Positions 1 to 64,000 of a stretch of DNA of 64,000 bases are shown piece by piece. Positions within the stretch are counted from its first letter, which is position 1; every line of letters starts with the position of its first letter. Source of the stretch: Patescibacteria group bacterium (GTDB taxonomy: Bacteria > Patescibacteriota > Dojkabacteria > JAHIVN01); the NCBI GenBank assembly GCA_043816305.1, contig JBDRHZ010000001.1:839-64838 (forward strand), written 5' to 3'. The translations under genes were made by a program, and so were the position numbers. A model generated the notes under the pieces. That model had not been told where the DNA came from. It saw only the letters and a program-made list of their open reading frames with translations, and searched no databases.

Positions 1-2
1 TG

Positions 3-335
3 AAGAGCAATATACAAATAGTATCAGGAACTGAGCATAACTTATGGCATGCTCGTGAGTATGTGAAGGAGGCAAGATACGGAAAAACATATTTCCCGCG
101 ATTTATTCAACCAAAAAAATACTACATAAATATAGACACTTTCCTATTTAACGATATCAAACTCATACTATCTTTTAAGAATGTTAAGCCCAACGGTATT
201 TATATAAAGAATAAAGACCTAGCACAAAGTGAAAAAGCAGTTTTCAAAGTGCTTTACAACGATATTGCTCTAGAATACGAAGACTATCTAAAAAAGCACA
301 AAATAGACAGAAAGAAGCTGGAGCATACTGAATAG
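3..335 (+). CDS. hypothetical protein, probable C-terminal fragment (frame open to window edge)
   Basis: Frame 3 has no stop from nt 3 to the TAG at 333-335. The track ORF starts at a GTG at 63, but the frame continues upstream, so the gene probably begins outside the window. No recognisable motif. Confidence 0.4.
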   Translation, partial: KSNIQIVSGTEHNLWHAREYVKEARYGKTYFPRFIQPKKYYINIDTFLFNDIKLILSFKNVKPNGIYIKNKDLAQSEKAVFKVLYNDIALEYEDYLKKHKIDRKKLEHTE

Positions 336-399
336 TACAAACCTCTGTCAGTACTGAATTAATCCCCGCAAAGCGGGACAAGCAAGTACAAACAAGCAC

Positions 400-777
400 T
401 TACTCAACAACCGCCACCATACTTATCTCGATATCAGCCCCAAGGGGAAGACTTTTTACACACACAGTTTCCCTGGCTGGAAAAGGTTCTTTGAGAAACT
501 TACTGTAAGCCTTATTCAGCTCCGCATAGATGATCAGGTCCGTGACATAAATAGTAGTTTTAACTACATTATCAAAAGAGGCTCCAGCCGCTTCAAGAAC
601 ATTACTTAGATTTTCCATGATCTGATTCGTCTTCTCTGCAACTGTTCCCTCAATCAATGTACCATCACTTGACTGATAAACTTGTCCAGAGGTATATACC
701 AAATTTCCAACCTTTATCGCTTGGCTAAATGGACCAATCGCTGTTGGAGCCTTATCGGTTTTAACTGACTGCTTCAT
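400..777 (-). CDS. ridA: RidA/YjgF/L-PSP family reactive-intermediate deaminase
   Basis: 125 aa. The N-terminal APTAIGPFSQAIKVGNLVYTSGQ, the central TTIYV and the C-terminal PARETVCVKSLPLGADIEI are typical of the YjgF/RidA family. Confidence 0.9.
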   Translation of the reverse strand: MKQSVKTDKAPTAIGPFSQAIKVGNLVYTSGQVYQSSDGTLIEGTVAEKTNQIMENLSNVLEAAGASFDNVVKTTIYVTDLIIYAELNKAYSKFLKEPFPARETVCVKSLPLGADIEISMVAVVE

Positions 778-1327
778 ATTTTCTAGATAATACTTTAAAT
801 ATACCAGATGATATCATCTCTACCCAAAAATGTTAATCTTCCAATAGCTCTGAACTGAACATGCATTCTCAAATACGGCAAAAAGCTTATCACTGCTTAG
901 AATCTGTTTTATACGAACTATCTACTCTTCTTTTTAGAAAAGAAGAAAAATCAACCATTTTTTGAACGACCAAAAAATGGTTTAAAAAAAAGTCGCCGGG
1001 GTTTTCAAGTTTTTAGAGCTACTGGATTCCAAAACCGTTCCTTAGAAACGTGAATACCCCGGACCCCAGGCACCTGAGATCTATCGCTTAGTTATCTGTG
1101 TATATGAAATTGTGTACATGTGGGGTTTGGGGTGAGGCAACTCCCTGTGCTAGATATCTGATGTTGAATTGTATACTGTCGGAATTTGGCTCACCCCAGA
1201 ACTTTTTGGCTACTTTTTGGTTACAAAAAGTAGCTCTTTGGTTCTTTCGAAAAGAACACATTACTTATAAAACAGATTATCAGAACAAAACAAACCATTC
1301 AAAACACAACGGCTTGTCAATTGGCAC

Positions 1328-1368
1328 TTGACACTTTTTGACAATACAGATATAATTGCGTATATAAT
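1328..1368 (+). promoter_or_regulatory. tandem sigma70-type promoters upstream of tRNA-like gene
   Basis: TTGACA (1328-1333), a 17-nt spacer, then TATAAT (1351-1356) is an exact consensus. A second TTGACA (1338-1343) is followed by TATATA/TATAAT (1361-1368). Confidence 0.6.
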
Positions 1369-1383
1369 GAAAATAAGAGAAAA

Positions 1384-1455
1384 GCGGAGGTAGCTTAATC
1401 GACAAAGCTCTTCTTGTCCAAAGAAGCAATACAGGTCCACAACCTGTCCTCCGCT
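1384..1455 (+). tRNA. non-canonical tRNA-like cloverleaf, anticodon-position UCC (Gly-like)
   Basis: The geometry is a perfect 7/2/4/8/4/1/5/7/5/4/5/7/5/7/1 cloverleaf and all four stems are fully Watson-Crick: GCGGAGG/CCTCCGC, GCTT/AAGC, CTTCT/AGAAG, ACAGG/CCTGT. The loops are atypical. The anticodon loop TGTCCAA has G at position 33. The D-loop AATCGACA has no GG. The T-loop TCCACAA has no TTC. No CCA is encoded. Confidence 0.55.
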
Positions 1456-1486
1456 CATTGACATTATCTCATAGATTATCAGAAAG

Positions 1487-2503
1487 ATGCAAAGGAAAGT
1501 ACAAGAATATCTAAAAAGTATGCTGCAGGATTTCCCGGTCTATAAAGTCACTCATAAAGACAAAACAACTATAAAGAAAATGGGGTTAGGCTTCTTTATC
1601 TTGAACAAGGTCTTATCGAATAGATTTAGGAAAACCTCTCCGGGATGCGAAGTCCACCAGCAGGTAGAACAAAGAATCAATTCTGCAATCGAATCTGAAG
1701 AGCCTATCAATTTTACTATTCCGACAGGAGGCTACAAGAAATGGCATCTTGAAAGTGCGCCTGAAGCAGATTGGGCTGAATTCTTTCACCTCAGATTTAT
1801 GTTTGAGTATTTTTCACCTATACTGGCTGTATACAAACCCGGTATAATTCTGGATTATTTTTCAAATGCCTGGCTGATAAAAGTAATCTCTCATTATCCC
1901 CAGGAAGATCTCGACGCATACACAGATTCTTTCAGAAAATTAATCTGTGAATTTGAAAAATTCTTCCCTGATAATTTCAAGGTAAGGTTTAATGTTGTTT
2001 CAGACCAGAAAGACGAACGAACTTTATTGGAAAGAATTCTTGAAAATAGACCACTAGTAGAAAAGGATTGGCGAAGTCTAAGCAAAGCCGAACGACACAA
2101 AAGGCTTGAAGTATCGGGCAGAAATATAAGGTGGGATATTCTGGAGGAAGCTGGAAAGCTATCCCCCGGCAAAAAAGAAAGGTTCATGTATGAAGGAAAA
2201 ATTATCCATGACAGTCTTCTGAAAGGCGGCTGGAACAAAGATCTGGATTACCTTTTCAATGATGGAAAAATCGGGATAATTCATCGCTCAACGAAAGAAG
2301 ACTTTCTCCACCTGTCAACCTACTATGGATCATTTGTCCAGTTCTGGGTTGCCAGAGGGATTCTGACAGTTGACAAAAACAAACTCGTTCCAAGAGTGTT
2401 GTCTTACAATCAATACCTAGAGCAAAAACCTCTGCTAAAAAAGATACCCGTTAACCTTCTCGGACCCAGGAACTTTAAGAAAGTGGAACTTCTTCAATTA
2501 TGA
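1487..2503 (+). CDS. hypothetical protein (338 aa), immediately downstream of the tRNA-like gene
   Basis: Long ORF with host-like composition and no terminator between it and the tRNA-like gene. I cannot assign a family confidently. Confidence 0.7.
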   Translation: MQRKVQEYLKSMLQDFPVYKVTHKDKTTIKKMGLGFFILNKVLSNRFRKTSPGCEVHQQVEQRINSAIESEEPINFTIPTGGYKKWHLESAPEADWAEFFHLRFMFEYFSPILAVYKPGIILDYFSNAWLIKVISHYPQEDLDAYTDSFRKLICEFEKFFPDNFKVRFNVVSDQKDERTLLERILENRPLVEKDWRSLSKAERHKRLEVSGRNIRWDILEEAGKLSPGKKERFMYEGKIIHDSLLKGGWNKDLDYLFNDGKIGIIHRSTKEDFLHLSTYYGSFVQFWVARGILTVDKNKLVPRVLSYNQYLEQKPLLKKIPVNLLGPRNFKKVELLQL

Positions 2504-2569
2504 AATCCATGCCTTTATCGTGTCAATCATCGAGTTTTAATTTTTGCAATAGTTAGATATAATGTCAAT

Positions 2570-3424
2570 ATGGATTTAACAGAACTATTAAAACAAGTTG
2601 GACTTCGCAAGGCTGAAATCGATGTTTATAAGCAATGTACTGATTACTTTCCTCGTGCTTCTGAAATAGCAACAAATACAGGGCTCAAGAGAACTAATAT
2701 TTATGCTATTCTTAATTCCTTGATCGAAAAAGACCTCGTAGTAGAGGTCAAACAGGGTAAAGTCAAACGCTTTCATGCAGTATCTCTCTCACGATTGTAT
2801 GATTATGTTGAAAGACAGAAAATGGATCTTGAAAAGAACAGTCAAAGCCTCGACAGGGCATTGGAAATAATCAGCAAACAATTCGCCATCACGAGACATG
2901 CAAATGTAGAGTTTTACAACGGACTTGAGGAGGTAAAAAAACTTATTCTAGAAACAGATTCAAAAAGAGGAACGACCGAGGTTAAGCACATCACTAGATT
3001 TGAGAGATATGCTGTTGTAGGTAATATCATTGACAGAGTAAACACTTTAACTGAAAATACGTTCAGAAAACTTGGGAAAAATTTTGTAAAGGAAAAAACC
3101 ATAGTGCCAGATATACAAAAATCAAAGGATATCATAGCTTTTCAGTCCTCGAAACATCCCCACTATCAGAAGTGGCGAGACTTCAGGTTTGTTGATTTCG
3201 ACAACTTTCAGATCGAGTCTCAGATCCTTTTGCTAGACAATAATGCGTATCTGATCTCGATAACAGAATCCGAAACTTGGGCGTTAAAATTTACTGACAG
3301 ATCAATATTTAATACCTTTGATGCTATTTTTGAGGCGTTATGGATAACTGGGAAGAAGATTCCCATTAGTTCGAATACATCTGATGCTAAAACCTACAAG
3401 AGTAAAAACAACCAAGGACGCTAA
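2570..3424 (+). CDS. TrmB-family HTH transcriptional regulator
   Basis: The N-terminal winged HTH (GLRKAEIDVYKQC...ASEIATNTGLKRTNIYAILNSLIEKDLV) and the ~280 aa size fit TrmB. It is one of three paralogs, with 13546-14367 and 17217-17981. A TATAAT lies about 15 nt upstream. Confidence 0.8.
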   Translation: MDLTELLKQVGLRKAEIDVYKQCTDYFPRASEIATNTGLKRTNIYAILNSLIEKDLVVEVKQGKVKRFHAVSLSRLYDYVERQKMDLEKNSQSLDRALEIISKQFAITRHANVEFYNGLEEVKKLILETDSKRGTTEVKHITRFERYAVVGNIIDRVNTLTENTFRKLGKNFVKEKTIVPDIQKSKDIIAFQSSKHPHYQKWRDFRFVDFDNFQIESQILLLDNNAYLISITESETWALKFTDRSIFNTFDAIFEALWITGKKIPISSNTSDAKTYKSKNNQGR

Positions 3425-3911
3425 ACTAGCAGAAGCCTTCATCTTTAAGGCGCTCAAGCCTGACGGTTTCAGCAAGTCAGGTTACACGAAAAACTATAAT
3501 ATCCCCTCGATAAAAGACATACTTGCATGGTCATCCTGGGCTAACCTCAAAAGACCTGAACAGCCGTCATTTATCATTAAGGGTAAAGGAAGGATTGTAG
3601 CTGGTATCTTTGGCGAGCCGGTCGAAGGACATTTCGACGTTGGAGAGTCTGAAATCCAGCATGTTTTATTCTTGAAAGAATATGAAAACAAAAATAACGC
3701 TTTGGCTTTGCTTTCGAAAACTGTAGAATTCTATAAAGAGAAAAGGGCAAAACAGGTTCATTTCTGGATGCTGGAATCTGATTTCAATAAGAACCGATAC
3801 TCGCTATGGCAAAAGATCTCTCAAGACTCCTTTGGGTTTGCATTTAAAGGTTTCAGGAGAATTTCAAAATGGAGTGGAAAGCCGATTGTTAAGATAGAGA
3901 AATATTTTTGA
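3384..3911 (+). CDS. hypothetical protein (175 aa)
   Basis: ORF overlapping the end of the TrmB gene by 41 nt. No motif recognised. Confidence 0.55.
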   Translation: MLKPTRVKTTKDAKLAEAFIFKALKPDGFSKSGYTKNYNIPSIKDILAWSSWANLKRPEQPSFIIKGKGRIVAGIFGEPVEGHFDVGESEIQHVLFLKEYENKNNALALLSKTVEFYKEKRAKQVHFWMLESDFNKNRYSLWQKISQDSFGFAFKGFRRISKWSGKPIVKIEKYF

Positions 3912-3921
3912 TAAACAATAG

Positions 3922-4761
3922 ATGAAAATACAACTCATCAAAATACCAGCCGGCGAATTCTTTATGGGCAGTACTCCAAAAGAAGTATCCAAACAAATCA
4001 AGAATAATCCGACTGTTGATAGGCGTTTATTTGAAAGGCAACTCGAGCAACATAAGGTTGACCTACCCGAATACTACATTTCAAAATTCCCAATAACCAA
4101 CCTCCAATTTTTAATATTCATAAAGGCTACTGATTATAAAACAACTGCTCAAACAGAAGGTTTCGGAATGCACTTCGACGGTGAAATGAAAAAGATCAGA
4201 GGCGCTGATTGGAAACACCCGCATGGGCCGGATTCGAATATTGAAGATAAAGGTAATCATCCAGTGGTAATAGTATCCTGGTTTGACGCAATTGAGTTTT
4301 GCAGATGACTGTCTGAAACAACTGGAAAGAAATATTCTCTTCCTACCGAGGCCCAATGGGAAAAAGCATCTCGCGGACCAAATGGAAATACCTGGCCCTG
4401 GGGAAATAGATGGGATGAGAGAAAATGCAATTGCAATAATTTCATAGGCGACACAACGCCTGTCGGAGAAATTTCCACAAAAGGAGACAGCTTTTATGGC
4501 TGCAGTGATATGGCTGGAAATGTCTTGGAATGGACTACTACTACTATTGGTACGAAAGACGTCTGGCCGTCAAAATTCAAATACCCCTACGATCCAAATG
4601 ATGGCAGAGAGAACTTGAAGTTGAACACCCGCCGGGTTGCTCGCGGAGGAACTTACCAGCGGGACAAAGATATGTGCCGCTGTGCCTTCCGCTTTGCAGA
4701 TATGCCAGAAGAGAGATATTCAAGTATGGGGTTTAGGATAGTTGAAATCGCTAAGTCCTAA
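3922..4761 (+). pseudogene. formylglycine-generating-enzyme (FGE/SUMF1) domain protein interrupted by one in-frame TGA
   Basis: Track ORFs 3922-4308 and 4510-4761 share one frame, and 4309-4509 is open. Joined, they read ...[34 protein letters not shown]...GNVLEWT...RGGTY..., the FGE-sulfatase pattern. The TGA (4306-4308) sits where family members usually have Trp (C-x-W-L-S). Confidence 0.75.
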
Positions 4762-4915
4762 TTCCTAAATTCTAAACAATTTTGTCCTCCCCCGACAAAA
4801 TTCAGTCATCCCAAATAACTACCAATAACAATAAATAACTTCATAAGCACTGTCCTAACTTCCATTCTTTGGTAGAAAAAGATACAAACTGTATAATTCT
4901 AGAGAAAAAACAGTA

Positions 4916-6127
4916 ATGAAACGCAACATCACAATCTACTACATCACTCGGGTTTTTGTTGGCCTTCGATTCATCATCCCTGTCTGGGTAGCATTTTTTC
5001 TGCGAATAATCACTTTTGAGCAGATGGCCATCGGTGAAGTAGTAGTCTTTCTTGTCGGCACCTTATTCGAACTCCCGTCAGGCGTCCTTGCTGATCTCAT
5101 CGGACGGAAACTTACTGTGGCAATTGGACTTATCGTCCAAGGACTTGGTTATGTTCTTGTAGCTTATGCTACTGATTTCCAAAGTTATCTAATTGCATTT
5201 TCCATTTCTTCCATAGGTGGAAGCTTTGTGTCCGGGGCAGAAGAAGCGCTCATTTACGATTCTCTCAAACAAATAAAAAAGCTAAATCTCTATTCAAAAG
5301 TGAAATCTATCGAGACAACTATTTACAGAGTCTCTCTATTTGCTGGAACAATTCTCGGAGGGTATCTTTATGATATCAGAGCACTCCTCCCATACGTACT
5401 GACAGGAACAACATTGATCGTAGCTGGAGCAGTATACTTCTTATCCCGCGAACCGAAAATCGATTCGGAGAAGTTTTCTCTGAAAAGCTACTTTAGAAAT
5501 TTCAAACTCGGCTTTATGGAAAGTTTTAAAAATAAAAGAACTACATATACATCAATTTATTATATATTGATCTTTTCTGGGGGACTTTTGCTCATGTCCT
5601 ACTTCGAACAGCCTTACAGCAAATGGCTAGGGTTTAATGAGATTGAGATCGGCTGGATCTTTGGTGCTTTGACTCTGATCAAAATTGTCACCGTCCTATT
5701 TGCAACAAGAATCGAAAAGCTGTTTGGTAATAGGATAAACTTTCTGCTGCCCTTGCTGACAGGTCTGATTCTCATATCGTCAGCTCAATTCAAGATATGG
5801 GGTCTAGTCATACTCACTGTGGAAAATATTCTTCTAGCCTACCGATTTATTTTCACGCAGAAAATGTATAACTTAAGAATCGATTCCAAGTACAGAGCAT
5901 CTGCTATTTCAACGCTGTCTATGTTTAACAACTCTATCTATCTGATCCTTGTCTGCGGTCTATCAAAGATACTTACATTTGATAATATCGGCTACTCGTT
6001 TAATGTCATCGGGATAATGTTTCTGTTGGCAGCAATTTTAAGCTTAGTGATTAATCGCAGGTATAAATCTGATCAAAGGTGCTCAAGGACTTATTCGATC
6101 AGATTCCATAGCAATACAACAACATAG
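4916..6127 (+). CDS. MFS transporter
   Basis: 403 aa with about 11-12 hydrophobic helices. The loop motif GVLADLIGRK after TM2 is typical of the major facilitator superfamily. Confidence 0.8.
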   Translation: MKRNITIYYITRVFVGLRFIIPVWVAFFLRIITFEQMAIGEVVVFLVGTLFELPSGVLADLIGRKLTVAIGLIVQGLGYVLVAYATDFQSYLIAFSISSIGGSFVSGAEEALIYDSLKQIKKLNLYSKVKSIETTIYRVSLFAGTILGGYLYDIRALLPYVLTGTTLIVAGAVYFLSREPKIDSEKFSLKSYFRNFKLGFMESFKNKRTTYTSIYYILIFSGGLLLMSYFEQPYSKWLGFNEIEIGWIFGALTLIKIVTVLFATRIEKLFGNRINFLLPLLTGLILISSAQFKIWGLVILTVENILLAYRFIFTQKMYNLRIDSKYRASAISTLSMFNNSIYLILVCGLSKILTFDNIGYSFNVIGIMFLLAAILSLVINRRYKSDQRCSRTYSIRFHSNTTT

Positions 6128-6179
6128 CCATATAACAATATAAAAGCTTTTAGTCTATTTTACTTCTTAACTTTATAAA

Positions 6180-6557
6180 ATGCTCAAAAACATCGACTGC
6201 GTTCTCATCTGGACAGATAACCTGGAAGAGATGCGAAAATTCTATTCTGAGACACTTGGCATGAAGGAAATGCTTGAGATGAATCACCCCAAGGATACGG
6301 GAATTCTATATGAGTTTGCAAGCGGACCTCAGTTCTGGATCGGATTGCATAGTAAAGTGAAAGGAGAAAATCAAGACTCGGCGAGGCATATGATCAACTT
6401 CCTGGTCGATAGTGTCGAGAAAACTTATCAAGAATTGAAGTCAAAAGGGGTGAAGTTTGTAGCAGAGCCTTTTGAAGCTCCTACAGGTGGAAGCTTCTTT
6501 GCAACATTTGAGGATCCGGATGGAAATCTCCTGCAGTTGTGGAGCAAGAAAAAGTAA
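6180..6557 (+). CDS. VOC/glyoxalase-bleomycin resistance family protein
   Basis: 125 aa with the N-terminal L(I)WTDNLEEMRKFY and C-terminal FEDPDGNLLQL motifs of the vicinal oxygen chelate fold. Confidence 0.75.
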   Translation: MLKNIDCVLIWTDNLEEMRKFYSETLGMKEMLEMNHPKDTGILYEFASGPQFWIGLHSKVKGENQDSARHMINFLVDSVEKTYQELKSKGVKFVAEPFEAPTGGSFFATFEDPDGNLLQLWSKKK

Positions 6558-6592
6558 TCTATACTAACAATTAACATTTAATAACAAGACCA

Positions 6593-7513
6593 ATGAAAAT
6601 ATACATTGTCGGTTCGGGTGGGGTCGGCGGGTACTTCGGAGGAAAGCTTGCAAAGACTGAAAATAGTGTAACATTCCTGGCAAGAGGTAAACACCTGGAC
6701 CAGCTGAGATCAAAAGGATTAGTAGTAAACGCTGTGGACGGAAGCTTCAAGATAAAGAACCCGAATGTAATAAGCAGGATTTCAGAGATAAAAGACCCTG
6801 ATTTCATCTTCTTCTCGGTGAAAACCTACGATACAAAAGAAGTAGCACAAGAATTATCAAAGGTAGTGCGTGAAAAGACTATTATTATCACATTTCAGAA
6901 CGGCACAGAGAATGACGATGAGATCAAAAAGTATATCAGCGGTTGCAATATTTACCCCGGCCTCGCTTATATCATTTCAACAAAAGAAAAGGCAGGAGTG
7001 ATAAACCAAACCGGCGGACCGAGAAAAATCATATTCGGCGATCGCGATAATAAGGATAATGAAAATCTAGAAGAAATTGCCAGCTTGATGAGAAAGTCTG
7101 GAATAGATGCTGTAGTATCTGACGATATAACAAGAGATCTGTGGAAAAAGTACGTATTTATTAACGCATTTTCGGGTATGACAGCAATCTGCAGGACTCC
7201 AATCGGGAAAGTTCTTGAAGATGATATTACGTCATCACTTTACGAAAGATGCGTCCGAGAATCTATCGAAGTTGCTAAGAAGCTTAGGGTGAATCTTCCG
7301 GCAACTATTTTTGAGGACGCTATGACTCTGAGCAGAAACTTTGAGGCAGCCTCCAAGTCTTCCCTACTCGTTGATATTGAAAGTGGAAGAAAGAATGAGA
7401 TTGAAACACTGAATGGAACGCTTGTAAGATTGGCACAGAAATTTGATATTGACACACCGATAAATGCTCTGATCTATGGCTCTATTAAGCTAAGTAGTGA
7501 TGTTATTCAATAG
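6593..7513 (+). CDS. panE: 2-dehydropantoate 2-reductase (ketopantoate reductase)
   Basis: N-terminal Rossmann motif MKIYIVGSGGVGGYFGGKLA. The C-terminal SKSSLLVDIESGRKNEIETLNGTLV matches the ApbA/PanE signature. Confidence 0.85.
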   Translation: MKIYIVGSGGVGGYFGGKLAKTENSVTFLARGKHLDQLRSKGLVVNAVDGSFKIKNPNVISRISEIKDPDFIFFSVKTYDTKEVAQELSKVVREKTIIITFQNGTENDDEIKKYISGCNIYPGLAYIISTKEKAGVINQTGGPRKIIFGDRDNKDNENLEEIASLMRKSGIDAVVSDDITRDLWKKYVFINAFSGMTAICRTPIGKVLEDDITSSLYERCVRESIEVAKKLRVNLPATIFEDAMTLSRNFEAASKSSLLVDIESGRKNEIETLNGTLVRLAQKFDIDTPINALIYGSIKLSSDVIQ

Positions 7514-7598
7514 AAAAGCTATAAATTTGAGGAATAATATCTTTGCTCCGTTCTGATTCTTCTGCTATATTAATCTTGATAAACTTAGTTTCCTAGTC

Positions 7599-8441
7599 AT
7601 GAAGATCAAAAAGGTACTACTCCGAACGTCTTTTTTTACCATTGTTTTTGTTTTTCTTGCTACATTTATAACAGGAGGAGAACAAAGTGATCAGGTACAG
7701 ACACTTCTCGGAGTCTCCTCATTTATTTTTGGCATCTTTCTTGCCTTTTATACTGCAAACAGCCATGGTAGATTTAACGATGTCATGAAGGGGCTTCGTA
7801 TAGATTCCGGAATTCTTAAATTTATATACCTTTCGTCTAAACTTTTTCCCGAACAAGTGCAGGAACGTATCAAGACGCTAATAGACAATTACCTGATCGA
7901 ACAGCTGGATTATTTCCTCTATGACTTCGATAAAAGCCAGAAACAGCTAGATGATCTGTTTGAATATATTCTCTTTCTCAAACCGGAGACGAAAGAACAG
8001 CAGACAGCATACGATAATATGATCGATGAGATGAACGAAGCCACCAAGAACAGAAAACAGGTTGAGTCAAATGTAACTGCACATCTTTCAATTTTCGAAT
8101 GGAGCATTCTGATTGTACTGCTCGTAATCATTCTCTTCTGTCTTTTCTATATAAATGATAGCACTATAATCTCCATACTGCTCACAACAATGCTTTCAAC
8201 TGCGTCGGCAATTATGCTTCTGACACTATACGACCTTGACTCCCTCAGATGGCAAGAACAGTATAGGATCTGGGATCCGCTCCAAAGACTCTTCCGTGAG
8301 ATGAATCTTCTACCCTATTATCCAGATGCTGCAATTGCAAGTGGAAGGATAAGACCTTTAAAGGGAAAGGTCAGAATTGCTCATTATCCAAATAAATATC
8401 CGGATATGAGTGGAAAAGAGATCGAGGAAACGGAAATTTAG
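7599..8441 (+). CDS. integral membrane protein, unknown function
   Basis: 280 aa with two N-terminal and two C-terminal hydrophobic helices around a soluble helical segment. Confidence 0.6.
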   Translation: MKIKKVLLRTSFFTIVFVFLATFITGGEQSDQVQTLLGVSSFIFGIFLAFYTANSHGRFNDVMKGLRIDSGILKFIYLSSKLFPEQVQERIKTLIDNYLIEQLDYFLYDFDKSQKQLDDLFEYILFLKPETKEQQTAYDNMIDEMNEATKNRKQVESNVTAHLSIFEWSILIVLLVIILFCLFYINDSTIISILLTTMLSTASAIMLLTLYDLDSLRWQEQYRIWDPLQRLFREMNLLPYYPDAAIASGRIRPLKGKVRIAHYPNKYPDMSGKEIEETEI

Positions 8442-8486
8442 TAGTCTCACTCATTAACTCAAATATTGCAAAAATAAGCATAGAGG

Positions 8487-9407
8487 TTATATTAATCTTT
8501 CTAACTTTGCTTCGATCACATCCTTCTGTTTCTTGACTGAGACGACCCCTCTTTCGATAGCTTGCCTGCATCTTTTAGTAAATGTATATCGGAAATCTTC
8601 AACTGGATTTATTCCTGCAAATGGTCGTATTGAAACAATATTATCATTATTAGAGAATACTGATGACTTTCTAGAAAGATCAATATTTATTATTAAGGCA
8701 TTTGGGAAAATACAGCGTGCAATCTTGACAGGATTCTTCCAGTTATCTGAATAATCACTTGCGTCAACCATTTCTGCAACTCGCTGGTCCTGTTTATCGA
8801 CAAACTTTAGGGGACTAACTCTATAGATCATACTGCAGGAAGCCCGAACCCAGGAAGCCACCGGTTCACTGCCCCATCCGAGAACTGCTCCTTCATCCAA
8901 CTGATAAGCCACGACTATTTCGGGTATTCTCAACTCTTCAAAAGTCTCTGCTCCCCAGCCTCTCACCAAGTCTTCCAAAGGCTCCATACTCACTAGCTGA
9001 TCTGTTCGACCGATATCCAGCTTTACAAGGTTTCTCCACCATATGCTTTTCTTCGCCTCTTCCTCCAACTCATCAGGACTCCAGCCGCAGCAAATAGCAG
9101 CTCCGGCAAATGATCCTCCACTGCTTGAAACAACTGCATCTACCTTTAAATCAGTGTTTTTAGTCTCATTAGTTTTACTTATAATCATATGAAGCTCCCT
9201 ATAAGCTCCAACTTGGGCAAATGCTTTCATAGCACCGCCAGAGAGAACTAAGACTATAGCTTTACGTGCTTTTAGGATTACTTGATTGATAGATGATGGA
9301 ACTTGAGCATCTTTTATCCAATTTTCTCTCATGTTCTCCTTATCATCACCTATCAATACCGGATCCAAAACTGGATAGTCATATTTTCTTTTTTTCATAT
9401 CCTGCAT
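8487..9407 (-). CDS. patatin-like phospholipase domain protein
   Basis: The glycine-rich oxyanion motif VLSGGAMKAFAQVGAYREL is followed by the nucleophile-elbow-like VSSSGGSFAG. The first ATG (MQDMKKRK) is at 9407, whereas the track start at 9455 is a TTG. Confidence 0.6.
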   Translation of the reverse strand: MQDMKKRKYDYPVLDPVLIGDDKENMRENWIKDAQVPSSINQVILKARKAIVLVLSGGAMKAFAQVGAYRELHMIISKTNETKNTDLKVDAVVSSSGGSFAGAAICCGWSPDELEEEAKKSIWWRNLVKLDIGRTDQLVSMEPLEDLVRGWGAETFEELRIPEIVVAYQLDEGAVLGWGSEPVASWVRASCSMIYRVSPLKFVDKQDQRVAEMVDASDYSDNWKNPVKIARCIFPNALIINIDLSRKSSVFSNNDNIVSIRPFAGINPVEDFRYTFTKRCRQAIERGVVSVKKQKDVIEAKLERLI

Positions 9408-9552
9408 TAAGGGAATAATCCTGCTTAATTCTATCAACAAGCAGAAATAAAGCAAAGAACAAAGTCTAGCTTATAAGCCACCACTTCGGCACTAACATCC
9501 AGCATTGAAATCATGATAAAATACGCCGTTAATCTCTTTATCAGATGCAACA

Positions 9553-10647
9553 ATGAATCTTTCGATTGGAATAGTTGGACTTCCTAATGTCGGGAAATCA
9601 ACTTTATTTAATGCACTTACTGTAAACTCAGTCCCGGCAGAAAATTATCCTTTCTGCACGATCGAACCAAACACAGGAGTTATCCCGGTAAATGACAACA
9701 GGTTGAGAAAGCTGGCCAAAATCGAAAACAGTGAAAAGATCATTCCTGCAGTAGTCCAATTCGTCGACATAGCGGGGCTCGTGAAAGGAGCTTCAAAGGG
9801 TGAAGGACTAGGAAACAAATTTCTCTCACACATCCGAGAGGTTGATGCCATAGTTCAGGTTGTCCGCCGATTCAAAGATGATAAAGTAACACATGTAGAT
9901 AAGCAGGTCGATCCTAGAAGAGATATCGAAACCATAGAAACCGAGATGATAATCAAAGACACGGAGAGTCTCGAAAAAAAGATAGGGATACTAGAAAAAC
10001 AGGCAAGAACTGATAAAACTATCGGTGAACAAGTCGATCTTGCTAAATTGCTGCTGGATAATCTAAACAAAGGGACACTCGCACACGAAGTTGAAAAGCC
10101 TTCAGACAAAGATCTCAGACTGTTTCGAAAGGAACTCTTCCTGCTTACTGACAAGCCTATGATTTATGTCATAAATGAAGCCGTAGAAAAGATAAATTCA
10201 AAGTTATATGAAGAAATTCTAGAAGAGCTGAAACTAAGACAAGGACAAGCACTTATAATTCTTGATGCAAAGCTGGAGATTGACCTATCACAGCTTGCCG
10301 AAACTGAACAGGATGAAATGCTCAAAGAATTTGGCCTTGTAGAAAGACCTCTCGATAAGCTCATCAAAGCAAGCTACAAAGCTCTCGGGCTTATCAGCTT
10401 CTTCACAGCAGGAGAACAGGAAGCAAGGGCATGGACTATCAGTAATGGTGACACAATAATACAAGCTGCTGCAGTCATACACAACGACTTCGCTGAAAAT
10501 TTTATTGCTGCAGATATAGTAAAATATGAAGATTTCGTGACATATAATGGGTGGAGTAAATGTAAAGAAACAGGAAGAATTCGCCTAGTTGGAAGAGATT
10601 ACACAGTGAACGAAGGAGATGTTGTCTTGATAAGGCATAATACATAA
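9553..10647 (+). CDS. ychF: ribosome-binding ATPase YchF
   Basis: Contains the G1 motif GIVGLPNVGKSTLFNA, NYPFCTIEPN and DIAGLVKGAS. The coiled-coil insert and C-terminal TGS-like end are typical of YchF/OLA1. Confidence 0.95.
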   Translation: MNLSIGIVGLPNVGKSTLFNALTVNSVPAENYPFCTIEPNTGVIPVNDNRLRKLAKIENSEKIIPAVVQFVDIAGLVKGASKGEGLGNKFLSHIREVDAIVQVVRRFKDDKVTHVDKQVDPRRDIETIETEMIIKDTESLEKKIGILEKQARTDKTIGEQVDLAKLLLDNLNKGTLAHEVEKPSDKDLRLFRKELFLLTDKPMIYVINEAVEKINSKLYEEILEELKLRQGQALIILDAKLEIDLSQLAETEQDEMLKEFGLVERPLDKLIKASYKALGLISFFTAGEQEARAWTISNGDTIIQAAAVIHNDFAENFIAADIVKYEDFVTYNGWSKCKETGRIRLVGRDYTVNEGDVVLIRHNT

Positions 10648-10757
10648 GCTATACCGACTTAAAAACAAAAACTTCTTATATGTGTAAGTGATTTATAAGT
10701 CGAGTATATGCTAAATCTAAAACTTATTATGAAATTTCGTTTTGATTTAGCTATATA

Positions 10758-11828
10758 TCATGTCCGAAGTCCATCAAAAATGTTGTTCAGATTGGTTTTG
10801 GCATCGCTTGTATTCGGACCAAATATCACGGCATATTCGAGATAGTTCTCAATATTTTTAAACCCTTCTATAATATCAGTTTCCGAATTATTGTCTATCA
10901 CAAGCTGAACATAGACTTTGACAGAGGGATTATATCCTTTGAAAAGTTGATACTTCATGGAAACGGTAGCAACGAAAATATCCATCCCTGAGTTAGTAAG
11001 AATATTTTGCCCTTGAAATCCTACTCCATCTATTGTCGATATTACATCATCCAGCAAGCCTCTTGCCTCAAGGGTATCAAATAAGCTTTGTATCGGTCCC
11101 CAGGACGCTTTACGTCCTGAAGAATGGACTATCGTTGAAAATTCATTTAGAGATTCCACAACATTATTTCTCTCCGACAGAGGAGTCATCGATCCTTCCA
11201 TGTTATAGCTTATCCAAGTTACCGATGAAGGAATTTGACTGATGTACGTCTCCAGATCAGCAACAGATGAGAGACTCAATGACTTCACAATTCCCTTATC
11301 AATTCCATTTACCGAATTCAACTGAGAAATGGCTGTCGCAAATTTCTCAGCAGTTATAGGTACCTCTGGACTGTTTCGTATAGCTGTGGCATAAATCTTA
11401 TCCCCGCTCTTAAGTTTGCTCTTCACACTATCATAAAAATAGTATGATAAAACAATATTTTTATCAAAGGAGTATTTATCAGGTATTTCTCCGTCTTCTT
11501 TTTGTGGATCGTCAACCGGGTCAACATCATCAGATGAAGTTTTTGAGCTATTTTCACCCGACGCCGAGGTCTCATTTTCTTTACCCTCACTATCTTCATT
11601 ATCCCCCTGCTTGTATTCTTTTCCCTCGTCAACTTGAAAATTCTTTTCATTATTTTGTGGCACATTATCTGCCAGAAAATAATCATCTTTCTTCCAGAAA
11701 GAAATAGTTACTATGAATAATACACTACTCGTCAATATAATTATACTAAGACAAGTAAGCAGAATTAGCCGTTTATCAGTCCCGTCTACTTTTGCCTGTT
11801 TCAATATTTTAATCAAGTTCATAACCAT
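10758..11828 (-). CDS. membrane-anchored extracytoplasmic protein, unknown function
   Basis: An N-terminal TM anchor is followed by an acidic low-complexity linker (D/E/S/N rich) and then a ~230 aa globular domain. Confidence 0.6.
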   Translation of the reverse strand: MVMNLIKILKQAKVDGTDKRLILLTCLSIIILTSSVLFIVTISFWKKDDYFLADNVPQNNEKNFQVDEGKEYKQGDNEDSEGKENETSASGENSSKTSSDDVDPVDDPQKEDGEIPDKYSFDKNIVLSYYFYDSVKSKLKSGDKIYATAIRNSPEVPITAEKFATAISQLNSVNGIDKGIVKSLSLSSVADLETYISQIPSSVTWISYNMEGSMTPLSERNNVVESLNEFSTIVHSSGRKASWGPIQSLFDTLEARGLLDDVISTIDGVGFQGQNILTNSGMDIFVATVSMKYQLFKGYNPSVKVYVQLVIDNNSETDIIEGFKNIENYLEYAVIFGPNTSDAKTNLNNIFDGLRT

Positions 11829-12016
11829 ATTGTAGCAACATGAAGCACATATGAAAAGTAAAAAATAGCTAAATTATTATGCGTTCAGTAATCTATTTAA
11901 GTATTTAACGATTCAGTTTCCATAAAACTACTTATTTATATAATTGAACAGTTGCTTTTCGAAGTGAAAGATAATAAGATTACAGGTAGATGTAAGTCGA
12001 TTTTCAACTTATAAAA

Positions 12017-12790
12017 GTGATAAAACTAAATGATTTAACAAAATTTCTTGACGGCTATTTAAATTATGACATTTCAAGAAGTACAAAAGTTCTTGATGAG
12101 AAAAATGCTAATTGCCTCCAGGTAAAGGGAAGTGAAGAAATCGGCAAGATTGGATTTGGAGTCAGCGCGAGTCACAAACTTTTCCAGCTTGCAAAGAAAT
12201 TTGGATGTCAATGTCTTGTTGTTCACCATGGAATAAAGATGCCGGATAGTCCTCATTATGATTCGATATTCCAAAATAGAGTAAAATTTCTACTTGAGAA
12301 TGACATTTCTCTATTCGGTTACCACTACTTACTCGACTCACACCCCGAAGTAGGAAACAACGCACAGATTCTAAAGAACCTTGGAATTACAAGCAAGGAG
12401 AAATTAGTTGAATGGGGCTGGTACGGAAAACTGAAAACTGCGACTAAGCTCACAAATGTAGTCAAGAAATGTGAAAAGATGTTTGAACAAAAAGCCATTC
12501 TTTATAAATATGGAAAAAATACGGTAAAGAAGATCGGAGCTGTCTCTGGAAGCGGATCTCTTTCCGGAAGCGAGCTGCAATCAGTCATAGACCTCGATCT
12601 AGACTTGTATATCACAGGAACTCCAAACGAAAGCACACGAGAAATATATAGAGAATTAGGCTTAAATCTCATAGCTGGCGGACACTATGCAACCGAGACA
12701 TTTGGAGTAAAGGCACTGATGAAAAAAGTGAAACAAAAGTTCAAAAGCAGGGTAGACGTTGAGTATATAGAATTATGGAACGAGGTCTGA
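12017..12790 (+). CDS. NIF3-family dinuclear metal center protein (YbgI-like)
   Basis: 257 aa. The motifs VVHHG, FGYHYLLDSHPEVGNN and IAGGHYATETFG are typical of NIF3/GTP cyclohydrolase 1 type 2 homologs. GTG start. Confidence 0.85.
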   Translation: MIKLNDLTKFLDGYLNYDISRSTKVLDEKNANCLQVKGSEEIGKIGFGVSASHKLFQLAKKFGCQCLVVHHGIKMPDSPHYDSIFQNRVKFLLENDISLFGYHYLLDSHPEVGNNAQILKNLGITSKEKLVEWGWYGKLKTATKLTNVVKKCEKMFEQKAILYKYGKNTVKKIGAVSGSGSLSGSELQSVIDLDLDLYITGTPNESTREIYRELGLNLIAGGHYATETFGVKALMKKVKQKFKSRVDVEYIELWNEV

Positions 12791-12870
12791 TATCATTGGT
12801 AAGTAAATAATCCCCCACCCGTTTGTAGTAGCTCGTTGCTGCGTTAATAAATTGTAGTTGTAGCAGTATA

Positions 12871-12905
12871 AGTAGCTGGTTTGAACCTCTGTGTTCAAAC
12901 TACAG
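12871..12905 (+). repeat. REP-like hairpin, left copy flanking RayT
   Basis: The sequence agtagctggTTTGAACctctgtGTTCAAActac contains the palindrome GTTTGAAC/GTTCAAAC. A near-identical direct copy lies at 13497-13530. Confidence 0.75.
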
Positions 12906-12937
12906 GTCTCAGTAACTTAATAGCAAATTACACAACT

Positions 12938-13480
12938 ATGCCTACTCTATATATCGACAAAGAACTCAAAGACCGATGCTATTTCTTGACACTAACTGTA
13001 GTTGATTGGATAGATATCTTTACTTCAGAAAAGTACTTTACCTTCTTAGTAGAATCTCTTAAATACTGTCAGAGAAATCATAAGCTGAGAATCTTTGGAT
13101 ATGTATTTATGACTAATCACATACATTTACTAGTTCAATGCAGAGATATGATTAAATTTATAAAGAATTTCAAGAGCTATTCAACAAAACTTATCAAACA
13201 GATGCTTCGAAGTGACAACAGATATTACCTAACTTATTTAGTGAGACAGGCTGAATTGAACCGGAAAAGAGAGAAGTTCAGCATTTGGAACTACAAAAAC
13301 TGGCCGGTTCTTGTTGAAAGTGATTGCTTTTTTGAGCAGAAATTAAATTACATTCATTACAACCCCGTTGCAAAAGGATACGTAGAAGAACCCTCTGATT
13401 GGAAGTACTCATCTGCTAGGAATTATGAGAAGGATGATCACTCGATTATTGAAATAGATACTGACGGAGAACTAGACTGA
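12938..13480 (+). mobile_element. REP-associated tyrosine transposase (RayT, IS200/IS605 Y1 family)
   Basis: CYFLTLTVVDWIDIF...FGYVFMTNHIHLLV (HUH motif) followed by KYSSARNY (catalytic Tyr region). The first ATG is at 12938, and the track TTG start at 12881 lies inside the REP hairpin. Confidence 0.85.
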
Positions 13481-13496
13481 GATATAGTTTAAACCC

Positions 13497-13530
13497 AGTA
13501 GCTGGTTTGAACCTCCGTGTTCAAACCACA
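13497..13530 (+). repeat. REP-like hairpin, right copy flanking RayT
   Basis: The sequence agtagctggTTTGAACctccgtGTTCAAAccac differs from the left copy by about 2 nt. Confidence 0.75.
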
Positions 13531-13545
13531 AGGCCAAAGAAGCTC

Positions 13546-14367
13546 CTAGTACTTATACACCCCCTTCTTCAGCGCATTCCACAGCACACTGAAACTTATC
13601 TTTTCGTTCTCAGCTATGTATTTATCTTTGATAACTATCACGTAATCCTTCTCAAAGTTTAAGATGATCAATGTATCACCAAATACTATTTTATCTATAT
13701 GAGCAGTATCCTTTCTGCTAAGCTGAGGGCTTAAGAGAATTTGATAATCCTTTGCTTCGTACTGTTTCTTATATTCTCTTGCCGACTTCACATCTTCCAT
13801 AATTGCTCGCTCTTTGATCTTCATCTTATTGCGAAGCCGTATGTATTCTTTCAGATAATCTGGATCACGCGACAACCCGGAAAATTTGTCTGCCTCGCCT
13901 TGACACACATTTACCATTTCAAGGCCTTTCTCATTACACTCCTTCAAAACATCGAGTAAAACTTTTTTCATACTTTCAAAACCTTCATACAATCTAACAT
14001 CTGGCTTGTCGCTCTCGGACCGACTCCCTAATATATTTAAGTGATTCGAGATCTCTTTCAAGTTTTCTAGAGCCTCCTGCTTTTTAGCTTTTAAGTTTTT
14101 AAGCTTGTCAGTTATCATGTCAGGCTGCTCGGCAACCACATAGGTAGTTCCCTCTTCACTAATCGTTGAAATAAATCCCTCTCTTTTTAATCTATCTAGA
14201 ATATCATAGCAGGAAGACCTTGGCAGCAAAGAAGCTCTGGCGATCTCTTGAACCGTAGCTTTGCCCAGCTTTAGTGCTTCATAATAGAAGACTCCGCTTT
14301 CTTCAGAAAACCCAAGCTCTTTGAAGATGTTTTTGAGATAATTGGTCGTTTTACGCATTAACCACAA
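13546..14367 (-). CDS. TrmB-family HTH transcriptional regulator
   Basis: The N-terminal LGFSEESGVFYYEALKLGKATVQEIARASLLPRSSCYDILDRLKREGFI is a TrmB winged HTH. It is divergent from the 14488-16717 operon. Confidence 0.8.
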   Translation of the reverse strand: MWLMRKTTNYLKNIFKELGFSEESGVFYYEALKLGKATVQEIARASLLPRSSCYDILDRLKREGFISTISEEGTTYVVAEQPDMITDKLKNLKAKKQEALENLKEISNHLNILGSRSESDKPDVRLYEGFESMKKVLLDVLKECNEKGLEMVNVCQGEADKFSGLSRDPDYLKEYIRLRNKMKIKERAIMEDVKSAREYKKQYEAKDYQILLSPQLSRKDTAHIDKIVFGDTLIILNFEKDYVIVIKDKYIAENEKISFSVLWNALKKGVYKY

Positions 14368-14487
14368 TTCTACAATCTAAACTCTGCACCCTACGCTCTG
14401 TATTCTACATTATACTACACTGTTGTCGAGTTTGTCGACACGCTTACACGTTATAAAATTCATTTGTTAAAATCTTTATAGTAACCA

Positions 14488-15387
14488 ATGGAAGCAGGAT
14501 CGCCATTCACAACTAGAGTTATGATCGAACCTGGAACTCACCGAACAGTCGCCTCTATCTATAGACAAGCTAGAACTGAAGTTGTTGTACATAAATTCAG
14601 AGACGGAACAGCCATAGAGGTTCCGTCTATTAATAAAGCCGAAGTGATGAGACACATTATTCAGGCATTAGAAGAAACAGGCATTTGGAAGAATAGAATC
14701 CCTGCTATATTAAGCGAAGTTCAGAGAGAACAAGTCGTTGAGCTTGCAGGACACATAGTTATTGATCAATCAAGAGTTTACTGTGGAAAAGAAGCAAAAG
14801 AGGTTAGTAATGCAGAAGATCCGATATTAGCAAAAACTGAACTTGCTTTTCTTATCGACTATATAATAAAGCCAATAAATCGCCCAGCTTCCCCTAGAGT
14901 TCCAGAACTTTTCACTACGGCTATTATGGAACTGGGACAGGTTCCTGTTAGTCTTTCAAAAGTTGCTAGAGCCATCTATAGAGGACTTGAGGCAGCTAGA
15001 AATTGTACTGTTTGCGAGCAAGTAAATGCTGTTGTGGGAGCACAAATACATGTTGCGGCCTCTATACTGACATTATACATGGATATCAAAAAAGCTCCTT
15101 CGCTTGATAAGACAGGGGCAGATCTATACCTCAATAGTAGTGTTATTGAAGCTTCGAACCCCCAAATGGTAATTGCTGTCGATGCGTTTATAGTTACCGT
15201 ATTACTAAGTGCAAAACATTTTGAGACATTATTTAGATTTTTTGATTCTCAAGTCGAAATTGACGGAGAGTGGATGACTTACTTTGATATGGAACTTGAT
15301 ACATATCCAGGTTTTTTACTTCTCGAGTATTCTAGAATACCAGAGCCTTACGCAACTAAACTTAGAAACATCACCACAATCAAATGA
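14488..15387 (+). CDS. hypothetical protein (299 aa), compositionally atypical orphan
   Basis: Long ORF. Its stop overlaps the start of the downstream methyltransferase (ATGA). It is richer in A/V/R/E/P than the K/N/I-rich neighbours. No motif recognised. Confidence 0.65.
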   Translation: MEAGSPFTTRVMIEPGTHRTVASIYRQARTEVVVHKFRDGTAIEVPSINKAEVMRHIIQALEETGIWKNRIPAILSEVQREQVVELAGHIVIDQSRVYCGKEAKEVSNAEDPILAKTELAFLIDYIIKPINRPASPRVPELFTTAIMELGQVPVSLSKVARAIYRGLEAARNCTVCEQVNAVVGAQIHVAASILTLYMDIKKAPSLDKTGADLYLNSSVIEASNPQMVIAVDAFIVTVLLSAKHFETLFRFFDSQVEIDGEWMTYFDMELDTYPGFLLLEYSRIPEPYATKLRNITTIK

Positions 15388-16082
15388 ATATAAAAATAGA
15401 CACGCAAGGTATCGAATACAAAACAATTGCAAACAACATTAATTTCAAAAATAAGGCGGTTCTCGAAATCGGCTGTGGAGATGGATCGTTTAGCATCAAG
15501 TTTGAAAAGATCTGTAAAAGCTGGCTTGGAATCGATATAGATTCAAAGGGAATAATGAAGGCTCGCAAACAAAACACTCCAAAAATGAGATTTGAACAAC
15601 AAAACTTTCTAGCATCGAGATTGAAAGCAAATTTCAACATCATCTTTATGAGGCTGTCATTTCATGAGATTGGTGAATCCAACATGGAGAAAATCTTGCT
15701 GAAGTCAAAGTTGCTTCTGAAAAGAAATGGGAAAATTGTCATAGTTGACCCTCAATTTGGATCTGAGCTGCAAGAATTATTCAATTACTTCTATAAAGAG
15801 GAAGAAATTGAGCATGATAAGCGACTCATAAAATCCAGAGAAGTTTTAGATGAACTAATAGCTGAAAACACATTAAAATCAACTCGGTTTTTTCAATACA
15901 ATGTTTCTTATACTTTTACTGACTTTCGTTCTCTAATAGAATTTATAAGTCAGTATTGGAACTTCCCCAAAGAGTCTGTCAAACAAGCAAAAGAAAACAT
16001 TAGAAAAGCTCTCGGGACTAAAGCACAAAACAAGCCTTTAACAGTTTACGATCAGATGAACTTATTTGTTTTATCAACCTAA
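15384..16082 (+). CDS. class I SAM-dependent methyltransferase
   Basis: Motif I VLEIGCGDGSFS is followed by motif-II/III-like FNIIFMRLSFHEI and GKIVIVDP. Confidence 0.8.
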   Translation: MNIKIDTQGIEYKTIANNINFKNKAVLEIGCGDGSFSIKFEKICKSWLGIDIDSKGIMKARKQNTPKMRFEQQNFLASRLKANFNIIFMRLSFHEIGESNMEKILLKSKLLLKRNGKIVIVDPQFGSELQELFNYFYKEEEIEHDKRLIKSREVLDELIAENTLKSTRFFQYNVSYTFTDFRSLIEFISQYWNFPKESVKQAKENIRKALGTKAQNKPLTVYDQMNLFVLST

Positions 16083-16717
16083 TGCCTATCATCATAAACC
16101 ATAACCTATGCGATGAAGCTCCTGAGTGTGGAGGGATCGAAGTCTGTCCCAAAAAAGCCTTCTATTTTGATAAGAAAAAACAGCGTGTGTGCGTAGATCA
16201 CTCGAAATGTACTGAATGCCTCAAGTGCACCCTGCCCGACTGCTGTCCTGTAGGGTGTATTCTCTATGCAAGAAACAAGTCAGAAGAGAAAAGAATCAGA
16301 AATAGAATCAAAGAAGATCCAAGGACTGCCAAATGGCTTTGGAAAGAGAGATACGGTTGCCAGCCGGGTAAAACTCCACCAAAAGCAAAGATCATTACAG
16401 ATAAGAATTTCGATAAAGTTAAGATCACAAAAGGGTTTAAACTTATCGATATCTGGCACTATGACTTTCTTGATTGTAGAGCCTATTCAGTCCTATTTGA
16501 AGAACTATGTGAAGAAATAACAAAAGCTCCTGACATATACAAGCTGGATGCTCGGAAATTTCCTGACATATCGAAGAAACTTAGAGTGAAAATGCTCCCT
16601 GCTCTGTTGTTACTCAAAGATGAAAAAGAAGTTTACAGATTTGAGGGACTTTTAAAGGATAGCATGTGTCGGAAGGTGAATAAGGTAATAGGTTCTGTTC
16701 TCAATAACAGAAAATAG
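16082..16717 (+). CDS. 4Fe-4S ferredoxin domain fused to thioredoxin-fold domain lacking CxxC
   Basis: The N-terminus has Cys clusters (CDEAPECGGIEVCP ... CTECLKCTLPDCCPVGC). The C-terminal half has a thioredoxin-like pattern (KLIDIWHYDFLDCRAY...MLPALLLLKDEKEV) with no WCGPC. TAATG overlap with the upstream gene. Confidence 0.6.
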   Translation: MPIIINHNLCDEAPECGGIEVCPKKAFYFDKKKQRVCVDHSKCTECLKCTLPDCCPVGCILYARNKSEEKRIRNRIKEDPRTAKWLWKERYGCQPGKTPPKAKIITDKNFDKVKITKGFKLIDIWHYDFLDCRAYSVLFEELCEEITKAPDIYKLDARKFPDISKKLRVKMLPALLLLKDEKEVYRFEGLLKDSMCRKVNKVIGSVLNNRK

Positions 16718-16733
16718 CTATATGATCTTATGA

Positions 16734-17123
16734 TTACGAATTCGGTGATGCCAGGTTATATATTTCCTTAACTTGAATCACAACCGCTGCCTTATGAGCA
16801 AGTCCCTTATTCTCTTTCATTCTATCTACTACTTTCTTCCACTTCCCCCTTGTGCAGTACCTCGCTGTTCCCTTGAACTGCCAGCCCTTAGTTCCTTTTG
16901 GACTCCAGACGGCCATTGAAACCATGCTGTTGTCCAAGAGATTCTTCCTTGTCTTACCAAAAAAGTTATCAGTAATAAGTATCTTGTCTTCTGCTACAAC
17001 TTTCACACATGATACTGCTACCAGATTTGGCCTGCATCTTATACTGCTAGTCGAGAATGATACAATGCTGTTCTCCAGCAGTCTCTTCTGTTCGGTTGTA
17101 ATAAGTGTTTTCATAATAGCCAC
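16734..17123 (-). CDS. pyridoxamine 5'-phosphate oxidase-family FMN-binding protein
   Basis: 129 aa with a split-barrel pattern: PNLVAVSCVKVVAEDKILITDNFFGKTRKNLLDNSMVSMAVW. Confidence 0.7.
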   Translation of the reverse strand: MAIMKTLITTEQKRLLENSIVSFSTSSIRCRPNLVAVSCVKVVAEDKILITDNFFGKTRKNLLDNSMVSMAVWSPKGTKGWQFKGTARYCTRGKWKKVVDRMKENKGLAHKAAVVIQVKEIYNLASPNS

Positions 17124-17216
17124 AATATGTTATTATTTCTGACAAGATTATCTCAATTAAGTGGGCAAATCAGCAACATGTTGTCACAAATGTCGACACA
17201 GTTAATAAAAAGGTGC

Positions 17217-17981
17217 ATGAAGAATCTCGAGTATACGGAGGAACATGCACTGACTTACTTAGCAAGCTTACGTCTAGGATCAGCCCCTGCATCATCTATT
17301 GCGAAAGAGGCAGAAATTGCTAGAAGCACAACCTATAATCTTCTAAGCGACCTCTCAAAGATTGGACTTGTATCTATCGTTGAAGGTGAGCGGAAAAAGA
17401 TATTCACTCCGAATCCTCCTGAAATAATACATGAACTCCTTAAACAGAAGAAACTTGAGCTAAGGGATAATATCACTAAGTTTGAAGACGAGCTCGATGA
17501 GCTCAATACCTTATACAAATCCCACTCACCGAACTTTCCCAAAGTATCTTATTATGAGGGGGAAAAAGGTCTTAAGACTGCTCTATATGATACACTCGTG
17601 ACTGATTCCGAGTCGTTGGCAATCTGCCAGGGACACGAGTCGGGCAAGAAATCTGTTATGGATGAACCCCAGTTCCTGGCAGATTATATGGAGCAGGAAA
17701 GAATACGAAAGATCCGCTTAAGACAACTTTTACAAGATAATTCCGTAAACAGAGATTACAAAAAAAGTACCGAATCAAAAGACAATCAGATAATATTGAT
17801 ACCGCCAGAGCCGATTATCAAGATTGATCATGTCGATAAATGCATTTATGCAAATAAAGTCTCGTATATTTCTCATGATAATATGATCGCAGTAATAATC
17901 GAGGATAAATCTATAGCAAATGCCGAAAGAGCACTATTTGAAAGACTTTGGAGATTCTACTCAAAACGTAAAAGTAAATAA
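17217..17981 (+). CDS. TrmB-family HTH transcriptional regulator
   Basis: LEYTEEHALTYLASLRLGSAPASSIAKEAEIARSTTYNLLSDLSKIGLV. I prefer the ATG at 17217 (MKNLEY) because the track start at 17127 would leave no promoter space next to the divergent gene ending at 17123. Confidence 0.75.
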   Translation: MKNLEYTEEHALTYLASLRLGSAPASSIAKEAEIARSTTYNLLSDLSKIGLVSIVEGERKKIFTPNPPEIIHELLKQKKLELRDNITKFEDELDELNTLYKSHSPNFPKVSYYEGEKGLKTALYDTLVTDSESLAICQGHESGKKSVMDEPQFLADYMEQERIRKIRLRQLLQDNSVNRDYKKSTESKDNQIILIPPEPIIKIDHVDKCIYANKVSYISHDNMIAVIIEDKSIANAERALFERLWRFYSKRKSK

Positions 17982-18020
17982 TACTGCTACATGTTACCAG
18001 ATACCTGTTCCCTGCTACAG

Positions 18021-19511
18021 TCACTTCCCCCTAACCACAATCGCTATATCATCTTCGTTGATTCTCACATAAGCCGCCTCGTCACCTGGTGTAATAGGCA
18101 CTCCCAGATCCTTAGACAAGATTGCCAGTGTTTTCGCCTTCTCTCCATTCGTAAAATCATAGATAACAATATCCGCATCAGCCTGAATATTCGCCAGATA
18201 CTGGCTTTCATTTAGAACTATCGGAAGTTCATTATTCTTTATAGCTTGGTACTTGTCATTATTTAGATTTGGCTGCCAGGAGGAATCATAATTTCTTGCA
18301 TACACAAAAACGCTTGCACCTTCAATATAAATCTCGGGGTACTTTATTATCTTATGAATATAATCTTTGACACGGCAGAATTCATTGCCTTCACCGCACT
18401 CGGCCCAGTGAGTCGGAACCATGTAATAAGGTCCGCCAAATCTATCATGCGGGATCTTATTTAGGAATACCTCTTTTCCTCCAAAGCTCGGATCCAGAAC
18501 AATATGAGTAATATCGCTTTCATCAAAATCCCGTGCTAGGTTTAGTGCCGCCCGAATATCTTCCACACTTAGTTCGCTAAAAAGGGAATTCTTCCGAAAA
18601 GCTTTGTACAACGAAAATAGTTTTTGGGGATTTGATAAAGTATCAGAAGAAAGAATCCGATCCTTTACTGCTGAAATCACCTGCTGCTGTCTTTCCGCAC
18701 GTGCAAAGTCAGAGCTGTACTTTCTGCTTCGTGCATACTTCAAAGCCGTTTCTGAAGTGAGAAACTGATGGCCTTCAGGAAAGTAAACATTTTCCCAGCC
18801 GTGATCATTTACCGGGTATAATTCGTACACCGGCGCATCTATGTCTATCCAGATCCCCCTCTCTCCAGCTTCATTTGTATCACCGACTGCGTCTATGATA
18901 TCTACAAAAGCGTCAAGCGATATAAAGGCATAATAGTGCACCTGAATGCCTGTTATCCCTTCTACAACTTCTGACAGAGTCTGCACTCCCCCGCCTGGGC
19001 AATTAGCCGACTGTCCTTTGTCATAAACCCAGTGCAGACTTCCATGAAAGTCCAGACAATCTTCGCGGATATCAACCCCCAAATCTCTTGGTATGGAAAT
19101 CATAGAGACTTCTCCGCTAGTGTGGTCATACACCATTTGCATTATCGTGTCAGCATTTCTCGTTCCAGCCTGTCCCTCAGGGCTAGTGGTGATAAATTCA
19201 TCACCGGTAAATTCTACACTCCTTGTATCTATACCTACCACCAATATTGACGTCAGATTTTCATCCTGCGCGAGCTGAGGCTCCCATATCGAGGTAACAA
19301 GATCAGATCCCGATTCAAACACCTGATTCACCTTTTCCATAAGCTTGTAGCCGATAGCGTCTGCCCCTCTTGCCTTATATTCGGCAACAAGAAATACATC
19401 AACCACAATAAGCAAAATAAACGATATAAGCAGTGCAAACCTGCCCTTTCTAAGCTTTACAGTTTTTTTTACTTTTTTACCTGATAATTCAGAGTATTTT
19501 ACTCTTTTCAT
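18021..19511 (-). CDS. LytR-CpsA-Psr (LCP) family cell-envelope phosphotransferase
   Basis: An N-terminal TM anchor is followed by ILVVGIDTR...RNADTIMQMVYD...SMISIPRDL, the LCP core motifs. Confidence 0.85.
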   Translation of the reverse strand: MKRVKYSELSGKKVKKTVKLRKGRFALLISFILLIVVDVFLVAEYKARGADAIGYKLMEKVNQVFESGSDLVTSIWEPQLAQDENLTSILVVGIDTRSVEFTGDEFITTSPEGQAGTRNADTIMQMVYDHTSGEVSMISIPRDLGVDIREDCLDFHGSLHWVYDKGQSANCPGGGVQTLSEVVEGITGIQVHYYAFISLDAFVDIIDAVGDTNEAGERGIWIDIDAPVYELYPVNDHGWENVYFPEGHQFLTSETALKYARSRKYSSDFARAERQQQVISAVKDRILSSDTLSNPQKLFSLYKAFRKNSLFSELSVEDIRAALNLARDFDESDITHIVLDPSFGGKEVFLNKIPHDRFGGPYYMVPTHWAECGEGNEFCRVKDYIHKIIKYPEIYIEGASVFVYARNYDSSWQPNLNNDKYQAIKNNELPIVLNESQYLANIQADADIVIYDFTNGEKAKTLAILSKDLGVPITPGDEAAYVRINEDDIAIVVRGK

Positions 19512-19824
19512 GAAAACCTCCTGAGTAAATATAGAGGAGTTTAGGCAAAATGTCTAGAATAAGTTTAAAAGTCTAAATAACCCCCGACCCTACTCAAAAT
19601 AAGTGTTCGACAACTGTAGTCTAATATATTATCCCTAGTCAAGTATTATAACGGAAGATTCTTGTCTATGTAACTTCTTAGCAAATCTGTTTGTCTCAAA
19701 TTATCATTACATTGATCGTACATTTATCGTTCATAATAAATCCTTTATTATCATACCCAAAGGCTTCTCAGTTCGTAAGTTCTCAGCCCTTTTCTCCAGT
19801 TCAAAACTCCATTATAATATCTAT

Positions 19825-20268
19825 ATGCCGAAAGCAACCGGATCTATAAAATTCCTCGAAGATATTGCTATTGCCGATACTGCATTTTTAGTTCAAGGAA
19901 AGAATCCTGCAAAACTCTTCGAGAACGCCTCAACTGCTCTTGTGAAAACAATGGCTGATATATCAAGAATTGGTCAGACAGTATCACGTAAAATTACACT
20001 TGAAAGCGAAGAACTTGATATTCTTCTGTTTGACTACCTAAATGAACTGCTTCTGCTAAAGGATAGTGAAAATTTGTTATTCTCAAGATTCATACTAGAT
20101 ATCAAAAAACATACAAATAGTTGGAAGCTGACAGCTGAATTGATTGGCGAAAAAGCTGATCCAGAGAAGCACAAGATAACAATCGATATCAAAGCGATAA
20201 CGATGCATATGTTTAAGCTAAAGAAAACACAAGAAGGTTATGAGGCAAGAGTTGTAGTGGATATCTAA
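19825..20268 (+). CDS. archease (RtcB activator)
   Basis: 147 aa. FLEDIAIADTAFLVQGKNPAKLFENA...IKAITMH is typical of archease, and the gene lies directly upstream of rtcB. Confidence 0.85.
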   Translation: MPKATGSIKFLEDIAIADTAFLVQGKNPAKLFENASTALVKTMADISRIGQTVSRKITLESEELDILLFDYLNELLLLKDSENLLFSRFILDIKKHTNSWKLTAELIGEKADPEKHKITIDIKAITMHMFKLKKTQEGYEARVVVDI

Positions 20269-20352
20269 AAAAGTAACTGGTAGCAGGTATCCGGTAGCTG
20301 ATACCAGATCCCAGTTACCAGATACCAGATTTAACATCTTAACTACCAAGCA

Positions 20353-21804
20353 ATGCAGCAGCAAAATATCCCAACACCAGATTTCATCAAAATCGATGAT
20401 ACTACCTGGGAGATTCCAATCACTTATAAAAAAGGAATGCGAGTACCAGCAAGAATTATTGCGACGAAAAAAATACTAGATATGATGGATAAGGGAGTTT
20501 TCGAACAGGTAACAAATGTTGCTACCTTACCAGGTATCCAAAAATTCTCGTTCTGCATGCCTGACGGGCACTGGGGATACGGATTCCCTGTCGGAGGCGT
20601 TGCAGCTTTTGATATAAATGAAGGAGTAATCTCTCCAGGTGGTATTGGCTTCGATATAAACTGTGGTATGCGTGTCATAAAAACCAATCTCTCAGTAAAG
20701 GAAGTCGCACCGAGAATAAAAGACCTCATCGACAGAATGTTTAGAGATATCCCAACTGGTGTCGGTAAAAAGGGCGTTCGAATCACGAGAGAGGAACTCG
20801 CGAAAGTGGCAAAAGACGGCGCTTCCTGGTGCTTGAAGAACGGATATGGCTGGGATGAAGACCTCGAAAGAATAGAAAGTCAGGGCTGCATCGAAGACGC
20901 TGATCCGCAATTCTTAAGCGATAGAGTGGTAAAAAGAGGTATGCCACAGCTGGGAACACTTGGAAGCGGCAACCATTACCTTGAGATACAGTATATTCCA
21001 GAGAACGGAATATTTGATGCAGAGCTTGCTGATCTTTTGAATCTACACGTAGAGCAGGTTTTAATCATGGTGCACACTGGAAGCAGAGGGTTTGGTCATC
21101 AAATAGCCACCGACTACCTGAGAAAGTTTGACGCGGCTATGCGAAAGTACAGCATAACAGTTCCAGATAGGGATCTCGCCTACGCTCCCTTCCAGAGTCC
21201 CGAGGGGCAGGAATACTACAAATCAATGAACTGTGCGATAAATTATGCTTTTGCGAACAGACAAATCATAACTCACCTTGTAAGAGAAGTTTTCATGAGA
21301 GAGTTTCAGGGAACAGCAAAATCGATGGAAATGGAACTTTTATATGACGTTGCACATAACACTGCAAAAGTCGAAGAATATGACGGGAGAGAACTAATCG
21401 TCCACAGGAAAGGCTCTACTAGAAGCTTTGGACCAGGCAATCCGGAAATACCTGAAATGTATCAGGAAACTGGACAGCCGGTGATTATCGGAGGATCTAT
21501 GGAAACCGGATCATATCTCTTGGCTGGCACCAAAGAGGCTGAACAGGAAACTTTTGGATCAACTGCTCATGGATCAGGCAGAACGATGAGCAGAACTGCA
21601 GCAAGAAGAAAGGTTCACGGGAAAGAACTAGAGGAATCCTTGGCTGAGAAAGGAATATATATCCGGAGTGCATCCTACGCAGGACTTGCAGAAGAAGCCG
21701 GTCTGGCGTATAAAAATGTAGATGATGTTTGTGAGGCAGTAGACTCGGCAGGAATTTCGAAAAGAGTTGTGAAGCTACTGCCGCTTGGCAATATCAAAGG
21801 CTAA
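20353..21804 (+). CDS. rtcB: RNA-splicing ligase RtcB
   Basis: Contains CMPDGHWGYGFPVGG, GGIGFDINCGMR, GSGNHYLEIQ, HTGSRGFGHQ and HGSGR. Confidence 0.95.
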   Translation: MQQQNIPTPDFIKIDDTTWEIPITYKKGMRVPARIIATKKILDMMDKGVFEQVTNVATLPGIQKFSFCMPDGHWGYGFPVGGVAAFDINEGVISPGGIGFDINCGMRVIKTNLSVKEVAPRIKDLIDRMFRDIPTGVGKKGVRITREELAKVAKDGASWCLKNGYGWDEDLERIESQGCIEDADPQFLSDRVVKRGMPQLGTLGSGNHYLEIQYIPENGIFDAELADLLNLHVEQVLIMVHTGSRGFGHQIATDYLRKFDAAMRKYSITVPDRDLAYAPFQSPEGQEYYKSMNCAINYAFANRQIITHLVREVFMREFQGTAKSMEMELLYDVAHNTAKVEEYDGRELIVHRKGSTRSFGPGNPEIPEMYQETGQPVIIGGSMETGSYLLAGTKEAEQETFGSTAHGSGRTMSRTAARRKVHGKELEESLAEKGIYIRSASYAGLAEEAGLAYKNVDDVCEAVDSAGISKRVVKLLPLGNIKG

Positions 21805-21884
21805 AATTTTTTCATGATAAAATAAAAAAACCATCAAACAAACAAATAGCAACAATTCTGAATGAAATTGCAGATATCCTGGAA

Positions 21885-23552
21885 ATGCGGGATGAGATGA
21901 TTTTCAAAATACGTGCTTACAGAAGAGCTGCAAGAGAGATTGAAGAAAATCCACAGAAAATAGCAGACATTCAAGATCTAAAGAAGCTGCAGGAAATTCC
22001 CGGCATTGGTGAAGGAATAGCAAACAAGATCATAGAAATCTCAGAGACTGGTACTTGTGAATACTACGAACAGCTCAAAAAGACAGTTCCGGTAGACATT
22101 ACAACTCTAAATAGTATCGAAGGGCTGGGACCCAAAAAAATCAAAAGACTCTATGACGAATTAGGCATACAAACAATTCAAGATCTGGAAAAAGCCATAA
22201 AAAGAAAGAAACTCCAGGCACTTGATGGTTTCAGGGAAAAAACAGAGCAAAACCTTTTGAGGGGGATTACATCCTACAAAAAACACAGGGACAGATTTAG
22301 ACTAGATGAAGCGCTAGGATACGCACAAGACTTCGTTGAGAAGCTGAGATCTCATCCGACAACACTCAACGTCGAGATCGCAGGATCACTAAGAAGGAGA
22401 AAAGAAACTATAGGTGACGCTGACATTCTCATTTCGTCAAAAGATCCACAAGTTTCAATGGAATTTTTCACTTCACTTGAAGAAGTGTCGCGTATACTTG
22501 GGAAAGGAAAAACAAAGTCTACGATAGAATTTGATAACAGCTTCCAAGCTGATTTGCGTGTTATTGATGCAAAAAGCTGGGGAGCAGCACTTCAGTACTT
22601 TACAGGTGATAAGGCGCATAACATAAAAGTGAGAAAAATCGCGTTAGATAAAGGCCTGAAACTAAATGAATACGGTCTGTTTAATAAAACTGGGAAGTCT
22701 ATCGCTGGTAAAACTGAAAAGGAAATCTATCAAAAGCTTGGAATGCAGACACCTCCAGCCGAGATAAGAAGAGACACAGGAGAAATTGAAGCGGCATTAG
22801 AAAATAAGCTTCCAAATCTGATTGAACAGCAGCATATCAGGGGCGACCTGCAGATGCACACAACGATGAGCGATGGGATCAATTCAGCCGAAGAGATGGC
22901 TAAAAAAGGAGCTGAGCTTGGATACGAATACATCGCTATTACAGAACACAACACGGAAGGCTTAGAAGTCGCAGGAGGAGTGTCCGCAAAAGACATTCCT
23001 GATTACATCAAACAGCTCAAAAGCTCAAAGGCTCAAAAGCTCAGCTGTAAAATCCTCGCTGGACTTGAAGTAAATATTGGCAAAGATGGTACTTTGACCG
23101 TTCCTGATAAGTACCTGGAAATGCTGGATTTCGTTTTAGTTGCTATTCATTCTCACTTCAGAATGAGCAAGAATGAGATGACCAAAAGAATTCTCAAAGC
23201 GTTTGATAATCCATATGTACACGCTTTTGCTCATCCGACCGGACGACTTCTCTTACGGAGAGACCCCTATGAGTTTGATTTTGAAACTGTCTGCAAAAAA
23301 GCTAAAGAAAAAAACATTCTTTTAGAATTGAATGCTCTTCCAGAAAGACTTGACCTCGATGGAGAATCTGCAAAACTGGCGAAAGAATTCGGCTGCAAGT
23401 TTTGCATAGGAACAGACTCTCACAGTACAACCCAGCTTGAGAATATGAAGTACGGAGTGTATATGGCCAGAAGAGGCTGGCTAGAGAAAGAGAATGTTAT
23501 AAATACATTAAGTTTAAAAGAGTTAGAGAATCACCTGAGACAGAAAAAGTAA
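21885..23552 (+). CDS. polX: family X DNA polymerase with C-terminal PHP domain (PolX)
   Basis: Contains HhH motifs (IPGIGEGIANKI, IEGLGPKKIKRL), the nucleotidyltransferase motif GSLRRRKETIGDADIL and the PHP motif DLQMHTTMSDG...HSHF...GTDSH. The frame stays open upstream of the first ATG and encodes NKQIATILNEIADILE, a typical PolX N-terminus. The true start may therefore be a non-ATG codon near 21822-21860. Confidence 0.9.
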   Translation: MRDEMIFKIRAYRRAAREIEENPQKIADIQDLKKLQEIPGIGEGIANKIIEISETGTCEYYEQLKKTVPVDITTLNSIEGLGPKKIKRLYDELGIQTIQDLEKAIKRKKLQALDGFREKTEQNLLRGITSYKKHRDRFRLDEALGYAQDFVEKLRSHPTTLNVEIAGSLRRRKETIGDADILISSKDPQVSMEFFTSLEEVSRILGKGKTKSTIEFDNSFQADLRVIDAKSWGAALQYFTGDKAHNIKVRKIALDKGLKLNEYGLFNKTGKSIAGKTEKEIYQKLGMQTPPAEIRRDTGEIEAALENKLPNLIEQQHIRGDLQMHTTMSDGINSAEEMAKKGAELGYEYIAITEHNTEGLEVAGGVSAKDIPDYIKQLKSSKAQKLSCKILAGLEVNIGKDGTLTVPDKYLEMLDFVLVAIHSHFRMSKNEMTKRILKAFDNPYVHAFAHPTGRLLLRRDPYEFDFETVCKKAKEKNILLELNALPERLDLDGESAKLAKEFGCKFCIGTDSHSTTQLENMKYGVYMARRGWLEKENVINTLSLKELENHLRQKK

Positions 23553-23624
23553 TCGTTAAATCTTCAGTTCCCAGTTCTCCGAGGCTACAACATTGGAACT
23601 ATTTAAATAAGAATAGATAAAGTT

Positions 23625-24824
23625 ATGAAAGAATACGATGTGGTTATAATAGGGGCAGGGCCAGCTGGCTGCCAGTGTGCTAGAAAATTATCAGATGGGA
23701 AAAGAAAAGTTCTGGTTATTGATAAGATAAAAGACTTTAATGATAATGATTTTTCGAGTGCAGGGGCACCTATTGAAATAGTGGATCAATTTAATCTTTC
23801 CCGGGAAGTGATCTCCGCACACTGGAATCAGATTAAAATTTCCACATCAAAGAATAATCATATTTGGAAATCCGACAAAGCTCTTGGAATTGTAATGGAT
23901 TTCACTAAACTCAAGAAGTCCCTGCTTAAAGATGCCCAGAGGAAGAAATGTGAAGTATCGCTCGGTACTAAATTTAAAAAGATACAGAAACACACAGAAG
24001 GCTACATCATCCACTTTGAAGATATTATCTCAAGTCATACTTTTGGCGTGAAGGCAAAAGTCATTGTTGATGCAACGGGTCCACAAAGAGCTGTCATCAA
24101 TCCTCAAAAGAAAAATCTGAATTTATTTATTGGAATAGGGCTCGAATACCTAATAGAATTCGACCGTACAATCACATCAGAATTTTCTGAGAGTCGGCTT
24201 GACTTTTTATTAGGCTATAAATAGATTCCACATGGATATGGCTGGGTATTCCCGATGGGGAGCGATATTGCAAAAGTGGGTGTGGGATATTTCAAATTTT
24301 CAAAAGGACTTAATAGCCCAGGAAAATCGCTGAAGGATTATATTAAACAAATTATTCAAGAATATATGAAGCTCCACGAATACAAGATCGTAGATATTCA
24401 TGGCTCAAATCTTTTGTATAGTGAATCACAAAGAGACATATACTATAAAGACAATATTATTGCCGTTGGCGATGCCATTTCATGTGTTAATCCGTTGGGC
24501 GGAGAAGGCATACGGCATGCTATGCATAGCGCAGATATAGTTTCCAGGTTCATTGTTATTTATCTTGACACACAGGAGTATCTTTTCGAAGATTATGAAA
24601 AAGAGATGCGTAAATACTTTGGCAAGAAATGGCTAATCAGCGAAAAGCTTAGAAAAATCGTATATGGACAATTGAACAACGAGATGATAGAAAAAGGTTT
24701 TAACTATGCAACCGGTTTTTCTACAAATGAGCTGATGGATCTGCTCTTCTTCTACAAATTTGATCGAATTGACAACGCCCTCAACAATTTTATTCTTAAT
24801 AAACTTAAACGATTATTCTCGTAA
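23625..24824 (+). pseudogene. geranylgeranyl reductase-family FAD oxidoreductase interrupted by one in-frame TAG
   Basis: ORFs 23625-24224 and 24255-24824 share one frame. The N-terminus has YDVVIIGAGPAGCQCAR (FAD GxGxxG). Across the TAG (24222-24224) the frame reads LLGYK*IPHGYGWVFPMG, the conserved GYGW(V/I)FP block. The downstream part has GDA...NPLGGEGI. Confidence 0.75.
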
Positions 24825-24861
24825 ATTTGCATTTCTCACAGGATACTTTATACTATGTTTC

Positions 24862-25104
24862 ATGAATAGAAAAGTCCCGGAAACATTTAAGCATCTATTT
24901 TGGGACCACGATATTGATAACCTCTGTCCCAAAAATCACAAAGGTTTTATCATTGAACGCCTAATGGAAAAAGGATCTGTCGATTCCTTGCAGTGGATAT
25001 TTAAACAGTATTCTCAAACGGAAATAATCTCGGTCATAAATCAAAGCCCCAATCTAACCCCTAAAACAAGAAACTTTTGGAATCTCATTTTAAATGAAGG
25101 ATAG
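24862..25104 (+). CDS. small conserved protein upstream of AbiEii-like toxin (putative cognate antitoxin)
   Basis: 80 aa from the first plausible ATG (MNRKVPETFKHLFWDHDIDNL...FIIERLMEKGS...NFWNLIL). It overlaps the downstream nucleotidyltransferase gene by 11 nt. Confidence 0.5.
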   Translation: MNRKVPETFKHLFWDHDIDNLCPKNHKGFIIERLMEKGSVDSLQWIFKQYSQTEIISVINQSPNLTPKTRNFWNLILNEG

Positions 25105-25729
25105 CCTCTATAAACTTGTACTTTCCAAGCAGAGTCTGGATTTGCTAAGTACTATAAATTCAATTGAAGATTATGATAATTTCTACCTGGCTGGAGGTAC
25201 TTCTCTCGCTCTACAGATCGGCCATAGAAAATCTATCGATCTCGATTTCTTCTCTCCCCAAGAATTCAAAAGCTCAATTATCCACTCTTTTGGCCAGAAA
25301 TACGAGATAACATCTCTGCACGATAATTCTATCGAACTGACATCGAAAAATACCCGGCTGTTTTTTTTCTTCTTTGCCTTCCCATTATACAAAAAGATAG
25401 TAGTAAAGGAGAACATTCGCCTTGCTCATCCGATTGATATCGGACTCATGAAGCTCTTGGCTCTTCAAGGAAGGACTGCTAAAAAAGACATTATCGACTT
25501 GTACTTCCTGAACAAATACATCATTAGGCTTGGAGCACTCCTGAAAATCTTCGAAAAACATTATCCGAAGGAAAGCTTCAACAGTTATGACTCTTTGAAA
25601 ACCTTACTGGACCCAGCAGTACTAGAAACACAGCCAATGCCTGTTATGCTCAAGAAGTGCACATGGAAAAAATGTTACGACTTAGTCAAAGAGAAAGTCT
25701 CAAATCACATAAAAATGATTGTACTATAA
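25094..25729 (+). CDS. nucleotidyltransferase AbiEii/AbiGii (DUF1814)-like toxin family protein
   Basis: FYLAGGTSLALQIGHRKSIDLDFFS is the hallmark N-terminal motif of this family. 211 aa. Confidence 0.7.
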   Translation: MKDSLYKLVLSKQSLDLLSTINSIEDYDNFYLAGGTSLALQIGHRKSIDLDFFSPQEFKSSIIHSFGQKYEITSLHDNSIELTSKNTRLFFFFFAFPLYKKIVVKENIRLAHPIDIGLMKLLALQGRTAKKDIIDLYFLNKYIIRLGALLKIFEKHYPKESFNSYDSLKTLLDPAVLETQPMPVMLKKCTWKKCYDLVKEKVSNHIKMIVL

Positions 25730-25770
25730 CCCAGCCCAAAGTATCCTTTGTTCTGTAAACTGAAATCCGT

Positions 25771-25788
25771 TTGCCTGCCTCTGGCAGG
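25771..25788. repeat. GC-rich palindromic element copy (TTGCCTGCC-TCT-GGCAGG)
   Basis: Hairpin CCTGCC/GGCAGG. The same 16-17 nt word (ttgcctgcctct(t)ggca) recurs inside dus at 43457-43473. Confidence 0.6.
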
Positions 25789-25841
25789 TAATCAGCAGTC
25801 AGCTGTCAGCATTCAGCTAGTTAACATAGTTCATAATTATT

Positions 25842-25913
25842 AATCATCTTAACCATTTCTATCATCTTGATCATCTTAATCATCTCGACCATTTCGATCT
25901 TCTTAATCACTTC
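25842..25913. repeat. degenerate 9-bp tandem repeat, 8 units
   Basis: The units are aatcatctt, aaccatttc, tatcatctt, gatcatctt, aatcatctc, gaccatttc, gatcttctt and aatcacttc. Confidence 0.8.
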
Positions 25914-25925
25914 TACATCCGAATT

Positions 25926-26357
25926 TCATTTTTGTTTAGGACTTTGAGTTTCGTATTTCGTTAAAGCATTCTTCAGTGCCTTCACTGCCAGCTGTGCACA
26001 CTCCATCTTATTCTGAGGCAGGGATCCTAGATGCTCCCTGATGTCTTCATCGCTCAGTTTATTCGCTTCTTCAAGCGTTTTTCCTTTGATCATAACTGTC
26101 AGTGCAGATCCTGATATGCAAGCTCCTGCACAGCCCAAAGCTTCGAACACAGCTTCTTGGATAATCCCAGCGTTATCGAGCTTCAGCGAAACCGACATAT
26201 AGTCGCCACAGTGCCCAAGTTCTTCGCCTTTCACGCTCGGAGCTTCGAGCTCTCTAAAATTCAGTTTTTTCTTGTAGTACTCGATGCCCTTATCAGAGTA
26301 ACCAAGTTTACGCATGAGTTCGTCCTGTTTTGTAACTTCAGATGCCTTTGTAGCCAT
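25926..26357 (-). CDS. IscU/NifU N-terminal-like Fe-S scaffold protein
   Basis: 143 aa with three Cys-ligand regions: GHCGDYMS, GCAGACISGSA and KMECAQLAVKAL. Confidence 0.75.
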   Translation of the reverse strand: MATKASEVTKQDELMRKLGYSDKGIEYYKKKLNFRELEAPSVKGEELGHCGDYMSVSLKLDNAGIIQEAVFEALGCAGACISGSALTVMIKGKTLEEANKLSDEDIREHLGSLPQNKMECAQLAVKALKNALTKYETQSPKQK

Positions 26358-26549
26358 ATGCTTTACATAACTAATAGTAATTTAGTATTAGTTTACCAGA
26401 AGTGTTTGATTTAGTCAACACACAACTAATGCACCTGAATTCAACAATTAATTTGCATAATTAACAATAAGTTAACTATTGAATCATCTGAATTTTCTTT
26501 TCCAAATATCTCCGAATCTGATATCATTCACTTATTACCAGTTAAAACT

Positions 26550-27263
26550 ATGAAATACAAAGCTGTCTTGTTTGATGTTGATGATACACTTTGTAAAACT
26601 GCCGGTACAAAAGGCTATGTTTTCGACCAGTTATATAGAAATCACAAAATCTTCCACAGTGTTCCAATTGAAAAGTTTAGGAAAATTCTAACTGAATCAC
26701 GGGAGAAATATTTCAATAAGCTCATAAGCAAAGGGTTTAATACTTATGCAAGAATTGAATTCTGGTTCGAGATTATGAAGAATTTGAAGATTGTGGTCCC
26801 GGTTGTAGAATTATCTGAAATCGTTACTGAATATTGGGAGCTTACATATGAACACGTAGTCCCCTATCCAGGACTTCAGGAAATGCTTGAGGAATTAAGG
26901 AAGCTGGACGGAATTATAATAGCGACACTGACGGCTGGCGATTATTATTCAAAAACAGAAAAACTCATGAAACTCGGAATAGAAAAGTATTTCGACTACA
27001 ACTTCGTAACGGAACTGGTGCAGAAACCTAAAACAACCGGACACATTTATCAGTACGTTTTAGACTACCTGAATCTGGAACCAAAGGAAGTCTTGATGGT
27101 AGGAGACAAGCCGCACGAGGATATCATTCCTGCAAATAAAATCGGTATTGATACAGTACAAGTAACTATACGGGGAGACTTTGAAGTTGCAGCCAAGGGA
27201 CATGCCAAACCGGATTTCGTGACAGATAACCTGAAAGAGCTAATACAAATAATAAATAATTAA
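26550..27263 (+). CDS. HAD-superfamily hydrolase (paralog 1)
   Basis: Motif I is AVLFDVDDTLC. The C-terminus has MVGDKPHEDIIPANKIGIDTV (motif IV). Confidence 0.8.
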   Translation: MKYKAVLFDVDDTLCKTAGTKGYVFDQLYRNHKIFHSVPIEKFRKILTESREKYFNKLISKGFNTYARIEFWFEIMKNLKIVVPVVELSEIVTEYWELTYEHVVPYPGLQEMLEELRKLDGIIIATLTAGDYYSKTEKLMKLGIEKYFDYNFVTELVQKPKTTGHIYQYVLDYLNLEPKEVLMVGDKPHEDIIPANKIGIDTVQVTIRGDFEVAAKGHAKPDFVTDNLKELIQIINN

Positions 27264-27273
27264 CCTTAATAAT

Positions 27274-27996
27274 ATGAAATATACTACTGTCATATTTGAT
27301 TTGGATGATACCTTATGCAACACATCCGAAAGCAAGGCAAAAGTCTTTTCTCAAATTTATCGTGATAATTCAAAGCTGCATGTAGTTTCAGAGGAGGAGT
27401 TTACAGTACTCATCACAAAAGAACGTCAGCGCTATCTGGATAGGGTTGGAGGAATGCAGACATTTGCCAGAATAGAGATGTGGCTTGGACTTGTAAGCAA
27501 GTTAAAGATCAATCTCTCTGTAAGAGAATTGAAAACGATAATTGATGATTACTGGAAATACACACTGCAGGAGATACAGCTGTTCCCGGATACTTTGGAA
27601 ACTCTTGACGAACTTATGACTATGGACATGGTTACAGTCCTTGTCACAGGGGGAGATTTTTATACTAAGGCCAGCAAGCTCATCAAGCTTGGCATTGACA
27701 ATCACTTTAAATATGTTTTTACCGCTGACCTGATAAGACAGCCTAAAAATGATCCTGCAATCTATAGATATGTTCTGAACTACATAAATGTTCAAGCACC
27801 ACGTGCGATAATGGTTGGAAATGATCCCGAGCAGGATATCATTCCAGCAAATCAAATAGGGATAACTACAGTCCAGATATTTGCTGATGACGCAGGAACT
27901 AGCGAACAGGGAGATTCCTCCCCCAGTTTCAAGATTAATAATCTGCACGAACTTATTCCTGTTTTAGAAGGCCAAACAGGAGATCGAGCAAAATAA
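27274..27996 (+). CDS. HAD-superfamily hydrolase (paralog 2, tandem duplicate)
   Basis: Contains TVIFDLDDTLC and MVGNDPEQDIIPANQIGITTV. It is colinear with the upstream paralog. Confidence 0.8.
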   Translation: MKYTTVIFDLDDTLCNTSESKAKVFSQIYRDNSKLHVVSEEEFTVLITKERQRYLDRVGGMQTFARIEMWLGLVSKLKINLSVRELKTIIDDYWKYTLQEIQLFPDTLETLDELMTMDMVTVLVTGGDFYTKASKLIKLGIDNHFKYVFTADLIRQPKNDPAIYRYVLNYINVQAPRAIMVGNDPEQDIIPANQIGITTVQIFADDAGTSEQGDSSPSFKINNLHELIPVLEGQTGDRAK

Positions 27997-28072
27997 TTAA
28001 ACAGGATGCCTGTAAACTAACATAAATATTTATGTTATACTTTTCATTCAGTTAATCTGAATATTACAAAAC

Positions 28073-29296
28073 ATGATTAACCCTTCAATTCAAAATGATT
28101 TTCCCATCTTTTCTACGAAAATAAACGGCAAACCACTTATCTATTTTGATAATTCTGCAACAAGCCAAAGACCTCAGGTAATGATAGACAAGCTTGTCGA
28201 ATATTACGAGAAGTTTAATGCCAGTATCCACAGAGGAATTCATTCATTGAGCGAGAAGGCAACAGAAGAATATGAGCACTCGAGGACAAAGGTTGCCCGA
28301 TTCATAAACGCCAATGAGGACAAAGAGATAATCTACACTAGAAATGCCACAGAATCGATAAATCTCGTCGCGTATTCCTGGGGTATGAATTACCTCAAAA
28401 AGGGAGATGTGGTTCTGATATCCGACCTTGAGCATCACAGCAATATTGTCCCTTGGCAGATACTGGAGAAAAAAATAGGCGTAAAAATAGAATGCATTCC
28501 CCTAGACAAAGATTTCGGGCTTGATCTTGAGGAATATAAAAGACTGCTTCAGCTCAAGCCAAAACTTGTTGCTGTAATACATGCATCGAATGTAACAGGA
28601 ACAGTGAATCCTATAAAGGAGATTACTAGTCTGGCACATGCGGCTGGTGCCCGGGTCCTGGTCGACGCTGCTCAAAGCACACCACATATGAAAATAGATA
28701 TTCAAGACTATGACTGCGATTTCCTTGGTTTCTCTGCTCATAAGATGTGCGGACCGACAGGAATGGGTGTTCTATATGGAAAAAAGAAACTTCTGGAAGA
28801 GATGCCTCCATTTCTAACCGGCGGCGGAATGATAAAATCAGTCTCTTGCGAAAAAACGACTTGGAATAACTTACCTGATAAATTTGAAGCCGGAACACCA
28901 AATATTGCTGGTGCGATAGCTTTTGGAGCAACAATCGATTATCTAGAGGATATTGGTATGGACAACATCGAAAAACACGAAAGAGACCTTGTATCTTATG
29001 CTCTGAACAAACTTTCTCACATAAAGGGATTAGAAGTTTTTGGCCAGGACAACTCTCACGAAACCCGTGGAGGAATGATCTCATTCACAATGGGCTATGC
29101 CCATCCACATGACATTTCTCAAATTCTGAACGAAGAGGGAATCGCTGTCAGGTCCGGACATCACTGTGCACAACCATTGCATACTAAATTTGGGAAGGCT
29201 TCAACAACCCGCGCAAGTTTTTATTTTTACAATAAAAAGGAAGAGGTAGATGTGATGATTGAAGCACTCGAAAAAGTCAGGAAGATTTTTTCTTAA
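28073..29296 (+). CDS. sufS: cysteine desulfurase SufS (class V aminotransferase)
   Basis: Contains YFDNSATSQRPQ, HHSNIVPWQ, SAHKMCGPTGMGVLYG (PLP Lys) and RSGHHCAQP (catalytic Cys). Confidence 0.95.
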   Translation: MINPSIQNDFPIFSTKINGKPLIYFDNSATSQRPQVMIDKLVEYYEKFNASIHRGIHSLSEKATEEYEHSRTKVARFINANEDKEIIYTRNATESINLVAYSWGMNYLKKGDVVLISDLEHHSNIVPWQILEKKIGVKIECIPLDKDFGLDLEEYKRLLQLKPKLVAVIHASNVTGTVNPIKEITSLAHAAGARVLVDAAQSTPHMKIDIQDYDCDFLGFSAHKMCGPTGMGVLYGKKKLLEEMPPFLTGGGMIKSVSCEKTTWNNLPDKFEAGTPNIAGAIAFGATIDYLEDIGMDNIEKHERDLVSYALNKLSHIKGLEVFGQDNSHETRGGMISFTMGYAHPHDISQILNEEGIAVRSGHHCAQPLHTKFGKASTTRASFYFYNKKEEVDVMIEALEKVRKIFS

Positions 29297-29340
29297 GTTA
29301 CTAAAGTCAGATTTTATAAAAATCTAAACTAGATCTAAAT

Positions 29341-29715
29341 ATGGATCTTTACCGTCAACACATTCTTGAACATTATAAGAGTCCAAAGAATTTTGGATCT
29401 ATAAAGTCAAGTTCAAAGTCGTCACATGGAGAAAACCCTTCCTGCGGAGATAGTATCACTATGGATGTCACTTTTAAAAACGGAACTATCGATGACATAA
29501 AGTTCAGGGGGGAGGGATGTGCCGTATCCATTGCTTCGGCGTCAATGCTTACCGAGAAAGTAAAGGGGATGGAAATGACACAAATTGCTAACTTAGGACT
29601 TTCTGATTTACAGGAGATTTTGGGAATTGAGATCACTCCAGCAAGACAAAAATGTGCACTTCTACCGCTTACAGTATTAAAAAAAATAATACTTACAGAA
29701 CTCAGTTCTAAATAG
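29341..29715 (+). CDS. sufU: SUF system Fe-S assembly scaffold SufU
   Basis: Contains LYRQHILEHYKSPKNFG, NPSCGD, GEGCAVSIAS and KCALLP. Confidence 0.9.
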   Translation: MDLYRQHILEHYKSPKNFGSIKSSSKSSHGENPSCGDSITMDVTFKNGTIDDIKFRGEGCAVSIASASMLTEKVKGMEMTQIANLGLSDLQEILGIEITPARQKCALLPLTVLKKIILTELSSK

Positions 29716-29784
29716 TGAGTATATAGTTTATTTTACCGATATTTCAGTTTGATTGTATCTTGACATACATGATAAAATTGATTT

Positions 29785-30159
29785 ATGAAATCAAAAGCAA
29801 TAAAGTACAAAAGCAAAGAATTCATCAACTCAATAAAGAATGCTATACCCCGGCACTGCAGTAACTGTGGTACTCAATACGCAGACAATGATCTTTCATT
29901 GATTCAGCGTGATGATTATGCAGCAATGCTGCACTTGACTTGTCAGAGTTGCAAAGAATCATATCTAATAAATGTTGTCAGCCCGCTCGGTTCATTGCAG
30001 GGCTCAAGCAGAGTCCCACTCAAGATAGATATTCTGTCACCTGAAGAAGCCAAGAAGTTTATCGGAAAGTCTGCTATAAAATCGGACGATATTCTTGACT
30101 TGCATGAAATTCTTTCAAAAATTGAAACGGGCGAAGACCTCAAGAAGGTACTAAAATAA
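29785..30159 (+). CDS. hypothetical protein with CxxC...CxxC zinc-ribbon-like motif
   Basis: 124 aa with HCSNCGTQY ... CQSCKESY. No family recognised. Confidence 0.55.
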   Translation: MKSKAIKYKSKEFINSIKNAIPRHCSNCGTQYADNDLSLIQRDDYAAMLHLTCQSCKESYLINVVSPLGSLQGSSRVPLKIDILSPEEAKKFIGKSAIKSDDILDLHEILSKIETGEDLKKVLK

Positions 30160-30164
30160 CTCTA

Positions 30165-31301
30165 TTATAGCTTTATAAATTTACATTCCTTCAGAAAATT
30201 TCCATTTACTTCATCTTCCGACAAAGCTGTAAGTATTATCTGATTTGTACTCCCAAGTATGAAGTCTATGATCTTCCCGCGAACAGGAGAGTCCAGCTCA
30301 CTGAACAAATCATCTAGAAGGAAGATAGGTTCAACTCCATTTTTGTTCTTCAACTGTAGTTTTTGGGCCACTTTATATATAAATGCACATAAACGCTGCT
30401 GTCCTCTAGATCCCATCTCTTTCAAATCTACATTATTTAGTAAGAAGGAGAAATCCTCTCTCTGCGGACCGTACAGTGATTTGCCTGCCCAGATTTCCTT
30501 CTGCTCATTTTCCTTAATTTTTTTCTGAAATGCTGACATGATAACCTTTTCATCAATTTCGGTGAGAAATTTACTCTCATAAATTATCGACATCTCTGCT
30601 CCGTGCAAGTTAAAGAGCTTTGCAGATAATGATAAAATTTCTGAGGCAATAGACCGGAAAAAAATCGCCCGTTTAAAGATGATCGCAGATCCTAGATCAA
30701 CCATTTTCTGATTCCAGAACCCTAATTCTCGAGTATTTCCCCTATTCTGCAGTAGTTTCTCAAGAACCTTATTTCTCTGTCGTATGACCTTTCTATATTC
30801 AGATATTGCAAAGTAATATTCTTCATCGACAACGCTCAAGAAATCGTCCAGATCTTTTCTCCTGATCGAAGGAGAACCAATGACAAGATCCACCGTGTTC
30901 GGAGAAAAAATAACAGAATGAAAGGTATCATCAAATTTGTTGATAGTTGTTTTGAGTGAATCTACTAATAACGTTTTTCTCAGTGACCCTTCTGTAGTGG
31001 ATTCAAGCACCAGCTCTTTCTTTTGTATATTTCCAAGGGCGTCATCTATCTCTGCTTCGATTCTCGCGAACATAAGGGGAGATTTTCGGTCGATATCTTT
31101 TCTAACAGTCAATATCTCATTATTTGTCTTGAAAGATCTTCCGCGTGATACAAAGCCAACCGCTTCCAAAAAGTTAGTCTTCCCAGCACCGTTTAGAGCA
31201 ACTATGACATTTATCCTGCTCGAAAGAGGGTACGAGCCGTTTATATTTCTGAAATTTTGAATATTGATAGTACGAAGGGTCATCTGCCGAGCAATAATCA
31301 A
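30165..31301 (-). CDS. recF: DNA replication and repair protein RecF
   Basis: Contains INIQNFRN, the Walker A motif ALNGAGKTNFLEA, the signature SRGQQRL and the Walker B motif IFLLDDLFSELD. The true start may be the internal MTLRT at 31283. Confidence 0.9.
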   Translation of the reverse strand: MIIARQMTLRTINIQNFRNINGSYPLSSRINVIVALNGAGKTNFLEAVGFVSRGRSFKTNNEILTVRKDIDRKSPLMFARIEAEIDDALGNIQKKELVLESTTEGSLRKTLLVDSLKTTINKFDDTFHSVIFSPNTVDLVIGSPSIRRKDLDDFLSVVDEEYYFAISEYRKVIRQRNKVLEKLLQNRGNTRELGFWNQKMVDLGSAIIFKRAIFFRSIASEILSLSAKLFNLHGAEMSIIYESKFLTEIDEKVIMSAFQKKIKENEQKEIWAGKSLYGPQREDFSFLLNNVDLKEMGSRGQQRLCAFIYKVAQKLQLKNKNGVEPIFLLDDLFSELDSPVRGKIIDFILGSTNQIILTALSEDEVNGNFLKECKFIKL

Positions 31302-31413
31302 TTCTAAAACTATATTAAATTAGTAGAGCATCACAGGTAAAAGCCCGTAAATCACACATTGCTTCATCCCGCTAAACTGGACTTCGTTGGGTCAAGTCTT
31401 CTAAAGCAATACC

Positions 31414-32442
31414 CTACTTGCCTTCAACTAAATCTGTAATCTTTTTCACAACTCGCTGTCTGACCAATATGCTCTTCAAATAGTTCTTTGCTTCATTTGT
31501 TTCATATTGAGCTTTGACCTTCTCATCTTTGATAGCTGCAATCTGTTCATCAACATCCTCATTTGTGAGCACTATTTTATGCTCATTGGATACCTTTATG
31601 AGAATAACCTCTGTCTTCAGCTGCTTTTCCGCTTCCTTCCTCCAACCTTCTTTTATCTTATCCATCGTAGTCTTCTGGTTTCTCAAGAAATCCTCTACTT
31701 TCATTCCAAGCTGTTCAATCCTTGTTTTGTACTGACCTTCCCTTCTTTCCAACTCCTGATCAATCATGATAGTCGGGACTTCAAATTTACTTTTCTCAAT
31801 AATTTCAGTAAGAATGGCATCTATGTAATTATTTTCCTCCATCGTAGCTTTCTGCCTCTTTAGCTCTTTCTCTACATTCTTCTTCAGCTCGTCTAATGTC
31901 TTGGCCTCCATATTCATAGACTTTGCCCAAGAATCATCCATTTTTATCTTCTTTTTCTCCCGTTTTTCCGCTTCATCATGCATCTTTTCCAAGACGCTTT
32001 TCACCTCCTCTTCCGTTACTTCAGCCGTTTCCTTTTGGACCTTTATCTTTGAAAGATCTGGAAGCTTGAACTCTGGAAAGACTGTAAATGTGGCAGAATA
32101 CTTCACTCCGCTGCCTTCTCCGACCTTTTCGACACTATAGGCAATTTTATCTAGCGGGATTATTTCTTCCCGCTTTATAACCTCTAGAGTTGCAACAGGC
32201 AAGAGCTCCTGCAGAGTCTCTTCATATAACTTTGGTCCTAGCTGGGCCATAATCATATTTTCAGGTGCTTTTCCGGGCCGAAATCCTTCAATCGTAACCT
32301 CTTTTGCGAGCTTATCATACACCTTCTGCTTCACGACTTGAAACCTTTCATTCTCTATTTCAATATTTATCTTCAGCCTGCCATCTTCAAGGTTTTCCTT
32401 GCTGTAGCTAATGTTATTAAATGTCTGTAATACACTGCCCAT
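31414..32442 (-). CDS. tig: trigger factor, short form lacking the PPIase domain
   Basis: The N-terminal ribosome-binding signature GFRPGKAP is followed directly by the helical C-terminal arm domain. It is 342 aa versus about 430 aa for canonical forms, and no FKBP segment is visible. Confidence 0.8.
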   Translation of the reverse strand: MGSVLQTFNNISYSKENLEDGRLKINIEIENERFQVVKQKVYDKLAKEVTIEGFRPGKAPENMIMAQLGPKLYEETLQELLPVATLEVIKREEIIPLDKIAYSVEKVGEGSGVKYSATFTVFPEFKLPDLSKIKVQKETAEVTEEEVKSVLEKMHDEAEKREKKKIKMDDSWAKSMNMEAKTLDELKKNVEKELKRQKATMEENNYIDAILTEIIEKSKFEVPTIMIDQELERREGQYKTRIEQLGMKVEDFLRNQKTTMDKIKEGWRKEAEKQLKTEVILIKVSNEHKIVLTNEDVDEQIAAIKDEKVKAQYETNEAKNYLKSILVRQRVVKKITDLVEGK

Positions 32443-32640
32443 AATAAGTTACTTCCAGAAATTAAGTCGAATCTGATTCTAACACGTTTAGCACCAATTA
32501 ACCAGTATCTTTATCATTGAGATAGACACAAATGGGACTTTTAATTCTACGCTTAAAGCGAATAGTTCCAGCTTAACGCAAGCGGAATACGTATTAAGAA
32601 TTAGGCCTACGACTTACGACTACGTTTTACGGATTACGGA

Positions 32641-33762
32641 TTAACGCCTCTTATTCTTCTCTACAGTTACGTTTAATCTGCGTTGTCCACCTACAACTTT
32701 GGATTTATGCTTGATCAAGTCCAGGAATGCTGCTGAAGAAAGCACAGTTATTGGAGTAATCAATAGAATCGCAATCCCGCTTGAAATTGTATAAACAACC
32801 TGAAGAGCAACCCAGCCATTATCCCAGAATGCTATCTCTGGATACTGCTCTTTTACTAGAAAAATTCCTGCTAGTGATAGTCCCAAGATGGCTATAATAA
32901 TGTTGTTTAACTCCCCAGAAGATATCTTCTGACTGACCTTAAGCCCTTGTTTCAGCATCTCACCAATAGGAGTCCTTGCTTTATCAGAGAATTCCTCCCA
33001 GATGTGCTTTGCTACTTGAATGCTTGCATTTATAACACCTCCTGCAGGTATGAACAGAATACTCAAGATAATCACGATGATAATATCATCGTACAAAGAC
33101 TCATCAAGTGTAGTTATCGATCCTATAAAAGGAACTATATATGATGCCTGAGAAAAGCCCAAAAAAACAAAGAGTCCAACAACCAGACTTAGAATTACCG
33201 AAAAAGAAACCGCAAAGACTAATAATTTATTCCCCGCTCGTACCCAGGCTGTCACTGAAGATACGGCGGCAATAATGATTAGACAAAGAACCACAGATTG
33301 TACAAGGTGGCCGGAAAATGGAATCATACCAACTATCAACCCTAATACCAACAGTATCGACGGCAGCAACGTTTTCATCCCCTTTAGACCAAGAAATGCA
33401 ACTGTAAGAACAAGAAACAAAACAAACAACCAGATATAGTTCCGAGTCCTTACAAAATCAAAAAACTGATAATACTCTTCTCCATCAATAGAAGATGCTG
33501 TTATCTTCACTTTATCTCCAACCCTCAGTTGTCGAATAAAGAGTTCATCATAAGGAATAACTAGTTTTGTGGTATTGCCCTTGTTATCTCCCTCCAGTAT
33601 TTCTACTTGTACTTCTTGGGTTTTGAGGCCTTCTTGTTCGATAACGTCCTCAACTTTGATAACTCTTGCAGCATAGATATCCCTCTCTACAGCTCTTGCC
33701 CTGCTTGCGCCCAATCCCCCGAGAACAATCATTACACCAAGCACCAACAAAGTCTTCCTCAT
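32641..33762 (-). CDS. YibE/F-family integral membrane protein
   Basis: A signal/anchor and an N-terminal beta-rich segment (VQVEILEGDNKGNTTKLVIPYDE) are followed by about 7 TM helices. Confidence 0.7.
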   Translation of the reverse strand: MRKTLLVLGVMIVLGGLGASRARAVERDIYAARVIKVEDVIEQEGLKTQEVQVEILEGDNKGNTTKLVIPYDELFIRQLRVGDKVKITASSIDGEEYYQFFDFVRTRNYIWLFVLFLVLTVAFLGLKGMKTLLPSILLVLGLIVGMIPFSGHLVQSVVLCLIIIAAVSSVTAWVRAGNKLLVFAVSFSVILSLVVGLFVFLGFSQASYIVPFIGSITTLDESLYDDIIIVIILSILFIPAGGVINASIQVAKHIWEEFSDKARTPIGEMLKQGLKVSQKISSGELNNIIIAILGLSLAGIFLVKEQYPEIAFWDNGWVALQVVYTISSGIAILLITPITVLSSAAFLDLIKHKSKVVGGQRRLNVTVEKNKRR

Positions 33763-33854
33763 ACTTCTTCTTTAATATAGTTTATAATACTAATTTCTTG
33801 AGCGTAACACAAAATTTCAAAACTTGTTCAGACAACGGGAAAAAGTAAGAACTG

Positions 33855-34013
33855 TTACTCCTGCTCTTCATCATCATCATCGTCTTTCAAATCTCTATCT
33901 AGGTCTTGAAAATCATCTAGACCGTCATAGTTGTCTCCCCCGAAATTTGAGTCGGAGAAGTCATCGCTATCACTATCATCGATCACATTATTTAGATCAT
34001 CGTTATATGCCAT
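33855..34013 (-). CDS. small hyper-acidic protein (52 aa from first ATG)
   Basis: MAYNDDLNNVIDDSDSDDFSDSNFGGDNYDGLDDFQDLDRDLKDDDDDEEQE is roughly half D/E. It lies directly upstream of, and co-oriented with, the YibE/F gene. Confidence 0.5.
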   Translation of the reverse strand: MAYNDDLNNVIDDSDSDDFSDSNFGGDNYDGLDDFQDLDRDLKDDDDDEEQE

Positions 34014-34402
34014 TTCAGTATGTATAAAAAGCCTTATGAATATAGAATTAAAGCAAATTTTCACATTTTGTCAAGAGGGATAAAATGATTAATATGTTTG
34101 ACATGATTGAGGTAATTGTATATGTTGGATCGACATTAAGCCGAATGTCAACTCAAAAGCTAGTTCCATAATCCACCATGCTATCTCAATTTAGTCTCTA
34201 TAACCTCTTGGCCCAATAACTGGTCCTAACAAGAACCAGCGTCGCATAGGAACCATCGCTGGTTCAACAATTCTTCCGCATCGTTTCCAAAACTTAATCC
34301 CAACTTTGCATCATGCTAGCCGGCTCTGTCCTTAAACCACATCTCAATTCGCTAAACGAAAGAGTAGCACTCAGAACACTTTAACTAATATTCGTTTCTC
34401 AC

Positions 34403-35584
34403 CTATTTCTTTCTAAGTAACTTCTCATAAACATTCTCTACATCTTTATCGCCTCGTCCCGAAAGATTGATCACAACCACATCGCTCTTCTTGTACTTGC
34501 TTCTATTCTTCAATAAATATGCTACCGCATGAGCCGATTCGAGAGCAGGTATGATCCCTTCCAATTGGGAGAGTTTCACAAAAGCATTGACTGCTTCCTT
34601 ATCTGTTGCCTCACCCAGCGTTAATCTCCCATTCCCCTTCAGCATACTTAATTCTGGACTGACTCCAGGATAATCAAGACCGGAAGCAGCACTATACGAT
34701 CCCTTTATCATGCCATCTTTGTTTTTCATAACTAGGGTTCTAGATCCATGAATCTCACCGGTCTTTCCTGTACCTAGTACTAAACCATGTCTTCCTGATA
34801 AACGTCCTTTTCCTGCTGGTTCAACAGCCACTAATTCTACACTCTCTTTGCTAATGAACTTGTAGAATGCTCCTGTAGCGTTGCTTCCTCCACCTACACA
34901 GGCAATGATAGCTGTAGGCAATCTTCCCTCCGCTTTCATAAGGTGAGCATATATCTCCTCACCTATGACTTTTTGAAAGTCACGAACCATAGTAGGATAG
35001 GGGTGAGGACCCACAGTAGAGCCTAGTAAATAGTATGCAATTTCCACCTCCTTTATGTACCCTTGTATTGCAACATCAATCGTATCCTTAAGAGTTCCCT
35101 GCCCTTGTGACACAGGAACAACTTTTGCACCAAGCACTTTCATCCTGTACACATTCGGTTTCTGAGCCTCAATATCTCTTGCACCCATGTAAACATCACA
35201 GTTCATCCCGAAATAAGCAGCAATTGTAGCTGTAGCAACGCCATGCTGACCTGCACCGGTTTCAGCTATTACTTTCTTTTTGCCTAAATGTTTTGCCAAT
35301 AGTCCTTGTCCTACAACATTGTTAATCTTATGTGCACCGGTATGATTTAAATCCTCACGCTTCAAATAGACCTTACATCCGACCTCTTTTGACAAACGTT
35401 CAGCCAAATAAAGCAGGCTAGGCCTGTTTGCGTAGTTTTTATACAATTCTTTCAATTCGTGCTGAAACTTCCTTTGTTTCTTCAACTTCTCATATTCCTT
35501 TGCAAGATCAAGTAAAACATTCTTGAGTTCAGGAGGTAAATAGATACCGCCAAATTCACCAAAGTAACCGTTATTAGTTTTCAT
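34403..35584 (-). CDS. trpB: tryptophan synthase beta chain (no trpA in window)
   Basis: Contains FGEFGG, LNHTGAHKINN (PLP Lys), ETGAGQHG and GGGSNA. Confidence 0.95.
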   Translation of the reverse strand: MKTNNGYFGEFGGIYLPPELKNVLLDLAKEYEKLKKQRKFQHELKELYKNYANRPSLLYLAERLSKEVGCKVYLKREDLNHTGAHKINNVVGQGLLAKHLGKKKVIAETGAGQHGVATATIAAYFGMNCDVYMGARDIEAQKPNVYRMKVLGAKVVPVSQGQGTLKDTIDVAIQGYIKEVEIAYYLLGSTVGPHPYPTMVRDFQKVIGEEIYAHLMKAEGRLPTAIIACVGGGSNATGAFYKFISKESVELVAVEPAGKGRLSGRHGLVLGTGKTGEIHGSRTLVMKNKDGMIKGSYSAASGLDYPGVSPELSMLKGNGRLTLGEATDKEAVNAFVKLSQLEGIIPALESAHAVAYLLKNRSKYKKSDVVVINLSGRGDKDVENVYEKLLRKK

Positions 35585-35602
35585 GTAAAGATTATAATAA
35601 GT

Positions 35603-35645
35603 AAAAAATCCCGCTTTTTATGAGCCTCTGGCTCTAAGCGGGATT
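35603..35645 (-). terminator. intrinsic terminator between trpS and trpB
   Basis: The minus strand reads AAUCCCGCUU-[AGAGCC AGA GGCUC AUAA]-AAGCGGGAUU followed by UUUUUU. It ends about 20 nt before the trpB ATG. Confidence 0.7.
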
Positions 35646-35775
35646 ATGTTTGATAATTAAGCGTTCTAATCTAACCCCGCCAACGAGATCTTGTCCACCA
35701 GACTATTTTTTGAATGTAAGAATTGTCGTTCATAATAAAATTCCTAACTTAATGCTATATGCTGTTAGCTGTTTT

Positions 35776-38019
35776 TTATCTCTTCCTAAAACTCAACTCA
35801 TTCTCAATACCAATCAGATCATATACCTCGTCTAATGCTTTGTTCGCATACTCGTTTGCCCGCTCAGCACCTTTCTCAAGAATATCTTTTGCCAGTTTAA
35901 TATTACCCTCAATTTCTTTTCTCTTCTTTCGTGCCTCCTCAAAACACCTTTTATGGGCTTTAACCAGTTTCTCCTTCACCTCGACATCTCCGACCTTACC
36001 TTCTCTATATCGCTTCTTCAAGTCGTTAACTTCATCTTTATTATCATTCAGCAGATCGTGATATATGAAAACCGGATTACCTTCGACCGTCCCCGGATCA
36101 GAGGCGCGTTTCCGATTTGGATCAGTAAAACACTTCGTTATTTGTTCTTTGATAAGTTTCTCATCATCGAAGATTCCGATCACATTGCCCAGGCTTTTGC
36201 TCATTTTTCTTTCTCCGTCAGTTCCTACTACTTTTCCCGAATGGCCGCTACTGATTAGTGGTTCGGGAAGCGGGAAAAAATTGTCGGGATAGACTTTATT
36301 AAATGACTGAGCAACATCTCTTGCCAGCTCCACGTGCTGCCGCTGGTCTTCACCAACTGGTACACCGTCCGGCTTATAAAGAAGAATGTCCGCAGCCATC
36401 AGAATCGGATAGTTGAAAAGCCCCATGTTAATAGTCTCCGCAGAAACCCCCTTTGCCAGCTTATCCTTAAAGGCATGCATCCTTTTTAAGTAGCCAAAAG
36501 GAATATAATTTGCCAGGACAACTGCAAGCTGACTGTGAGCTGGAACATCTGACTGACGGAAATACGCACTTTTGTTTGGATCAAGACCTAGCGCTATGAA
36601 ATCGAGAATGTTACTTGTAATGTTTTCTTCCAATTTCTTCTTATCCTGAACAGTTGTCAGAGCGTGCAGATCTGCCACGAAGTAGAAGGAATTCTTTACT
36701 GATACTTGTAGATCCATTTGCGGCTTCACTGCTCCAAAGTAGTTTCCAATGTGAAGGGCATTCCCGCTTGGAGTAATGCCTGACAATACAGTTTCTACTT
36801 TGATATTATCTGCATCCTGCCTGTGGGGGTTTGGAAATGTCACATCAATTACTTTATACTTCCGACTCCCAAGGAACTTCATGATATTCTCCTTATCAGT
36901 TTCAATGGCCCCACTCCTAGTAGCAGAACCAGTGATGACTCGGTCCATATACATGACTGCATCATCTGCATAGAGTTCGACTTTATCGTCAAGCAGAAAT
37001 GGGGTTAAGAGTCCTTCTTTAAACCCAAGCTTCTTAACTTCATCAGGACTGCACATTTCAACATTTTCCAACTTTAATACTTGCTTCAGACGAACATTGT
37101 CAACACTTCTGTCATCCCTTCGAAGCAAAGCTATGTATCTCTTACCGTCCCCTTTAAACAACAGTGTTCCTAGCCCTTCACGATACTTCATACCGAGAGC
37201 TCGAACTTGTTCATCTAGGTTTAGGCTGTCAGTACCACTATTTAGTACCTTATACTTGATTTTGTACGAATCAAGTTTTTTTGTTATTTTTTCTAGCATC
37301 TTTCTGTCAGAATTTCTTATTGTTGTATTTGAAACGCTAGGTTGGTTATTTACTACCTCTGATTCAATAAAATGACCTATTCCTCCACCGTATAGACCTT
37401 TAAGGTTATTTCCGACTTCCTCAACAGCTCGCCTCACTTCTATGGTATCTACTCCTTTTACTTTACAACCTAATATGAAAACTGAAGTTGTAGCTTCATC
37501 GATCTTCTGATAAACACTATCTCTATAGAAAAATCTCGATAATATTTTCTCATTATCTGCCATGACAACTAACCCTGCAGGTAGGTACTCTACACCCCCA
37601 CCCAGAGGTTTGAATTCCTCACCTTCTTCGCTAAATCTTAATACTATATCCCCAGTAATTGAGTTTGCATCGAATACACCAAGTGGGATGAATGTTTGCA
37701 GGGCCACTAGATTTGTTACATCAACAACATTGTTTATCCGTGGGAACTTTCCCGATTCTAGATATCGTCGATAAAGCCTTTCTACAGATGGAATATTAGT
37801 TTCTGGGTCAAATCCCAACTCTTTATAGAAGTCTCTATACAAAGTAAACATCCTACTATTAAAGAACTCTTCCGTCCTTACTTCTTCTATCTTAAATTCC
37901 AACTTATCCTCAATAAGCACATTTTTCCCCTTCTGAACTATGATCTCCTTAACAGGCAAAAGAACAACATCAACATCTGGGAACTTATTCCTTACTTTTT
38001 TTGATATTAAAAATTTCAT
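35776..38019 (-). CDS. trpS: tryptophanyl-tRNA synthetase fused to N-terminal B3/4-like and YbaK-like (editing-type) domains
   Basis: The 747 aa protein has three parts:
- aa ~1-215 carry a PheT B3/4-type pattern (RINNVVDVTNLVALQTFIPLGVFDANSITGDIVLRFSEEGEEFKPLGG...LVVMADNEK).
- aa ~240-385 carry a YbaK/aminoacyl-tRNA deacylase pattern (RYIALLRRDDRSVDNVRLKQVL...GLLTPFLL).
- aa ~400-747 are a class I TrpRS (TPSGNALHIGNY, KMSKS). Confidence 0.85.
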   Translation of the reverse strand: MKFLISKKVRNKFPDVDVVLLPVKEIIVQKGKNVLIEDKLEFKIEEVRTEEFFNSRMFTLYRDFYKELGFDPETNIPSVERLYRRYLESGKFPRINNVVDVTNLVALQTFIPLGVFDANSITGDIVLRFSEEGEEFKPLGGGVEYLPAGLVVMADNEKILSRFFYRDSVYQKIDEATTSVFILGCKVKGVDTIEVRRAVEEVGNNLKGLYGGGIGHFIESEVVNNQPSVSNTTIRNSDRKMLEKITKKLDSYKIKYKVLNSGTDSLNLDEQVRALGMKYREGLGTLLFKGDGKRYIALLRRDDRSVDNVRLKQVLKLENVEMCSPDEVKKLGFKEGLLTPFLLDDKVELYADDAVMYMDRVITGSATRSGAIETDKENIMKFLGSRKYKVIDVTFPNPHRQDADNIKVETVLSGITPSGNALHIGNYFGAVKPQMDLQVSVKNSFYFVADLHALTTVQDKKKLEENITSNILDFIALGLDPNKSAYFRQSDVPAHSQLAVVLANYIPFGYLKRMHAFKDKLAKGVSAETINMGLFNYPILMAADILLYKPDGVPVGEDQRQHVELARDVAQSFNKVYPDNFFPLPEPLISSGHSGKVVGTDGERKMSKSLGNVIGIFDDEKLIKEQITKCFTDPNRKRASDPGTVEGNPVFIYHDLLNDNKDEVNDLKKRYREGKVGDVEVKEKLVKAHKRCFEEARKKRKEIEGNIKLAKDILEKGAERANEYANKALDEVYDLIGIENELSFRKR

Positions 38020-38063
38020 TTCAACAAGATAAAAAATAAAGTAAAAATAACAGATTTCTCAAT

Positions 38064-38137
38064 TGGCAGGTCTGCCTAGATTCGAACTAGGAACGACGGT
38101 TTTGGAGACCGTAATGATACCCTTTCACCACAGACCT
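38064..38137 (-). tRNA. trnW: tRNA-Trp (anticodon CCA), CCA-encoded
   Basis: The minus strand reads AGGTCTG-TG-GTGA-AAGGGTA-TCAT-T-ACGGT-CTCCAAA-ACCGT-CGTT-CCTAG-TTCGAAT-CTAGG-CAGACCT-G-CCA. It has a canonical GG D-loop and a TTCGAAT T-loop. Confidence 0.95.
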
Positions 38138-38186
38138 AAAAAAACGCCCTCAACTAAACACAGTTTCCTGTATCTAGATGAGGACG
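38138..38186 (-). terminator. T-box leader intrinsic terminator
   Basis: The minus strand reads CGUCCUCA(38186-38179)...UGAGGGCG(38152-38145), an 8-bp stem with one G-U, followed by U7 (38144-38138). The U-tract abuts tRNA-Trp nucleotide 1. Confidence 0.8.
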
Positions 38187-38416
38187 CTTTTGCATGGTGC
38201 CACCTCAATTTATAAATAGATTGCTCTATTTAACTTGTTAACCGACTCCACAGATATCGGTCTGAAGTAAGATTACGGACTTCTTCCGGAAAAGGCTACT
38301 TGTTTGAACTTTCACCTCCCAGCGTATTCTCTTTCAAGAATTCACCAGGCCCATTCTCCTGATTCCGACGCTTTTACTTATTAAATCCCGCTTAGCGGGA
38401 TAAAGTATTCAATTGC
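38138..38416 (-). promoter_or_regulatory. T-box riboswitch leader (Trp-type by context) preceding tRNA-Trp and trpS
   Basis: - T-box/antiterminator: AAAUUGAGG-UGGCACC-AUGC-AAAA-GCGU-CCUC (38211-38180), that is helix GAGG/CCUC, a 7-nt bulge UGGCACC, and helix AUGC/GCGU.
- The alternative structure is the terminator listed above.
- The bulge UGGC is complementary to the tRNA-Trp 3' end GCCA.
- A Stem III-like hairpin reads AAAUAGA-GCAA-UCUAUUU (38231-38214).
- Stem I distal-type motifs are AGAGA (38332-38328) and GGUGAAAG (38316-38309).
- UGG-purine triplets are available as a specifier, but which one is used is unresolved. Confidence 0.8.
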
Positions 38417-38422
38417 AGAAGA

Positions 38423-38452
38423 ATCATATCACAGACAATCTAGCTTTTGCAA
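38423..38452 (-). promoter_or_regulatory. candidate promoter of the T-box/tRNA-Trp/trpS transcript
   Basis: The minus strand reads TTGCAA (38452-38447), an 18-nt spacer, then TATGAT (38428-38423). Confidence 0.4.
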
Positions 38453-38777
38453 ATTGAGCAATGGTTAATGCAGGAGTAAAGGCTTATTATGATCCTTTAA
38501 TTAATATCTTCTATTCACTAGATAACCATTTCACTACTTAACTACTGCACCTCTCCGCTTCTCTACTTGCTGTTAGCTGTCCGTTATTTACTATCCGCTT
38601 TCTTGACATACTTCGTCCTATACCCAGTATTCTCATCTGACCTTAGCTTCTATTTAATAATAGTTTCAACATCAAGAGAAACATCTTTAGTATTTACTTT
38701 AAATCTTGTTAATATTATCATAACCGGATATAAAGGTAGACTTATAACTGTTATACTTATTTTGTGAGAAAGGCAAG

Positions 38778-39389
38778 ATGCAAAAAATAATTTTAAAATA
38801 CTTAAACATAGGAAATGCTGCACTTTTATTAATTGGAATAACTTTATGCATAGTACTTGCAGCTGATAATTACTGGATCAAAGACTCATATAGCTATCTC
38901 GGAACATATCCGAGGGGAAGGATTCCTTTCACCTCTCTTCTGATAATTCTAGCTGTTATCAACGGAGTATTTATATTTCAAACAATTGCTGCTTTCGAAA
39001 GAGCATATTCCAGTAAAATAATTCCACATTCCCGGATGAAGTCATTAAGAATCATATTCACATTGGATTTCATATGTCTCTCGATCGCCGGTATAATACC
39101 GATGAACCAGCAGCTTTCGTTTCATACTGTAGGCGGGATTTTGTATTTCGCACTTTACCCATTTGGAATCTATATATTTAGTAAAATTACGCAAGAAATA
39201 AATCCTAAATTTTCACGTATTTCCAGGAATATCAGCCTCTTGTATTCAATTGGAAGCATCTTTTTCCTGCTTGCTTTTCGAAGTGTCGTTCCAGTTGAGA
39301 CCTTCTGTATCATGCTTATCGCAGTTTGGACCTTTTTCTTGAATCGATTAGTTCTAAACATCTTTCGCTCACAGAAGAGAGTTAAATAA
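38778..39389 (+). CDS. integral membrane protein, unknown function
   Basis: 203 aa with about 6 hydrophobic helices. Confidence 0.6.
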   Translation: MQKIILKYLNIGNAALLLIGITLCIVLAADNYWIKDSYSYLGTYPRGRIPFTSLLIILAVINGVFIFQTIAAFERAYSSKIIPHSRMKSLRIIFTLDFICLSIAGIIPMNQQLSFHTVGGILYFALYPFGIYIFSKITQEINPKFSRISRNISLLYSIGSIFFLLAFRSVVPVETFCIMLIAVWTFFLNRLVLNIFRSQKRVK

Positions 39390-39419
39390 TCTTCCCCTTT
39401 CTGATAGAATCAGCCTATC

Positions 39420-40520
39420 ATGAAAATAGCACTCATAGCCCCGCATATATTTATGTGGGATAAAGTTTTGAAAGACAATATATTTGCTCCAGGAGATCAA
39501 GCAATCTTACTAGCCGATGGCCTTGTAAGCAGAGGGAATGAAGTTACACTTTATTCGGCTGGTCCTGTCAGAACTAAAGCAAGAAATGTACACATTGACC
39601 TGCAAAGCATCGAAGAAGAAGTAAAAAAACATGGGAATTTGCCTGAGCTAATAAAGTCGGACATTGAAACATTCAGGAAACTCTTTAAGGTCATCAAACT
39701 CGAAATTCTTGCAATGGCTTTTGCACAAAGTGAGAAGTTTGACATCCTGCATGTTTACATCACAAATGGACATGAGGGACCAATATTTTCTCAAGGTCTA
39801 AAAAGACCTATACTTTTCACCTTGCATGATTCCTTCAAGCTAAACTTCCCAAACCCAGAAAGCTACAAGCTTATCAAGAACGTGAAATTTTCTGCAATTA
39901 GTGACAATCAGAGATCACAGATTCCTGAACTAAATATAGTCGGCACAGTTCAAAATGGTATTGAAACGGATAAGTTCTTGTATAAAGGAAAGCCGGATAA
40001 ATACTTTCTAAGTTATGGCAGAATCATCAAACCAAAGGGCGTTCATCATGCTATCAACGTCTGTAAGAAAACAGGAGAAAATCTCAAAATTGCAGGGCTT
40101 CACTACGAAGGCCACGGAGGCGATAACTACTGGAGCACCAAAGTCGAACCACATATAGATCAAAAACAGATATCATATGCTGGCTATATTAAAGGTCAAA
40201 TAAATAAGAACAAAATCTTTGGAAAGGCAAAAGCGCTGCTTTTTCCGATTGAATGGGAGGAACCTTTCGGCCTGGTACTTTTAGAGGCAAATGCCTGCGG
40301 GACACCAGTTATAGCTTTCAATAGAGGCTCTGTCCCTGAGATCATCAAAAATGGGATAAATGGATTTGTGGTCAAGAATGAAAAAGAAATGATCGAAAAG
40401 ATGGCAATAATAGATACAATTGACAGAAATAAATGTCGTGAATATGTTGAGAAGAATTTTACAGTCGAGAAAATGGTAGATGGATATGAAAAACTATACA
40501 CTAGAATTATCGGAAGTTAG
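39420..40520 (+). CDS. GT-B fold glycosyltransferase (GT4-like)
   Basis: Contains the C-terminal EX7E region LFPIEWEEPFGLVLLEANACGTPVIAFNRGSVPEII. Confidence 0.85.
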   Translation: MKIALIAPHIFMWDKVLKDNIFAPGDQAILLADGLVSRGNEVTLYSAGPVRTKARNVHIDLQSIEEEVKKHGNLPELIKSDIETFRKLFKVIKLEILAMAFAQSEKFDILHVYITNGHEGPIFSQGLKRPILFTLHDSFKLNFPNPESYKLIKNVKFSAISDNQRSQIPELNIVGTVQNGIETDKFLYKGKPDKYFLSYGRIIKPKGVHHAINVCKKTGENLKIAGLHYEGHGGDNYWSTKVEPHIDQKQISYAGYIKGQINKNKIFGKAKALLFPIEWEEPFGLVLLEANACGTPVIAFNRGSVPEIIKNGINGFVVKNEKEMIEKMAIIDTIDRNKCREYVEKNFTVEKMVDGYEKLYTRIIGS

Positions 40521-40587
40521 ATATTTGGCATCCCCAAACCCAAATTACTTGATTACCTGATTACCAAATCATCTGCTTATCTGTTAT

Positions 40588-42195
40588 CTATTTGCCAATT
40601 TCTTTCCAGTCTGTATCCTGAATATAAATCTTCCCATTCTTTAAGCACCACTCCGCCTTTGTAAGTTCTGAGGCAATATCGGCAACATGACCATCCGTCG
40701 AAAACACATCATTTGACATGAGTTTATCCATCAATCGAAGAGCTGCTTTCGAAAGAGTGCCGTCAATTCGATACTCATCAAGCTGCTTGTTACCATCAGG
40801 CGTCATATGCCTTGCTACTATTTCTTTACCTTGAATCTCAATAATAACAGTACTCATCGGGTCCGGTCTGCAAAATACTCTGTTTTTGTATCTTGAGATA
40901 ATTTTGCTCGCCTTTGCATAGTTTGATTCATAAATCTGTGCACAGTTCGAAATGGTTGTTAAGTAACCAGGTTTTTTGCCAATTCTTTCTGCGAAATCGA
41001 ATTGAAGCTTTCTGAGTGCAAAAGCATTCCTCGGCCAGGCATCAAACATATCATTACTTCTGAAATATGCCGTTAAGTGAAGCTTTTTGCTACGATAAGT
41101 AAATTGAAGCAAGGCCATACACGGCACATTTCCGCTGCCAGCTTTTTGCTCCTGATTATTCACTGTCTGCTGTTTGCTGTACGCTGTTTGCTTCTTGTCA
41201 CTCATCCAGCCTTCCTTCACATTATCTACCCAAGGATTCCAGATAGCGACAACCATCCCTCTATCCTCGTGATAGCGCTTAAATTTATCATACACCTCCT
41301 CAAGCTGATCGAGTCCTGACTTAACTGATCGCTGATTGCTGACAGCTGAAAGCTTCCTCAATAACTTCTGGTTTTTCTCTGCATTAAACTCACCAATAGG
41401 TAATCCAACCGGATAAGAATAAATTCTCTCCCCATAGTTATAACTCTCGCTACCCTTACTCGGATTGAAGAAGTCTTTGTAATAAATCTCTAGATCTTTC
41501 TTGCTGAAATCAAAGACGTCGGAAAGCTCTGGATCATAGGGGCCTTCCTTTTCGACAACTGTGACAACATTTACCAGTTCCTTTATCTCACCAATCTTGA
41601 TCATCCCCTTCCTCGATCCAAACTTCATTATTTTTCGAAGAATTTGAACCCATGCCTCCCATATATAGTCAGCTCTGATGTTAAATGTAGATTTCTCAGA
41701 TGGGAATTTTTCAGCAGCACTAAATACTGACTCATTAAATTTCCTTGGCTTTGCCCAGGGCTTAGCTGATTTGCTGATTAGCCGATCAGCTATTTGGCTT
41801 ATGTCTGTCTTTCCCCGCACATCTATAACTTCCACATTCTTCCTAAAGTCCTCAATGACCGATTTATCTATCTCCTTTTGAATTTCACACTTCTTGTCAC
41901 CTACAACTCTATAATCATCGTCAATACCATTCTTCATAAACTTCATAAATGCCTCACCGCTTTCACTCCTATCTGTTCCGCAAAGGACAATTTTGTTAAT
42001 AACAGGATTTGCAAGAATATTTCTAACGATGAAGTTGATACCTCGCTTTGAATAAAGCTGTCCTCCCAAAGCATAATTTGCAGTCTTCAGCTCATCGAGA
42101 ATTTGATTTTTTGGCGTCCAAAGCGTACATATCCCGACATTGCTTTTGGGATTTCCTATACTTAAAACGTCTTTGTAGTAAATAGGCCAATTCAT
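40588..42195 (-). CDS. thymidylate synthase (ThyA)-like protein with N- and C-terminal extra domains
   Basis: The core has VPCMALLQFTYRSKKLHLTAYFRSNDMFDAWPRNAFAL, a ThyA-type active-site Cys and RS-D motif arrangement. It carries a ~150 aa N-terminal domain and a ~100 aa C-terminal domain of unclear family. Confidence 0.6.
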   Translation of the reverse strand: MNWPIYYKDVLSIGNPKSNVGICTLWTPKNQILDELKTANYALGGQLYSKRGINFIVRNILANPVINKIVLCGTDRSESGEAFMKFMKNGIDDDYRVVGDKKCEIQKEIDKSVIEDFRKNVEVIDVRGKTDISQIADRLISKSAKPWAKPRKFNESVFSAAEKFPSEKSTFNIRADYIWEAWVQILRKIMKFGSRKGMIKIGEIKELVNVVTVVEKEGPYDPELSDVFDFSKKDLEIYYKDFFNPSKGSESYNYGERIYSYPVGLPIGEFNAEKNQKLLRKLSAVSNQRSVKSGLDQLEEVYDKFKRYHEDRGMVVAIWNPWVDNVKEGWMSDKKQTAYSKQQTVNNQEQKAGSGNVPCMALLQFTYRSKKLHLTAYFRSNDMFDAWPRNAFALRKLQFDFAERIGKKPGYLTTISNCAQIYESNYAKASKIISRYKNRVFCRPDPMSTVIIEIQGKEIVARHMTPDGNKQLDEYRIDGTLSKAALRLMDKLMSNDVFSTDGHVADIASELTKAEWCLKNGKIYIQDTDWKEIGK

Positions 42196-42508
42196 ATTAA
42201 ATACGTTCTAACGATCATAATTTACCCTTTACAAAAGAGTATACACTATTCCAAAAATTTCTTCAGTCTATTTAAATTGACATTTAAATTATTGAGGAGT
42301 ATTCTACATACAATCAACACATCTTCCGGCCAATAGACTACTGTAATAATTTCAGGGAAAATAATGATGTCAAGAAGTAACAAATTATATCTTAAGAACT
42401 ACAACTTCAGATAATTTTACTTTATTAACTCAAATACTTATAATGACCTAGGAGCGGATATATGAATTCAAATCAGAGTGTTAGATATAATATCATTTCA
42501 AAATAGCT

Positions 42509-43231
42509 ATGTTTTATGATGATGATGAAACAGCTTCACCACATCCAATGGGAGCACCGGTCTGGCTAGTTAGTGAAGAGACAGCAATTATTCAAAATCA
42601 CGGTCAAGAAATGCTTTTCACTGTTCAAGAAGTTCTCAAAAGATGGGGCAGACTCACCTTTTGGACATTAGATATGCGGCAAGGGTATGCGACTGAGGCA
42701 CCATTTTTACTCACTCCATACGGGTTTGACCCAACTAGGTCTGAAACACTCAACGAGACTATTGCCCTATCTACTTTAGGGAGGGAGCCAATAGAAGAAA
42801 TCGTAGCTATTGATAGAGAACTTGAAGTTGAACTACCAGATCTACCGCCCGCACAAAGACGTCTTACAGCTTTTGGTATACGTATTTACAGAGAGACGGA
42901 AAGAGAACTCGAAAGAGTTCTTAGAAGATTTCCTAGACAGGAGAGGGGAAAAGTCTTAAGAGAGATAAGAGATATCTTTGGAATAATAGATGCTGAAACT
43001 ACGCAATCCATTGCAAAGGGGCGGATACATCGTATGAGTGACAATTCTCATGCTCATGATGGAAAAGTCCCCGATCACGTAGACACAGCAGTTCATGCCA
43101 GATTTGAGGAGTTGGACCTGAGATGGTTATACAGAAACCATCAAAAACATACTGCTTTAGCGGATGTAATATCCGATGAAGTGCCCACCAGTCTTCAAGT
43201 TATACAAAAAAGCAGATTAGATTCCCACTAA
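42509..43231 (+). CDS. hypothetical protein (240 aa), compositionally atypical orphan
   Basis: Long ORF preceded by a 313-bp AT-rich spacer with TTGACA-17-TATTCT. It is rich in R/E/L/T/P and poor in K/N. No motif recognised. Confidence 0.6.
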   Translation: MFYDDDETASPHPMGAPVWLVSEETAIIQNHGQEMLFTVQEVLKRWGRLTFWTLDMRQGYATEAPFLLTPYGFDPTRSETLNETIALSTLGREPIEEIVAIDRELEVELPDLPPAQRRLTAFGIRIYRETERELERVLRRFPRQERGKVLREIRDIFGIIDAETTQSIAKGRIHRMSDNSHAHDGKVPDHVDTAVHARFEELDLRWLYRNHQKHTALADVISDEVPTSLQVIQKSRLDSH

Positions 43232-43240
43232 CTTGCTTCT

Positions 43241-44377
43241 TCACGATAAACATCTTGCAACATCTTTCAAACCATTCACTTTGCTCATCTTTACCCTCAT
43301 CTTCTTCGCTCCTTCAAAGCCTGAAAAGTAACTCATCAAATGCTTCCGCATCTCATAAAACCTCTTCTCTCCCTTATACTCAACATATAACTTCGCATGC
43401 TCCAGGACAATTTTACCTGCTTCTGAGATTTGAGTTTTCCAGCCAGAGGCTGGCTTGCCTGCCTCTTGGCATGGTCCCTGTCTGCGCAGGCAGGCGCCTT
43501 TGGCGGAGACATTTGAGTTATTAAATATTACTGCGGGTTCAATGTCTCCTGACTTGAACCCAACTTTTTCCTCAACTCTAAATACCGACGGTTTCCCGAC
43601 CGCACCTCTGCCAATCATAACACCACTACACCCTGTCTGCTTGAACATTTTTTGAGCATCGGCAAAACTCTTTACATCTCCATTCCCGATAATCGGTACT
43701 TTCGATACTTTAACAGCTCGTTTGATAGCGCCCCAATCCGCCTCCCCCTTGTAAGCCTGTTTAAAAGTTCTTGCGTGCAATGAAATAAAGTCAGGTTTTA
43801 CTTTATTTAAAGTTTCGATCCATTCCTCCGTGATATCTTCATCGTAACCCGTACGTGTTTTAATAGAAATTGTAATCTCCCTGCTTTGATCCTCCTTGAT
43901 ATTCCACTCTTTTTTCTTCTTTTCGATTAGATCAACTAGATCATTTTGATCACTTAATCTTTCCCTATAATCAGCAACCGCCTGCTTCACAGCTTTGATA
44001 ATATCTAATGCTAATTCCGGCTCTCTGATCAATGCCGCTCCTCCTCCTTTTCCGGCAATATTCTTTGCCGGGCAGCCCATATTGATATCAATCCCATCAA
44101 AGCCAAGCTTACAAACAACTAAAGCTGCTTGGTAAAAGTACTCAGGCTCCCTACCGAAAAGCTGAGCTGCAATCGGCCTTTGAATTTCCGTGTAACGAAG
44201 AATATCAACCAGCTTATCTGTTGCCCGAATGAGTCCCTGGGCATTCACAAACTCAGTAAAAAGAAGATCTGGATTTCCGTATTTCTTGACTATCTCACGA
44301 AAGGCACAGTCAGTGTAGCCGTCCATAGGAGCAAGAGCGAGAATTTGTTTTTTGTTTTTTAGAAGATTCTTTATCAT
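43241..44377 (-). CDS. dus: tRNA-dihydrouridine synthase with in-frame GC-rich insertion
   Basis: Contains LAPMDGYTDCAFR, DINMGCP, ISIKTR and ISLHART. An extra segment, SAKGACLRRQGPCQEAGKPASGW, is encoded by the palindromic element at 43441-43510. Confidence 0.9.
   Translation of the reverse strand: MIKNLLKNKKQILALAPMDGYTDCAFREIVKKYGNPDLLFTEFVNAQGLIRATDKLVDILRYTEIQRPIAAQLFGREPEYFYQAALVVCKLGFDGIDINMGCPAKNIAGKGGGAALIREPELALDIIKAVKQAVADYRERLSDQNDLVDLIEKKKKEWNIKEDQSREITISIKTRTGYDEDITEEWIETLNKVKPDFISLHARTFKQAYKGEADWGAIKRAVKVSKVPIIGNGDVKSFADAQKMFKQTGCSGVMIGRGAVGKPSVFRVEEKVGFKSGDIEPAVIFNNSNVSAKGACLRRQGPCQEAGKPASGWKTQISEAGKIVLEHAKLYVEYKGEKRFYEMRKHLMSYFSGFEGAKKMRVKMSKVNGLKDVARCLS
43441..43510. repeat. 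GC-rich palindromic (REP/MITE-like) element inside dus coding sequence
   Basis: Contains CCAGCC-AGA-GGCTGG (43441-43455), then GCCTGCC...GGCAGGC (43459-43497). About 65-70% GC in a ~36% GC gene. It shares ttgcctgcctct(t)ggca with the intergenic copy at 25771-25788. Confidence 0.7.
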
Positions 44378-44386
44378 AAATTGATC

Positions 44387-45136
44387 TTAAGGTTTCAACT
44401 CTCTCACAATATCCTCAACAACTTCCTCTGCCTTATCAACACAAACTCTATGTTTGCCATCTAATAAAAATGCTTTAATATCAGAAAAACTTTGCTTAAT
44501 GACTTCAAAGCTTTTTATAGGCAGCACTCCATCATCCTTGCCCCAGAATAACAGGGTCTTATCTTTTACGGACATCATATCCATCTTAAGATCAAAAGAA
44601 TTAAACATGTCGGATACTTTTGACAAATCTCCAAAATGTTTAGAAAGATTAATAATTTTATCTCGATAAGCGTCACTCTTATTTTTTCTGAATATATTCT
44701 TAAGAATCAATCGAAAATCAGAGTAAATAACATACAAAATAGCACCATTAAGCTTTTTCATCTTCGCTCCCGCCGGAGAAAAAAGCACTAATTCTTTAAA
44801 ATGCTCTGGATGGGAGGCCTTTGTCTTTATCGCAATTGCTCCTCCAAAAGAATGTCCTGACAAAATTGGATGTATTCTCAATTTTTTCACAAATTCAGAC
44901 ACTAACTCCGCGTAATTTTCAAGTTCCCACCTCTTTGGTATCTTGGAAGAATTCCCCGCTCCAGGATATGAGAATGCCCACACACGGAAATGCTTTGCCA
45001 GCTCATTAATAAGTGGGAAATAGCTCCTATAACTGACACCGCCGCCATGGAGGAAGAGGAAATCAGGACCAGAACCGAGAGTAATATATTCGATATCTAA
45101 ACCTTTAATTTGGGTAAATTCCTCTTTCATATTCAA
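44387..45136 (-). CDS. alpha/beta hydrolase
   Basis: Contains FLFLHGGG, the nucleophile elbow SGHSFGG, and C-terminal D and H residues (GKDDG, LDGKH). Confidence 0.85.
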   Translation of the reverse strand: MNMKEEFTQIKGLDIEYITLGSGPDFLFLHGGGVSYRSYFPLINELAKHFRVWAFSYPGAGNSSKIPKRWELENYAELVSEFVKKLRIHPILSGHSFGGAIAIKTKASHPEHFKELVLFSPAGAKMKKLNGAILYVIYSDFRLILKNIFRKNKSDAYRDKIINLSKHFGDLSKVSDMFNSFDLKMDMMSVKDKTLLFWGKDDGVLPIKSFEVIKQSFSDIKAFLLDGKHRVCVDKAEEVVEDIVRELKP

Positions 45137-45302
45137 GTCAGTTAGTAGTGAAATAGTTTAATAGCAAATCGTTGTTTAGACACTAAAAGCTGGTTCAATT
45201 TAATACAAGTACTCTTATTTTAAGTTACGATTCATTTACAAAACCATACTTTTAAACAATTAGAAACGTAGCTCCTGCTTTGAACCAATCTATTCAGTAC
45301 TG

Positions 45303-46253
45303 CTAAACTACTACCCGCTTGAGCTTCACACCACTCGCCTCCAGCACCTTGTATCCGATCGTATTCCCAAGATTGTGATCCTGAGCATAAACGACTTTTC
45401 TGATCGGAGTCCTCGCAAGCATCTTAGCACAAACGGGGCACGGAAAAATATTCATATATAAAGAGGTGTTTTCTAATCGAATCCTTTCACGTCTAGCAAC
45501 TTCAAGCATTTCTACTTCGGCATGATTTGTCAGATGCGTTTCGATCATTTCTTGAGCCGGAACTTGAAATTTTTCACGAATCGATCCATCGTGCATCTGA
45601 TAGGCTTGATAAGACATCACACGGTTATGTGTCAGGGCGAGAATTCTCCCGTTTCGAACTAGAGCTGCCGTTGGCTGACCGCACCAGTCCCAGGAGTGTC
45701 TTCGTTTCTTTTCTAGAATCTGAAATATTTCGCGATCTGAATACTTCTTCGTTTTTGAATATAACTTTTCAGCCTCGTAATTTTCTTCTATTTTCTTTGT
45801 AAATCTTTTTGCCTCTGCTTCATTTACAAATGGGCTTTTCAACTCAATCTTAGCTCCGACGCTTACCGCTTCCCAGAATTCTTTCCTATAATGAATCTGC
45901 TGAAACCAGGAGCCATTGATAAATACTACAACCTTTGGCTTGAGCTCACGAATGATATATTTAAGATCTTTTTGGAAATGACTTAGAATTGCAGGCTTTT
46001 CGATTGGTCGGCTCTTCGGCTTATTTAATTCTTCAATCTTCAGCGGAGAAAACTGTAAAAATCCTTCGAGCCCAGGTATCCATTCATCCTTGAGACAACC
46101 AAAGAGTAATTGACATTCGCTAAGTTCGCTTATTAGTTCCCTAACTCGTTTGTCGCTCATCTGTACCGGCCCAGCCACAAAAGCCAGCTTTCTTGAACCA
46201 GTCAGCTTCTTTTTATCTTTATCATTTAGTTTGTTCCAGTCTAATATTTTCAT
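45303..46253 (-). CDS. dCMP/cytidine deaminase-fold protein with ~200 aa N-terminal extension
   Basis: The C-terminal zinc motifs are HAEVEM and PCPVCAKM. The first ATG (MKILDW) is at 46253, and the track start is a TTG. Confidence 0.75.
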   Translation of the reverse strand: MKILDWNKLNDKDKKKLTGSRKLAFVAGPVQMSDKRVRELISELSECQLLFGCLKDEWIPGLEGFLQFSPLKIEELNKPKSRPIEKPAILSHFQKDLKYIIRELKPKVVVFINGSWFQQIHYRKEFWEAVSVGAKIELKSPFVNEAEAKRFTKKIEENYEAEKLYSKTKKYSDREIFQILEKKRRHSWDWCGQPTAALVRNGRILALTHNRVMSYQAYQMHDGSIREKFQVPAQEMIETHLTNHAEVEMLEVARRERIRLENTSLYMNIFPCPVCAKMLARTPIRKVVYAQDHNLGNTIGYKVLEASGVKLKRVVV

Positions 46254-46430
46254 GATGCTATGAGTATACTTAACAACCCGAGAATACGAAAAAAGAAGCA
46301 ACAAGTCAATCTTCTTCCTTTTTCAAAATCATTCAAGAATAATTCAAGATTTTTTCAGTTATTAAGTTTCTATTTCTCTTATAATGCAATCAGTTTACCT
46401 GCCCCGGTATTTTAGATTACTTTTAATCAT

Positions 46431-47429
46431 ATGGAAGATTTACTCGACCTTGATCCACAAGCGCGTCAAACAATACAGGAACAATGGCGAGCCCTATCTG
46501 AACAGCCTCTCGGTCCCGCCGAAATGGATCAAAGAGTCCTAGCAGAGTTAGCAGCTCAAGGTATAGAATCAGCAAAAGTTATTATCGAGCAAACTGGAGT
46601 GGGCCTGCCTCTAATACCAAGACTTCTTCAGGAATATAACTCAAGCCTATTATTTGCATCAGCGATGAATCAAGATCCTTCTAGAGTACAGGCTCTAGAG
46701 GCCTTACTATCAGCGCAGCCTGATCTAGCTCAGCTGGCAAGGGCAACACTGAACTCCCTAGCCCCGGGGATTCAAAGCTTTGGTCCTTTAGACGGAGGCT
46801 ATACAATCCGATTAGGCCAAGAAGCTATTAGTCTGCAAGGATGGGAACTAATTACGAGGATTGAGCAGTTAGGAAAAATTGATTTCACTATTGAAAACAT
46901 CCACATCACACACGAAGGGCCAGACTGGAGATCTGTAAGCAGTCTTTTCGCTGTTCAGGCTGTACTTCACTTATTTAAAGAAGTTGATAAATTCTTAACT
47001 GATGACACGAGGAATATTTTGTATATACCCACTGTTCTTAGGCCGGATGATGCACTTTGGAGTAATGGACATGCTTATGCCTACAACTTCAAAGCCTTAC
47101 AGCATTGGGTTTCGTTCTACGCTACTTGGAAAGCAATAGAGGTATATACCACTCCAGACGATTTAAGAGCAAAGTCAGGCGAAGGGAAAAGAATCCTAGT
47201 CCTAGACGAGAGCGATTACAACTTTCCTCTATCCCCTGTTGAAGCACTTGAAGACAGAACAAAACCTACCTCAGACTGGAAGAGTGCAGTGTATCGTATC
47301 CTAGACTTTTCAGCTGTTATGAGATCTTTAAAGATTATCTTTCCTGTAAGATTGTTCAGAAGATTTAGAGGAACTTGGGTATTTGACCCACCTAATGAAG
47401 TTGAACCTCCGGAGACCATGGTTTTTTAG
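46431..47429 (+). CDS. hypothetical protein (332 aa), compositionally atypical orphan
   Basis: Long ORF whose first 60 nt are about 45% GC, versus about 32% for ychF. It is A/L/Q/E/P rich. No motif recognised. Confidence 0.6.
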   Translation: MEDLLDLDPQARQTIQEQWRALSEQPLGPAEMDQRVLAELAAQGIESAKVIIEQTGVGLPLIPRLLQEYNSSLLFASAMNQDPSRVQALEALLSAQPDLAQLARATLNSLAPGIQSFGPLDGGYTIRLGQEAISLQGWELITRIEQLGKIDFTIENIHITHEGPDWRSVSSLFAVQAVLHLFKEVDKFLTDDTRNILYIPTVLRPDDALWSNGHAYAYNFKALQHWVSFYATWKAIEVYTTPDDLRAKSGEGKRILVLDESDYNFPLSPVEALEDRTKPTSDWKSAVYRILDFSAVMRSLKIIFPVRLFRRFRGTWVFDPPNEVEPPETMVF

Positions 47430-47480
47430 ACTCAATTCAATAAAAAGTTTATTTTGAAAAATTACAGCCAGGAACAGTAC

Positions 47481-48458
47481 TTAAGAAATTATTCCTACCT
47501 TCTTCAACACTTTCTGGGTTAACTTCGATAGCCTATACTTCTTCAAGTTATTTGCCGCCACCCATCTCATCTCTTTCGCATCGTCTCCTGCCTGTCCGCC
47601 TCTGGTGGACAGAACTTTTGCTCGATAATGTATAAATATACACCTCCACTTCTTCACAAACCCTTCCTCAAAGAGTATTGGCATCTCCTCTTCATCTATT
47701 CCTATAAATTTCACATCCTCGATCCTTAGCTGCGTCTCCTCGAACACCTCTCTTTTCAACGCTTCCTCCAAACTCTCATTTCCATCTACTCCACCGGAAG
47801 GAGTCTGCCAGCCATCCTCGAGAGTGTTTTTCTTTTTTATTAATAATAATTCATTCTTTGAGTTTGTGATTATGCCATTTACTACTATTCTTCTTTCCAC
47901 AGGCTGATATTTCCCGTACTTCAGAATGAACTTCTCGAATTTATCATCCATATAGCTGCTCTCCTCCTTCAGTCGGTCTCCTACCTCACCAGGTGCCCAG
48001 CTGATAGGCTGATAGTTGATTTTCACAAGCCCGTCAATATATGGGACAACTTGAATATGAAGGTGGCCCACTGTCTTCTGAGCATGACCCAAGGCCCCTT
48101 CTCTATAGATAAACCACAGGTTTTTCTTTTTGAATGCCTTTCGCAGGACCTTTTTGGCTACATACATTACCCCGCGGAGTGCCTCCCACTCTTCATTTGT
48201 GAACTCTTTTACATATTCTATATGCCTGCGTGGAACGATGAGAAGGTGTGCATCAGTATAGGGAAATAAGTTTGAGGTCAAAACGATTCCGTTCTTCTCG
48301 AAAATAACATATCTGTCCTTCAAGTCGCAAAAAACACACTTGTCAACCTTTTTCCAAACGTCATCATACCAGTCCCAGCTTCTGGCTTTTTTCTTCTGCA
48401 AGTCGAAAACATTTGTCTGAGGATTGTAGTATCGTTTTTTTCCCACACTTACAATCAA
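47481..48458 (-). CDS. HIT-family (HxHxQ branch) nucleotidyl transferase/hydrolase fused to NUDIX hydrolase
   Basis: The N-terminal half has CVFCD...HLLIVPRRH...GHLHIQVVPY. The C-terminal half has the Nudix box GGVDGNESLEEALKREVFEETQL. Confidence 0.8.
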   Translation of the reverse strand: MIVSVGKKRYYNPQTNVFDLQKKKARSWDWYDDVWKKVDKCVFCDLKDRYVIFEKNGIVLTSNLFPYTDAHLLIVPRRHIEYVKEFTNEEWEALRGVMYVAKKVLRKAFKKKNLWFIYREGALGHAQKTVGHLHIQVVPYIDGLVKINYQPISWAPGEVGDRLKEESSYMDDKFEKFILKYGKYQPVERRIVVNGIITNSKNELLLIKKKNTLEDGWQTPSGGVDGNESLEEALKREVFEETQLRIEDVKFIGIDEEEMPILFEEGFVKKWRCIFIHYRAKVLSTRGGQAGDDAKEMRWVAANNLKKYRLSKLTQKVLKKVGIIS

Positions 48459-48488
48459 AAATTTAACCTTTGTAGCTAAACAGCCTAC

Positions 48489-48505
48489 AGCAAACAGCTA
48501 AACAA
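48489..48505. repeat. left 17-bp terminal inverted repeat of four-helix-bundle cassette
   Basis: cagcaaacagctaaaca is the exact reverse complement of 48937-48953. Confidence 0.8.
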
Positions 48506-48511
48506 AACTAT

Positions 48512-48865
48512 TTAGTTGTTTTTCCTAAGAACGTATAACATTTTCAGGATCTCTTCTCCTTTATACAACAACCTATTTACAGCCTCATCACCGACTAAAC
48601 CAATTTCCTTGACCAATATTATCATATTTACTGCCTCAAGTGTTGACCCACGGGCAATAGTGTAATAGTAATTCTGGTCTTTAGTTGAAGAGCGACCACT
48701 TCCCTCTGATATGTTATTCGTTATAGATAATCCTGCCCTCACCAACTGCTGAACCAATGTAAATCTGTACTTACTTGGAATATCATCACATAATTTAAAA
48801 ACTTCTTTAACGAATGAATGAGATTTTACCCAGACATTTAGACTTTGGAATCTAAACATACCCAT
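48512..48865 (-). CDS. four-helix-bundle protein (23S rRNA intervening-sequence protein family)
   Basis: 117 aa. NNISEGSGRSSTKDQNYYYTIARGSTLEAVN matches the family core (N-I-x-E-G-x-G-R ... A-x-G-S-x-x-E). Confidence 0.85.
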   Translation of the reverse strand: MGMFRFQSLNVWVKSHSFVKEVFKLCDDIPSKYRFTLVQQLVRAGLSITNNISEGSGRSSTKDQNYYYTIARGSTLEAVNMIILVKEIGLVGDEAVNRLLYKGEEILKMLYVLRKNN

Positions 48866-48936
48866 TAAACTAATATTTAAAATATCGTTTCTGGGATTTC
48901 TGACAATGGGGTAACTTTGTATTTTTACTGCTTAGC

Positions 48937-48953
48937 TGTTTAGCTGTTTGCTG
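48937..48953. repeat. right 17-bp terminal inverted repeat of four-helix-bundle cassette
   Basis: tgtttagctgtttgctg is the exact reverse complement of 48489-48505. Confidence 0.8.
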
Positions 48954-48966
48954 CTCAGCTGTCAAG

Positions 48967-49575
48967 TTAATTCTCTTTTAAGGGTTTCTTCCTCATCTTC
49001 ATGAAATCTTTGAAGATATCACCCATATGAGCACCGACTACTCTTTCGACAATTTTTGTAGTCGATATGTAGGGAGACTGACGTTCAACCAGCTTTACCT
49101 CGCCGCCATATTCCTTCACTGTCATGTACTCCTTCGATTTTTTGAAGTCATCGTTCCACCCCTCACCAACAGTTACAAATACATCCGGCTTTAGAAGACC
49201 CAGGATAGGCTGACAGCTCGGTGTTGGAATGATTGTCACGTAGTCAACTGCTTTCAGATACGTCAGTCCTTCAGCTCGAATAGTTTCATCCATGATAGGC
49301 TTATTTTTGCCTTTAACTTTTCTGATCGATTCGTTGCTGTTTACTCCGACAATAAGCAGATCCCCCTGCTGTTTTGCTTTCACGAGATATCTCATCTGTC
49401 CTACGTGCAAGAGGTCCCAGCTACCGGCTGTAAAAACTATCTTCTTATCCTTATGCTTCTTCCTGAGCTCCAAAAGATCAGTGGTGTCAACATATTTGCC
49501 GTTTAGTCGTTCCTGCGGACTCATGTTTTTATCGCACAAAATAATATTTGAAGAATTTCTCTGCTGCGTTATCAT
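48967..49575 (-). CDS. cytidylyltransferase-like nucleotidyltransferase (RfaE domain II / TagD-like)
   Basis: KIVFTAGSWDLLHVGQMRYL is the (H/T)xGH nucleotidyltransferase motif. It is followed by LIVGVNSNESI. Confidence 0.8.
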   Translation of the reverse strand: MITQQRNSSNIILCDKNMSPQERLNGKYVDTTDLLELRKKHKDKKIVFTAGSWDLLHVGQMRYLVKAKQQGDLLIVGVNSNESIRKVKGKNKPIMDETIRAEGLTYLKAVDYVTIIPTPSCQPILGLLKPDVFVTVGEGWNDDFKKSKEYMTVKEYGGEVKLVERQSPYISTTKIVERVVGAHMGDIFKDFMKMRKKPLKEN

Positions 49576-49634
49576 AATTCATATGCCTTCAAACGTCAAA
49601 TGTTATAAATATACCTGTTAAATAATAGAGCTGC

Positions 49635-49901
49635 TCAAAGATCAATGAGAACATTTTCCTGACTGAAGCCGCAGATAGGACAGTAAAAACTTGCCTCTGA
49701 GTAACGAAGCTCGCTTCCGCAGTCAGGACAAACCGCTTCTCTCAACTTCTCATTTTGGGCAGCCTTGTCTGTACTTGTAGCTTCAATATTGTGCATCTGC
49801 ATTTCAGGTATAGAAATTGTATAGAAAATATCTGAACTTGCTTGAGTTTTTTTGGAAGGATTTTGGACGGGAATTAGAAACGCTCTATGCGACCTTTCCA
49901 C
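49635..49901 (-). CDS. small zinc-ribbon protein ZnR-1 (locus component)
   Basis: The C-terminus CPDCGSELRYSEASFYCPICGFSQE is homologous to ZnR-2 (CPRCEGEIVFAEASFFCPLCGYSQE). It overlaps the stop of the upstream 572-aa gene by 17 nt. An internal ATG at 49802 is an alternative start. Confidence 0.65.
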   Translation of the reverse strand: MERSHRAFLIPVQNPSKKTQASSDIFYTISIPEMQMHNIEATSTDKAAQNEKLREAVCPDCGSELRYSEASFYCPICGFSQENVLIDL

Positions 49902-51591
49902 CCAATACCAACACTTGAGCTTTCGTACCTACCAATCCTAAAAGCACTTCTCTGGCAAAAAGAGGATCATGAAATGAATAATCCTGTATCAGTCTATTTC
50001 TTGTTTCAGCAAAACCATCAGCTACCAGTGCCGAACAAACAACTTGGACTCTAGACTTTGCTTTGACCTCTTTCGTTCCCAGATCCCAAGCAGCACAATT
50101 AACAAGTACTGCTGAATCCTCTAGAACTTCATCTAGAACTAAATTTATCAATCTAAGAGAGTCCGCATCAATACTATGCCTTCCACGAATTTCTTTACGT
50201 TCCCGATCTCTCGTATTCCGCTTCTTAGGAATGGAGGTCGGCATATCGAGAATAATCACTTTATTGCCACTTCTTCCTAATGCGTTAAAAAATGTTGAAG
50301 CCAAGTATCTGTGTATAAGAAATCTAACAGTATTAGCTAACCTAGAAGGGATCCTCACATCCGGATCATGTTCAAGTGCTTGCCTTAAATTTTGATATTC
50401 ACCTTCTAGGAGGATATCATTAAGATAAACTCTTGCAATTACAGACGCAAGACAAGCTATTCCTGCAGTATCGGTTAACCAAATCTTCTGTCTACTATTA
50501 TCAACCTCAATCTTATCCTTATACCTCGTATAAAGATGCTCGACTGATCCTGCTCTAAGTTCCATATATATTCTAAATGCCTTCTTTGCACATACCAAAC
50601 ACTCCTCTTCCGTTAACCCGGGAACACCTTCTTCATAGATCTTCACCACTTCGGCCCAAAAATCCCTTTCCTGAGCTAGCTCACCACTCAATATATCTGC
50701 TCCCTCATCAACAAGTACCTCTATCCCTAAGGTTTCATACACATATCTCAAATAATCAATAACTGTACTTTTCCCACTTCTTGGACCAGGACTTGAGAAA
50801 CTTATAAGTACGTTTCGAGCATTTTGTTGTCTCAGAACTTGATCGGGACGTGCTGACCCCAGAAGGTCATCAGGTCGAACAAAAAATTTAGCTGTTGCTA
50901 CTTCCATAAAATTTCCAGCCCCCCTTCCTTCTACATAAAATCCCGTATCAAAAAAAATACTCTGAACAAAGTTTGCCCTATAAGAAACCTTCCAAGCATC
51001 GGTAAATATACTCAATTTTGCTCCAATCTCTCCTGATTGATACCTAGCCTCAGACCATTCTGATATAAAACTTGCTTCTCGACTCAAACAATCTAGGAAC
51101 TTATTCACTTGATTAAGAAATGTTATATCTGCATTTGATGCAAACGCTTGCATCACAAGCTCTCTAGATATCTGAAGAGCATATCCCAAAGCTGAAACAG
51201 CGCCAAGTCCTACTAAGGGGTTAACCAGAACCTCAGTCATATCACTTGCTGTATCCATAAGATTAAGAGCACATGCCTGAAAACCTTCATAATCTAAATT
51301 TCCTTCAAATAACCTTCCTAAAATATATAAGTAATAGTTGAGACATGCCTCTACTTTTCCGTAAAGATACTCTGACCCTTCAACAGAGGATCTAAGATGA
51401 TCAACTATAGGTCGCCAACCTCTCTCGTAGTTGATATGAGCAATCGCGGCCAAATACCCCATTATTTCTCCAGGATCCAATTCTCCAGGATAAACACAAA
51501 GGGCCAAGTTCCCTCTTGAGGTCATATATGCCTCTGCTGTCACACCACCAAATGGAATACCAAATTTTATAAAGCCAGTATCTTCTTCCAT
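49885..51591 (-). CDS. P-loop kinase-like protein, paralog A (~568 aa)
   Basis: The Walker A motif SSPGPRSGKST is followed about 180 aa later by VIILDMPTSIPKKRNTRDRERKEIRGR. This is the hhhhDxP plus Arg-rich lid pattern of NMP/dN-kinase-fold proteins. The N-terminal block LVGLGAVSALGYALQISRELV is shared with paralogs B and C. The first ATG is at 51591. Confidence 0.7.
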   Translation of the reverse strand: MEEDTGFIKFGIPFGGVTAEAYMTSRGNLALCVYPGELDPGEIMGYLAAIAHINYERGWRPIVDHLRSSVEGSEYLYGKVEACLNYYLYILGRLFEGNLDYEGFQACALNLMDTASDMTEVLVNPLVGLGAVSALGYALQISRELVMQAFASNADITFLNQVNKFLDCLSREASFISEWSEARYQSGEIGAKLSIFTDAWKVSYRANFVQSIFFDTGFYVEGRGAGNFMEVATAKFFVRPDDLLGSARPDQVLRQQNARNVLISFSSPGPRSGKSTVIDYLRYVYETLGIEVLVDEGADILSGELAQERDFWAEVVKIYEEGVPGLTEEECLVCAKKAFRIYMELRAGSVEHLYTRYKDKIEVDNSRQKIWLTDTAGIACLASVIARVYLNDILLEGEYQNLRQALEHDPDVRIPSRLANTVRFLIHRYLASTFFNALGRSGNKVIILDMPTSIPKKRNTRDRERKEIRGRHSIDADSLRLINLVLDEVLEDSAVLVNCAAWDLGTKEVKAKSRVQVVCSALVADGFAETRNRLIQDYSFHDPLFAREVLLGLVGTKAQVLVLGGKVA

Positions 51592-51719
51592 GTGAATTCC
51601 CAAGAATAACCTTACAAATCGAGACAGATTATAGGCAATTATATCACAAGGTCATTTCTCAAATAAGCTCTAGCCTCTCAATGATTGAAATGTTGTCGTA
51701 ATTATGTTATAGGACTACT

Positions 51720-52931
51720 ATGAATAACGATTTCTATTCAAAATTCTTCCCTGGAATCGCTTGGAGGAAATATACCAAAAAAATTTGTACGCTTCTTACA
51801 AAGGAAACAGTTCTCATAACTGCCTTACCAGATGCAGGGATCTCATTTTTTCTTAAAAACGTAGAAGAATATTATAAAAATAGAGATATGGATAAGAACT
51901 TGTTAATCACACTTGAGATTCTTCCTGGACAGGAAGAAATATTCCACCTTGCTCAGCTAATTAAGGAACAGATCAACATTTTGCTAAGCTTCCCTTTAAA
52001 TATTGCTGATCTCAGTTGTACAGATACGGTAAAGAAGCTTGTACAAGAAAAGAAAGAGCTCGTGATAATCATAAATCGGTTTGAGAGACTACAAGGGAAA
52101 AAAGAAGCCCAAGCCTTTCTAAACTCCCTTCGTGCAATCAATCCAGCAAAGGTAAGATTCTTGATCAGCTGCTACATTACTTGCCAAACCCAGCCACAAG
52201 ACTACAAGGCGGCAGGTATGCTGACAACTGCGAATGTGGAATTTTTACCAACATTTAAACAACAAGAAATTTCCCTATTACTGGATGTTTATAAGAAAGT
52301 ATATGGCTGGGATGTCCAAGAAGAGCTCTCTAATGATATCTACAAGCTAAGTGGCGGATTCCCTGGGATAGCCAAGTATATTGCTAAATTTGCAAGTGAT
52401 AACAAATTAAGCAAAATTTCTACTAAAAAGCTTTTGTCTCAGCCTTCAATTGCCTTTAAATTAGAAAACCTGTTACAAACACTGGAAGCAATCGGCCTCA
52501 TGAAAGCCGGAGAGGTGGATTTTAGTAAGAAAGATCTCCTACAAAAACTAGGTTTAGTTGACACAAACGATCTGCCTAAAATAGGAATTCTCCCTAAGTA
52601 CAAGCCTGATAAAATCAAATCAGTTAATCTCGCAAAACACCTTTCAGCTCAAGAATTCGAGCTTTTGAGACTTTTCGCAAATAACAATGAAGAAATTATT
52701 ACTCTTGATCAAGTCGCTGATGCAATCTGGAAAGAACACTCAACACAAAAATTTTCCCTCTGGTCAATCTACAAAGTGATTTCAAATCTCAACAAGAAGA
52801 TAAAAAGATACGGTCTCGAAATCGAGAACTTCAAAGGTAGAGGTTATGCCCTGACTACAGATCCAAACCTTGATCCAGCTCAAGCCAAAAGTCTTCTTGA
52901 GAGTATCCGCACAGAGGGCAAAAAAAACTAG
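51720..52931 (+). CDS. regulator: degenerate P-loop/STAND-like N-domain + C-terminal OmpR/PhoB-type winged HTH (paralog 1)
   Basis: The C-terminus LSAQEFELLRLFANNNEEIITLDQVADAIW...SIYKVISNLNKKIKRYGLEIENFKGRGYAL is a trans_reg_C pattern. The N-terminus has VLITALPDAGISF (Walker-A-like without the Lys) and LVIIINRFE. It is divergent from paralog A. Confidence 0.75.
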   Translation: MNNDFYSKFFPGIAWRKYTKKICTLLTKETVLITALPDAGISFFLKNVEEYYKNRDMDKNLLITLEILPGQEEIFHLAQLIKEQINILLSFPLNIADLSCTDTVKKLVQEKKELVIIINRFERLQGKKEAQAFLNSLRAINPAKVRFLISCYITCQTQPQDYKAAGMLTTANVEFLPTFKQQEISLLLDVYKKVYGWDVQEELSNDIYKLSGGFPGIAKYIAKFASDNKLSKISTKKLLSQPSIAFKLENLLQTLEAIGLMKAGEVDFSKKDLLQKLGLVDTNDLPKIGILPKYKPDKIKSVNLAKHLSAQEFELLRLFANNNEEIITLDQVADAIWKEHSTQKFSLWSIYKVISNLNKKIKRYGLEIENFKGRGYALTTDPNLDPAQAKSLLESIRTEGKKN

Positions 52932-53040
52932 CCTCTGCAAATACTATCTCTCCTTCACACCTGGGGCATAAACCTCTATAGCTGTCAATAACTGTTTTGT
53001 ACTTACAACTATTATTTGTTCTGATAGAGGTGTTGAACAT
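52855..53040 (-). CDS. small zinc-ribbon protein ZnR-2 (locus component)
   Basis: 61 aa with CPRCEGEIVFAEASFFCPLCGYSQE. It lies 87 nt downstream of paralog B. Its 3' end overlaps the convergent regulator gene by 77 nt. Confidence 0.65.
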   Translation of the reverse strand: MFNTSIRTNNSCKYKTVIDSYRGLCPRCEGEIVFAEASFFCPLCGYSQEDFWLELDQGLDL

Positions 53041-53127
53041 AAATTCGAAGATATGATAACAAGGAGAAACTTTGAATGCTTGAAGCTCGCTGATAGAAAT
53101 TGGATCAAAGTCTGACCAAGCAATTGT

Positions 53128-55044
53128 TTAGCCTCTAACTTTTTCAAATTGAAAAAACATTTGTTTGACTTTTTGTTCGAGTCGTCCAGTCGTTTCGTCT
53201 TGTAACCAAGCTATCTTGTTTAAAAGAAAATCATATTTTGCTGCTATAATTCCTAAATGCTCAATCAAATACTGGGCTTCTCTTCTCACTTCAGATGGGA
53301 AAATATCAGGATCAACTCTCCAAGGATCTTCATTATCCCAACGATATGCAATACCAATAGAGCTTTGCACCAAAGCTCTATAAGTATTTATCAATATCTG
53401 AATCGGATGAGCTTGTATTAGATTTATAGGCATCCAGTCACAAACCTGAACAGCATCTTCTTGTCTTAGCCTGGCCAGTCTTCGAACTAAAGAGTTATCG
53501 CCAGCAAATTTTAAAAAAGGATTCTGTAGAATTCCGTCATCTGCCTGATATGTACATGGAACCCTAATAAGAGTCCCTGGAAGCATTTTTGACATACCCA
53601 ATGTGACAAATCGGATCCGATTCAAGATGTTTCCAATAGTATAAGGTAACCTTGCCTGTTTTCTCGGTTCGTGATCATCAGTTTCAATTCTATGAGTAGC
53701 TAATAAAGGAGGAACATCGAACCAAATGACCTTTAATGGTGAGATAAGTTCTGCAAGAAGATGTAACTGTCCAGATTGCAGTATTATACTCATCAACGGT
53801 TCAAGTATATCTCTTCCTAAGTCGGAGACCGAGCACTCCATTTCCAGCCTACGCATAAGATCATACGACGATGCCATTCTTAGTTGACTGTATCCAAGCT
53901 CCGCCATTTGCTGATCATAAAATTCCTGCATACGAAAAAGTAAATCTATATCATGCCCTAGCATAAATACAATATAATTTATAGCGGAGGCCGTTATTCC
54001 AGAATCATAAAATCTCGCTGTTCTATTCTCGTCTTCCCATGACAAATCTATCATAAGCTTTTCCAGATCTTGTCCTATCTGTAAGGCCCTGGCCTGCATT
54101 TTTAAAACTACATCCTGTACCTGTCCACGCCTACGTAGATTTTCTACAATTGGGTGACTTCTTCCAATCCAGTCCTCTCCTGTATACCTACTTCTCACCT
54201 CATTTCTTACTGAATAAAAAGGAGTTCCTAGCTCATCATTTGTTGCAGAAGGATGGCCAAGCAAAGCTTCTACCTGACCTATCAGAGCTTTCATGAGTGT
54301 CTTGCCAACAGCCGGAAGACCTGTTGATTCTAAAAAGCTATTTGCTGGGAGAGCGAGCGCATACTCAAATCCCCCTCTTTCACGTATTATTCTATCTTGA
54401 ACTACTTCGAAACCACGACTTGCGCATAACCTATGCTCCGGTCTTCTTTCATGATCGTACCTGCTCCATGACCAGATCCAAACATTCCTAAAATTGTACC
54501 TAAACTTCCCTTGTACTTCTTTAGAATCATCAAACGCAGATTTTTCTAGGAATTCTGATTCTTTCTCGATGAGACTCCATAACTGCTTATGTAAAACTAC
54601 AGCTTCGGGACTAAGACTGTTCACTAGCTCCTCAAAAACTATCTGCCGCGCTTCATAAAGTGCTATGCCAAGCAGATACTCAGATACCCAAGATGGAGAT
54701 ACCTGAAGCAACGGGAAATTCTCCAATGCACTTCCTAGTAACTTCATGATATTGAAATCCCTACGATCAGCCTCAGCCATTCCCCTTCCCAAATAATTCA
54801 TCCACATACCTACTAAACGTGCTAACATTTCCCTGCAGACGGGGACCTCATGGAACACAGTAAACAGTTCTTTAAACCCCATTTCATCAACACAGTCTAC
54901 ACTAAAGGGCGGATTTATTCCGTCATAACTCTGATCCAGTTGGTTTTGAAGAAAACCCCCGAACCTCACCTCAACCCTATCACCATCACAAGTGACAGAT
55001 ACGTCTCCTAAACAAAATCCACTTTGTGTCTCATATTCTGCCAT
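53128..55044 (-). CDS. P-loop kinase-like protein, paralog B (638 aa)
   Basis: Contains the Walker A motif TGLPAVGKTLM, the later motif VIWFDVPPLLATHRIE, and the N-terminal block VSEYLLGIALYEARQIV. Confidence 0.7.
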   Translation of the reverse strand: MAEYETQSGFCLGDVSVTCDGDRVEVRFGGFLQNQLDQSYDGINPPFSVDCVDEMGFKELFTVFHEVPVCREMLARLVGMWMNYLGRGMAEADRRDFNIMKLLGSALENFPLLQVSPSWVSEYLLGIALYEARQIVFEELVNSLSPEAVVLHKQLWSLIEKESEFLEKSAFDDSKEVQGKFRYNFRNVWIWSWSRYDHERRPEHRLCASRGFEVVQDRIIRERGGFEYALALPANSFLESTGLPAVGKTLMKALIGQVEALLGHPSATNDELGTPFYSVRNEVRSRYTGEDWIGRSHPIVENLRRRGQVQDVVLKMQARALQIGQDLEKLMIDLSWEDENRTARFYDSGITASAINYIVFMLGHDIDLLFRMQEFYDQQMAELGYSQLRMASSYDLMRRLEMECSVSDLGRDILEPLMSIILQSGQLHLLAELISPLKVIWFDVPPLLATHRIETDDHEPRKQARLPYTIGNILNRIRFVTLGMSKMLPGTLIRVPCTYQADDGILQNPFLKFAGDNSLVRRLARLRQEDAVQVCDWMPINLIQAHPIQILINTYRALVQSSIGIAYRWDNEDPWRVDPDIFPSEVRREAQYLIEHLGIIAAKYDFLLNKIAWLQDETTGRLEQKVKQMFFQFEKVRG

Positions 55045-55100
55045 TTTTTGGACTACAAATTATTTCTGAATCCCAGATTAATTATCTGTGTTTTTACACC

Positions 55101-57146
55101 TCAAGGTCTAGAAAGCTCTCTTATCTCGACATGTAATTTTTCGGTCTTTAAACGCTCAACCCCGAAACCTGCAAGAAAACCAGGATCTCGAACTAGCAGA
55201 TCCAATCCATCTACAAGTTGTTTTACTCCAGTATGCAAAGCAGATAAGTCGTCGCTAGGAAATGCCCGTCTACTTTCCAAATACATACTCTCCAGAACAT
55301 GCTCCGCTCTATATGCTAGTCTCTCGGCCTTTTCTCCTTTTTCAACCAGCCAGGCCAACTTTAATGGACTCAAAACAAATAACCCATTTTGAAATTCCTC
55401 TGTTGATTGAACAACTGTCCATCCAAACTCCTCAGCAAGAACTAGATGAACAAGCCGCATAAAAGGCAGATACTTCAGCAAGGCTTCTCTGCTGTTATTA
55501 TTTACATCGTCGGGATCTTGTTCCTTCTGAGTCCTAAAACGTCTAATGGACTCTATAACTGGGGTATCTAAGCATACTGTAGGGATACCTTCACCTATAA
55601 GTCTGTACCAATCGGACGGATATCCACTTGCTATCACAGCCAAAATGTGCCACTTCACATCCTGTGGGACTTTTAATCTAGAGTTAAAAACAAGTTCCCT
55701 CATCAAAGGATTTCTTGAATATTCATTAAGATCTGCTAGTTCTACTGGCCAGTCAGCTGGAACGCCCCCATCGAAATCGAAAGGTATATCCTCCATAAAT
55801 GCTAGAATTTCACGGAATCTTTCTACAATAAACTGATTCATCAGAGCTACCTCACGATACCCTTGAAAAAGCGCAAGAACATTTCTCCCCTCGCTATTCC
55901 AAACAGTTGCATTCTTGATTGTTCTCCAAGCTGCTAGACAAGCATTTCGAGTATAATTTAAGAATGCTTCCCATACATCATTAAATCGGGTCTCCTGAAT
56001 AGGAGCCCTAGTCGCTCTTAGTCCTTCTTCGCCTAAACCCGTTGTATCTGGATAGGCACTTCGTCCCACACGACTCAACAATGGAAATTCTTCTTCAAGC
56101 CTTAATAGTTCGTCTCGACAAAGCTTCTTTGCAGTGACTTGTTCATCGGATTTGGGTCCCCATATATCTGCTACAACGCCCGGATTCCCTCCGAGAACTG
56201 ATCTAAGCAAAGCATATGCTGCCATTAAAGTACTTTTGCCAGTTGCTGGTGGACCTGTTATATTCAGGACTTCTTGTATACCTGCTTCCCTGAGAGTAAG
56301 TATCCAGAATGTTCTAGCACTTTCTATCTCCCATCTCAGTTTATAGTACTCTATACAGCGTCTCTGATCATGCTGATACAACCTTGGCTGAGTAAATCTT
56401 TTTTCAGTAAGAACCCTACCCCAAAGTACTGCCCTTGAAAAATAAATACCGTTTGAGAGGACCTCATCGTCCAGCTCATCCAGCTCCATCAGCTGCACCT
56501 CCAGAAATGCTCTTTCCCTACTCACATAGACACTATCCGCTTCAACCATTTGTATTTTCTTCTCTACAGATTGTCTTGCTTCTCTTATTGCAATTCCGAC
56601 TAACAAATCACCTATCCATTCCATCTCTTCCCCCAGCTCTATCCTTGGCATATCACTTGTTAATTTCATAAGACTAGTCCTATATCCTTGTCTACCTAAA
56701 CTGCCAAGTTCTGCCTCCTCGATTAAGTACTCATAATGCTGCTCTATCACCTCTCTGAATTTTTCTATTATCAACGCAGTCGGTGTCAATTCTAAGAAAC
56801 CATCAACTAAAAAGAATAATCTCTCCGGTATCCTTCTTGGACAAACTTTTCTATCGGCTACAGGAATCCCCTCGTCAGCACCAAAACCCCAATTATCGAA
56901 AGCGTTTGGATTTAAAGGATCTCCATTTGGAGCTGGTATCAACTTTCCAATTCTATACGTCTGTCCATCAAAAGAAACAAGAAAATGGATACTATCCCTA
57001 GAACCCGAAGTCCATCCAGACTCAAGAGCACAAGAGAATCCAAATGGTTGCGATAGCATGGATTCATCGATTTCTACACCACGTGCTACTCCATTTCTGA
57101 AAGCAAAGCCTCCTCTATTTGGTATCCCTTCGGGAAACAGCTCCAT
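55101..57146 (-). CDS. P-loop kinase-like protein, paralog C (681 aa)
   Basis: Contains the Walker A motif ITGPPATGKSTLM, the later motif TVCLDTPVIESIRRFRTQ, and the N-terminal block IGDLLVGIAIREARQSV. Confidence 0.7.
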   Translation of the reverse strand: MELFPEGIPNRGGFAFRNGVARGVEIDESMLSQPFGFSCALESGWTSGSRDSIHFLVSFDGQTYRIGKLIPAPNGDPLNPNAFDNWGFGADEGIPVADRKVCPRRIPERLFFLVDGFLELTPTALIIEKFREVIEQHYEYLIEEAELGSLGRQGYRTSLMKLTSDMPRIELGEEMEWIGDLLVGIAIREARQSVEKKIQMVEADSVYVSRERAFLEVQLMELDELDDEVLSNGIYFSRAVLWGRVLTEKRFTQPRLYQHDQRRCIEYYKLRWEIESARTFWILTLREAGIQEVLNITGPPATGKSTLMAAYALLRSVLGGNPGVVADIWGPKSDEQVTAKKLCRDELLRLEEEFPLLSRVGRSAYPDTTGLGEEGLRATRAPIQETRFNDVWEAFLNYTRNACLAAWRTIKNATVWNSEGRNVLALFQGYREVALMNQFIVERFREILAFMEDIPFDFDGGVPADWPVELADLNEYSRNPLMRELVFNSRLKVPQDVKWHILAVIASGYPSDWYRLIGEGIPTVCLDTPVIESIRRFRTQKEQDPDDVNNNSREALLKYLPFMRLVHLVLAEEFGWTVVQSTEEFQNGLFVLSPLKLAWLVEKGEKAERLAYRAEHVLESMYLESRRAFPSDDLSALHTGVKQLVDGLDLLVRDPGFLAGFGVERLKTEKLHVEIRELSRP

Positions 57147-57278
57147 AAAAATTCCAGCTTAAAGTTAGCTGGGCAGCTAAGCATATTCTATCAGATATAC
57201 ACTACCACTTAAAGTATTATGGGCTACTCCTCACCGGAGATTTATTGTATAATCGAATACAATCAGAAAAGAGTAAGC

Positions 57279-58418
57279 ATGAACGATAGTTTCTTCGCTA
57301 CAAATAAATGGGAGAAGTATACAGAAAGAATCATCTCGAAGCTTGAAAAGGAATCTGTATTGATTACAGGCCTTCCCCAAGTCGGAATAAATACCTACAT
57401 TGGATACCTCCGTGATATCTATGAAGCAAAGATCAAATCAGAAAAGAGTATCATAATTTCTATAGAACTATATAGGTTCAATAACATTCCTGATCTTGAG
57501 TCCAGAATAATAGAGATAATCAACCAGAACTTGGGATCTCCAAAAACTCTCGAGGGATCAGGTGTTGAAGATATTCTTCGTAAACTTACAAGTCAGAACT
57601 TTAAGATACTGTTCATACTATATCGCTTAGATAACCTCCTCCCTCATCAACATGTTTTCACATTCCTGCAGACTCTAAGAGCAGTAAATCCTCTTCTAGT
57701 CTCATTTTTATCAACTGCAGATATCAGCTGTCTCACCTCGCCTGAGAAATATGTCAAGGCTGGTCCGCTAGCCTCTTCAAATATTGAACTGTTTCCACTT
57801 CTTGATCTAGAAGAATTGGAAAAAACTATTCAAGGATTCAAAAAGATGTACTCTTGGAACATTCCTGATGAATTACTACCGGAGATTTATGAACTTTCCG
57901 GAGGAGTTCGCGGCTTATGTAAATACATCTGTAAATATATAAGCGATCACTCCCCAAAAGAATTAAATCCAGAGGATCTCATCGGCTACACTGGAATCGG
58001 ATTCCGTACTAAAGAGATTTACGAGAAACTCGTGGAGACTGATCTTATCGAAAAAGGATCTTTGAACACCAATCGTAAGGAGATCTTAGGCAGAATTGGC
58101 GTTCTAGACAAGGAGGGAAACCTAAGAATTGAGCTGCTTCAGCCCTATTTAAAACAAGCTTTTTCTGCTGAGATTCAAAGATACAAAGATCTATCTAACC
58201 AAGAAAGGGATGTTTTTCAATATTTTAGAGAGCACAGCAGCAAGATCATCACAGTTGATGAGATCGCAAACCTGCTCTGGGGAGATGAAGAGCAGGAAAA
58301 ATTCTCTCTTTGGGCTATATATAAGATGATCTCTAATCTTAATAGAAAGATCAAAAATTTTGGATTTGAAATTATAAATTATCGGGGAAGAGGGTATCAA
58401 CTAGTCGAAACTAAATAA
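57279..58418 (+). CDS. regulator: degenerate P-loop/STAND-like N-domain + C-terminal OmpR/PhoB-type winged HTH (paralog 2)
   Basis: Colinear with 51720-52931: VLITGLPQVGINT, ILFILYRLDN, LSGGVRGLCKY, and C-terminal LSNQERDVFQYF...VDEIANLLW...AIYKMISNLNRKIKNFGFEIINYRGRGYQL. The start at 57279 (MNDSFF) aligns with the paralog N-terminus. The track start at 57219 would cover a TATAAT at 57246-57251. Confidence 0.75.
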   Translation: MNDSFFATNKWEKYTERIISKLEKESVLITGLPQVGINTYIGYLRDIYEAKIKSEKSIIISIELYRFNNIPDLESRIIEIINQNLGSPKTLEGSGVEDILRKLTSQNFKILFILYRLDNLLPHQHVFTFLQTLRAVNPLLVSFLSTADISCLTSPEKYVKAGPLASSNIELFPLLDLEELEKTIQGFKKMYSWNIPDELLPEIYELSGGVRGLCKYICKYISDHSPKELNPEDLIGYTGIGFRTKEIYEKLVETDLIEKGSLNTNRKEILGRIGVLDKEGNLRIELLQPYLKQAFSAEIQRYKDLSNQERDVFQYFREHSSKIITVDEIANLLWGDEEQEKFSLWAIYKMISNLNRKIKNFGFEIINYRGRGYQLVETK

Positions 58419-58463
58419 ACTGCCTCCTTGTCATCCAGAAAACACTCTTAGAAAATCATAAAA

Positions 58464-59804
58464 ATGGAATCTCCACATTTAAATACAGAAGCTGCCGTCT
58501 TTTACAGTCAGCTCAGAGACGACACATCTCTTGCACTTCGATCATTAGAAGCCGAGGGTCTTTCCCCCTTCAAACCTGAAACATTACCTGGGCTTGGCGT
58601 ATACTATCCCATTACAGATCCTAGTATCAGACGATCCAGCCCCACAGTAATCCATCTTGTCGGAAGTTCATGCTCGGGAAAAACTACACTAGGTCATGAA
58701 CTATTTCTCGAAGATCCTCTTCAATCATTATTTGTAGAGGCAAAAGTTGACGATGTTTTTTTAGTTCTTAGAGAAGACAAATTATTCTGGGATTTATTTC
58801 GTGCCTATCCAGAACACAGCTTCACAATGTTCGTAGAATACATTCGTGCTCACTTAATTTTTAAAAGAATTGCAGCAACTCTTTCTCTCCCTACACCCCA
58901 AGCTCTGGTAACAGGAAATAAAAAGATCCATCCACTTCTACAAGAAGAGTTACGTGTTATAGATACCCATATGCGTATAGCACGTGAGACTTTTGCAGAT
59001 GAGTTTTTTTACCCTTACTTTTACGATATGGTAGAAAGTTACCGCAGAAGATTTGGATACGATCCTCAAGCATCTTCTGAACAGCGTATTCATACTTTTC
59101 TAAACGAACTAGGTTTAGATATTGCTACTTTAACTGTTGAAGATCAGGCCATGCTTCTTGCAATCAGCCAAATGATGCATATCGTTACTGCCAAAGAAGT
59201 AAAAATGATGTCGGTAGAAATAGCAGAGCAGACTCCAATCAGAATAGGTTATTGGTTAGATGTTTTAGAAATCGAAAAAAGCGATCGAACTCGTACATCA
59301 GAGATTCTGAAACTTGCTGAAATGTTAATGGCTCTTAGAACAGAAAATTATAAGCGTGCATATTCAAACATGGCCCTAAATCCACGCTTGGATACTAAAA
59401 CACGATTAGGCATTTTCGACGAGGGAGAGTATAACAGGTCAGCCGTATTTTCAGCCCTAGCTTTACTAGACCTTATTGTTCCTGACCCCCCCTCGTGGGA
59501 AAACTTTTCTTTAAGTCCACTTCTTCACACAAGTCGCTTTTATGGCCAGAAAGGGTGGGCCAAAGACATTATTGTTCTATTTCTTACCCCCCCCAACACA
59601 ACTCTTCTAAGAGCCGGTCGTACAAGTAACTTCATTATGAACCCTGAGACACTACAAGCAATATATCATCAACACCTTCGCTTATTTCATCATATAAGAG
59701 AACAAAGATCTAGAGCTGTAGGATTAATAGCTATTAACGCGGCAGGCTCTTTAGAAGATACAAGGCAGCAATTCGAAAGAGCCGTAAATTTGACACTTGA
59801 CTGA
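58464..59804 (+). CDS. P-loop kinase-like protein, paralog D (446 aa, lacks the long N-terminal domain)
   Basis: Contains the Walker A motif HLVGSSCSGKTTLGHE, the later motif IIVLFLTPPNTTLLRAGRTS, and the C-terminal GLIAINAAGSLEDTRQQFERAV, a typical last strand and helix of small kinases. Confidence 0.7.
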   Translation: MESPHLNTEAAVFYSQLRDDTSLALRSLEAEGLSPFKPETLPGLGVYYPITDPSIRRSSPTVIHLVGSSCSGKTTLGHELFLEDPLQSLFVEAKVDDVFLVLREDKLFWDLFRAYPEHSFTMFVEYIRAHLIFKRIAATLSLPTPQALVTGNKKIHPLLQEELRVIDTHMRIARETFADEFFYPYFYDMVESYRRRFGYDPQASSEQRIHTFLNELGLDIATLTVEDQAMLLAISQMMHIVTAKEVKMMSVEIAEQTPIRIGYWLDVLEIEKSDRTRTSEILKLAEMLMALRTENYKRAYSNMALNPRLDTKTRLGIFDEGEYNRSAVFSALALLDLIVPDPPSWENFSLSPLLHTSRFYGQKGWAKDIIVLFLTPPNTTLLRAGRTSNFIMNPETLQAIYHQHLRLFHHIREQRSRAVGLIAINAAGSLEDTRQQFERAVNLTLD

Positions 59805-59840
59805 GGAAGTTTCCTTTAGTTCATGTATAAAATGACATTC

Positions 59841-59999
59841 TTACACCTCACAATAATACCCGCACTTTTGGCAGAAATGTACATGACGTCGAGCGTTAAA
59901 GTACATTTCCAAAAGTTCTCCACAGCGCGGACAGCTCACATCCACCATCTCCAAATCATCCCACTTCTCATAATCAGCGTTTGATCGATTATGGTACAT
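59841..59999 (-). CDS. small zinc-ribbon protein ZnR-3 (52 aa, not in ORF track)
   Basis: My translation of the minus strand gives MYHNRSNADYEKWDDLEMVDVSCPRCGELLEMYFNARRHVHFCQKCGYYCEV*. It has CPRCG...CQKCG and is convergent with paralog D, 37 nt beyond its stop. Confidence 0.5.
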   Translation of the reverse strand: MYHNRSNADYEKWDDLEMVDVSCPRCGELLEMYFNARRHVHFCQKCGYYCEV

Positions 60000-60183
60000 A
60001 CGTACAAATAAACAATTATTATTTATAATATTTTAAACGTCAGAGCCAGAGAGGTATCACTTAGAAGGAGATCAAAATTTTGTGATTGGGTTATTAGGTT
60101 ATTTGTTAGTCTGGTAATTTAATAACTATTCCCTCTTCAAGATTAAGATTTTAAGACTACGGATTACTTCCAGGCCTATCAGC

Positions 60184-61248
60184 TCATCGGCCCATCAGCC
60201 CATAAGCCAACAGTTTGTCCCTCGTTCTTACATAATGTTCATTCATATGCAGAAATTCATATGGATTATGCTCCAGAAATTTCCAAAAGTCTCTCAGCCA
60301 GAAAAATGACAATAAATGTACCATCCCAGGGCTATTAATGGACTTAATAGATAATGAATTCTTTCCACGTTTGTTATACCCGCTAATCAGGAATCTCTTT
60401 CGAACAGTTGCCTCCTTCTTATATTTACAATCGATAATCAGAAATGCAAGTGTTCTGGCAATATCTGCTATAACTGGTCCGACACAGACCTTTTCGAAAT
60501 CGAGAATACCAATAATAGGATAAATATCAAGCTTTTTGTCAAGTTTATCTGAGAATAAAATGTTTCCGCGGACAAAGTCGTAGTGAAGAATAGCTTGCGT
60601 CAAAGGACCCGCCTTTGGCTGGGATTGCCTTAACACTGAATCAAGAACCTTCAAAATCATTTTCCAATTTAGTCCAACCTTTAATTTTCTAATAATCCAC
60701 GGTTCAACTTTCTCAAAATATGTCTTCATCTCCTCGATTTCCTTCTCAGTCAAATCCTGCCATTTGGGTAGTTTTTGGAACACGTCTTGGGTATTGGAAA
60801 TTGAAATTTGGTTATTATTTGAAAATTGGGATTTGGTCATTGAGATTCCCCGCAGGGCATAATGCATATCCGACAACGTCTTGCCTATCGATTTGAGGTG
60901 TCGCCGTGTATAAGCTTCCCAGGGAATAGTCTCCCCCTCGAGATAATCATAAAGTGCACAGTAATGATACCCTTCTTTCGTATGCACTCTCTTGTATTCT
61001 TCTTTATCGCAGGTCAGAACCGGTATGCGTGTGATAAATCCATAAGAATCGAGCAATTTAGCAACAAAATGTGAATTCTCTATAACCTGACGAATCTTAC
61101 TTTCTCTTTTATAAATAATAAATACGTATCTCTTTGAACCGGTGCTGACCTCGAAACACAGATTCCTGAAACCCCCAGCAAGTTTCAAGATTTTACTGAT
61201 AGAAACATTATAGTTTTTCGAAACAATATCGATTATCAAATCATTCAT
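60184..61248 (-). CDS. aminoglycoside/choline/homoserine kinase-type phosphotransferase (APH family)
   Basis: Contains the catalytic loop LHYDFVRGNILF (HxDxxxxN) and the Mg-binding motif ILDFEK. Confidence 0.8.
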   Translation of the reverse strand: MNDLIIDIVSKNYNVSISKILKLAGGFRNLCFEVSTGSKRYVFIIYKRESKIRQVIENSHFVAKLLDSYGFITRIPVLTCDKEEYKRVHTKEGYHYCALYDYLEGETIPWEAYTRRHLKSIGKTLSDMHYALRGISMTKSQFSNNNQISISNTQDVFQKLPKWQDLTEKEIEEMKTYFEKVEPWIIRKLKVGLNWKMILKVLDSVLRQSQPKAGPLTQAILHYDFVRGNILFSDKLDKKLDIYPIIGILDFEKVCVGPVIADIARTLAFLIIDCKYKKEATVRKRFLISGYNKRGKNSLSIKSINSPGMVHLLSFFWLRDFWKFLEHNPYEFLHMNEHYVRTRDKLLAYGLMGR

Positions 61249-61343
61249 AAGTTCTTATCAATCTTATACCGATTATATTACAACTTGATTTACAAATCGA
61301 AATAAACTAATCTCTACCTATAATCTGTTTAAGCTTTCATAAC

Positions 61344-61856
61344 ATGAAAACAAACAAAATCCTTATGGTTATTGCCCCCTCCAATTACAGAGATGAAGAG
61401 TTGGAGATACCCAAGGAAATTTTCGAAAAAGCAGGTTTTGATGTTAGAATCGCTTCAAAAGGAGTTGTGAAAGCTGACGGTATACTTGGTGGAACTACGG
61501 ATGTCGATCTGGATATAGAAGATGTCATAGCATATAACTATGATGCAGTTGTTTTTATCGGTGGCTCTGGAGCAAGTGAATATTTTAATAATAATGATGC
61601 CTTAAGAATAGCAGAGGATGCTTCGAATAGTGGAATAGTACTGGGGGCTATTTGCATTGCCCCTTCGATACTGGCCAATGCAGGACTACTTAATGGCAAA
61701 AAAGCAACAGCCTTTCCCTCTGAAAAAGATAATTTAGCGAAAAAAGGTGCACATTATACAGGTGATTTGGTTACAGTTGACGGGAAAATAGTTACAGCAA
61801 AAGGACCAGAGGCTGCTGAAGAATTTGGTGAGAAAATTATTAGGTTATTAAGATAA
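61344..61856 (+). CDS. DJ-1/PfpI family protein
   Basis: 170 aa with the nucleophile elbow GAICIAPSILA and the motif FIGGSG. Confidence 0.85.
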   Translation: MKTNKILMVIAPSNYRDEELEIPKEIFEKAGFDVRIASKGVVKADGILGGTTDVDLDIEDVIAYNYDAVVFIGGSGASEYFNNNDALRIAEDASNSGIVLGAICIAPSILANAGLLNGKKATAFPSEKDNLAKKGAHYTGDLVTVDGKIVTAKGPEAAEEFGEKIIRLLR

Positions 61857-61874
61857 TAATTTTGTAATAATAAA

Positions 61875-62564
61875 ATGAAGAAACTAGGTATATTGATACT
61901 GTTAATAATAGCCGCAATTGGCCTAATATTCGTATACATTTCTAGAAACAAGGCTTCAGAAGAGGAAACAAGCCAAGGAGCAAATACTTCTCAAGAGAGT
62001 CAAAATGATGAAGAAAATTCTCCAATTGATCTTATAGATCATAATCCACAAAAGAATATACTACTAGTTCTTGCCTTTCAGGATTTCAATGATCAGGAGT
62101 ACATTAATGTGAAAAATACACTCCGTAGCAATAAGTTTGATGTTATCACGGCATCAACTGAAACAGGTTCTGCAACTGGCATGAAGGGGACAAGAGTCAG
62201 AATAGATCTATCAATTGATGAGATATCGACAGATGACTTTTTAGGCGTCGTTTTCGTCGGAGGCAGTGGTGCCCATATATACTTTGACAATGAGACTGTT
62301 CAAAATCTTGCCAGGAGTTTTTATGACGCAGGAAAGCTAACATCTGCCATCTGCAGCGGACCGGTAATACTAGCAAATGCCGGCCTCTTGCAGGATAAGA
62401 AAGCTACATGTTATCCTGGTTACGAGGAGAACCTGACAAGCAAGGGAGCAACACATACCGGAGATAATGTTACTGTTGACGGAAATATAGTTACGGGCAA
62501 AGGACCAGATGAGGCTAGAGAATTTGCAGAAAAAGTGGTGGAGATGTTAAGTAAGGAAAACTAA
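61875..62564 (+). CDS. DJ-1/PfpI family protein with N-terminal membrane anchor and low-complexity linker
   Basis: An N-terminal TM helix and a S/E/Q/N linker are followed by a DJ-1 core (FVGGSG, SAICSGPVILA). Confidence 0.8.
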   Translation: MKKLGILILLIIAAIGLIFVYISRNKASEEETSQGANTSQESQNDEENSPIDLIDHNPQKNILLVLAFQDFNDQEYINVKNTLRSNKFDVITASTETGSATGMKGTRVRIDLSIDEISTDDFLGVVFVGGSGAHIYFDNETVQNLARSFYDAGKLTSAICSGPVILANAGLLQDKKATCYPGYEENLTSKGATHTGDNVTVDGNIVTGKGPDEAREFAEKVVEMLSKEN

Positions 62565-62586
62565 AATTGCATAATACTATACAGCC

Positions 62587-64000
62587 TTATGGTTTTATCG
62601 TTCCACCCTTATCTTTTACTCTGATAAAATACCCAGAGGTACTAAATATCTTGTAATCCCGCCCATAAGAAACATTTCCTTCCTTGATAAAATTCTCATA
62701 TCTTCCCGACTGCCATTTGGTGATGATGTCAACCCCAACACCAGCCTCTGTGCCTAAATTGATCAAACCTTCTGCTGTATACTCTTTCTCTGGTGAAATT
62801 ATTCCAACCAGATTCCAACCGCTAGTCAAATCCAATGGATATGATTCTTCAAACTGATTTCCAACCAATTCTATTTCTGTCTCCTTATAATTCTTTATAA
62901 AGTATCCTTCCGTTGGGAATAGTTTAAAATCTTCTCCAAAACTTCTCCCATTTCTCTCAGAGTAGATAAGCCATTTTCCCTCCCTTAGAGTTGCTACATG
63001 TGTTACCAATCCCCCCCGATCATTTATTACCCCCAGGAGTTCTGATGCTGTATTTACCGAACTCTCTTGATCTGTATCAAAAGGAAAAGCGATAAGCGTC
63101 CAGCCTCTATCTATTTTATACGTTAAGTTATCAGATATCTTCTTTATCTGTATATCGTCTTGGAACACTGATGTATCTTCTCCCTCATCCATTTGTCCAT
63201 TTTCGTTTATATCTGCATATAGATTCAGTTTTTCTCCGTGAGAATCTGAAACTTCAACTGTTGTTGTATCATCATTTATGCTAATCTCATATAATCCATT
63301 CTCAGAAAGCTCGACAGATGAAACAAATTTATTCTCAGGGATATCCATTCCGAAATCTTCGTATGTATCTATCAAAATTTCCGGAACCTTATTATTTTCG
63401 GTCTCTTCACCTAAAACACTCGCATACAAGTTCTCATCTAAGCTTCCCATTCCTGCTGGAGGCAACTCATCTTCTTTTACCCAGGTTTTCCCGTCTTTTG
63501 CAAGATAATAATCCCTCAACTTATCAAGACTTAAATCCTTAGGACACTTTCCACAATCTTTATCTATCTCATCATTGAAAACAGCTTTCTCTAAAAAACA
63601 GCATCTCAAAAGATGAGAAGATAGAGGACCCAATGTGTCATAAGGATAGAAATGTGCTCCCGAAGTGGCTAAATCTTCAAGGGTATTTGTGTATCCGTAA
63701 TCTTCAGTAGGAGTTTCGTATCCACAGTTAACACAATACGTCTCCTCGAAATCCCTTGGATCCAATTCGGATCTCCACCCTATCGACTTGAACCAGTTAT
63801 TCCTTTGTTCTTTATATATTCTGGTTCCTTCAATAGCAGACAATTTTCGAGTATCATATATATGAATTAGTTCATGCAACATAACCATATTAAATTGTTT
63901 CTTTGCGTCTTCTACATCATGATCGTAAAGTAGAAAAGGCATAAATTCATCATCAAAATAGACATCGAGAAGGTGTAGTTGAGCACAGGCTGTTGCACTC
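62587..64000 (-). CDS. putative zinc metalloprotease-like secreted protein, 5'-truncated by window edge
   Basis: The frame stays open upstream of the track ATG (63942) to nt 64000. It has an HExxH motif (MLHELIH) and a large beta-rich C-terminal region. Confidence 0.55.
   Translation of the reverse strand, partial: SATACAQLHLLDVYFDDEFMPFLLYDHDVEDAKKQFNMVMLHELIHIYDTRKLSAIEGTRIYKEQRNNWFKSIGWRSELDPRDFEETYCVNCGYETPTEDYGYTNTLEDLATSGAHFYPYDTLGPLSSHLLRCCFLEKAVFNDEIDKDCGKCPKDLSLDKLRDYYLAKDGKTWVKEDELPPAGMGSLDENLYASVLGEETENNKVPEILIDTYEDFGMDIPENKFVSSVELSENGLYEISINDDTTTVEVSDSHGEKLNLYADINENGQMDEGEDTSVFQDDIQIKKISDNLTYKIDRGWTLIAFPFDTDQESSVNTASELLGVINDRGGLVTHVATLREGKWLIYSERNGRSFGEDFKLFPTEGYFIKNYKETEIELVGNQFEESYPLDLTSGWNLVGIISPEKEYTAEGLINLGTEAGVGVDIITKWQSGRYENFIKEGNVSYGRDYKIFSTSGYFIRVKDKGGTIKP

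Follow-up and report, generated by a model that had tools for sequence, protein, structure and literature searches.

A tryptophanyl-tRNA synthetase (TrpRS) carrying two unrelated deacylase-type modules was found encoded in the window, by which we mean the whole stretch of 64,000 nucleotides analysed here. The host of the gene is a Dojkabacteria-like Patescibacteria bacterium, and the TrpRS is of the bacterial type. The two modules, one B3/4-like and one YbaK-like, are predicted to be tethered aminoacyl-tRNA(Trp) deacylases, an interpretation which we hold to be somewhat more probable than not; they might serve chiral proofreading. The gene is composed as follows.

35776..38019, minus strand: fusion gene for B3/4-like domain, YbaK/INS-like domain and TrpRS (single 747-aa ORF, no Trp codon)
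37375..38019, minus strand: CtdA-like or standalone-type B3/B4 domain, complete, residues 1-215 (Pfam, PDB match, AF2)
37306..37374, minus strand: inter-domain linker, residues 216-238 (poorly conserved; its columns are gaps in most relatives)
36835..37305, minus strand: YbaK/ProX/INS-like domain, residues 239-395 (Pfam, profile matches, AF2, covariation)
35776..36795, minus strand: TrpRS core, class Ic, residues 409-747 plus stop codon (HIGN, LMAADILLY, KMSKS)

The ORF listing gave a reading frame of 747 codons with no internal stop. In the protein the B3/4-like domain comes first and the YbaK/INS-like domain second, followed by a canonical bacterial TrpRS. Each of the three scored far above its Pfam threshold, and for both N-terminal domains confident AlphaFold models were obtained. 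Order and approximate boundaries agreed with the initial annotation, which had described these three domains (Pfam B3_4, tRNA_edit and tRNA-synt_1b), and the motifs quoted there were located at residues 95-103 (INNVVDVTN), 112-117 (PLGVFD), 150-158 (LVVMADNEK), 423-426 (HIGN) and 605-609 (KMSKS). The TrpRS core additionally showed LMAADILLY at 540-548 and was matched by tRNA-synt_1b over residues 410-694 (226 bits, E 6.9e-67) and by NCBIfam trpS TIGR00233 over residues 409-738 (302.9 bits, cut-off 176.75). A frameshift or an assembly join merging separate genes was considered from the beginning as an artefact that might feign the fusion. None was found, and with a single ORF, unbroken homology, an identical 747-aa protein called on four contigs from different assemblies (two of them an ENA metagenome assembly and NCBI GCA_018816645.1) and conserved relatives this explanation is ruled out for all practical purposes. 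Two relatives on other contigs, P0003 (66% identity) and P0004 (62%), covered 99% of the fusion with the same three domains, and the architecture was also detected at 40-87% identity in other samples.

The B3/4-like domain was matched by Pfam B3_4 (PF03483) over residues 61-184 with 93.8 bits (cut-off 29.3, E 1.2e-26), and the AF2 model of residues 1-223 had a mean pLDDT of 91.2. Using this model in Foldseek, the CtdA structures 9f7e and 9mkl were the best solved structures (TM about 0.8), followed by PheRS-beta chains (TMq 0.62-0.67). CtdA 9f7e, also found as a PDB sequence match, aligned with TM 0.81/0.78 over 227 columns. In alignment A2, N96, N103, G114, D155 and D167 were invariant and S168 nearly so, in the fused forms as well as in standalone homologues of about 220 aa. 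The conserved residues correspond to PheT 247-265 and 306-319 and to CtdA N105, G116 and Q173; CtdA is inactivated by N105A, G116H/W and Q173G (PMC12449066). CtdA N105 and G116 are represented by the invariant N103 and G114 of the fusion, while Q173 aligns to the invariant Asp167 and C166 to Ser161, a position with Ser or Asn in fused relatives and other residues in standalone homologues. The initial annotation had assigned a PheRS-beta B3/4 pattern; the family assignment was confirmed, the PheRS-type site was not. For this comparison the residues of the E. coli PheT site for Tyr-tRNA(Phe) were used (R244, N254, Y255, H265, F267, A312, G318 and E334; list from PMC12449066). Only two of these eight, N254 (N103) and F267 (F116), were identical, whereas R244 was changed to Pro93, Y255 to Leu104, H265 to Gly114 and G318 to Asp167. 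With its defining residues changed, a PheRS-type Tyr editing site was rejected. Because both the canavanine residues (C166, Q173) and the PheRS residues are altered, the substrate should be neither canavanine nor, apparently, Tyr on tRNA-Phe. By its alignment the domain is consistent with the CtdA-2-like clade, which is itself uncharacterised. Its nearest relatives were standalone proteins of about 220 aa, archaeal wherever an organism was named, the closest free-standing form being P0119 with 51% identity. No Trp-related neighbours were observed at the three loci of such standalone relatives, which included those of P0119 and of the Nezhaarchaeales protein P0120 (L001, L018 and L019). A search of genome contigs with the narrower alignment A3 yielded, among the matches listed, the known Dojkabacteria locus and a distant Anabaena B3/4 gene.

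The YbaK-like domain was matched by Pfam tRNA_edit (PF04073) over residues 269-376 with 56.4 bits (cut-off 25.5, E 4e-15). Its AF2 model (residues 236-400) had a mean pLDDT of 95.0, with ProX APE2540 (1wdv) as best structural match (TM 0.82/0.89, rmsd 1.8 A). Family and fold of the YbaK/ProX deacylase pattern claimed initially were thereby confirmed. The conserved Lys was not found. All characterised INS-superfamily deacylases use a conserved Lys (PMC11286415), and at the corresponding position (YbaK K46, ProRS K279) the fusion has Gly284. The profile matches 1wdv, 5znj and 1dbu read KT there, the profile consensus sT and the fusion GT. Among 75 fused relatives, position 284 was A/S/G/P/I/V in 74 and Lys in one. 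The same 74 proteins combined a non-Lys residue at 284 with Arg or Lys at 300, while the lone K284 protein had T300. Of the 147 nearest cluster representatives, 92 had Lys at 284 and a non-basic residue at 300, 38 had a non-Lys residue at 284 and a basic one at 300, 16 had neither and one had both (Fisher p 3e-21, phylogeny ignored). Residue 300 opens the motif RRDD (300-303). In the AF2 model, DSSP placed residues 282-289 and 295-301 in consecutive strands separated by a five-residue loop. Arg or Lys at 300, presumably on the neighbouring strand, may replace the missing Lys, the facing of positions 284 and 300 being taken from the DSSP strand limits only. The GXXXP loop was present as GLLTP (336-340), with Gly336 kept in 73/75 and Pro340 in 43/75 fused relatives; T285, R301, D303, G332, G336, D352 and G364 were kept in at least 68 of the 75.

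The absence of the Lys used by all characterised INS members weakens the deacylase interpretation, as does the derivation of its replacement by Arg300 from covariation and inferred strand pairing. Both domains might be catalytically retired and serve as additional modules for tRNA binding or enhanced aminoacylation, comparable to the AlaX-like region of Plasmodium TrpRS, whose catalytic ligands are mutated and which is required for tRNA binding and aminoacylation. Retirement is furthermore suggested by sister CPR TrpRSs (P0077-P0093), which possess a C-terminal tRNA_bind domain instead, making a general drive toward adding tRNA-binding modules plausible. Nevertheless, we consider retirement rather unlikely. 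What is conserved across fused and standalone forms alike are residues that line the pocket in active relatives, the lost Lys is paired with a covarying basic residue and not with general decay, and a pure appendage role leaves the standalone members of both clades unexplained. Moreover, a separate tRNA_bind gene was found beside the fused TrpRS at two loci (L015 and L016), so that tRNA affinity is unlikely as the sole purpose of the appended domains.

The pairing with TrpRS was found in various forms. Architectures among the relatives comprised B3/4-YbaK-TrpRS, B3/4-YbaK-YbaK-TrpRS, YbaK-B3/4-TrpRS, B3/4-TrpRS, TrpRS-YbaK and, in about 70 proteins, YbaK-TrpRS. In a split form, a K-less YbaK-like gene (167 aa) was followed after 10 bases by a trpS of 331 aa, and at one syntenic locus TrpRS was fused to YbaK in one genome and to B3/4 in another. 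When the TrpRS cores were placed in a rough neighbour-joining tree, the fusion architectures were scattered over it. Judging from these data, the pairing of YbaK-like and B3/4 domains with TrpRS has arisen repeatedly and independently. Activity on other tRNAs, a possibility named in the initial annotation, with the fusion providing merely co-expression with TrpRS, would agree with the weak tRNA specificity of several trans-editing factors, e.g. YbaK and MCP3, and with the best solved-structure relatives of the YbaK-like domain, which act on tRNA(Pro). The YbaK-like domain might then clear Ala- or Cys-tRNA(Pro), for instance, and the B3/4-like domain Tyr-tRNA(Phe) or some tRNA charged with an analogue. 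However, it was specifically TrpRS with which fusion or adjacency recurred, across numerous lineages and in many different orders, two unrelated folds substituted for one another there, and linkage to ProRS or PheRS was absent from all loci examined, which makes activity on other tRNAs improbable.

An aminoacyl-tRNA synthetase partner, always TrpRS, TyrRS or AspRS, was present in 16 of the 18 closest YbaK-like representatives with a length of 240 aa or more. This set equals the three cited substrates of D-aminoacyl-tRNA deacylase (DTD), i.e. D-Tyr-, D-Trp- and D-Asp-tRNA (PMC1807948). At two loci (L006 and L014) the fused TrpRS is immediately preceded by an amino-acid racemase gene, which in L006 is located between the tRNA-Trp and the TrpRS gene. 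The idea of D-amino acids as targets is a hypothesis built on this coincidence of fusion partners and on the neighbouring racemase. A more specific proposal, namely that the Lys-relocated YbaK branch and the CtdA-2-like B3/B4 family are tRNA-Trp proofreaders removing D-aminoacyl or analogue residues, the YbaK-like branch acting also on tRNA-Tyr and tRNA-Asp, appears possible to us, although on the doubtful side. Under this proposal both modules could take over the role of DTD in Patescibacteria.

The fusion gene was found embedded in an operon with the order promoter-like site, T-box with UGG specifier, tRNA-Trp, fusion gene and trpB.

38423..38452, minus strand: sigma-70-like promoter candidate (TTGCAA-18-TATGAT, TG extension; consensus scan only)
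38138..38375, minus strand: divergent T-box leader, tRNA-Trp-specific (RF00230 local match, fold, conserved elements)
38064..38137, minus strand: tRNA-Trp, CCA anticodon (ARAGORN; Rfam tRNA 57.3 bits)
34403..35584, minus strand: trpB, tryptophan synthase beta, 393 aa (TIGR00263, 551 bits, cut-off 392)

The adjacent tRNA-Trp and T-box, both mentioned in the initial annotation, proved to be real, the T-box being divergent. The tRNA-Trp, situated between the terminator of the T-box and the start codon of TrpRS, has the bacterial-type discriminator G73, and its CCA end is encoded. In a local 901-nt search RF00230 matched the leader with 38.0 bits (E 9.8e-7), compared to a gathering score of 93; at Rfam gathering thresholds no T-box was found, and with such a score it is overlooked by default. 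The UGG specifier (38351-38353) is located in the hairpin loop AGAAUGGG, the T-box bulge UGGC (38199-38202) is complementary to the G73-CCA of the adjacent tRNA-Trp, and a long terminator hairpin followed by U7 (about 38140-38191) abuts the tRNA gene. The leader fold had a z-score of -5.5. Leaders of two relatives (L002 and L006) contained the same T-box elements, with a compensatory C-G to U-A exchange in the specifier hairpin stem. The promoter candidate lies in a region where the number of promoter-like sites was not above that of shuffles. On the same strand, 191 bases downstream of the fusion gene, trpB follows. Not a single Trp residue is encoded in the 747 + 393 aa of both proteins, with 8.7 expected for the fusion alone. 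The self-contained Trp module proposed initially is supported and larger than claimed. Among the window ORFs scanned with Pfam, no further trp gene beyond trpB was detected and, in the 40 further ORFs, no other aminoacyl-tRNA synthetase, DTD or editing factor. A tblastn search of the window with the PvcA-like, racemase, AlaX-like, ORF1 and TrpRS-A genes of relatives returned the TrpRS core and trpB only, placing those neighbours outside this locus. Archaeal-type TrpRS-A adjoins the fusion in one relative (L002).

With the fusion gene behind a Trp T-box and a tRNA-Trp gene, an arrangement sensitive to charging ratios, hydrolysis of correct Trp-tRNA(Trp) or sensing of charging has to be discussed, by which the domains would tune the uncharged tRNA-Trp read by the T-box. 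We regard this as very improbable. Futile product hydrolysis would be costly under Trp starvation, many fused relatives were without a detectable T-box (one fusion being located within a trp operon, another preceded by a racemase gene), and a precedent was not found.

For the tethered deacylases proposed here, the following course of events is envisaged. Two unrelated deacylase modules would have been captured at the TrpRS N-terminus. The TrpRS core would charge tRNA-Trp (G73), and in the case of a wrong residue the flexible CCA end would enter a tethered domain prior to release and the ester would be hydrolysed. The B3/4-like domain would act like CtdA and PheRS-beta, with Asn103 (CtdA N105, PheT N254) positioning the water in a pocket lined by Gly114 and Asp167/Ser168. 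The YbaK-like domain would act like INS-superfamily deacylases via its GXXXP loop, with Arg300, inferred on the adjacent beta-strand, substituting for the absent Lys. As likeliest substrate we propose D-Trp-tRNA(Trp), whose chiral proofreading is normally done by DTD; alternatively, the residue removed from tRNA-Trp might be an analogue of Trp or a near-cognate aromatic amino acid. The retention of both domains suggests two differing specificities. Since the operon responds to Trp starvation and lacks Trp codons, the editing TrpRS would be made precisely when Trp is scarce and its competitors are relatively abundant. What the data show is the anatomy, the conservation, the recurrent fusion and the operon context, from which catalytic activity, tRNA-Trp as substrate and the residue removed are deduced. 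That the domains deacylate aminoacyl-tRNA in concert with TrpRS, as supposed initially, appears as the best-supported interpretation: both belong to deacylase families, are complete and were modelled with confident folds, conservation is concentrated on the editing-pocket segments, and Lys relocation, repeated TrpRS pairing, the TrpRS/TyrRS/AspRS partners, the neighbouring racemase and the operon logic point in the same direction.

We know of no mischarging of L-amino acids by TrpRS, and to our knowledge editing by this synthetase, long regarded as non-editing, has never been demonstrated. TrpRS has been treated as needing no proofreading, and here a whole clade has joined deacylase-type folds to it several times and in various ways, including a split-gene form. 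If active, the domains would point to errors at UGG codons that have so far escaped notice as a fidelity problem, possibly caused by D-Trp, salvaged Trp analogues or near-cognate aromatics under Trp starvation. They would further act as a "Rosetta stone" by which substrates could be assigned to the CtdA-2-like B3/B4 proteins, which are common in archaea, and to the Lys-less INS branch, and would provide a natural case of a catalytic basic residue shifted to an adjacent strand. Should the proofreading interpretation be true, editing would for the first time be established for a synthetase held to be non-editing, and two deacylase clades would receive their first substrate tRNA. The parallel TyrRS and AspRS fusions make a chiral-proofreading role directly testable, and the parts could serve the engineering of orthogonal TrpRS/tRNA pairs with built-in editing.

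Comparing the fusion with known systems, a TrpRS-YbaK or TrpRS-B3/4 fusion was found in the literature in one figure legend only, and literature searches for DTD in candidate phyla gave no result. The YbaK-like domain shares fold, tRNA_edit match and GXXXP with the INS superfamily (ProRS INS, YbaK, ProXp-ala, archaeal ProX APE2540), and N-terminal tethering by a linker is known from the protist ProXp-ala-ProRS of Plasmodium and Trypanosoma. However, the partner there is ProRS and here TrpRS, and the Lys of all characterised members is exchanged for Gly/Ala/Ser/Pro with Arg/Lys at 300. According to a 2024 review, all of the superfamily apart from INS consists of single-domain proteins; a TrpRS-fused form is not listed there (PMC11295145). 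With CtdA, the canavanyl-tRNA(Arg) deacylase, the B3/4-like domain shares the fold of the whole protein, N105 and G116, yet CtdA is a free-standing single domain, whereas the domain here is fused to TrpRS with C166 changed to Ser/Asn and Q173 to Asp. The standalone relatives of about 220 aa, archaeal where named, fit the description of the CtdA-2 clade. Pfam family and fold are common to PheRS-beta B3/B4, with H265, R244 and G318 changed here. An editing-type domain is also tethered by a linker to the N-terminus of Plasmodium TrpRS; in this case, the only TrpRS of the kind that has been studied, the AlaX-like appendage serves tRNA binding and not editing (PMC3680381). In contrast to this eukaryotic AlaX fold, with its lost Zn ligands, two other folds with conserved pocket residues are present here, and the kept YbaK-like residues differ from the lost catalytic ligands of Plasmodium. 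DTD is free-standing and of unrelated fold, its functional equivalence to the YbaK-like branch being hypothetical. Mukai et al. (2017) described CPR TrpRS variants from the same lineages, Microgenomates and Dojkabacteria/WS6, with Trp-free bacterial-type TrpRSs and tRNA-Trp/TrpRS operons (PMC5370408). The topic of that paper is the archaeal-type TrpRS-A, and in the passages retrieved the fused parts are not identified and editing is not discussed (PMC5370408). By tblastn, TrpRS-A was absent from the window. The leader shares with RF00230 T-boxes the 7-nt bulge with UGGC, the competing antiterminator and terminator, the AGUAG...CCGUAA region and a UGG specifier, but 74 Stem I model positions are deleted in its alignment and the specifier apparently lies in a terminal hairpin loop. 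In this it is similar to the Actinobacteria T-boxes with an ultrashort Stem I. The T-box here is directly followed by the gene for the tRNA it senses.

The tryptophanyl-tRNA synthetase (TrpRS) of the window is a protein of 747 amino acids in which two editing-type domains precede the synthetase core. All motifs quoted for them in the initial annotation were found in the protein, and a profile search placed the three proposed Pfam families far above their curated cut-offs.

Pfam domains of the fusion (residue numbers of the 747-aa protein)
61-184, B3_4, 93.8 bits versus a cut-off of 29.3, E 1.2e-26
269-376, tRNA_edit, 56.4 bits versus a cut-off of 25.5, E 4e-15
410-694, tRNA-synt_1b, 226 bits versus a cut-off of 21.1, E 6.9e-67

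The C-terminal part was assigned to trpS by NCBIfam (302.9 bits, cut-off 176.75) and carries the TrpRS signatures HIGN (423-426) and KMSKS (605-609). Where databases name the protein, it is plainly called tryptophan--tRNA ligase or tryptophanyl-tRNA synthetase. A frameshift or assembly join was excluded, as the gene is one ORF, the identical protein was found on four contigs (among them one from an ENA metagenome assembly and one from GCA_018816645.1 at NCBI), and the homologues P0003 (66% identical) and P0004 (62%) share all three domains with it across 99% of the length, so that the fusion is also conserved in relatives. That separate genes were merged artificially is thus practically inconceivable. 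At NCBI, the identical protein belongs to a Patescibacteria-group MAG and the nearest relative to a Candidatus Dojkabacteria MAG.

Searching solved structures with the sequence of residues 1-225 gave the free-standing canavanyl-tRNA(Arg) deacylase CtdA as best match (9f7e, E 1.3e-7), with PheRS-beta of E. coli (PheT) coming next. The AlphaFold model of residues 1-223 (pLDDT 91.2) matched CtdA over the whole length (TM 0.81/0.78) and PheRS-beta less well (TMq 0.62-0.67). When ten fused homologues were aligned with nine standalone ones, R62, E80, P93, N96, V99, N103, G114, L127, R128, E134, G141, V152, D155 and D167 were invariant. N103 corresponds to CtdA N105 and PheT N254, G114 to CtdA G116 and PheT H265, while D167 is aligned with CtdA Q173 and PheT G318; CtdA is inactivated by N105A, G116H/W and Q173G (PMC12449066). 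The PheRS-beta set R244, Y255, H265 and G318 is absent from the fusion, and the fused proteins have Ser or Asn in place of the canavanine determinant C166 of CtdA. Hence, the B3_4 family assignment of the initial annotation stood, while its choice of PheRS-beta as the pattern gave way to CtdA. A profile search yielded at least 2,031 relatives, of which the best 120 were all standalone proteins of ~190-270 aa, mostly near 220, with the named organisms being archaeal (Archaeoglobus, Nezhaarchaeales, Thermoprotei, Korarchaeota). By these relationships the domain fits the "CtdA-2" clade, whose substrate the CtdA authors leave undetermined.

The profile of 28 fused YbaK-like domains matched ProX APE2540 (1wdv, E 1.3e-18), the ProRS INS domain (5znj) and YbaK (1dbu). 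The model of residues 236-400 (pLDDT 95.0) superimposed on 1wdv with TM 0.82/0.89 and an rmsd of 1.8 A, bearing out the proposed YbaK/ProX homology. All characterised INS-superfamily deacylases use a Lys and a GXXXP loop (PMC11286415). Every solved relative shown has "KT" at the Lys position, versus "sT" in the fused-profile consensus, and the fusion itself has Gly284. Among 75 fused relatives position 284 is Ala in 38, Ser in 22, Gly in 9, Pro in 3, and Ile, Val and Lys in one each. The loss is not one of general decay, because T285, R301, D303, G332, G336, D352 and G364 are each kept in 68-74 of the 75. Position 300, the first of an "RRDD" motif (300-303), carries a basic residue (Arg or Lys) in 74 of them; the sole K284 protein has T300. 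The tally of both positions was extended to the 147 closest cluster representatives from a library of 1.84 billion proteins. Lys284 without a basic residue at 300 occurred in 92, Arg/Lys300 without Lys284 in 38, neither in 16 and both in a single one (Fisher's exact test p = 3e-21, phylogeny ignored). In the model, strands 282-289 and 295-301 are consecutive with a five-residue loop between them, which would place 284 opposite 300 in a simple hairpin. We infer that the basic group may have shifted from 284 to the neighbouring strand. The missing Lys is also what a non-catalytic, tRNA-binding role of the appended domains would lead one to expect. This main alternative, which has a precedent in the AlaX-like domain of Plasmodium TrpRS and a parallel in sister TrpRSs with a tRNA_bind domain, is considered unlikely, although worth keeping in mind, given the conserved pocket residues and the covarying basic residue at 300.

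Several arrangements of the same domains were found among homologous proteins.

Domain orders and their representatives
B3/4-YbaK-TrpRS: P0001, P0003, P0004, P0076
B3/4-YbaK-YbaK-TrpRS: P0002
YbaK-B3/4-TrpRS: P0018, P0088
B3/4-TrpRS: P0019, P0090, P0092
YbaK-TrpRS: ~70 clusters, named as Woesebacteria, Dojkabacteria or "Patescibacteria group"
TrpRS-YbaK: P0151

When the TrpRS cores were arranged in a rough neighbour-joining tree, the B3/4-containing forms occupied at least four separate places. The standalone K-less YbaK-like gene P0134 (167 aa) is followed after 10 bases by an ordinary trpS of 331 aa, and the pair is a split form of the fusion; standalone members exist in both clades, which again argues against mere tRNA binding. 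Two loci from other genomes, L015 and L016, share the order PvcA-like gene, TrpRS, tRNA_bind gene, ftsH, with PvcA-like proteins 69% identical. TrpRS is YbaK-fused in one and B3/4-fused in the other, with only 38% identity between the cores, indicating that two unrelated deacylase folds are interchangeable partners of TrpRS. The separate tRNA_bind gene adjoining the fused TrpRS in both likewise speaks against a binding role. Of the top 150 YbaK-like matches, 18 representatives had at least 240 aa and 16 of these were synthetase fusions, exclusively to TrpRS, TyrRS (P0137, P0210, P0185) and AspRS (P0219, P0264). The domain is C-terminal on AspRS and N- or C-terminal on TyrRS, with bacterial- and archaeal-type cores; P0137 (YbaK-TyrRS) shares the K-less "RRDD" clade with the fusion. 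No description of these AspRS and TyrRS fusions was found in the literature. TrpRS and TyrRS are paralogues between which domains are exchanged in the candidate phyla radiation (Mukai et al. 2017, PMC5370408).

The fusion gene lies within a tryptophan module on the minus strand.

Features of the module in order of transcription
38452-38423, minus strand, promoter-like site (consensus match only)
~38375-38138, minus strand, T-box leader (weak T-box model match)
38137-38064, minus strand, tRNA-Trp
38062-38033, minus strand, weak promoter-like site between tRNA-Trp and the fusion start codon
35776-38019, minus strand, TrpRS fusion gene (single uninterrupted ORF, 747 aa)
35584-34403, minus strand, trpB (TIGR00263, 551 bits; 393 aa)

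The leader scored 38 bits against the T-box model in a local search (gathering score 93; E 1e-6). It contains the T-box sequence AAAUUGAGGUGGCACCAUGC, whose bulge UGGC is complementary to G73-CCA of the adjoining tRNA-Trp, a competing terminator hairpin with U7 (fold z-score -5.5), and UGG in a hairpin loop (AGAAUGGG). Leaders of two other Dojkabacteria loci keep this hairpin, with a compensatory change from C-G to U-A. The terminator U-tract is followed immediately by the tRNA-Trp gene, so that this tRNA is apparently transcribed, ahead of trpS and trpB, by reading through the very riboswitch that senses it. Neither the fusion nor TrpB contains any Trp; for the fusion alone 8.7 were expected at the window frequency of 1.17% (Poisson P(0) ~1.6e-4). 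Nearly all fused relatives are Trp-free as well, and Trp-free bacterial-type TrpRSs in these lineages were noted by Mukai et al. In the distant relative L004, the fused gene sits within a complete trp operon (3365-13885: trpE, trpG, YbaK-B3/4-TrpRS, trpD, trpC, trpF, an ACT-domain gene, trpB, trpA). T-box, tRNA-Trp, Trp-free proteins and operon context together show that the module is built for production when Trp is lacking. The L004 operon is interrupted by two small 23S_rRNA_IVP-family genes, and its trpE ORF, as called, carries a T-box-like motif (GGTGGCACC) at the 5' end. In the closest relative (L002, 8772-13388, Dojkabacteria GCA_028696515.1) the fused TrpRS and trpB are separated by an AlaXM-like gene, which at 159.6 bits misses its cut-off, together with another tRNA-Trp, an ORF of 330 aa that matched no family and a TrpRS of archaeal type. 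This insert resembles the tRNA-Trp/ORF1/TrpRS-A set of Mukai et al. and would give the genome three editing-type folds beside two TrpRSs.

Elsewhere in the window, 40588-42195 (minus strand) encodes an unusual 535-aa fusion of MtrA, thymidylate synthase and PterinBD/DUF4346 (precomputed Pfam matches of the L010 counterpart), also kept in L002, and 47481-48458 (minus strand) a 325-aa HIT/DcpS_C and NUDIX fusion. Five large ORFs of 446-681 aa (49885-51603, 53128-57146, 58464-59804, 62587-63942) remained without a Pfam match at E 1e-5, and genes whose only domain is Trans_reg_C lie next to two of these. Three genes encode TrmB-like regulators (2570-3424, 13546-14367, 17127-17981).

With regard to the substrate, an E. 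coli strain mutated in dtd, the D-aminoacyl-tRNA deacylase (DTD) gene, shows sensitivity towards D-Tyr, D-Trp and D-Asp, whose tRNA esters D-Tyr-tRNA(Tyr), D-Trp-tRNA(Trp) and D-Asp-tRNA(Asp) are hydrolysed by DTD (both cited in PMC1807948). These substrates correspond to the three synthetases with YbaK-like fusions. Moreover, the gene immediately preceding the fused TrpRS in Dojkabacteria relatives (L006 5264-5965; L014 263-967) encodes an amino-acid racemase of the asp_race subfamily (TIGR00035, 134.6 bits versus 93.1) with similarity to cysteate racemase as well; in L006 it lies between tRNA-Trp and the TrpRS gene. Partners and neighbour make chiral proofreading a concrete, if circumstantial, hypothesis. 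The DIT1_PvcA-family genes (L015 3895-4992; L016 3913-4992), weak matches to L-tyrosine isonitrile synthase, stop 8 bases short of the fused TrpRS start, and the L015 gene lies between tRNA-Trp and TrpRS; their product may be an aromatic amino-acid derivative for TrpRS to exclude. On balance, we lean towards both appended domains being active deacylases on tRNA-Trp charged by the attached core, in cis or in tethered trans, with D-Trp or Trp analogues as likeliest targets. That they act on other tRNAs seems improbable, and a regulatory hydrolysis of the cognate product more improbable still.

Mischarging of tRNA-Trp has never been reported according to the Plasmodium TrpRS paper (PMC3680381), and a 2024 review of editing factors presents the INS superfamily, apart from INS itself, as single-domain proteins and leaves TrpRS unmentioned (PMC11295145). 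Synthetases with appended editing domains are already known, and the fusion represents a variant with three unusual features: a synthetase regarded as non-editing carries two editing folds unrelated to each other, a catalytic Lys is apparently relocated, and two orphan deacylase clades gain a functional lead.

Follow-up and report, generated by a model that had tools for sequence, protein, structure and literature searches.

A leader of about 280 nt on the minus strand (38416-38138) in a stretch of 64,000 nucleotides of Patescibacteria DNA (the window) is, by its sequence and conservation, a genuine Trp-specific T-box riboswitch; it probably works by transcription attenuation, with read-through into tRNA-Trp and trpS. 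Since the tRNA-Trp gene lies directly 3' of the switch and is followed by the TrpRS gene, the switch probably controls the production of its own ligand, tRNA-Trp. The central claim of an earlier note on this DNA, a Trp T-box whose terminator abuts its cognate tRNA-Trp gene 5' of the TrpRS gene, is supported by comparative evidence from ten leaders.

Anatomy of the leader

The host is a tiny candidate-phylum (Patescibacteria) bacterium. On the minus strand, the order of the locus is a sigma-70-like promoter, the T-box leader, a terminator, tRNA-Trp(CCA), a TrpRS fusion gene and trpB. The elements of the promoter and leader were placed as follows.

38423 to 38452, minus strand: promoter-like site from a consensus scan, with TTGCAA (38452-38447), an 18-nt spacer and a TG-extended TATGAT (38428-38423)
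38386 to 38400, minus strand: clade-specific 5' hairpin of the leader, UCCCGC-UAA-GCGGGA
38321 to 38372, minus strand: ultrashort Stem I, from the minimum-free-energy fold of the region
38372-38368 with 38325-38321, minus strand: C-stem of Stem I, AGCGU paired with ACGCU
38365-38364 with 38343-38342, minus strand: GA and partner GA of the Stem I K-turn
38363-38358 with 38349-38344, minus strand: 6-bp helix of Stem I
38357-38350, minus strand: specifier loop of Stem I, AGAAUGGG, 8 nt
38351 to 38353, minus strand: specifier codon UGG (Trp), followed by the purine G38350 and then directly by the helix
38341-38326, minus strand: extra hairpin AUUC-loop-GAAU, inserted on the 3' side (non-bulged strand) of the K-turn
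38290 to 38320, minus strand: Stem II, GGGAGG (38320-38315) paired with CCUUUU (38295-38290)
38264 to 38288, minus strand: Stem IIA/B pseudoknot with an F-box-like word, from hand and Rfam alignments; in IIA, CGG (38288-38286) pairs with CCG (38278-38276), and the loop GAAGU (38283-38279) pairs with ACUUC (38268-38264)
38240 to 38262, minus strand: linker hairpin GACCGAU...GUCGGUU
38213 to 38232, minus strand: Stem III, an 8-bp helix with the GNRA loop GCAA
38179 to 38207, minus strand: T-box sequence and antiterminator, from the minimum-free-energy fold of 38211-38176 (-7.2 kcal/mol); helix A1 pairs UGAGG (38207-38203) with CCUCA (38183-38179), the 7-nt bulge is UGGCACC (38202-38196), and A2 is AUGC-AAAA-GCGU (38195-38184)
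38138 to 38191, minus strand: intrinsic terminator, a 23-bp hairpin (38191-38146) and U7 (38144-38138)

The promoter lies in a divergent intergenic region, the neighbouring gene (38778-39389) being on the plus strand, and would start transcription near 38416. It is kept in the ortholog L081 as TTGCAT-18-TATGAT. The stem of the 5' hairpin, possibly a 5' stabiliser, is kept there too, with a changed loop (ACCCGC-AAAA-GCGGGA).

Stem I was found to be conserved together with its specifier. Its helix and the GAAUGG of its loop are kept in the ten homologous leaders, GAAUGG being invariant in all ten, with a helix of 5-6 bp in the relatives that is capped by the specifier loop; the counterpart in L019, read by eye, is UUGGAA. 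Compensatory changes occur in five of the six helix pairs in the 10-leader alignment and at all six positions in a hand alignment. The K-turn pattern predicted from the sequence (C-stem, 2-3-nt bulge, GA...GA, C-stem) is shared by the window leader and 8 of 10 relatives. L081 and L088 have the extra hairpin too, and in L019 its place is taken by a longer one. The UGG specifier is complementary to the anticodon CCA of the adjoining tRNA-Trp. Three UGG-purine words had been listed earlier as candidate specifiers. All three are present and the first, in the loop at 38357-38350, is the specifier; the second (CUGGGA) and the third (UGUGGAG, in the loop of the linker hairpin) lose UGG in L081, where they read CUGAGA and CAACUGAG, and both were rejected. 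The AG bulge and distal loop of Stem I, which make up the tRNA elbow platform, are absent from the window leader and from all relatives, and 74 Stem I positions of the Rfam model RF00230 are deleted in the alignment of the window leader. The words AGAGA and GGUGAAAG, which had been likened to that bulge and loop, exist in the leader and are not conserved in L081; they belong to two other loops, those of the clade-specific extra hairpin and of Stem II, and their reading as an elbow platform was rejected.

The middle of the leader follows the T-box plan. In Stem II, all five of the pairs examined covary (GGAGG/CCUUU versus UUCC/GGAA and CUUC/GAAG), and Rfam places the S-turn word AAGUAG (38301-38296) on the AGUA motif of Stem II. 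A hand alignment of seven leaders has the pseudoknot paired in 32 of 35 cells, with compensatory changes at five of five positions, and the IIA pairs are invariant or covarying across ten leaders. The F-box-like word CCGUAA, pointed out before, is present at 38278-38273 and aligns to the RF00230 model. Covariation was seen in 8 of 9 pairs of the linker hairpin and in 7 of 8 pairs of Stem III; the GNRA-capped hairpin described earlier as like Stem III was recovered as such at 38232-38213. The loop-to-RRGGUGG distance is fixed at 13 nt in the window, L081, L013, L020 and L004.

At the 3' end of the leader two exclusive structures compete. The antiterminator region (38211-38180) reads AAAUUGAGG-UGGCACC-AUGC-AAAA-GCGU-CCUC, as had been claimed, and the T-box core GGUGGCACC (38204-38196) is invariant in nine of ten leaders; A1 and A2 covary in the hand alignment. 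The bulge UGGC is, as proposed, complementary to the 3' end GCCA of tRNA-Trp (discriminator G73 and encoded CCA). In L019 a bulge UGGU stands alongside an A73 tRNA-Trp, whereas L088 combines UGGU with two local tRNA-Trp copies that both carry G73, which would give a wobble and no Watson-Crick pair. The mutually exclusive terminator with its U7 is real but longer than the earlier note described. Both structures fold, sharing bases, as the bases that form the 3' strands of A2 and A1 also make up the 5' strand of the terminator, and the terminator comes to around -32 kcal/mol (about -31.9 to -33.5), the antiterminator to -7.2. The terminator sequence is a different one in every homologous leader, but each overlaps the antiterminator of its leader and has U6-U8 at its end. 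The terminators of the window and L081 are unrelated in sequence, with the overlap kept in both.

Homologous leaders and covariation

The RF00230 cmsearch suggested in the earlier note gave a match over model positions 1-219 with a significant E-value (1e-6 for 901 nt, 7e-5 for the whole 64-kb window), but its score of 38 bits is far below the gathering score of 93 bits. The score is that low because of the ultrashort Stem I. Relatives scored 26-63 bits, those at 53-63 bits with E-values of 1e-9 to 1e-11. At the gathering threshold Rfam reports no T-box, either for the window or for any of 16 related loci, and the leaders are visible in E-value mode only; pipelines run at that score miss all of them, and a covariance model of the R1 type described below could recover them. 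The L019 leader, being too divergent, has no RF00230 match at E<=0.05, and its T-box was read by eye only.

A custom covariance model (R1) built from the window leader found nine further leaders, with E-values from 1e-5 to 1e-55. The ten homologous leaders are from Patescibacteria, with one from Dehalococcoidia. In their alignment 96.9% of the cells pair, as against 32-47% with the 3' partners slid along. Compensatory changes are found in 31 of 40 pairs, and none of 500 shuffles reached any of the measures. The comparison with orthologous leaders that had been proposed as a check thus gave a conserved Stem I and UGG specifier with strong covariation. MAFFT misaligned the middle of the leader, which varies in length, and two alignments replaced it, one guided by the model and one made by hand and checked at the loci. 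A genome scan by TrpRS gave 80 loci, few of them with a leader, and one metagenome scan with a 25-base gapped pattern yielded only L086 and L087. L083-L085 and L090 were left out, their upstream sequence being too short or unrelated.

The order T-box, tRNA-Trp, trpS was observed in four lineages: the window, L081, L088/L089 and L019, whose TrpRS proteins are 87% (L081), 40% (L088/L089) and 42% (L019) identical to that of the window. Elsewhere the T-box stands directly before trpS. The downstream gene is trpS in L013, L004, L020, L086 and L050, DUF554-trpS in L091, and a TrpD-like gene in L087. Nested or decayed copies of tRNA-Trp were seen in L088 and L081.

Genes behind the terminator

Downstream of the leader the following features were placed.

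38064 to 38137, minus strand: tRNA-Trp, anticodon CCA (ARAGORN; Rfam tRNA, 57.3 bits), with A1-U72, discriminator G73 and encoded CCA
38020 to 38063, minus strand: U-rich 44-nt spacer with no hairpin, from sequence and promoter scan
35776 to 38019, minus strand: fusion of B3/4, YbaK-like editing domain and TrpRS, 747 aa (Pfam PF03483, PF04073, PF00579)
35596 to 35733, minus strand: candidate second Trp-sensing element before trpB, from sequence reading and relatives
35733-35671, minus strand: leader ORF MNDNSYIQKIVWWTRSRWRG* with tandem Trp codons (WW)
35681-35672 with 35646-35637, minus strand: antiterminator of the trpB leader
35645-35603, minus strand: terminator of the trpB leader, AAUCCCGCUU...AAGCGGGAUU and U6
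34403 to 35584, minus strand: TrpB-like tryptophan synthase beta chain (Pfam PALP; annotated as tryptophan synthase subunit beta)

The first nucleotide of the tRNA follows the terminator U tract immediately, as had been noted: U7 ends at 38138, tRNA-Trp begins at 38137, and 0 nt separate them. That trpS comes next also stood, with an ATG at 38019 behind the 44-nt spacer, but the gene is no plain trpS: it encodes a 747-aa B3_4, tRNA_edit and TrpRS fusion, 100% identical to a Patescibacteria 'tryptophan--tRNA ligase'. None of the 747 residues of the fusion is Trp, where the background in the window is 1.1% (P about 3e-4), and TrpB has none in 393 aa; both are among the three Trp-free ORFs of the 44 in the window. 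No copy of the second TrpRS-like module of L081 and L019 was found in the window by tblastn. The trpB leader has no Rfam match. Its peptide ...IVWW(T/M)RSRWRG* is conserved before the trpB of L097, and L102 has leader ORFs with WW.

From this arrangement we infer that tRNA-Trp and trpS are co-transcribed with the leader, and likewise tRNA binding, read-through and processing. The K-turn and the 6-bp helix would display UGG in a terminal loop, where the tRNA-Trp anticodon could pair with it, and Stem II with its S-turn and the IIA/B pseudoknot would back the decoding, with no elbow platform for the tRNA. If the tRNA-Trp is uncharged, its free GCCA would pair with the UGGC bulge and stabilise the weak antiterminator, blocking the much stronger terminator built from the same bases. 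RNA polymerase would then pass U7 into the tRNA-Trp gene and the Trp-free B3/4-YbaK-TrpRS fusion gene, and RNase P and 3' processing would release tRNA-Trp from leader and mRNA. Longer transcripts would reach a second checkpoint before trpB, a putative ribosome-mediated attenuator with a WW leader peptide. With less tRNA-Trp charged, more tRNA-Trp, more synthetase and, via the second gate, more of the Trp-forming enzyme would be made, and because the three would be raised together when charging falls, the riboswitch would govern the gene of its own ligand. Since the only T-box available to trpS lies 5' of tRNA-Trp, it is this one that would serve as the switch for trpS. We propose tentatively, at rather less than even confidence, that the loop is closed: the bacterial-type tRNA-Trp of this host would come mainly or only from transcripts that pass the T-box, tRNA, synthetase and (via the second, ribosome-based Trp sensor) TrpB would be co-induced with positive feedback on the ligand, and the decision would be taken without an elbow platform. 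The extra hairpin on the K-turn might help such a decision.

It is also conceivable, though unlikely, that the T-box is real but that tRNA-Trp (with trpS) is made mainly from an unrecognised promoter of its own, read-through being a minor supplement induced by starvation. Genes for tRNA usually have strong promoters of their own. In L081, L088 and L019 the distance of 110-335 nt from terminator to tRNA could hide one; the window, however, has no such spacer and no promoter-like match in 38260-38137, and the consensus scan found no promoter-like site on the minus strand between 38423 and 38137. As the terminators of the window and L081 are unrelated, no conserved promoter lies inside them. The spacer of L088 has two promoter-like matches of 9/12, but the counts in the window, L081, L088 and L019 are not above the expectation from shuffled controls, consensus scans being weak evidence either way. 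The promoter of the leader is itself a good sigma-70 match, which argues that such promoters are recognisable in this host. In L023 and L062 tRNA-Trp is found 5' of trpS without a T-box, which fits independent expression of the tRNA. Were the only tRNA-Trp gene to stand behind the T-box that senses its product, a bootstrap problem would arise too, and basal read-through would be needed.

Control of the tRNA-Trp gene alone, with trpS transcribed from the promoter-like site TTGAGA-18-TATTTT in the spacer (38062-38033), is quite improbable. The site lies just 3' of the tRNA with correct spacing, and as no Shine-Dalgarno sequence is obvious before trpS, its leader could be very short; but the match is weak (9/12) and is not conserved in L081, where the counterpart of the -10 element overlaps the start codon, and chance alone would give about 3.7 such matches per kb. 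The same T-box family stands directly before trpS in seven related leaders, which points to trpS as the ancestral target, and TrpRS is Trp-free, as expected of a product induced by starvation. Very improbable is a leader that is no longer a switch in cis, whether a relic left after insertion of the tRNA between T-box and trpS or a trans-acting RNA such as a tRNA-Trp sponge, for despite the low Rfam score, a Stem I lacking the platform that transcriptional T-boxes are considered to need (PMC7583486) and an evolutionarily restless tRNA locus (the nested or decayed copies of L088 and L081), all helices are intact and covarying, also between the window and L081, the antiterminator/terminator overlap is kept despite different sequences, the arrangement is kept down to 40% TrpRS identity, and relatives with a short Stem I directly before trpS have canonical terminators, which marks the short form as the functional type of the family. 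The reading preferred here is a T-box switch acting in cis on tRNA-Trp and trpS.

Comparison with known systems

The trpB leader resembles E. coli trpL attenuation (Trp_leader RF00513) in its short ORF with tandem Trp codons and in the overlap of the ORF end with one strand of an antiterminator, whose competitor is a terminator with U tract. It differs in standing before a stand-alone trpB, in a Patescibacteria genome and within an operon under putative T-box control. The joining of tRNA genes to a translation-related protein gene 3' of them in one transcript has a parallel in the E. coli thrU-tyrU-glyT-thrT-tufB operon, and the tRNAs of units of this type are freed by RNase P and 3' processing. 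Such operons have no riboswitch, whereas in the window tRNA-Trp would be the ligand of the attenuator before it.

With the class I transcriptional T-boxes (RF00230; B. subtilis tyrS, trpS, glyQS) the window leader shares the Stem I K-turn, a specifier of codon plus purine, the Stem II S-turn, the IIA/B pseudoknot, the F-box, Stem III, a two-helix antiterminator with a 7-nt UGGN bulge, a competing intrinsic terminator with U tract, and an aminoacyl-tRNA synthetase as target. In contrast to those of Firmicutes, it has neither AG bulge nor distal loop, the upper two thirds of Stem I being absent, its host belongs to Patescibacteria, and the first gene past the terminator is the cognate tRNA and no protein gene. 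The translational class II T-boxes of actinobacterial ileS genes (Mycobacterium tuberculosis ileS) have an ultrashort Stem I (PMC7778990; PMC7583486; PMC11297988). They have in common with the window leader a short Stem I whose terminal loop displays the specifier, no elbow platform, and the presence of Stem II and the IIA/B pseudoknot, which by analogy probably compensate for the missing platform. Unlike them, the window leader has an intrinsic terminator and U7 and no Shine-Dalgarno sequestrator, its sequence having no Shine-Dalgarno or start codon right after the leader, where the tRNA gene follows. It is specific for Trp, not Ile, a tRNA gene follows the expression platform, and in the window, L081, L088 and L019 there is an extra hairpin in the K-turn region.

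T-boxes have been described for Firmicutes, Actinobacteria, Chloroflexi and Deinococcus-Thermus (TBDB preprint). A literature search over 8 million papers found no mention of T-box riboswitches together with Patescibacteria and no description of a T-box that precedes a tRNA gene. Transcriptional T-boxes are held to need the elbow platform of a long Stem I (PMC7583486), and an ultrashort, platform-less Stem I combined with a terminator contradicts this generalisation, making the leader family a natural test case for fast tRNA capture without the platform. The placing of the ligand's own gene behind the switch would be a feedback circuit not described for riboswitches, which gives testable predictions on tRNA homeostasis in minimal genomes.

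Conserved anatomy of the leader

In the window, which originates from a Patescibacteria (Dojkabacteria-like) genome, minus-strand reading bore out the T-box word with its two-helix antiterminator, the terminator with U7 and the tRNA-Trp(CCA) described in the earlier note, and the T-box observation is confirmed. The tRNA was also correctly placed directly after the U-tract, its 5' end being the base after U7. The downstream gene does encode a TrpRS, but it is a 747-aa fusion and not the plain trpS that had been supposed. The features are as follows, all on the minus strand.

38452-38423, minus: sigma-70-like promoter with extended -10 (TTGCAA-18-TGnTATGAT), in the divergent intergenic region, kept in ortholog L081
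38353-38351, minus: specifier UGG, with purine G38350 stacked on the helix
38341-38326, minus: extra hairpin AUUC...GAAU, inserted between the 3' GA and the C-stem
38283-38279 with 38268-38264, minus: IIB pseudoknot, GAAGU with ACUUC
38211-38180, minus: T-box word and two-helix antiterminator (sequence reading)
38144-38138, minus: terminator U7; the hairpin re-uses the antiterminator 3' strands
38137-38064, minus: tRNA-Trp(CCA), with G73 and encoded CCA
38019, minus: ATG start codon of the downstream gene (sequence reading)
38019-35776, minus: TrpRS fusion gene, 747 aa; B3/4 domain, YbaK-like editing domain and TrpRS
35584-34403, minus: TrpB-like gene, 3' of the TrpRS fusion gene

Given the divergent intergenic position of the promoter and its conservation in L081, the leader opens a transcription unit. 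A conserved 6-bp hairpin at its extreme 5' end (38386-38400, minus), preceded by the conserved stretch CAAUUGAAUACUUUA, was seen in the window and L081 only. The fusion protein matches a MAG 'tryptophan--tRNA ligase' at 100% identity; its nearest relative, at 87%, comes from Candidatus Dojkabacteria. Its N-terminal B3/4 domain is PheRS-beta-like and the YbaK-like domain is of the aminoacyl-tRNA editing kind; shorter fusions of an editing domain with TrpRS, about 500 aa long, occur widely in Patescibacteria. Elsewhere in the window, a 535-aa ORF (40588-42195, minus) carries MtrA-like, thymidylate-synthase-like and pterin-binding (DUF4346) domains, and ARAGORN places a tRNA-Gly(UCC) at 1384-1456 (plus) where the Rfam tRNA model gave no match, even at E<=0.05 over the whole window.

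At the Rfam gathering threshold the tRNA was the sole match and no T-box was reported. In E-value mode, RF00230 (the Rfam T-box family) matched end to end at 38345-38177, with E of 1e-6 (901 nt searched) or 7e-5 (whole window), though the 38 bits are below the gathering score of 93. This low score and the deletion of 74 Stem I positions in the alignment are explained by an ultrashort Stem I, as seen from homologs. Homologous loci came from a TrpRS-alignment scan with one genome per species (80 loci) and from look-ups of close TrpRS relatives (L081-L096), and leaders were searched with an nhmmer profile and then a covariance model, R1, both built from the window and L081. R1 scores were 208 bits for L081, 156 for L088/L089, 108 for L087, 93 for L091-93, 80 for L013, 64 for L086, 61 for L004, 45 for L020 and 27 for L050 (Dehalococcoidia); the Rfam scores of these relatives, 26-63 bits, were below gathering too. 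The element has all defining T-box features but two: it lacks the distal platform of Stem I and does not reach the Rfam gathering score. A second T-box-like leader in L020 (8319-8505, minus; Rfam 56 bits, R1 20 bits) precedes a prolyl-tRNA synthetase gene (6011-8200, minus), and so T-boxes in that Dojkabacteria genome are not limited to Trp.

All R1-scored leaders share a single Stem I type, in which the specifier loop caps the K-turn directly. Its order is short C-stem, 2-3-nt bulge, GA, 5-6-bp helix, loop of 8-9 nt (AGAAUGGN), return strand, GA and C-stem. The extra hairpin is present in L081 and L088 too, and a longer version occupies the same place in L019. Stem I is followed by Stem II (AAGUAG S-turn), Stem IIA, the IIB pseudoknot, CCGUAA, a linker hairpin, Stem III (GNRA loop) and the antiterminator. 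The AGAGA and GGUGAAAG motifs, formerly read as AG bulge and distal loop, are not conserved in L081 and fall in the extra-hairpin loop (38341-38326) and the Stem II loop.

Covariation among orthologous leaders, a check proposed earlier, was assessed in a model-guided alignment of 10 leaders (a 9-sequence version was also made) and in a hand alignment of 7, each base being checked against the loci. Both are structure-fitted, which inflates the percentage paired, so that the relevant comparison is with slid controls, together with the many double changes. In the former, 96.9% of cells were paired versus 32-47% with partners slid 1-3 columns, compensatory changes occurred in 31/40 pairs, and 0/500 shuffles reached any covariation measure. 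The hand alignment (309/326 cells paired overall) added the antiterminator helices A1 and A2 and the pseudoknot, compensatory at 5/5 positions. The window and L081 have terminators with no sequence relationship, yet each overlaps its own antiterminator. The folding energy was -7.2 kcal/mol for the antiterminator versus -32 to -33.5 kcal/mol for the terminator; a much stronger terminator is the usual T-box relationship.

Tryptophan specificity and a putative second sensor

GAAUGG is invariant across homologous leaders. Three UGG candidates had been put forward for the specifier, of which the one in the Stem I loop (38353-38351) stood; the other two lack UGG in L081. The bulge UGGC matches G73 in the window, and a divergent T-box-like leader in L019, recognized by eye and without an Rfam match, has UGGU beside a tRNA-Trp with A73. 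The exception is L088, where UGGU faces G73, implying a wobble. Regulated genes in the family are trpS (five loci), DUF554-trpS and a TrpD-like gene. The reading as a Trp T-box is supported, with Stem I and specifier corrected. L087 too has an ultrashort Trp T-box of this family (262-455); its next ORF (516-2015, 499 aa) has weak TrpD/glycosyl transferase family 3 similarity, below the Pfam cut-off.

A classical-looking ribosome-mediated trp attenuator (35596-35733, minus) lies 5' of the stand-alone trpB.

35733-35671, minus: leader ORF MNDNSYIQKIVWWTRSRWRG and stop, 20 codons with Shine-Dalgarno, located after the trpS stop (35776) and before the trpB start (35584)
35681-35672 with 35646-35637, minus: antiterminator, 10 bp; its 5' strand is the last codons of the leader ORF
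35645-35603, minus: terminator AAUCCCGCUU...AAGCGGGAUU plus U6, competing with the antiterminator

In the L081 genome, the region before trpB keeps the peptide end IVWWMRSRWRG with its stop (L097:2285-2374); at L102, also a Dojkabacteria locus, trpB is preceded by two WW leader ORFs (2207-2257 and 2368-2454). Two further trpB loci, L098 and L100, have a TrpR-like gene in place of the WW leader. Two kinds of sensor thus seem to be combined in the operon, one RNA-based for uncharged tRNA-Trp and the other ribosome-based for charged tRNA-Trp. Tryptophan is absent from both the TrpRS fusion (747 aa) and TrpB (393 aa), against a mean content of 1.1% over 44 long ORFs of the window (P of zero about 3e-4 and 0.013, respectively), which fits products needed when Trp-tRNA is scarce.

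The tRNA-Trp gene, probably inside the unit

The order T-box, tRNA-Trp, TrpRS gene recurs in three further lineages.

L081: T-box, about 110 nt, tRNA-Trp, fusion gene
L088/L089: T-box, 130 nt, tRNA-Trp, racemase-like gene, fusion gene (TrpRS only 40% identical)
L019: T-box-like leader, 335 nt, tRNA-Trp, four genes including two TrpRS-type (42% identical)

In seven other leaders the T-box is immediately 5' of trpS or of a gene preceding it, and trpS is therefore the ancestral target. In the window trpS can be reached from the T-box only by read-through of the tRNA gene. For these reasons, and because of the zero spacing, tRNA-Trp and trpS are probably co-transcribed from the leader. The promoter scan of the window found no promoter-like site between the leader promoter and tRNA-Trp; an atypical tRNA promoter might nevertheless be hidden in the orthologs' terminator-tRNA spacers, for which consensus scans are a weak test. 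A trpS promoter of its own, qualifying co-transcription, is a weak alternative, as the one weak promoter-like match between tRNA-Trp and trpS in the window is not conserved.

In L088 (1490-1725; L089 too) the anticodon loop of a tRNA-Trp gene is interrupted by a 161-nt insertion (1524-1684). This insertion holds a second, complete tRNA-Trp (1590-1662), whose acceptor stem is extended by 9-10 bp. With the insertion, for which Rfam gave no intron match, taken out, the outer halves form a perfect tRNA-Trp with CCA; L081 (~2712-2968) has the same nested layout with decayed outer halves. A conserved module at L081:6695-8733/L097:118-2252 and L019:1815-3842, absent from the window, consists of an archaeal/eukaryotic-type tRNA-Trp (G1-C72, A73), an ORF of about 300 aa with no Pfam match and a divergent class I Trp/Tyr-type synthetase paralog. 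Identity between the two loci is 42% for the ORF and 46% for the paralog, which is about 25% identical to the TrpRS of the window. The module may be a second TrpRS/tRNA-Trp pair.

Comparison with known T-boxes

The ultrashort Stem I backed by Stem II and IIA/B resembles the class II (translational) T-boxes of actinobacterial ileS (PMC7778990, PMC7583486, PMC11297988). The terminator as expression platform is shared with class I (transcriptional) T-boxes, from which the window element differs in having no Stem I distal platform. Transcriptional T-boxes generally need a long Stem I, the short forms being translational (PMC7583486); the family, which joins a class II-like Stem I to a class I terminator, is therefore a hybrid. 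In the literature covered, which was incomplete, no paper was found linking T-boxes with Patescibacteria, nor any report in which the first gene after a T-box encodes a tRNA. The family is a T-box variant that is new in three respects: its phylum, the combination of a platform-less Stem I with a terminator, and a cognate tRNA gene that probably lies within the regulated unit.
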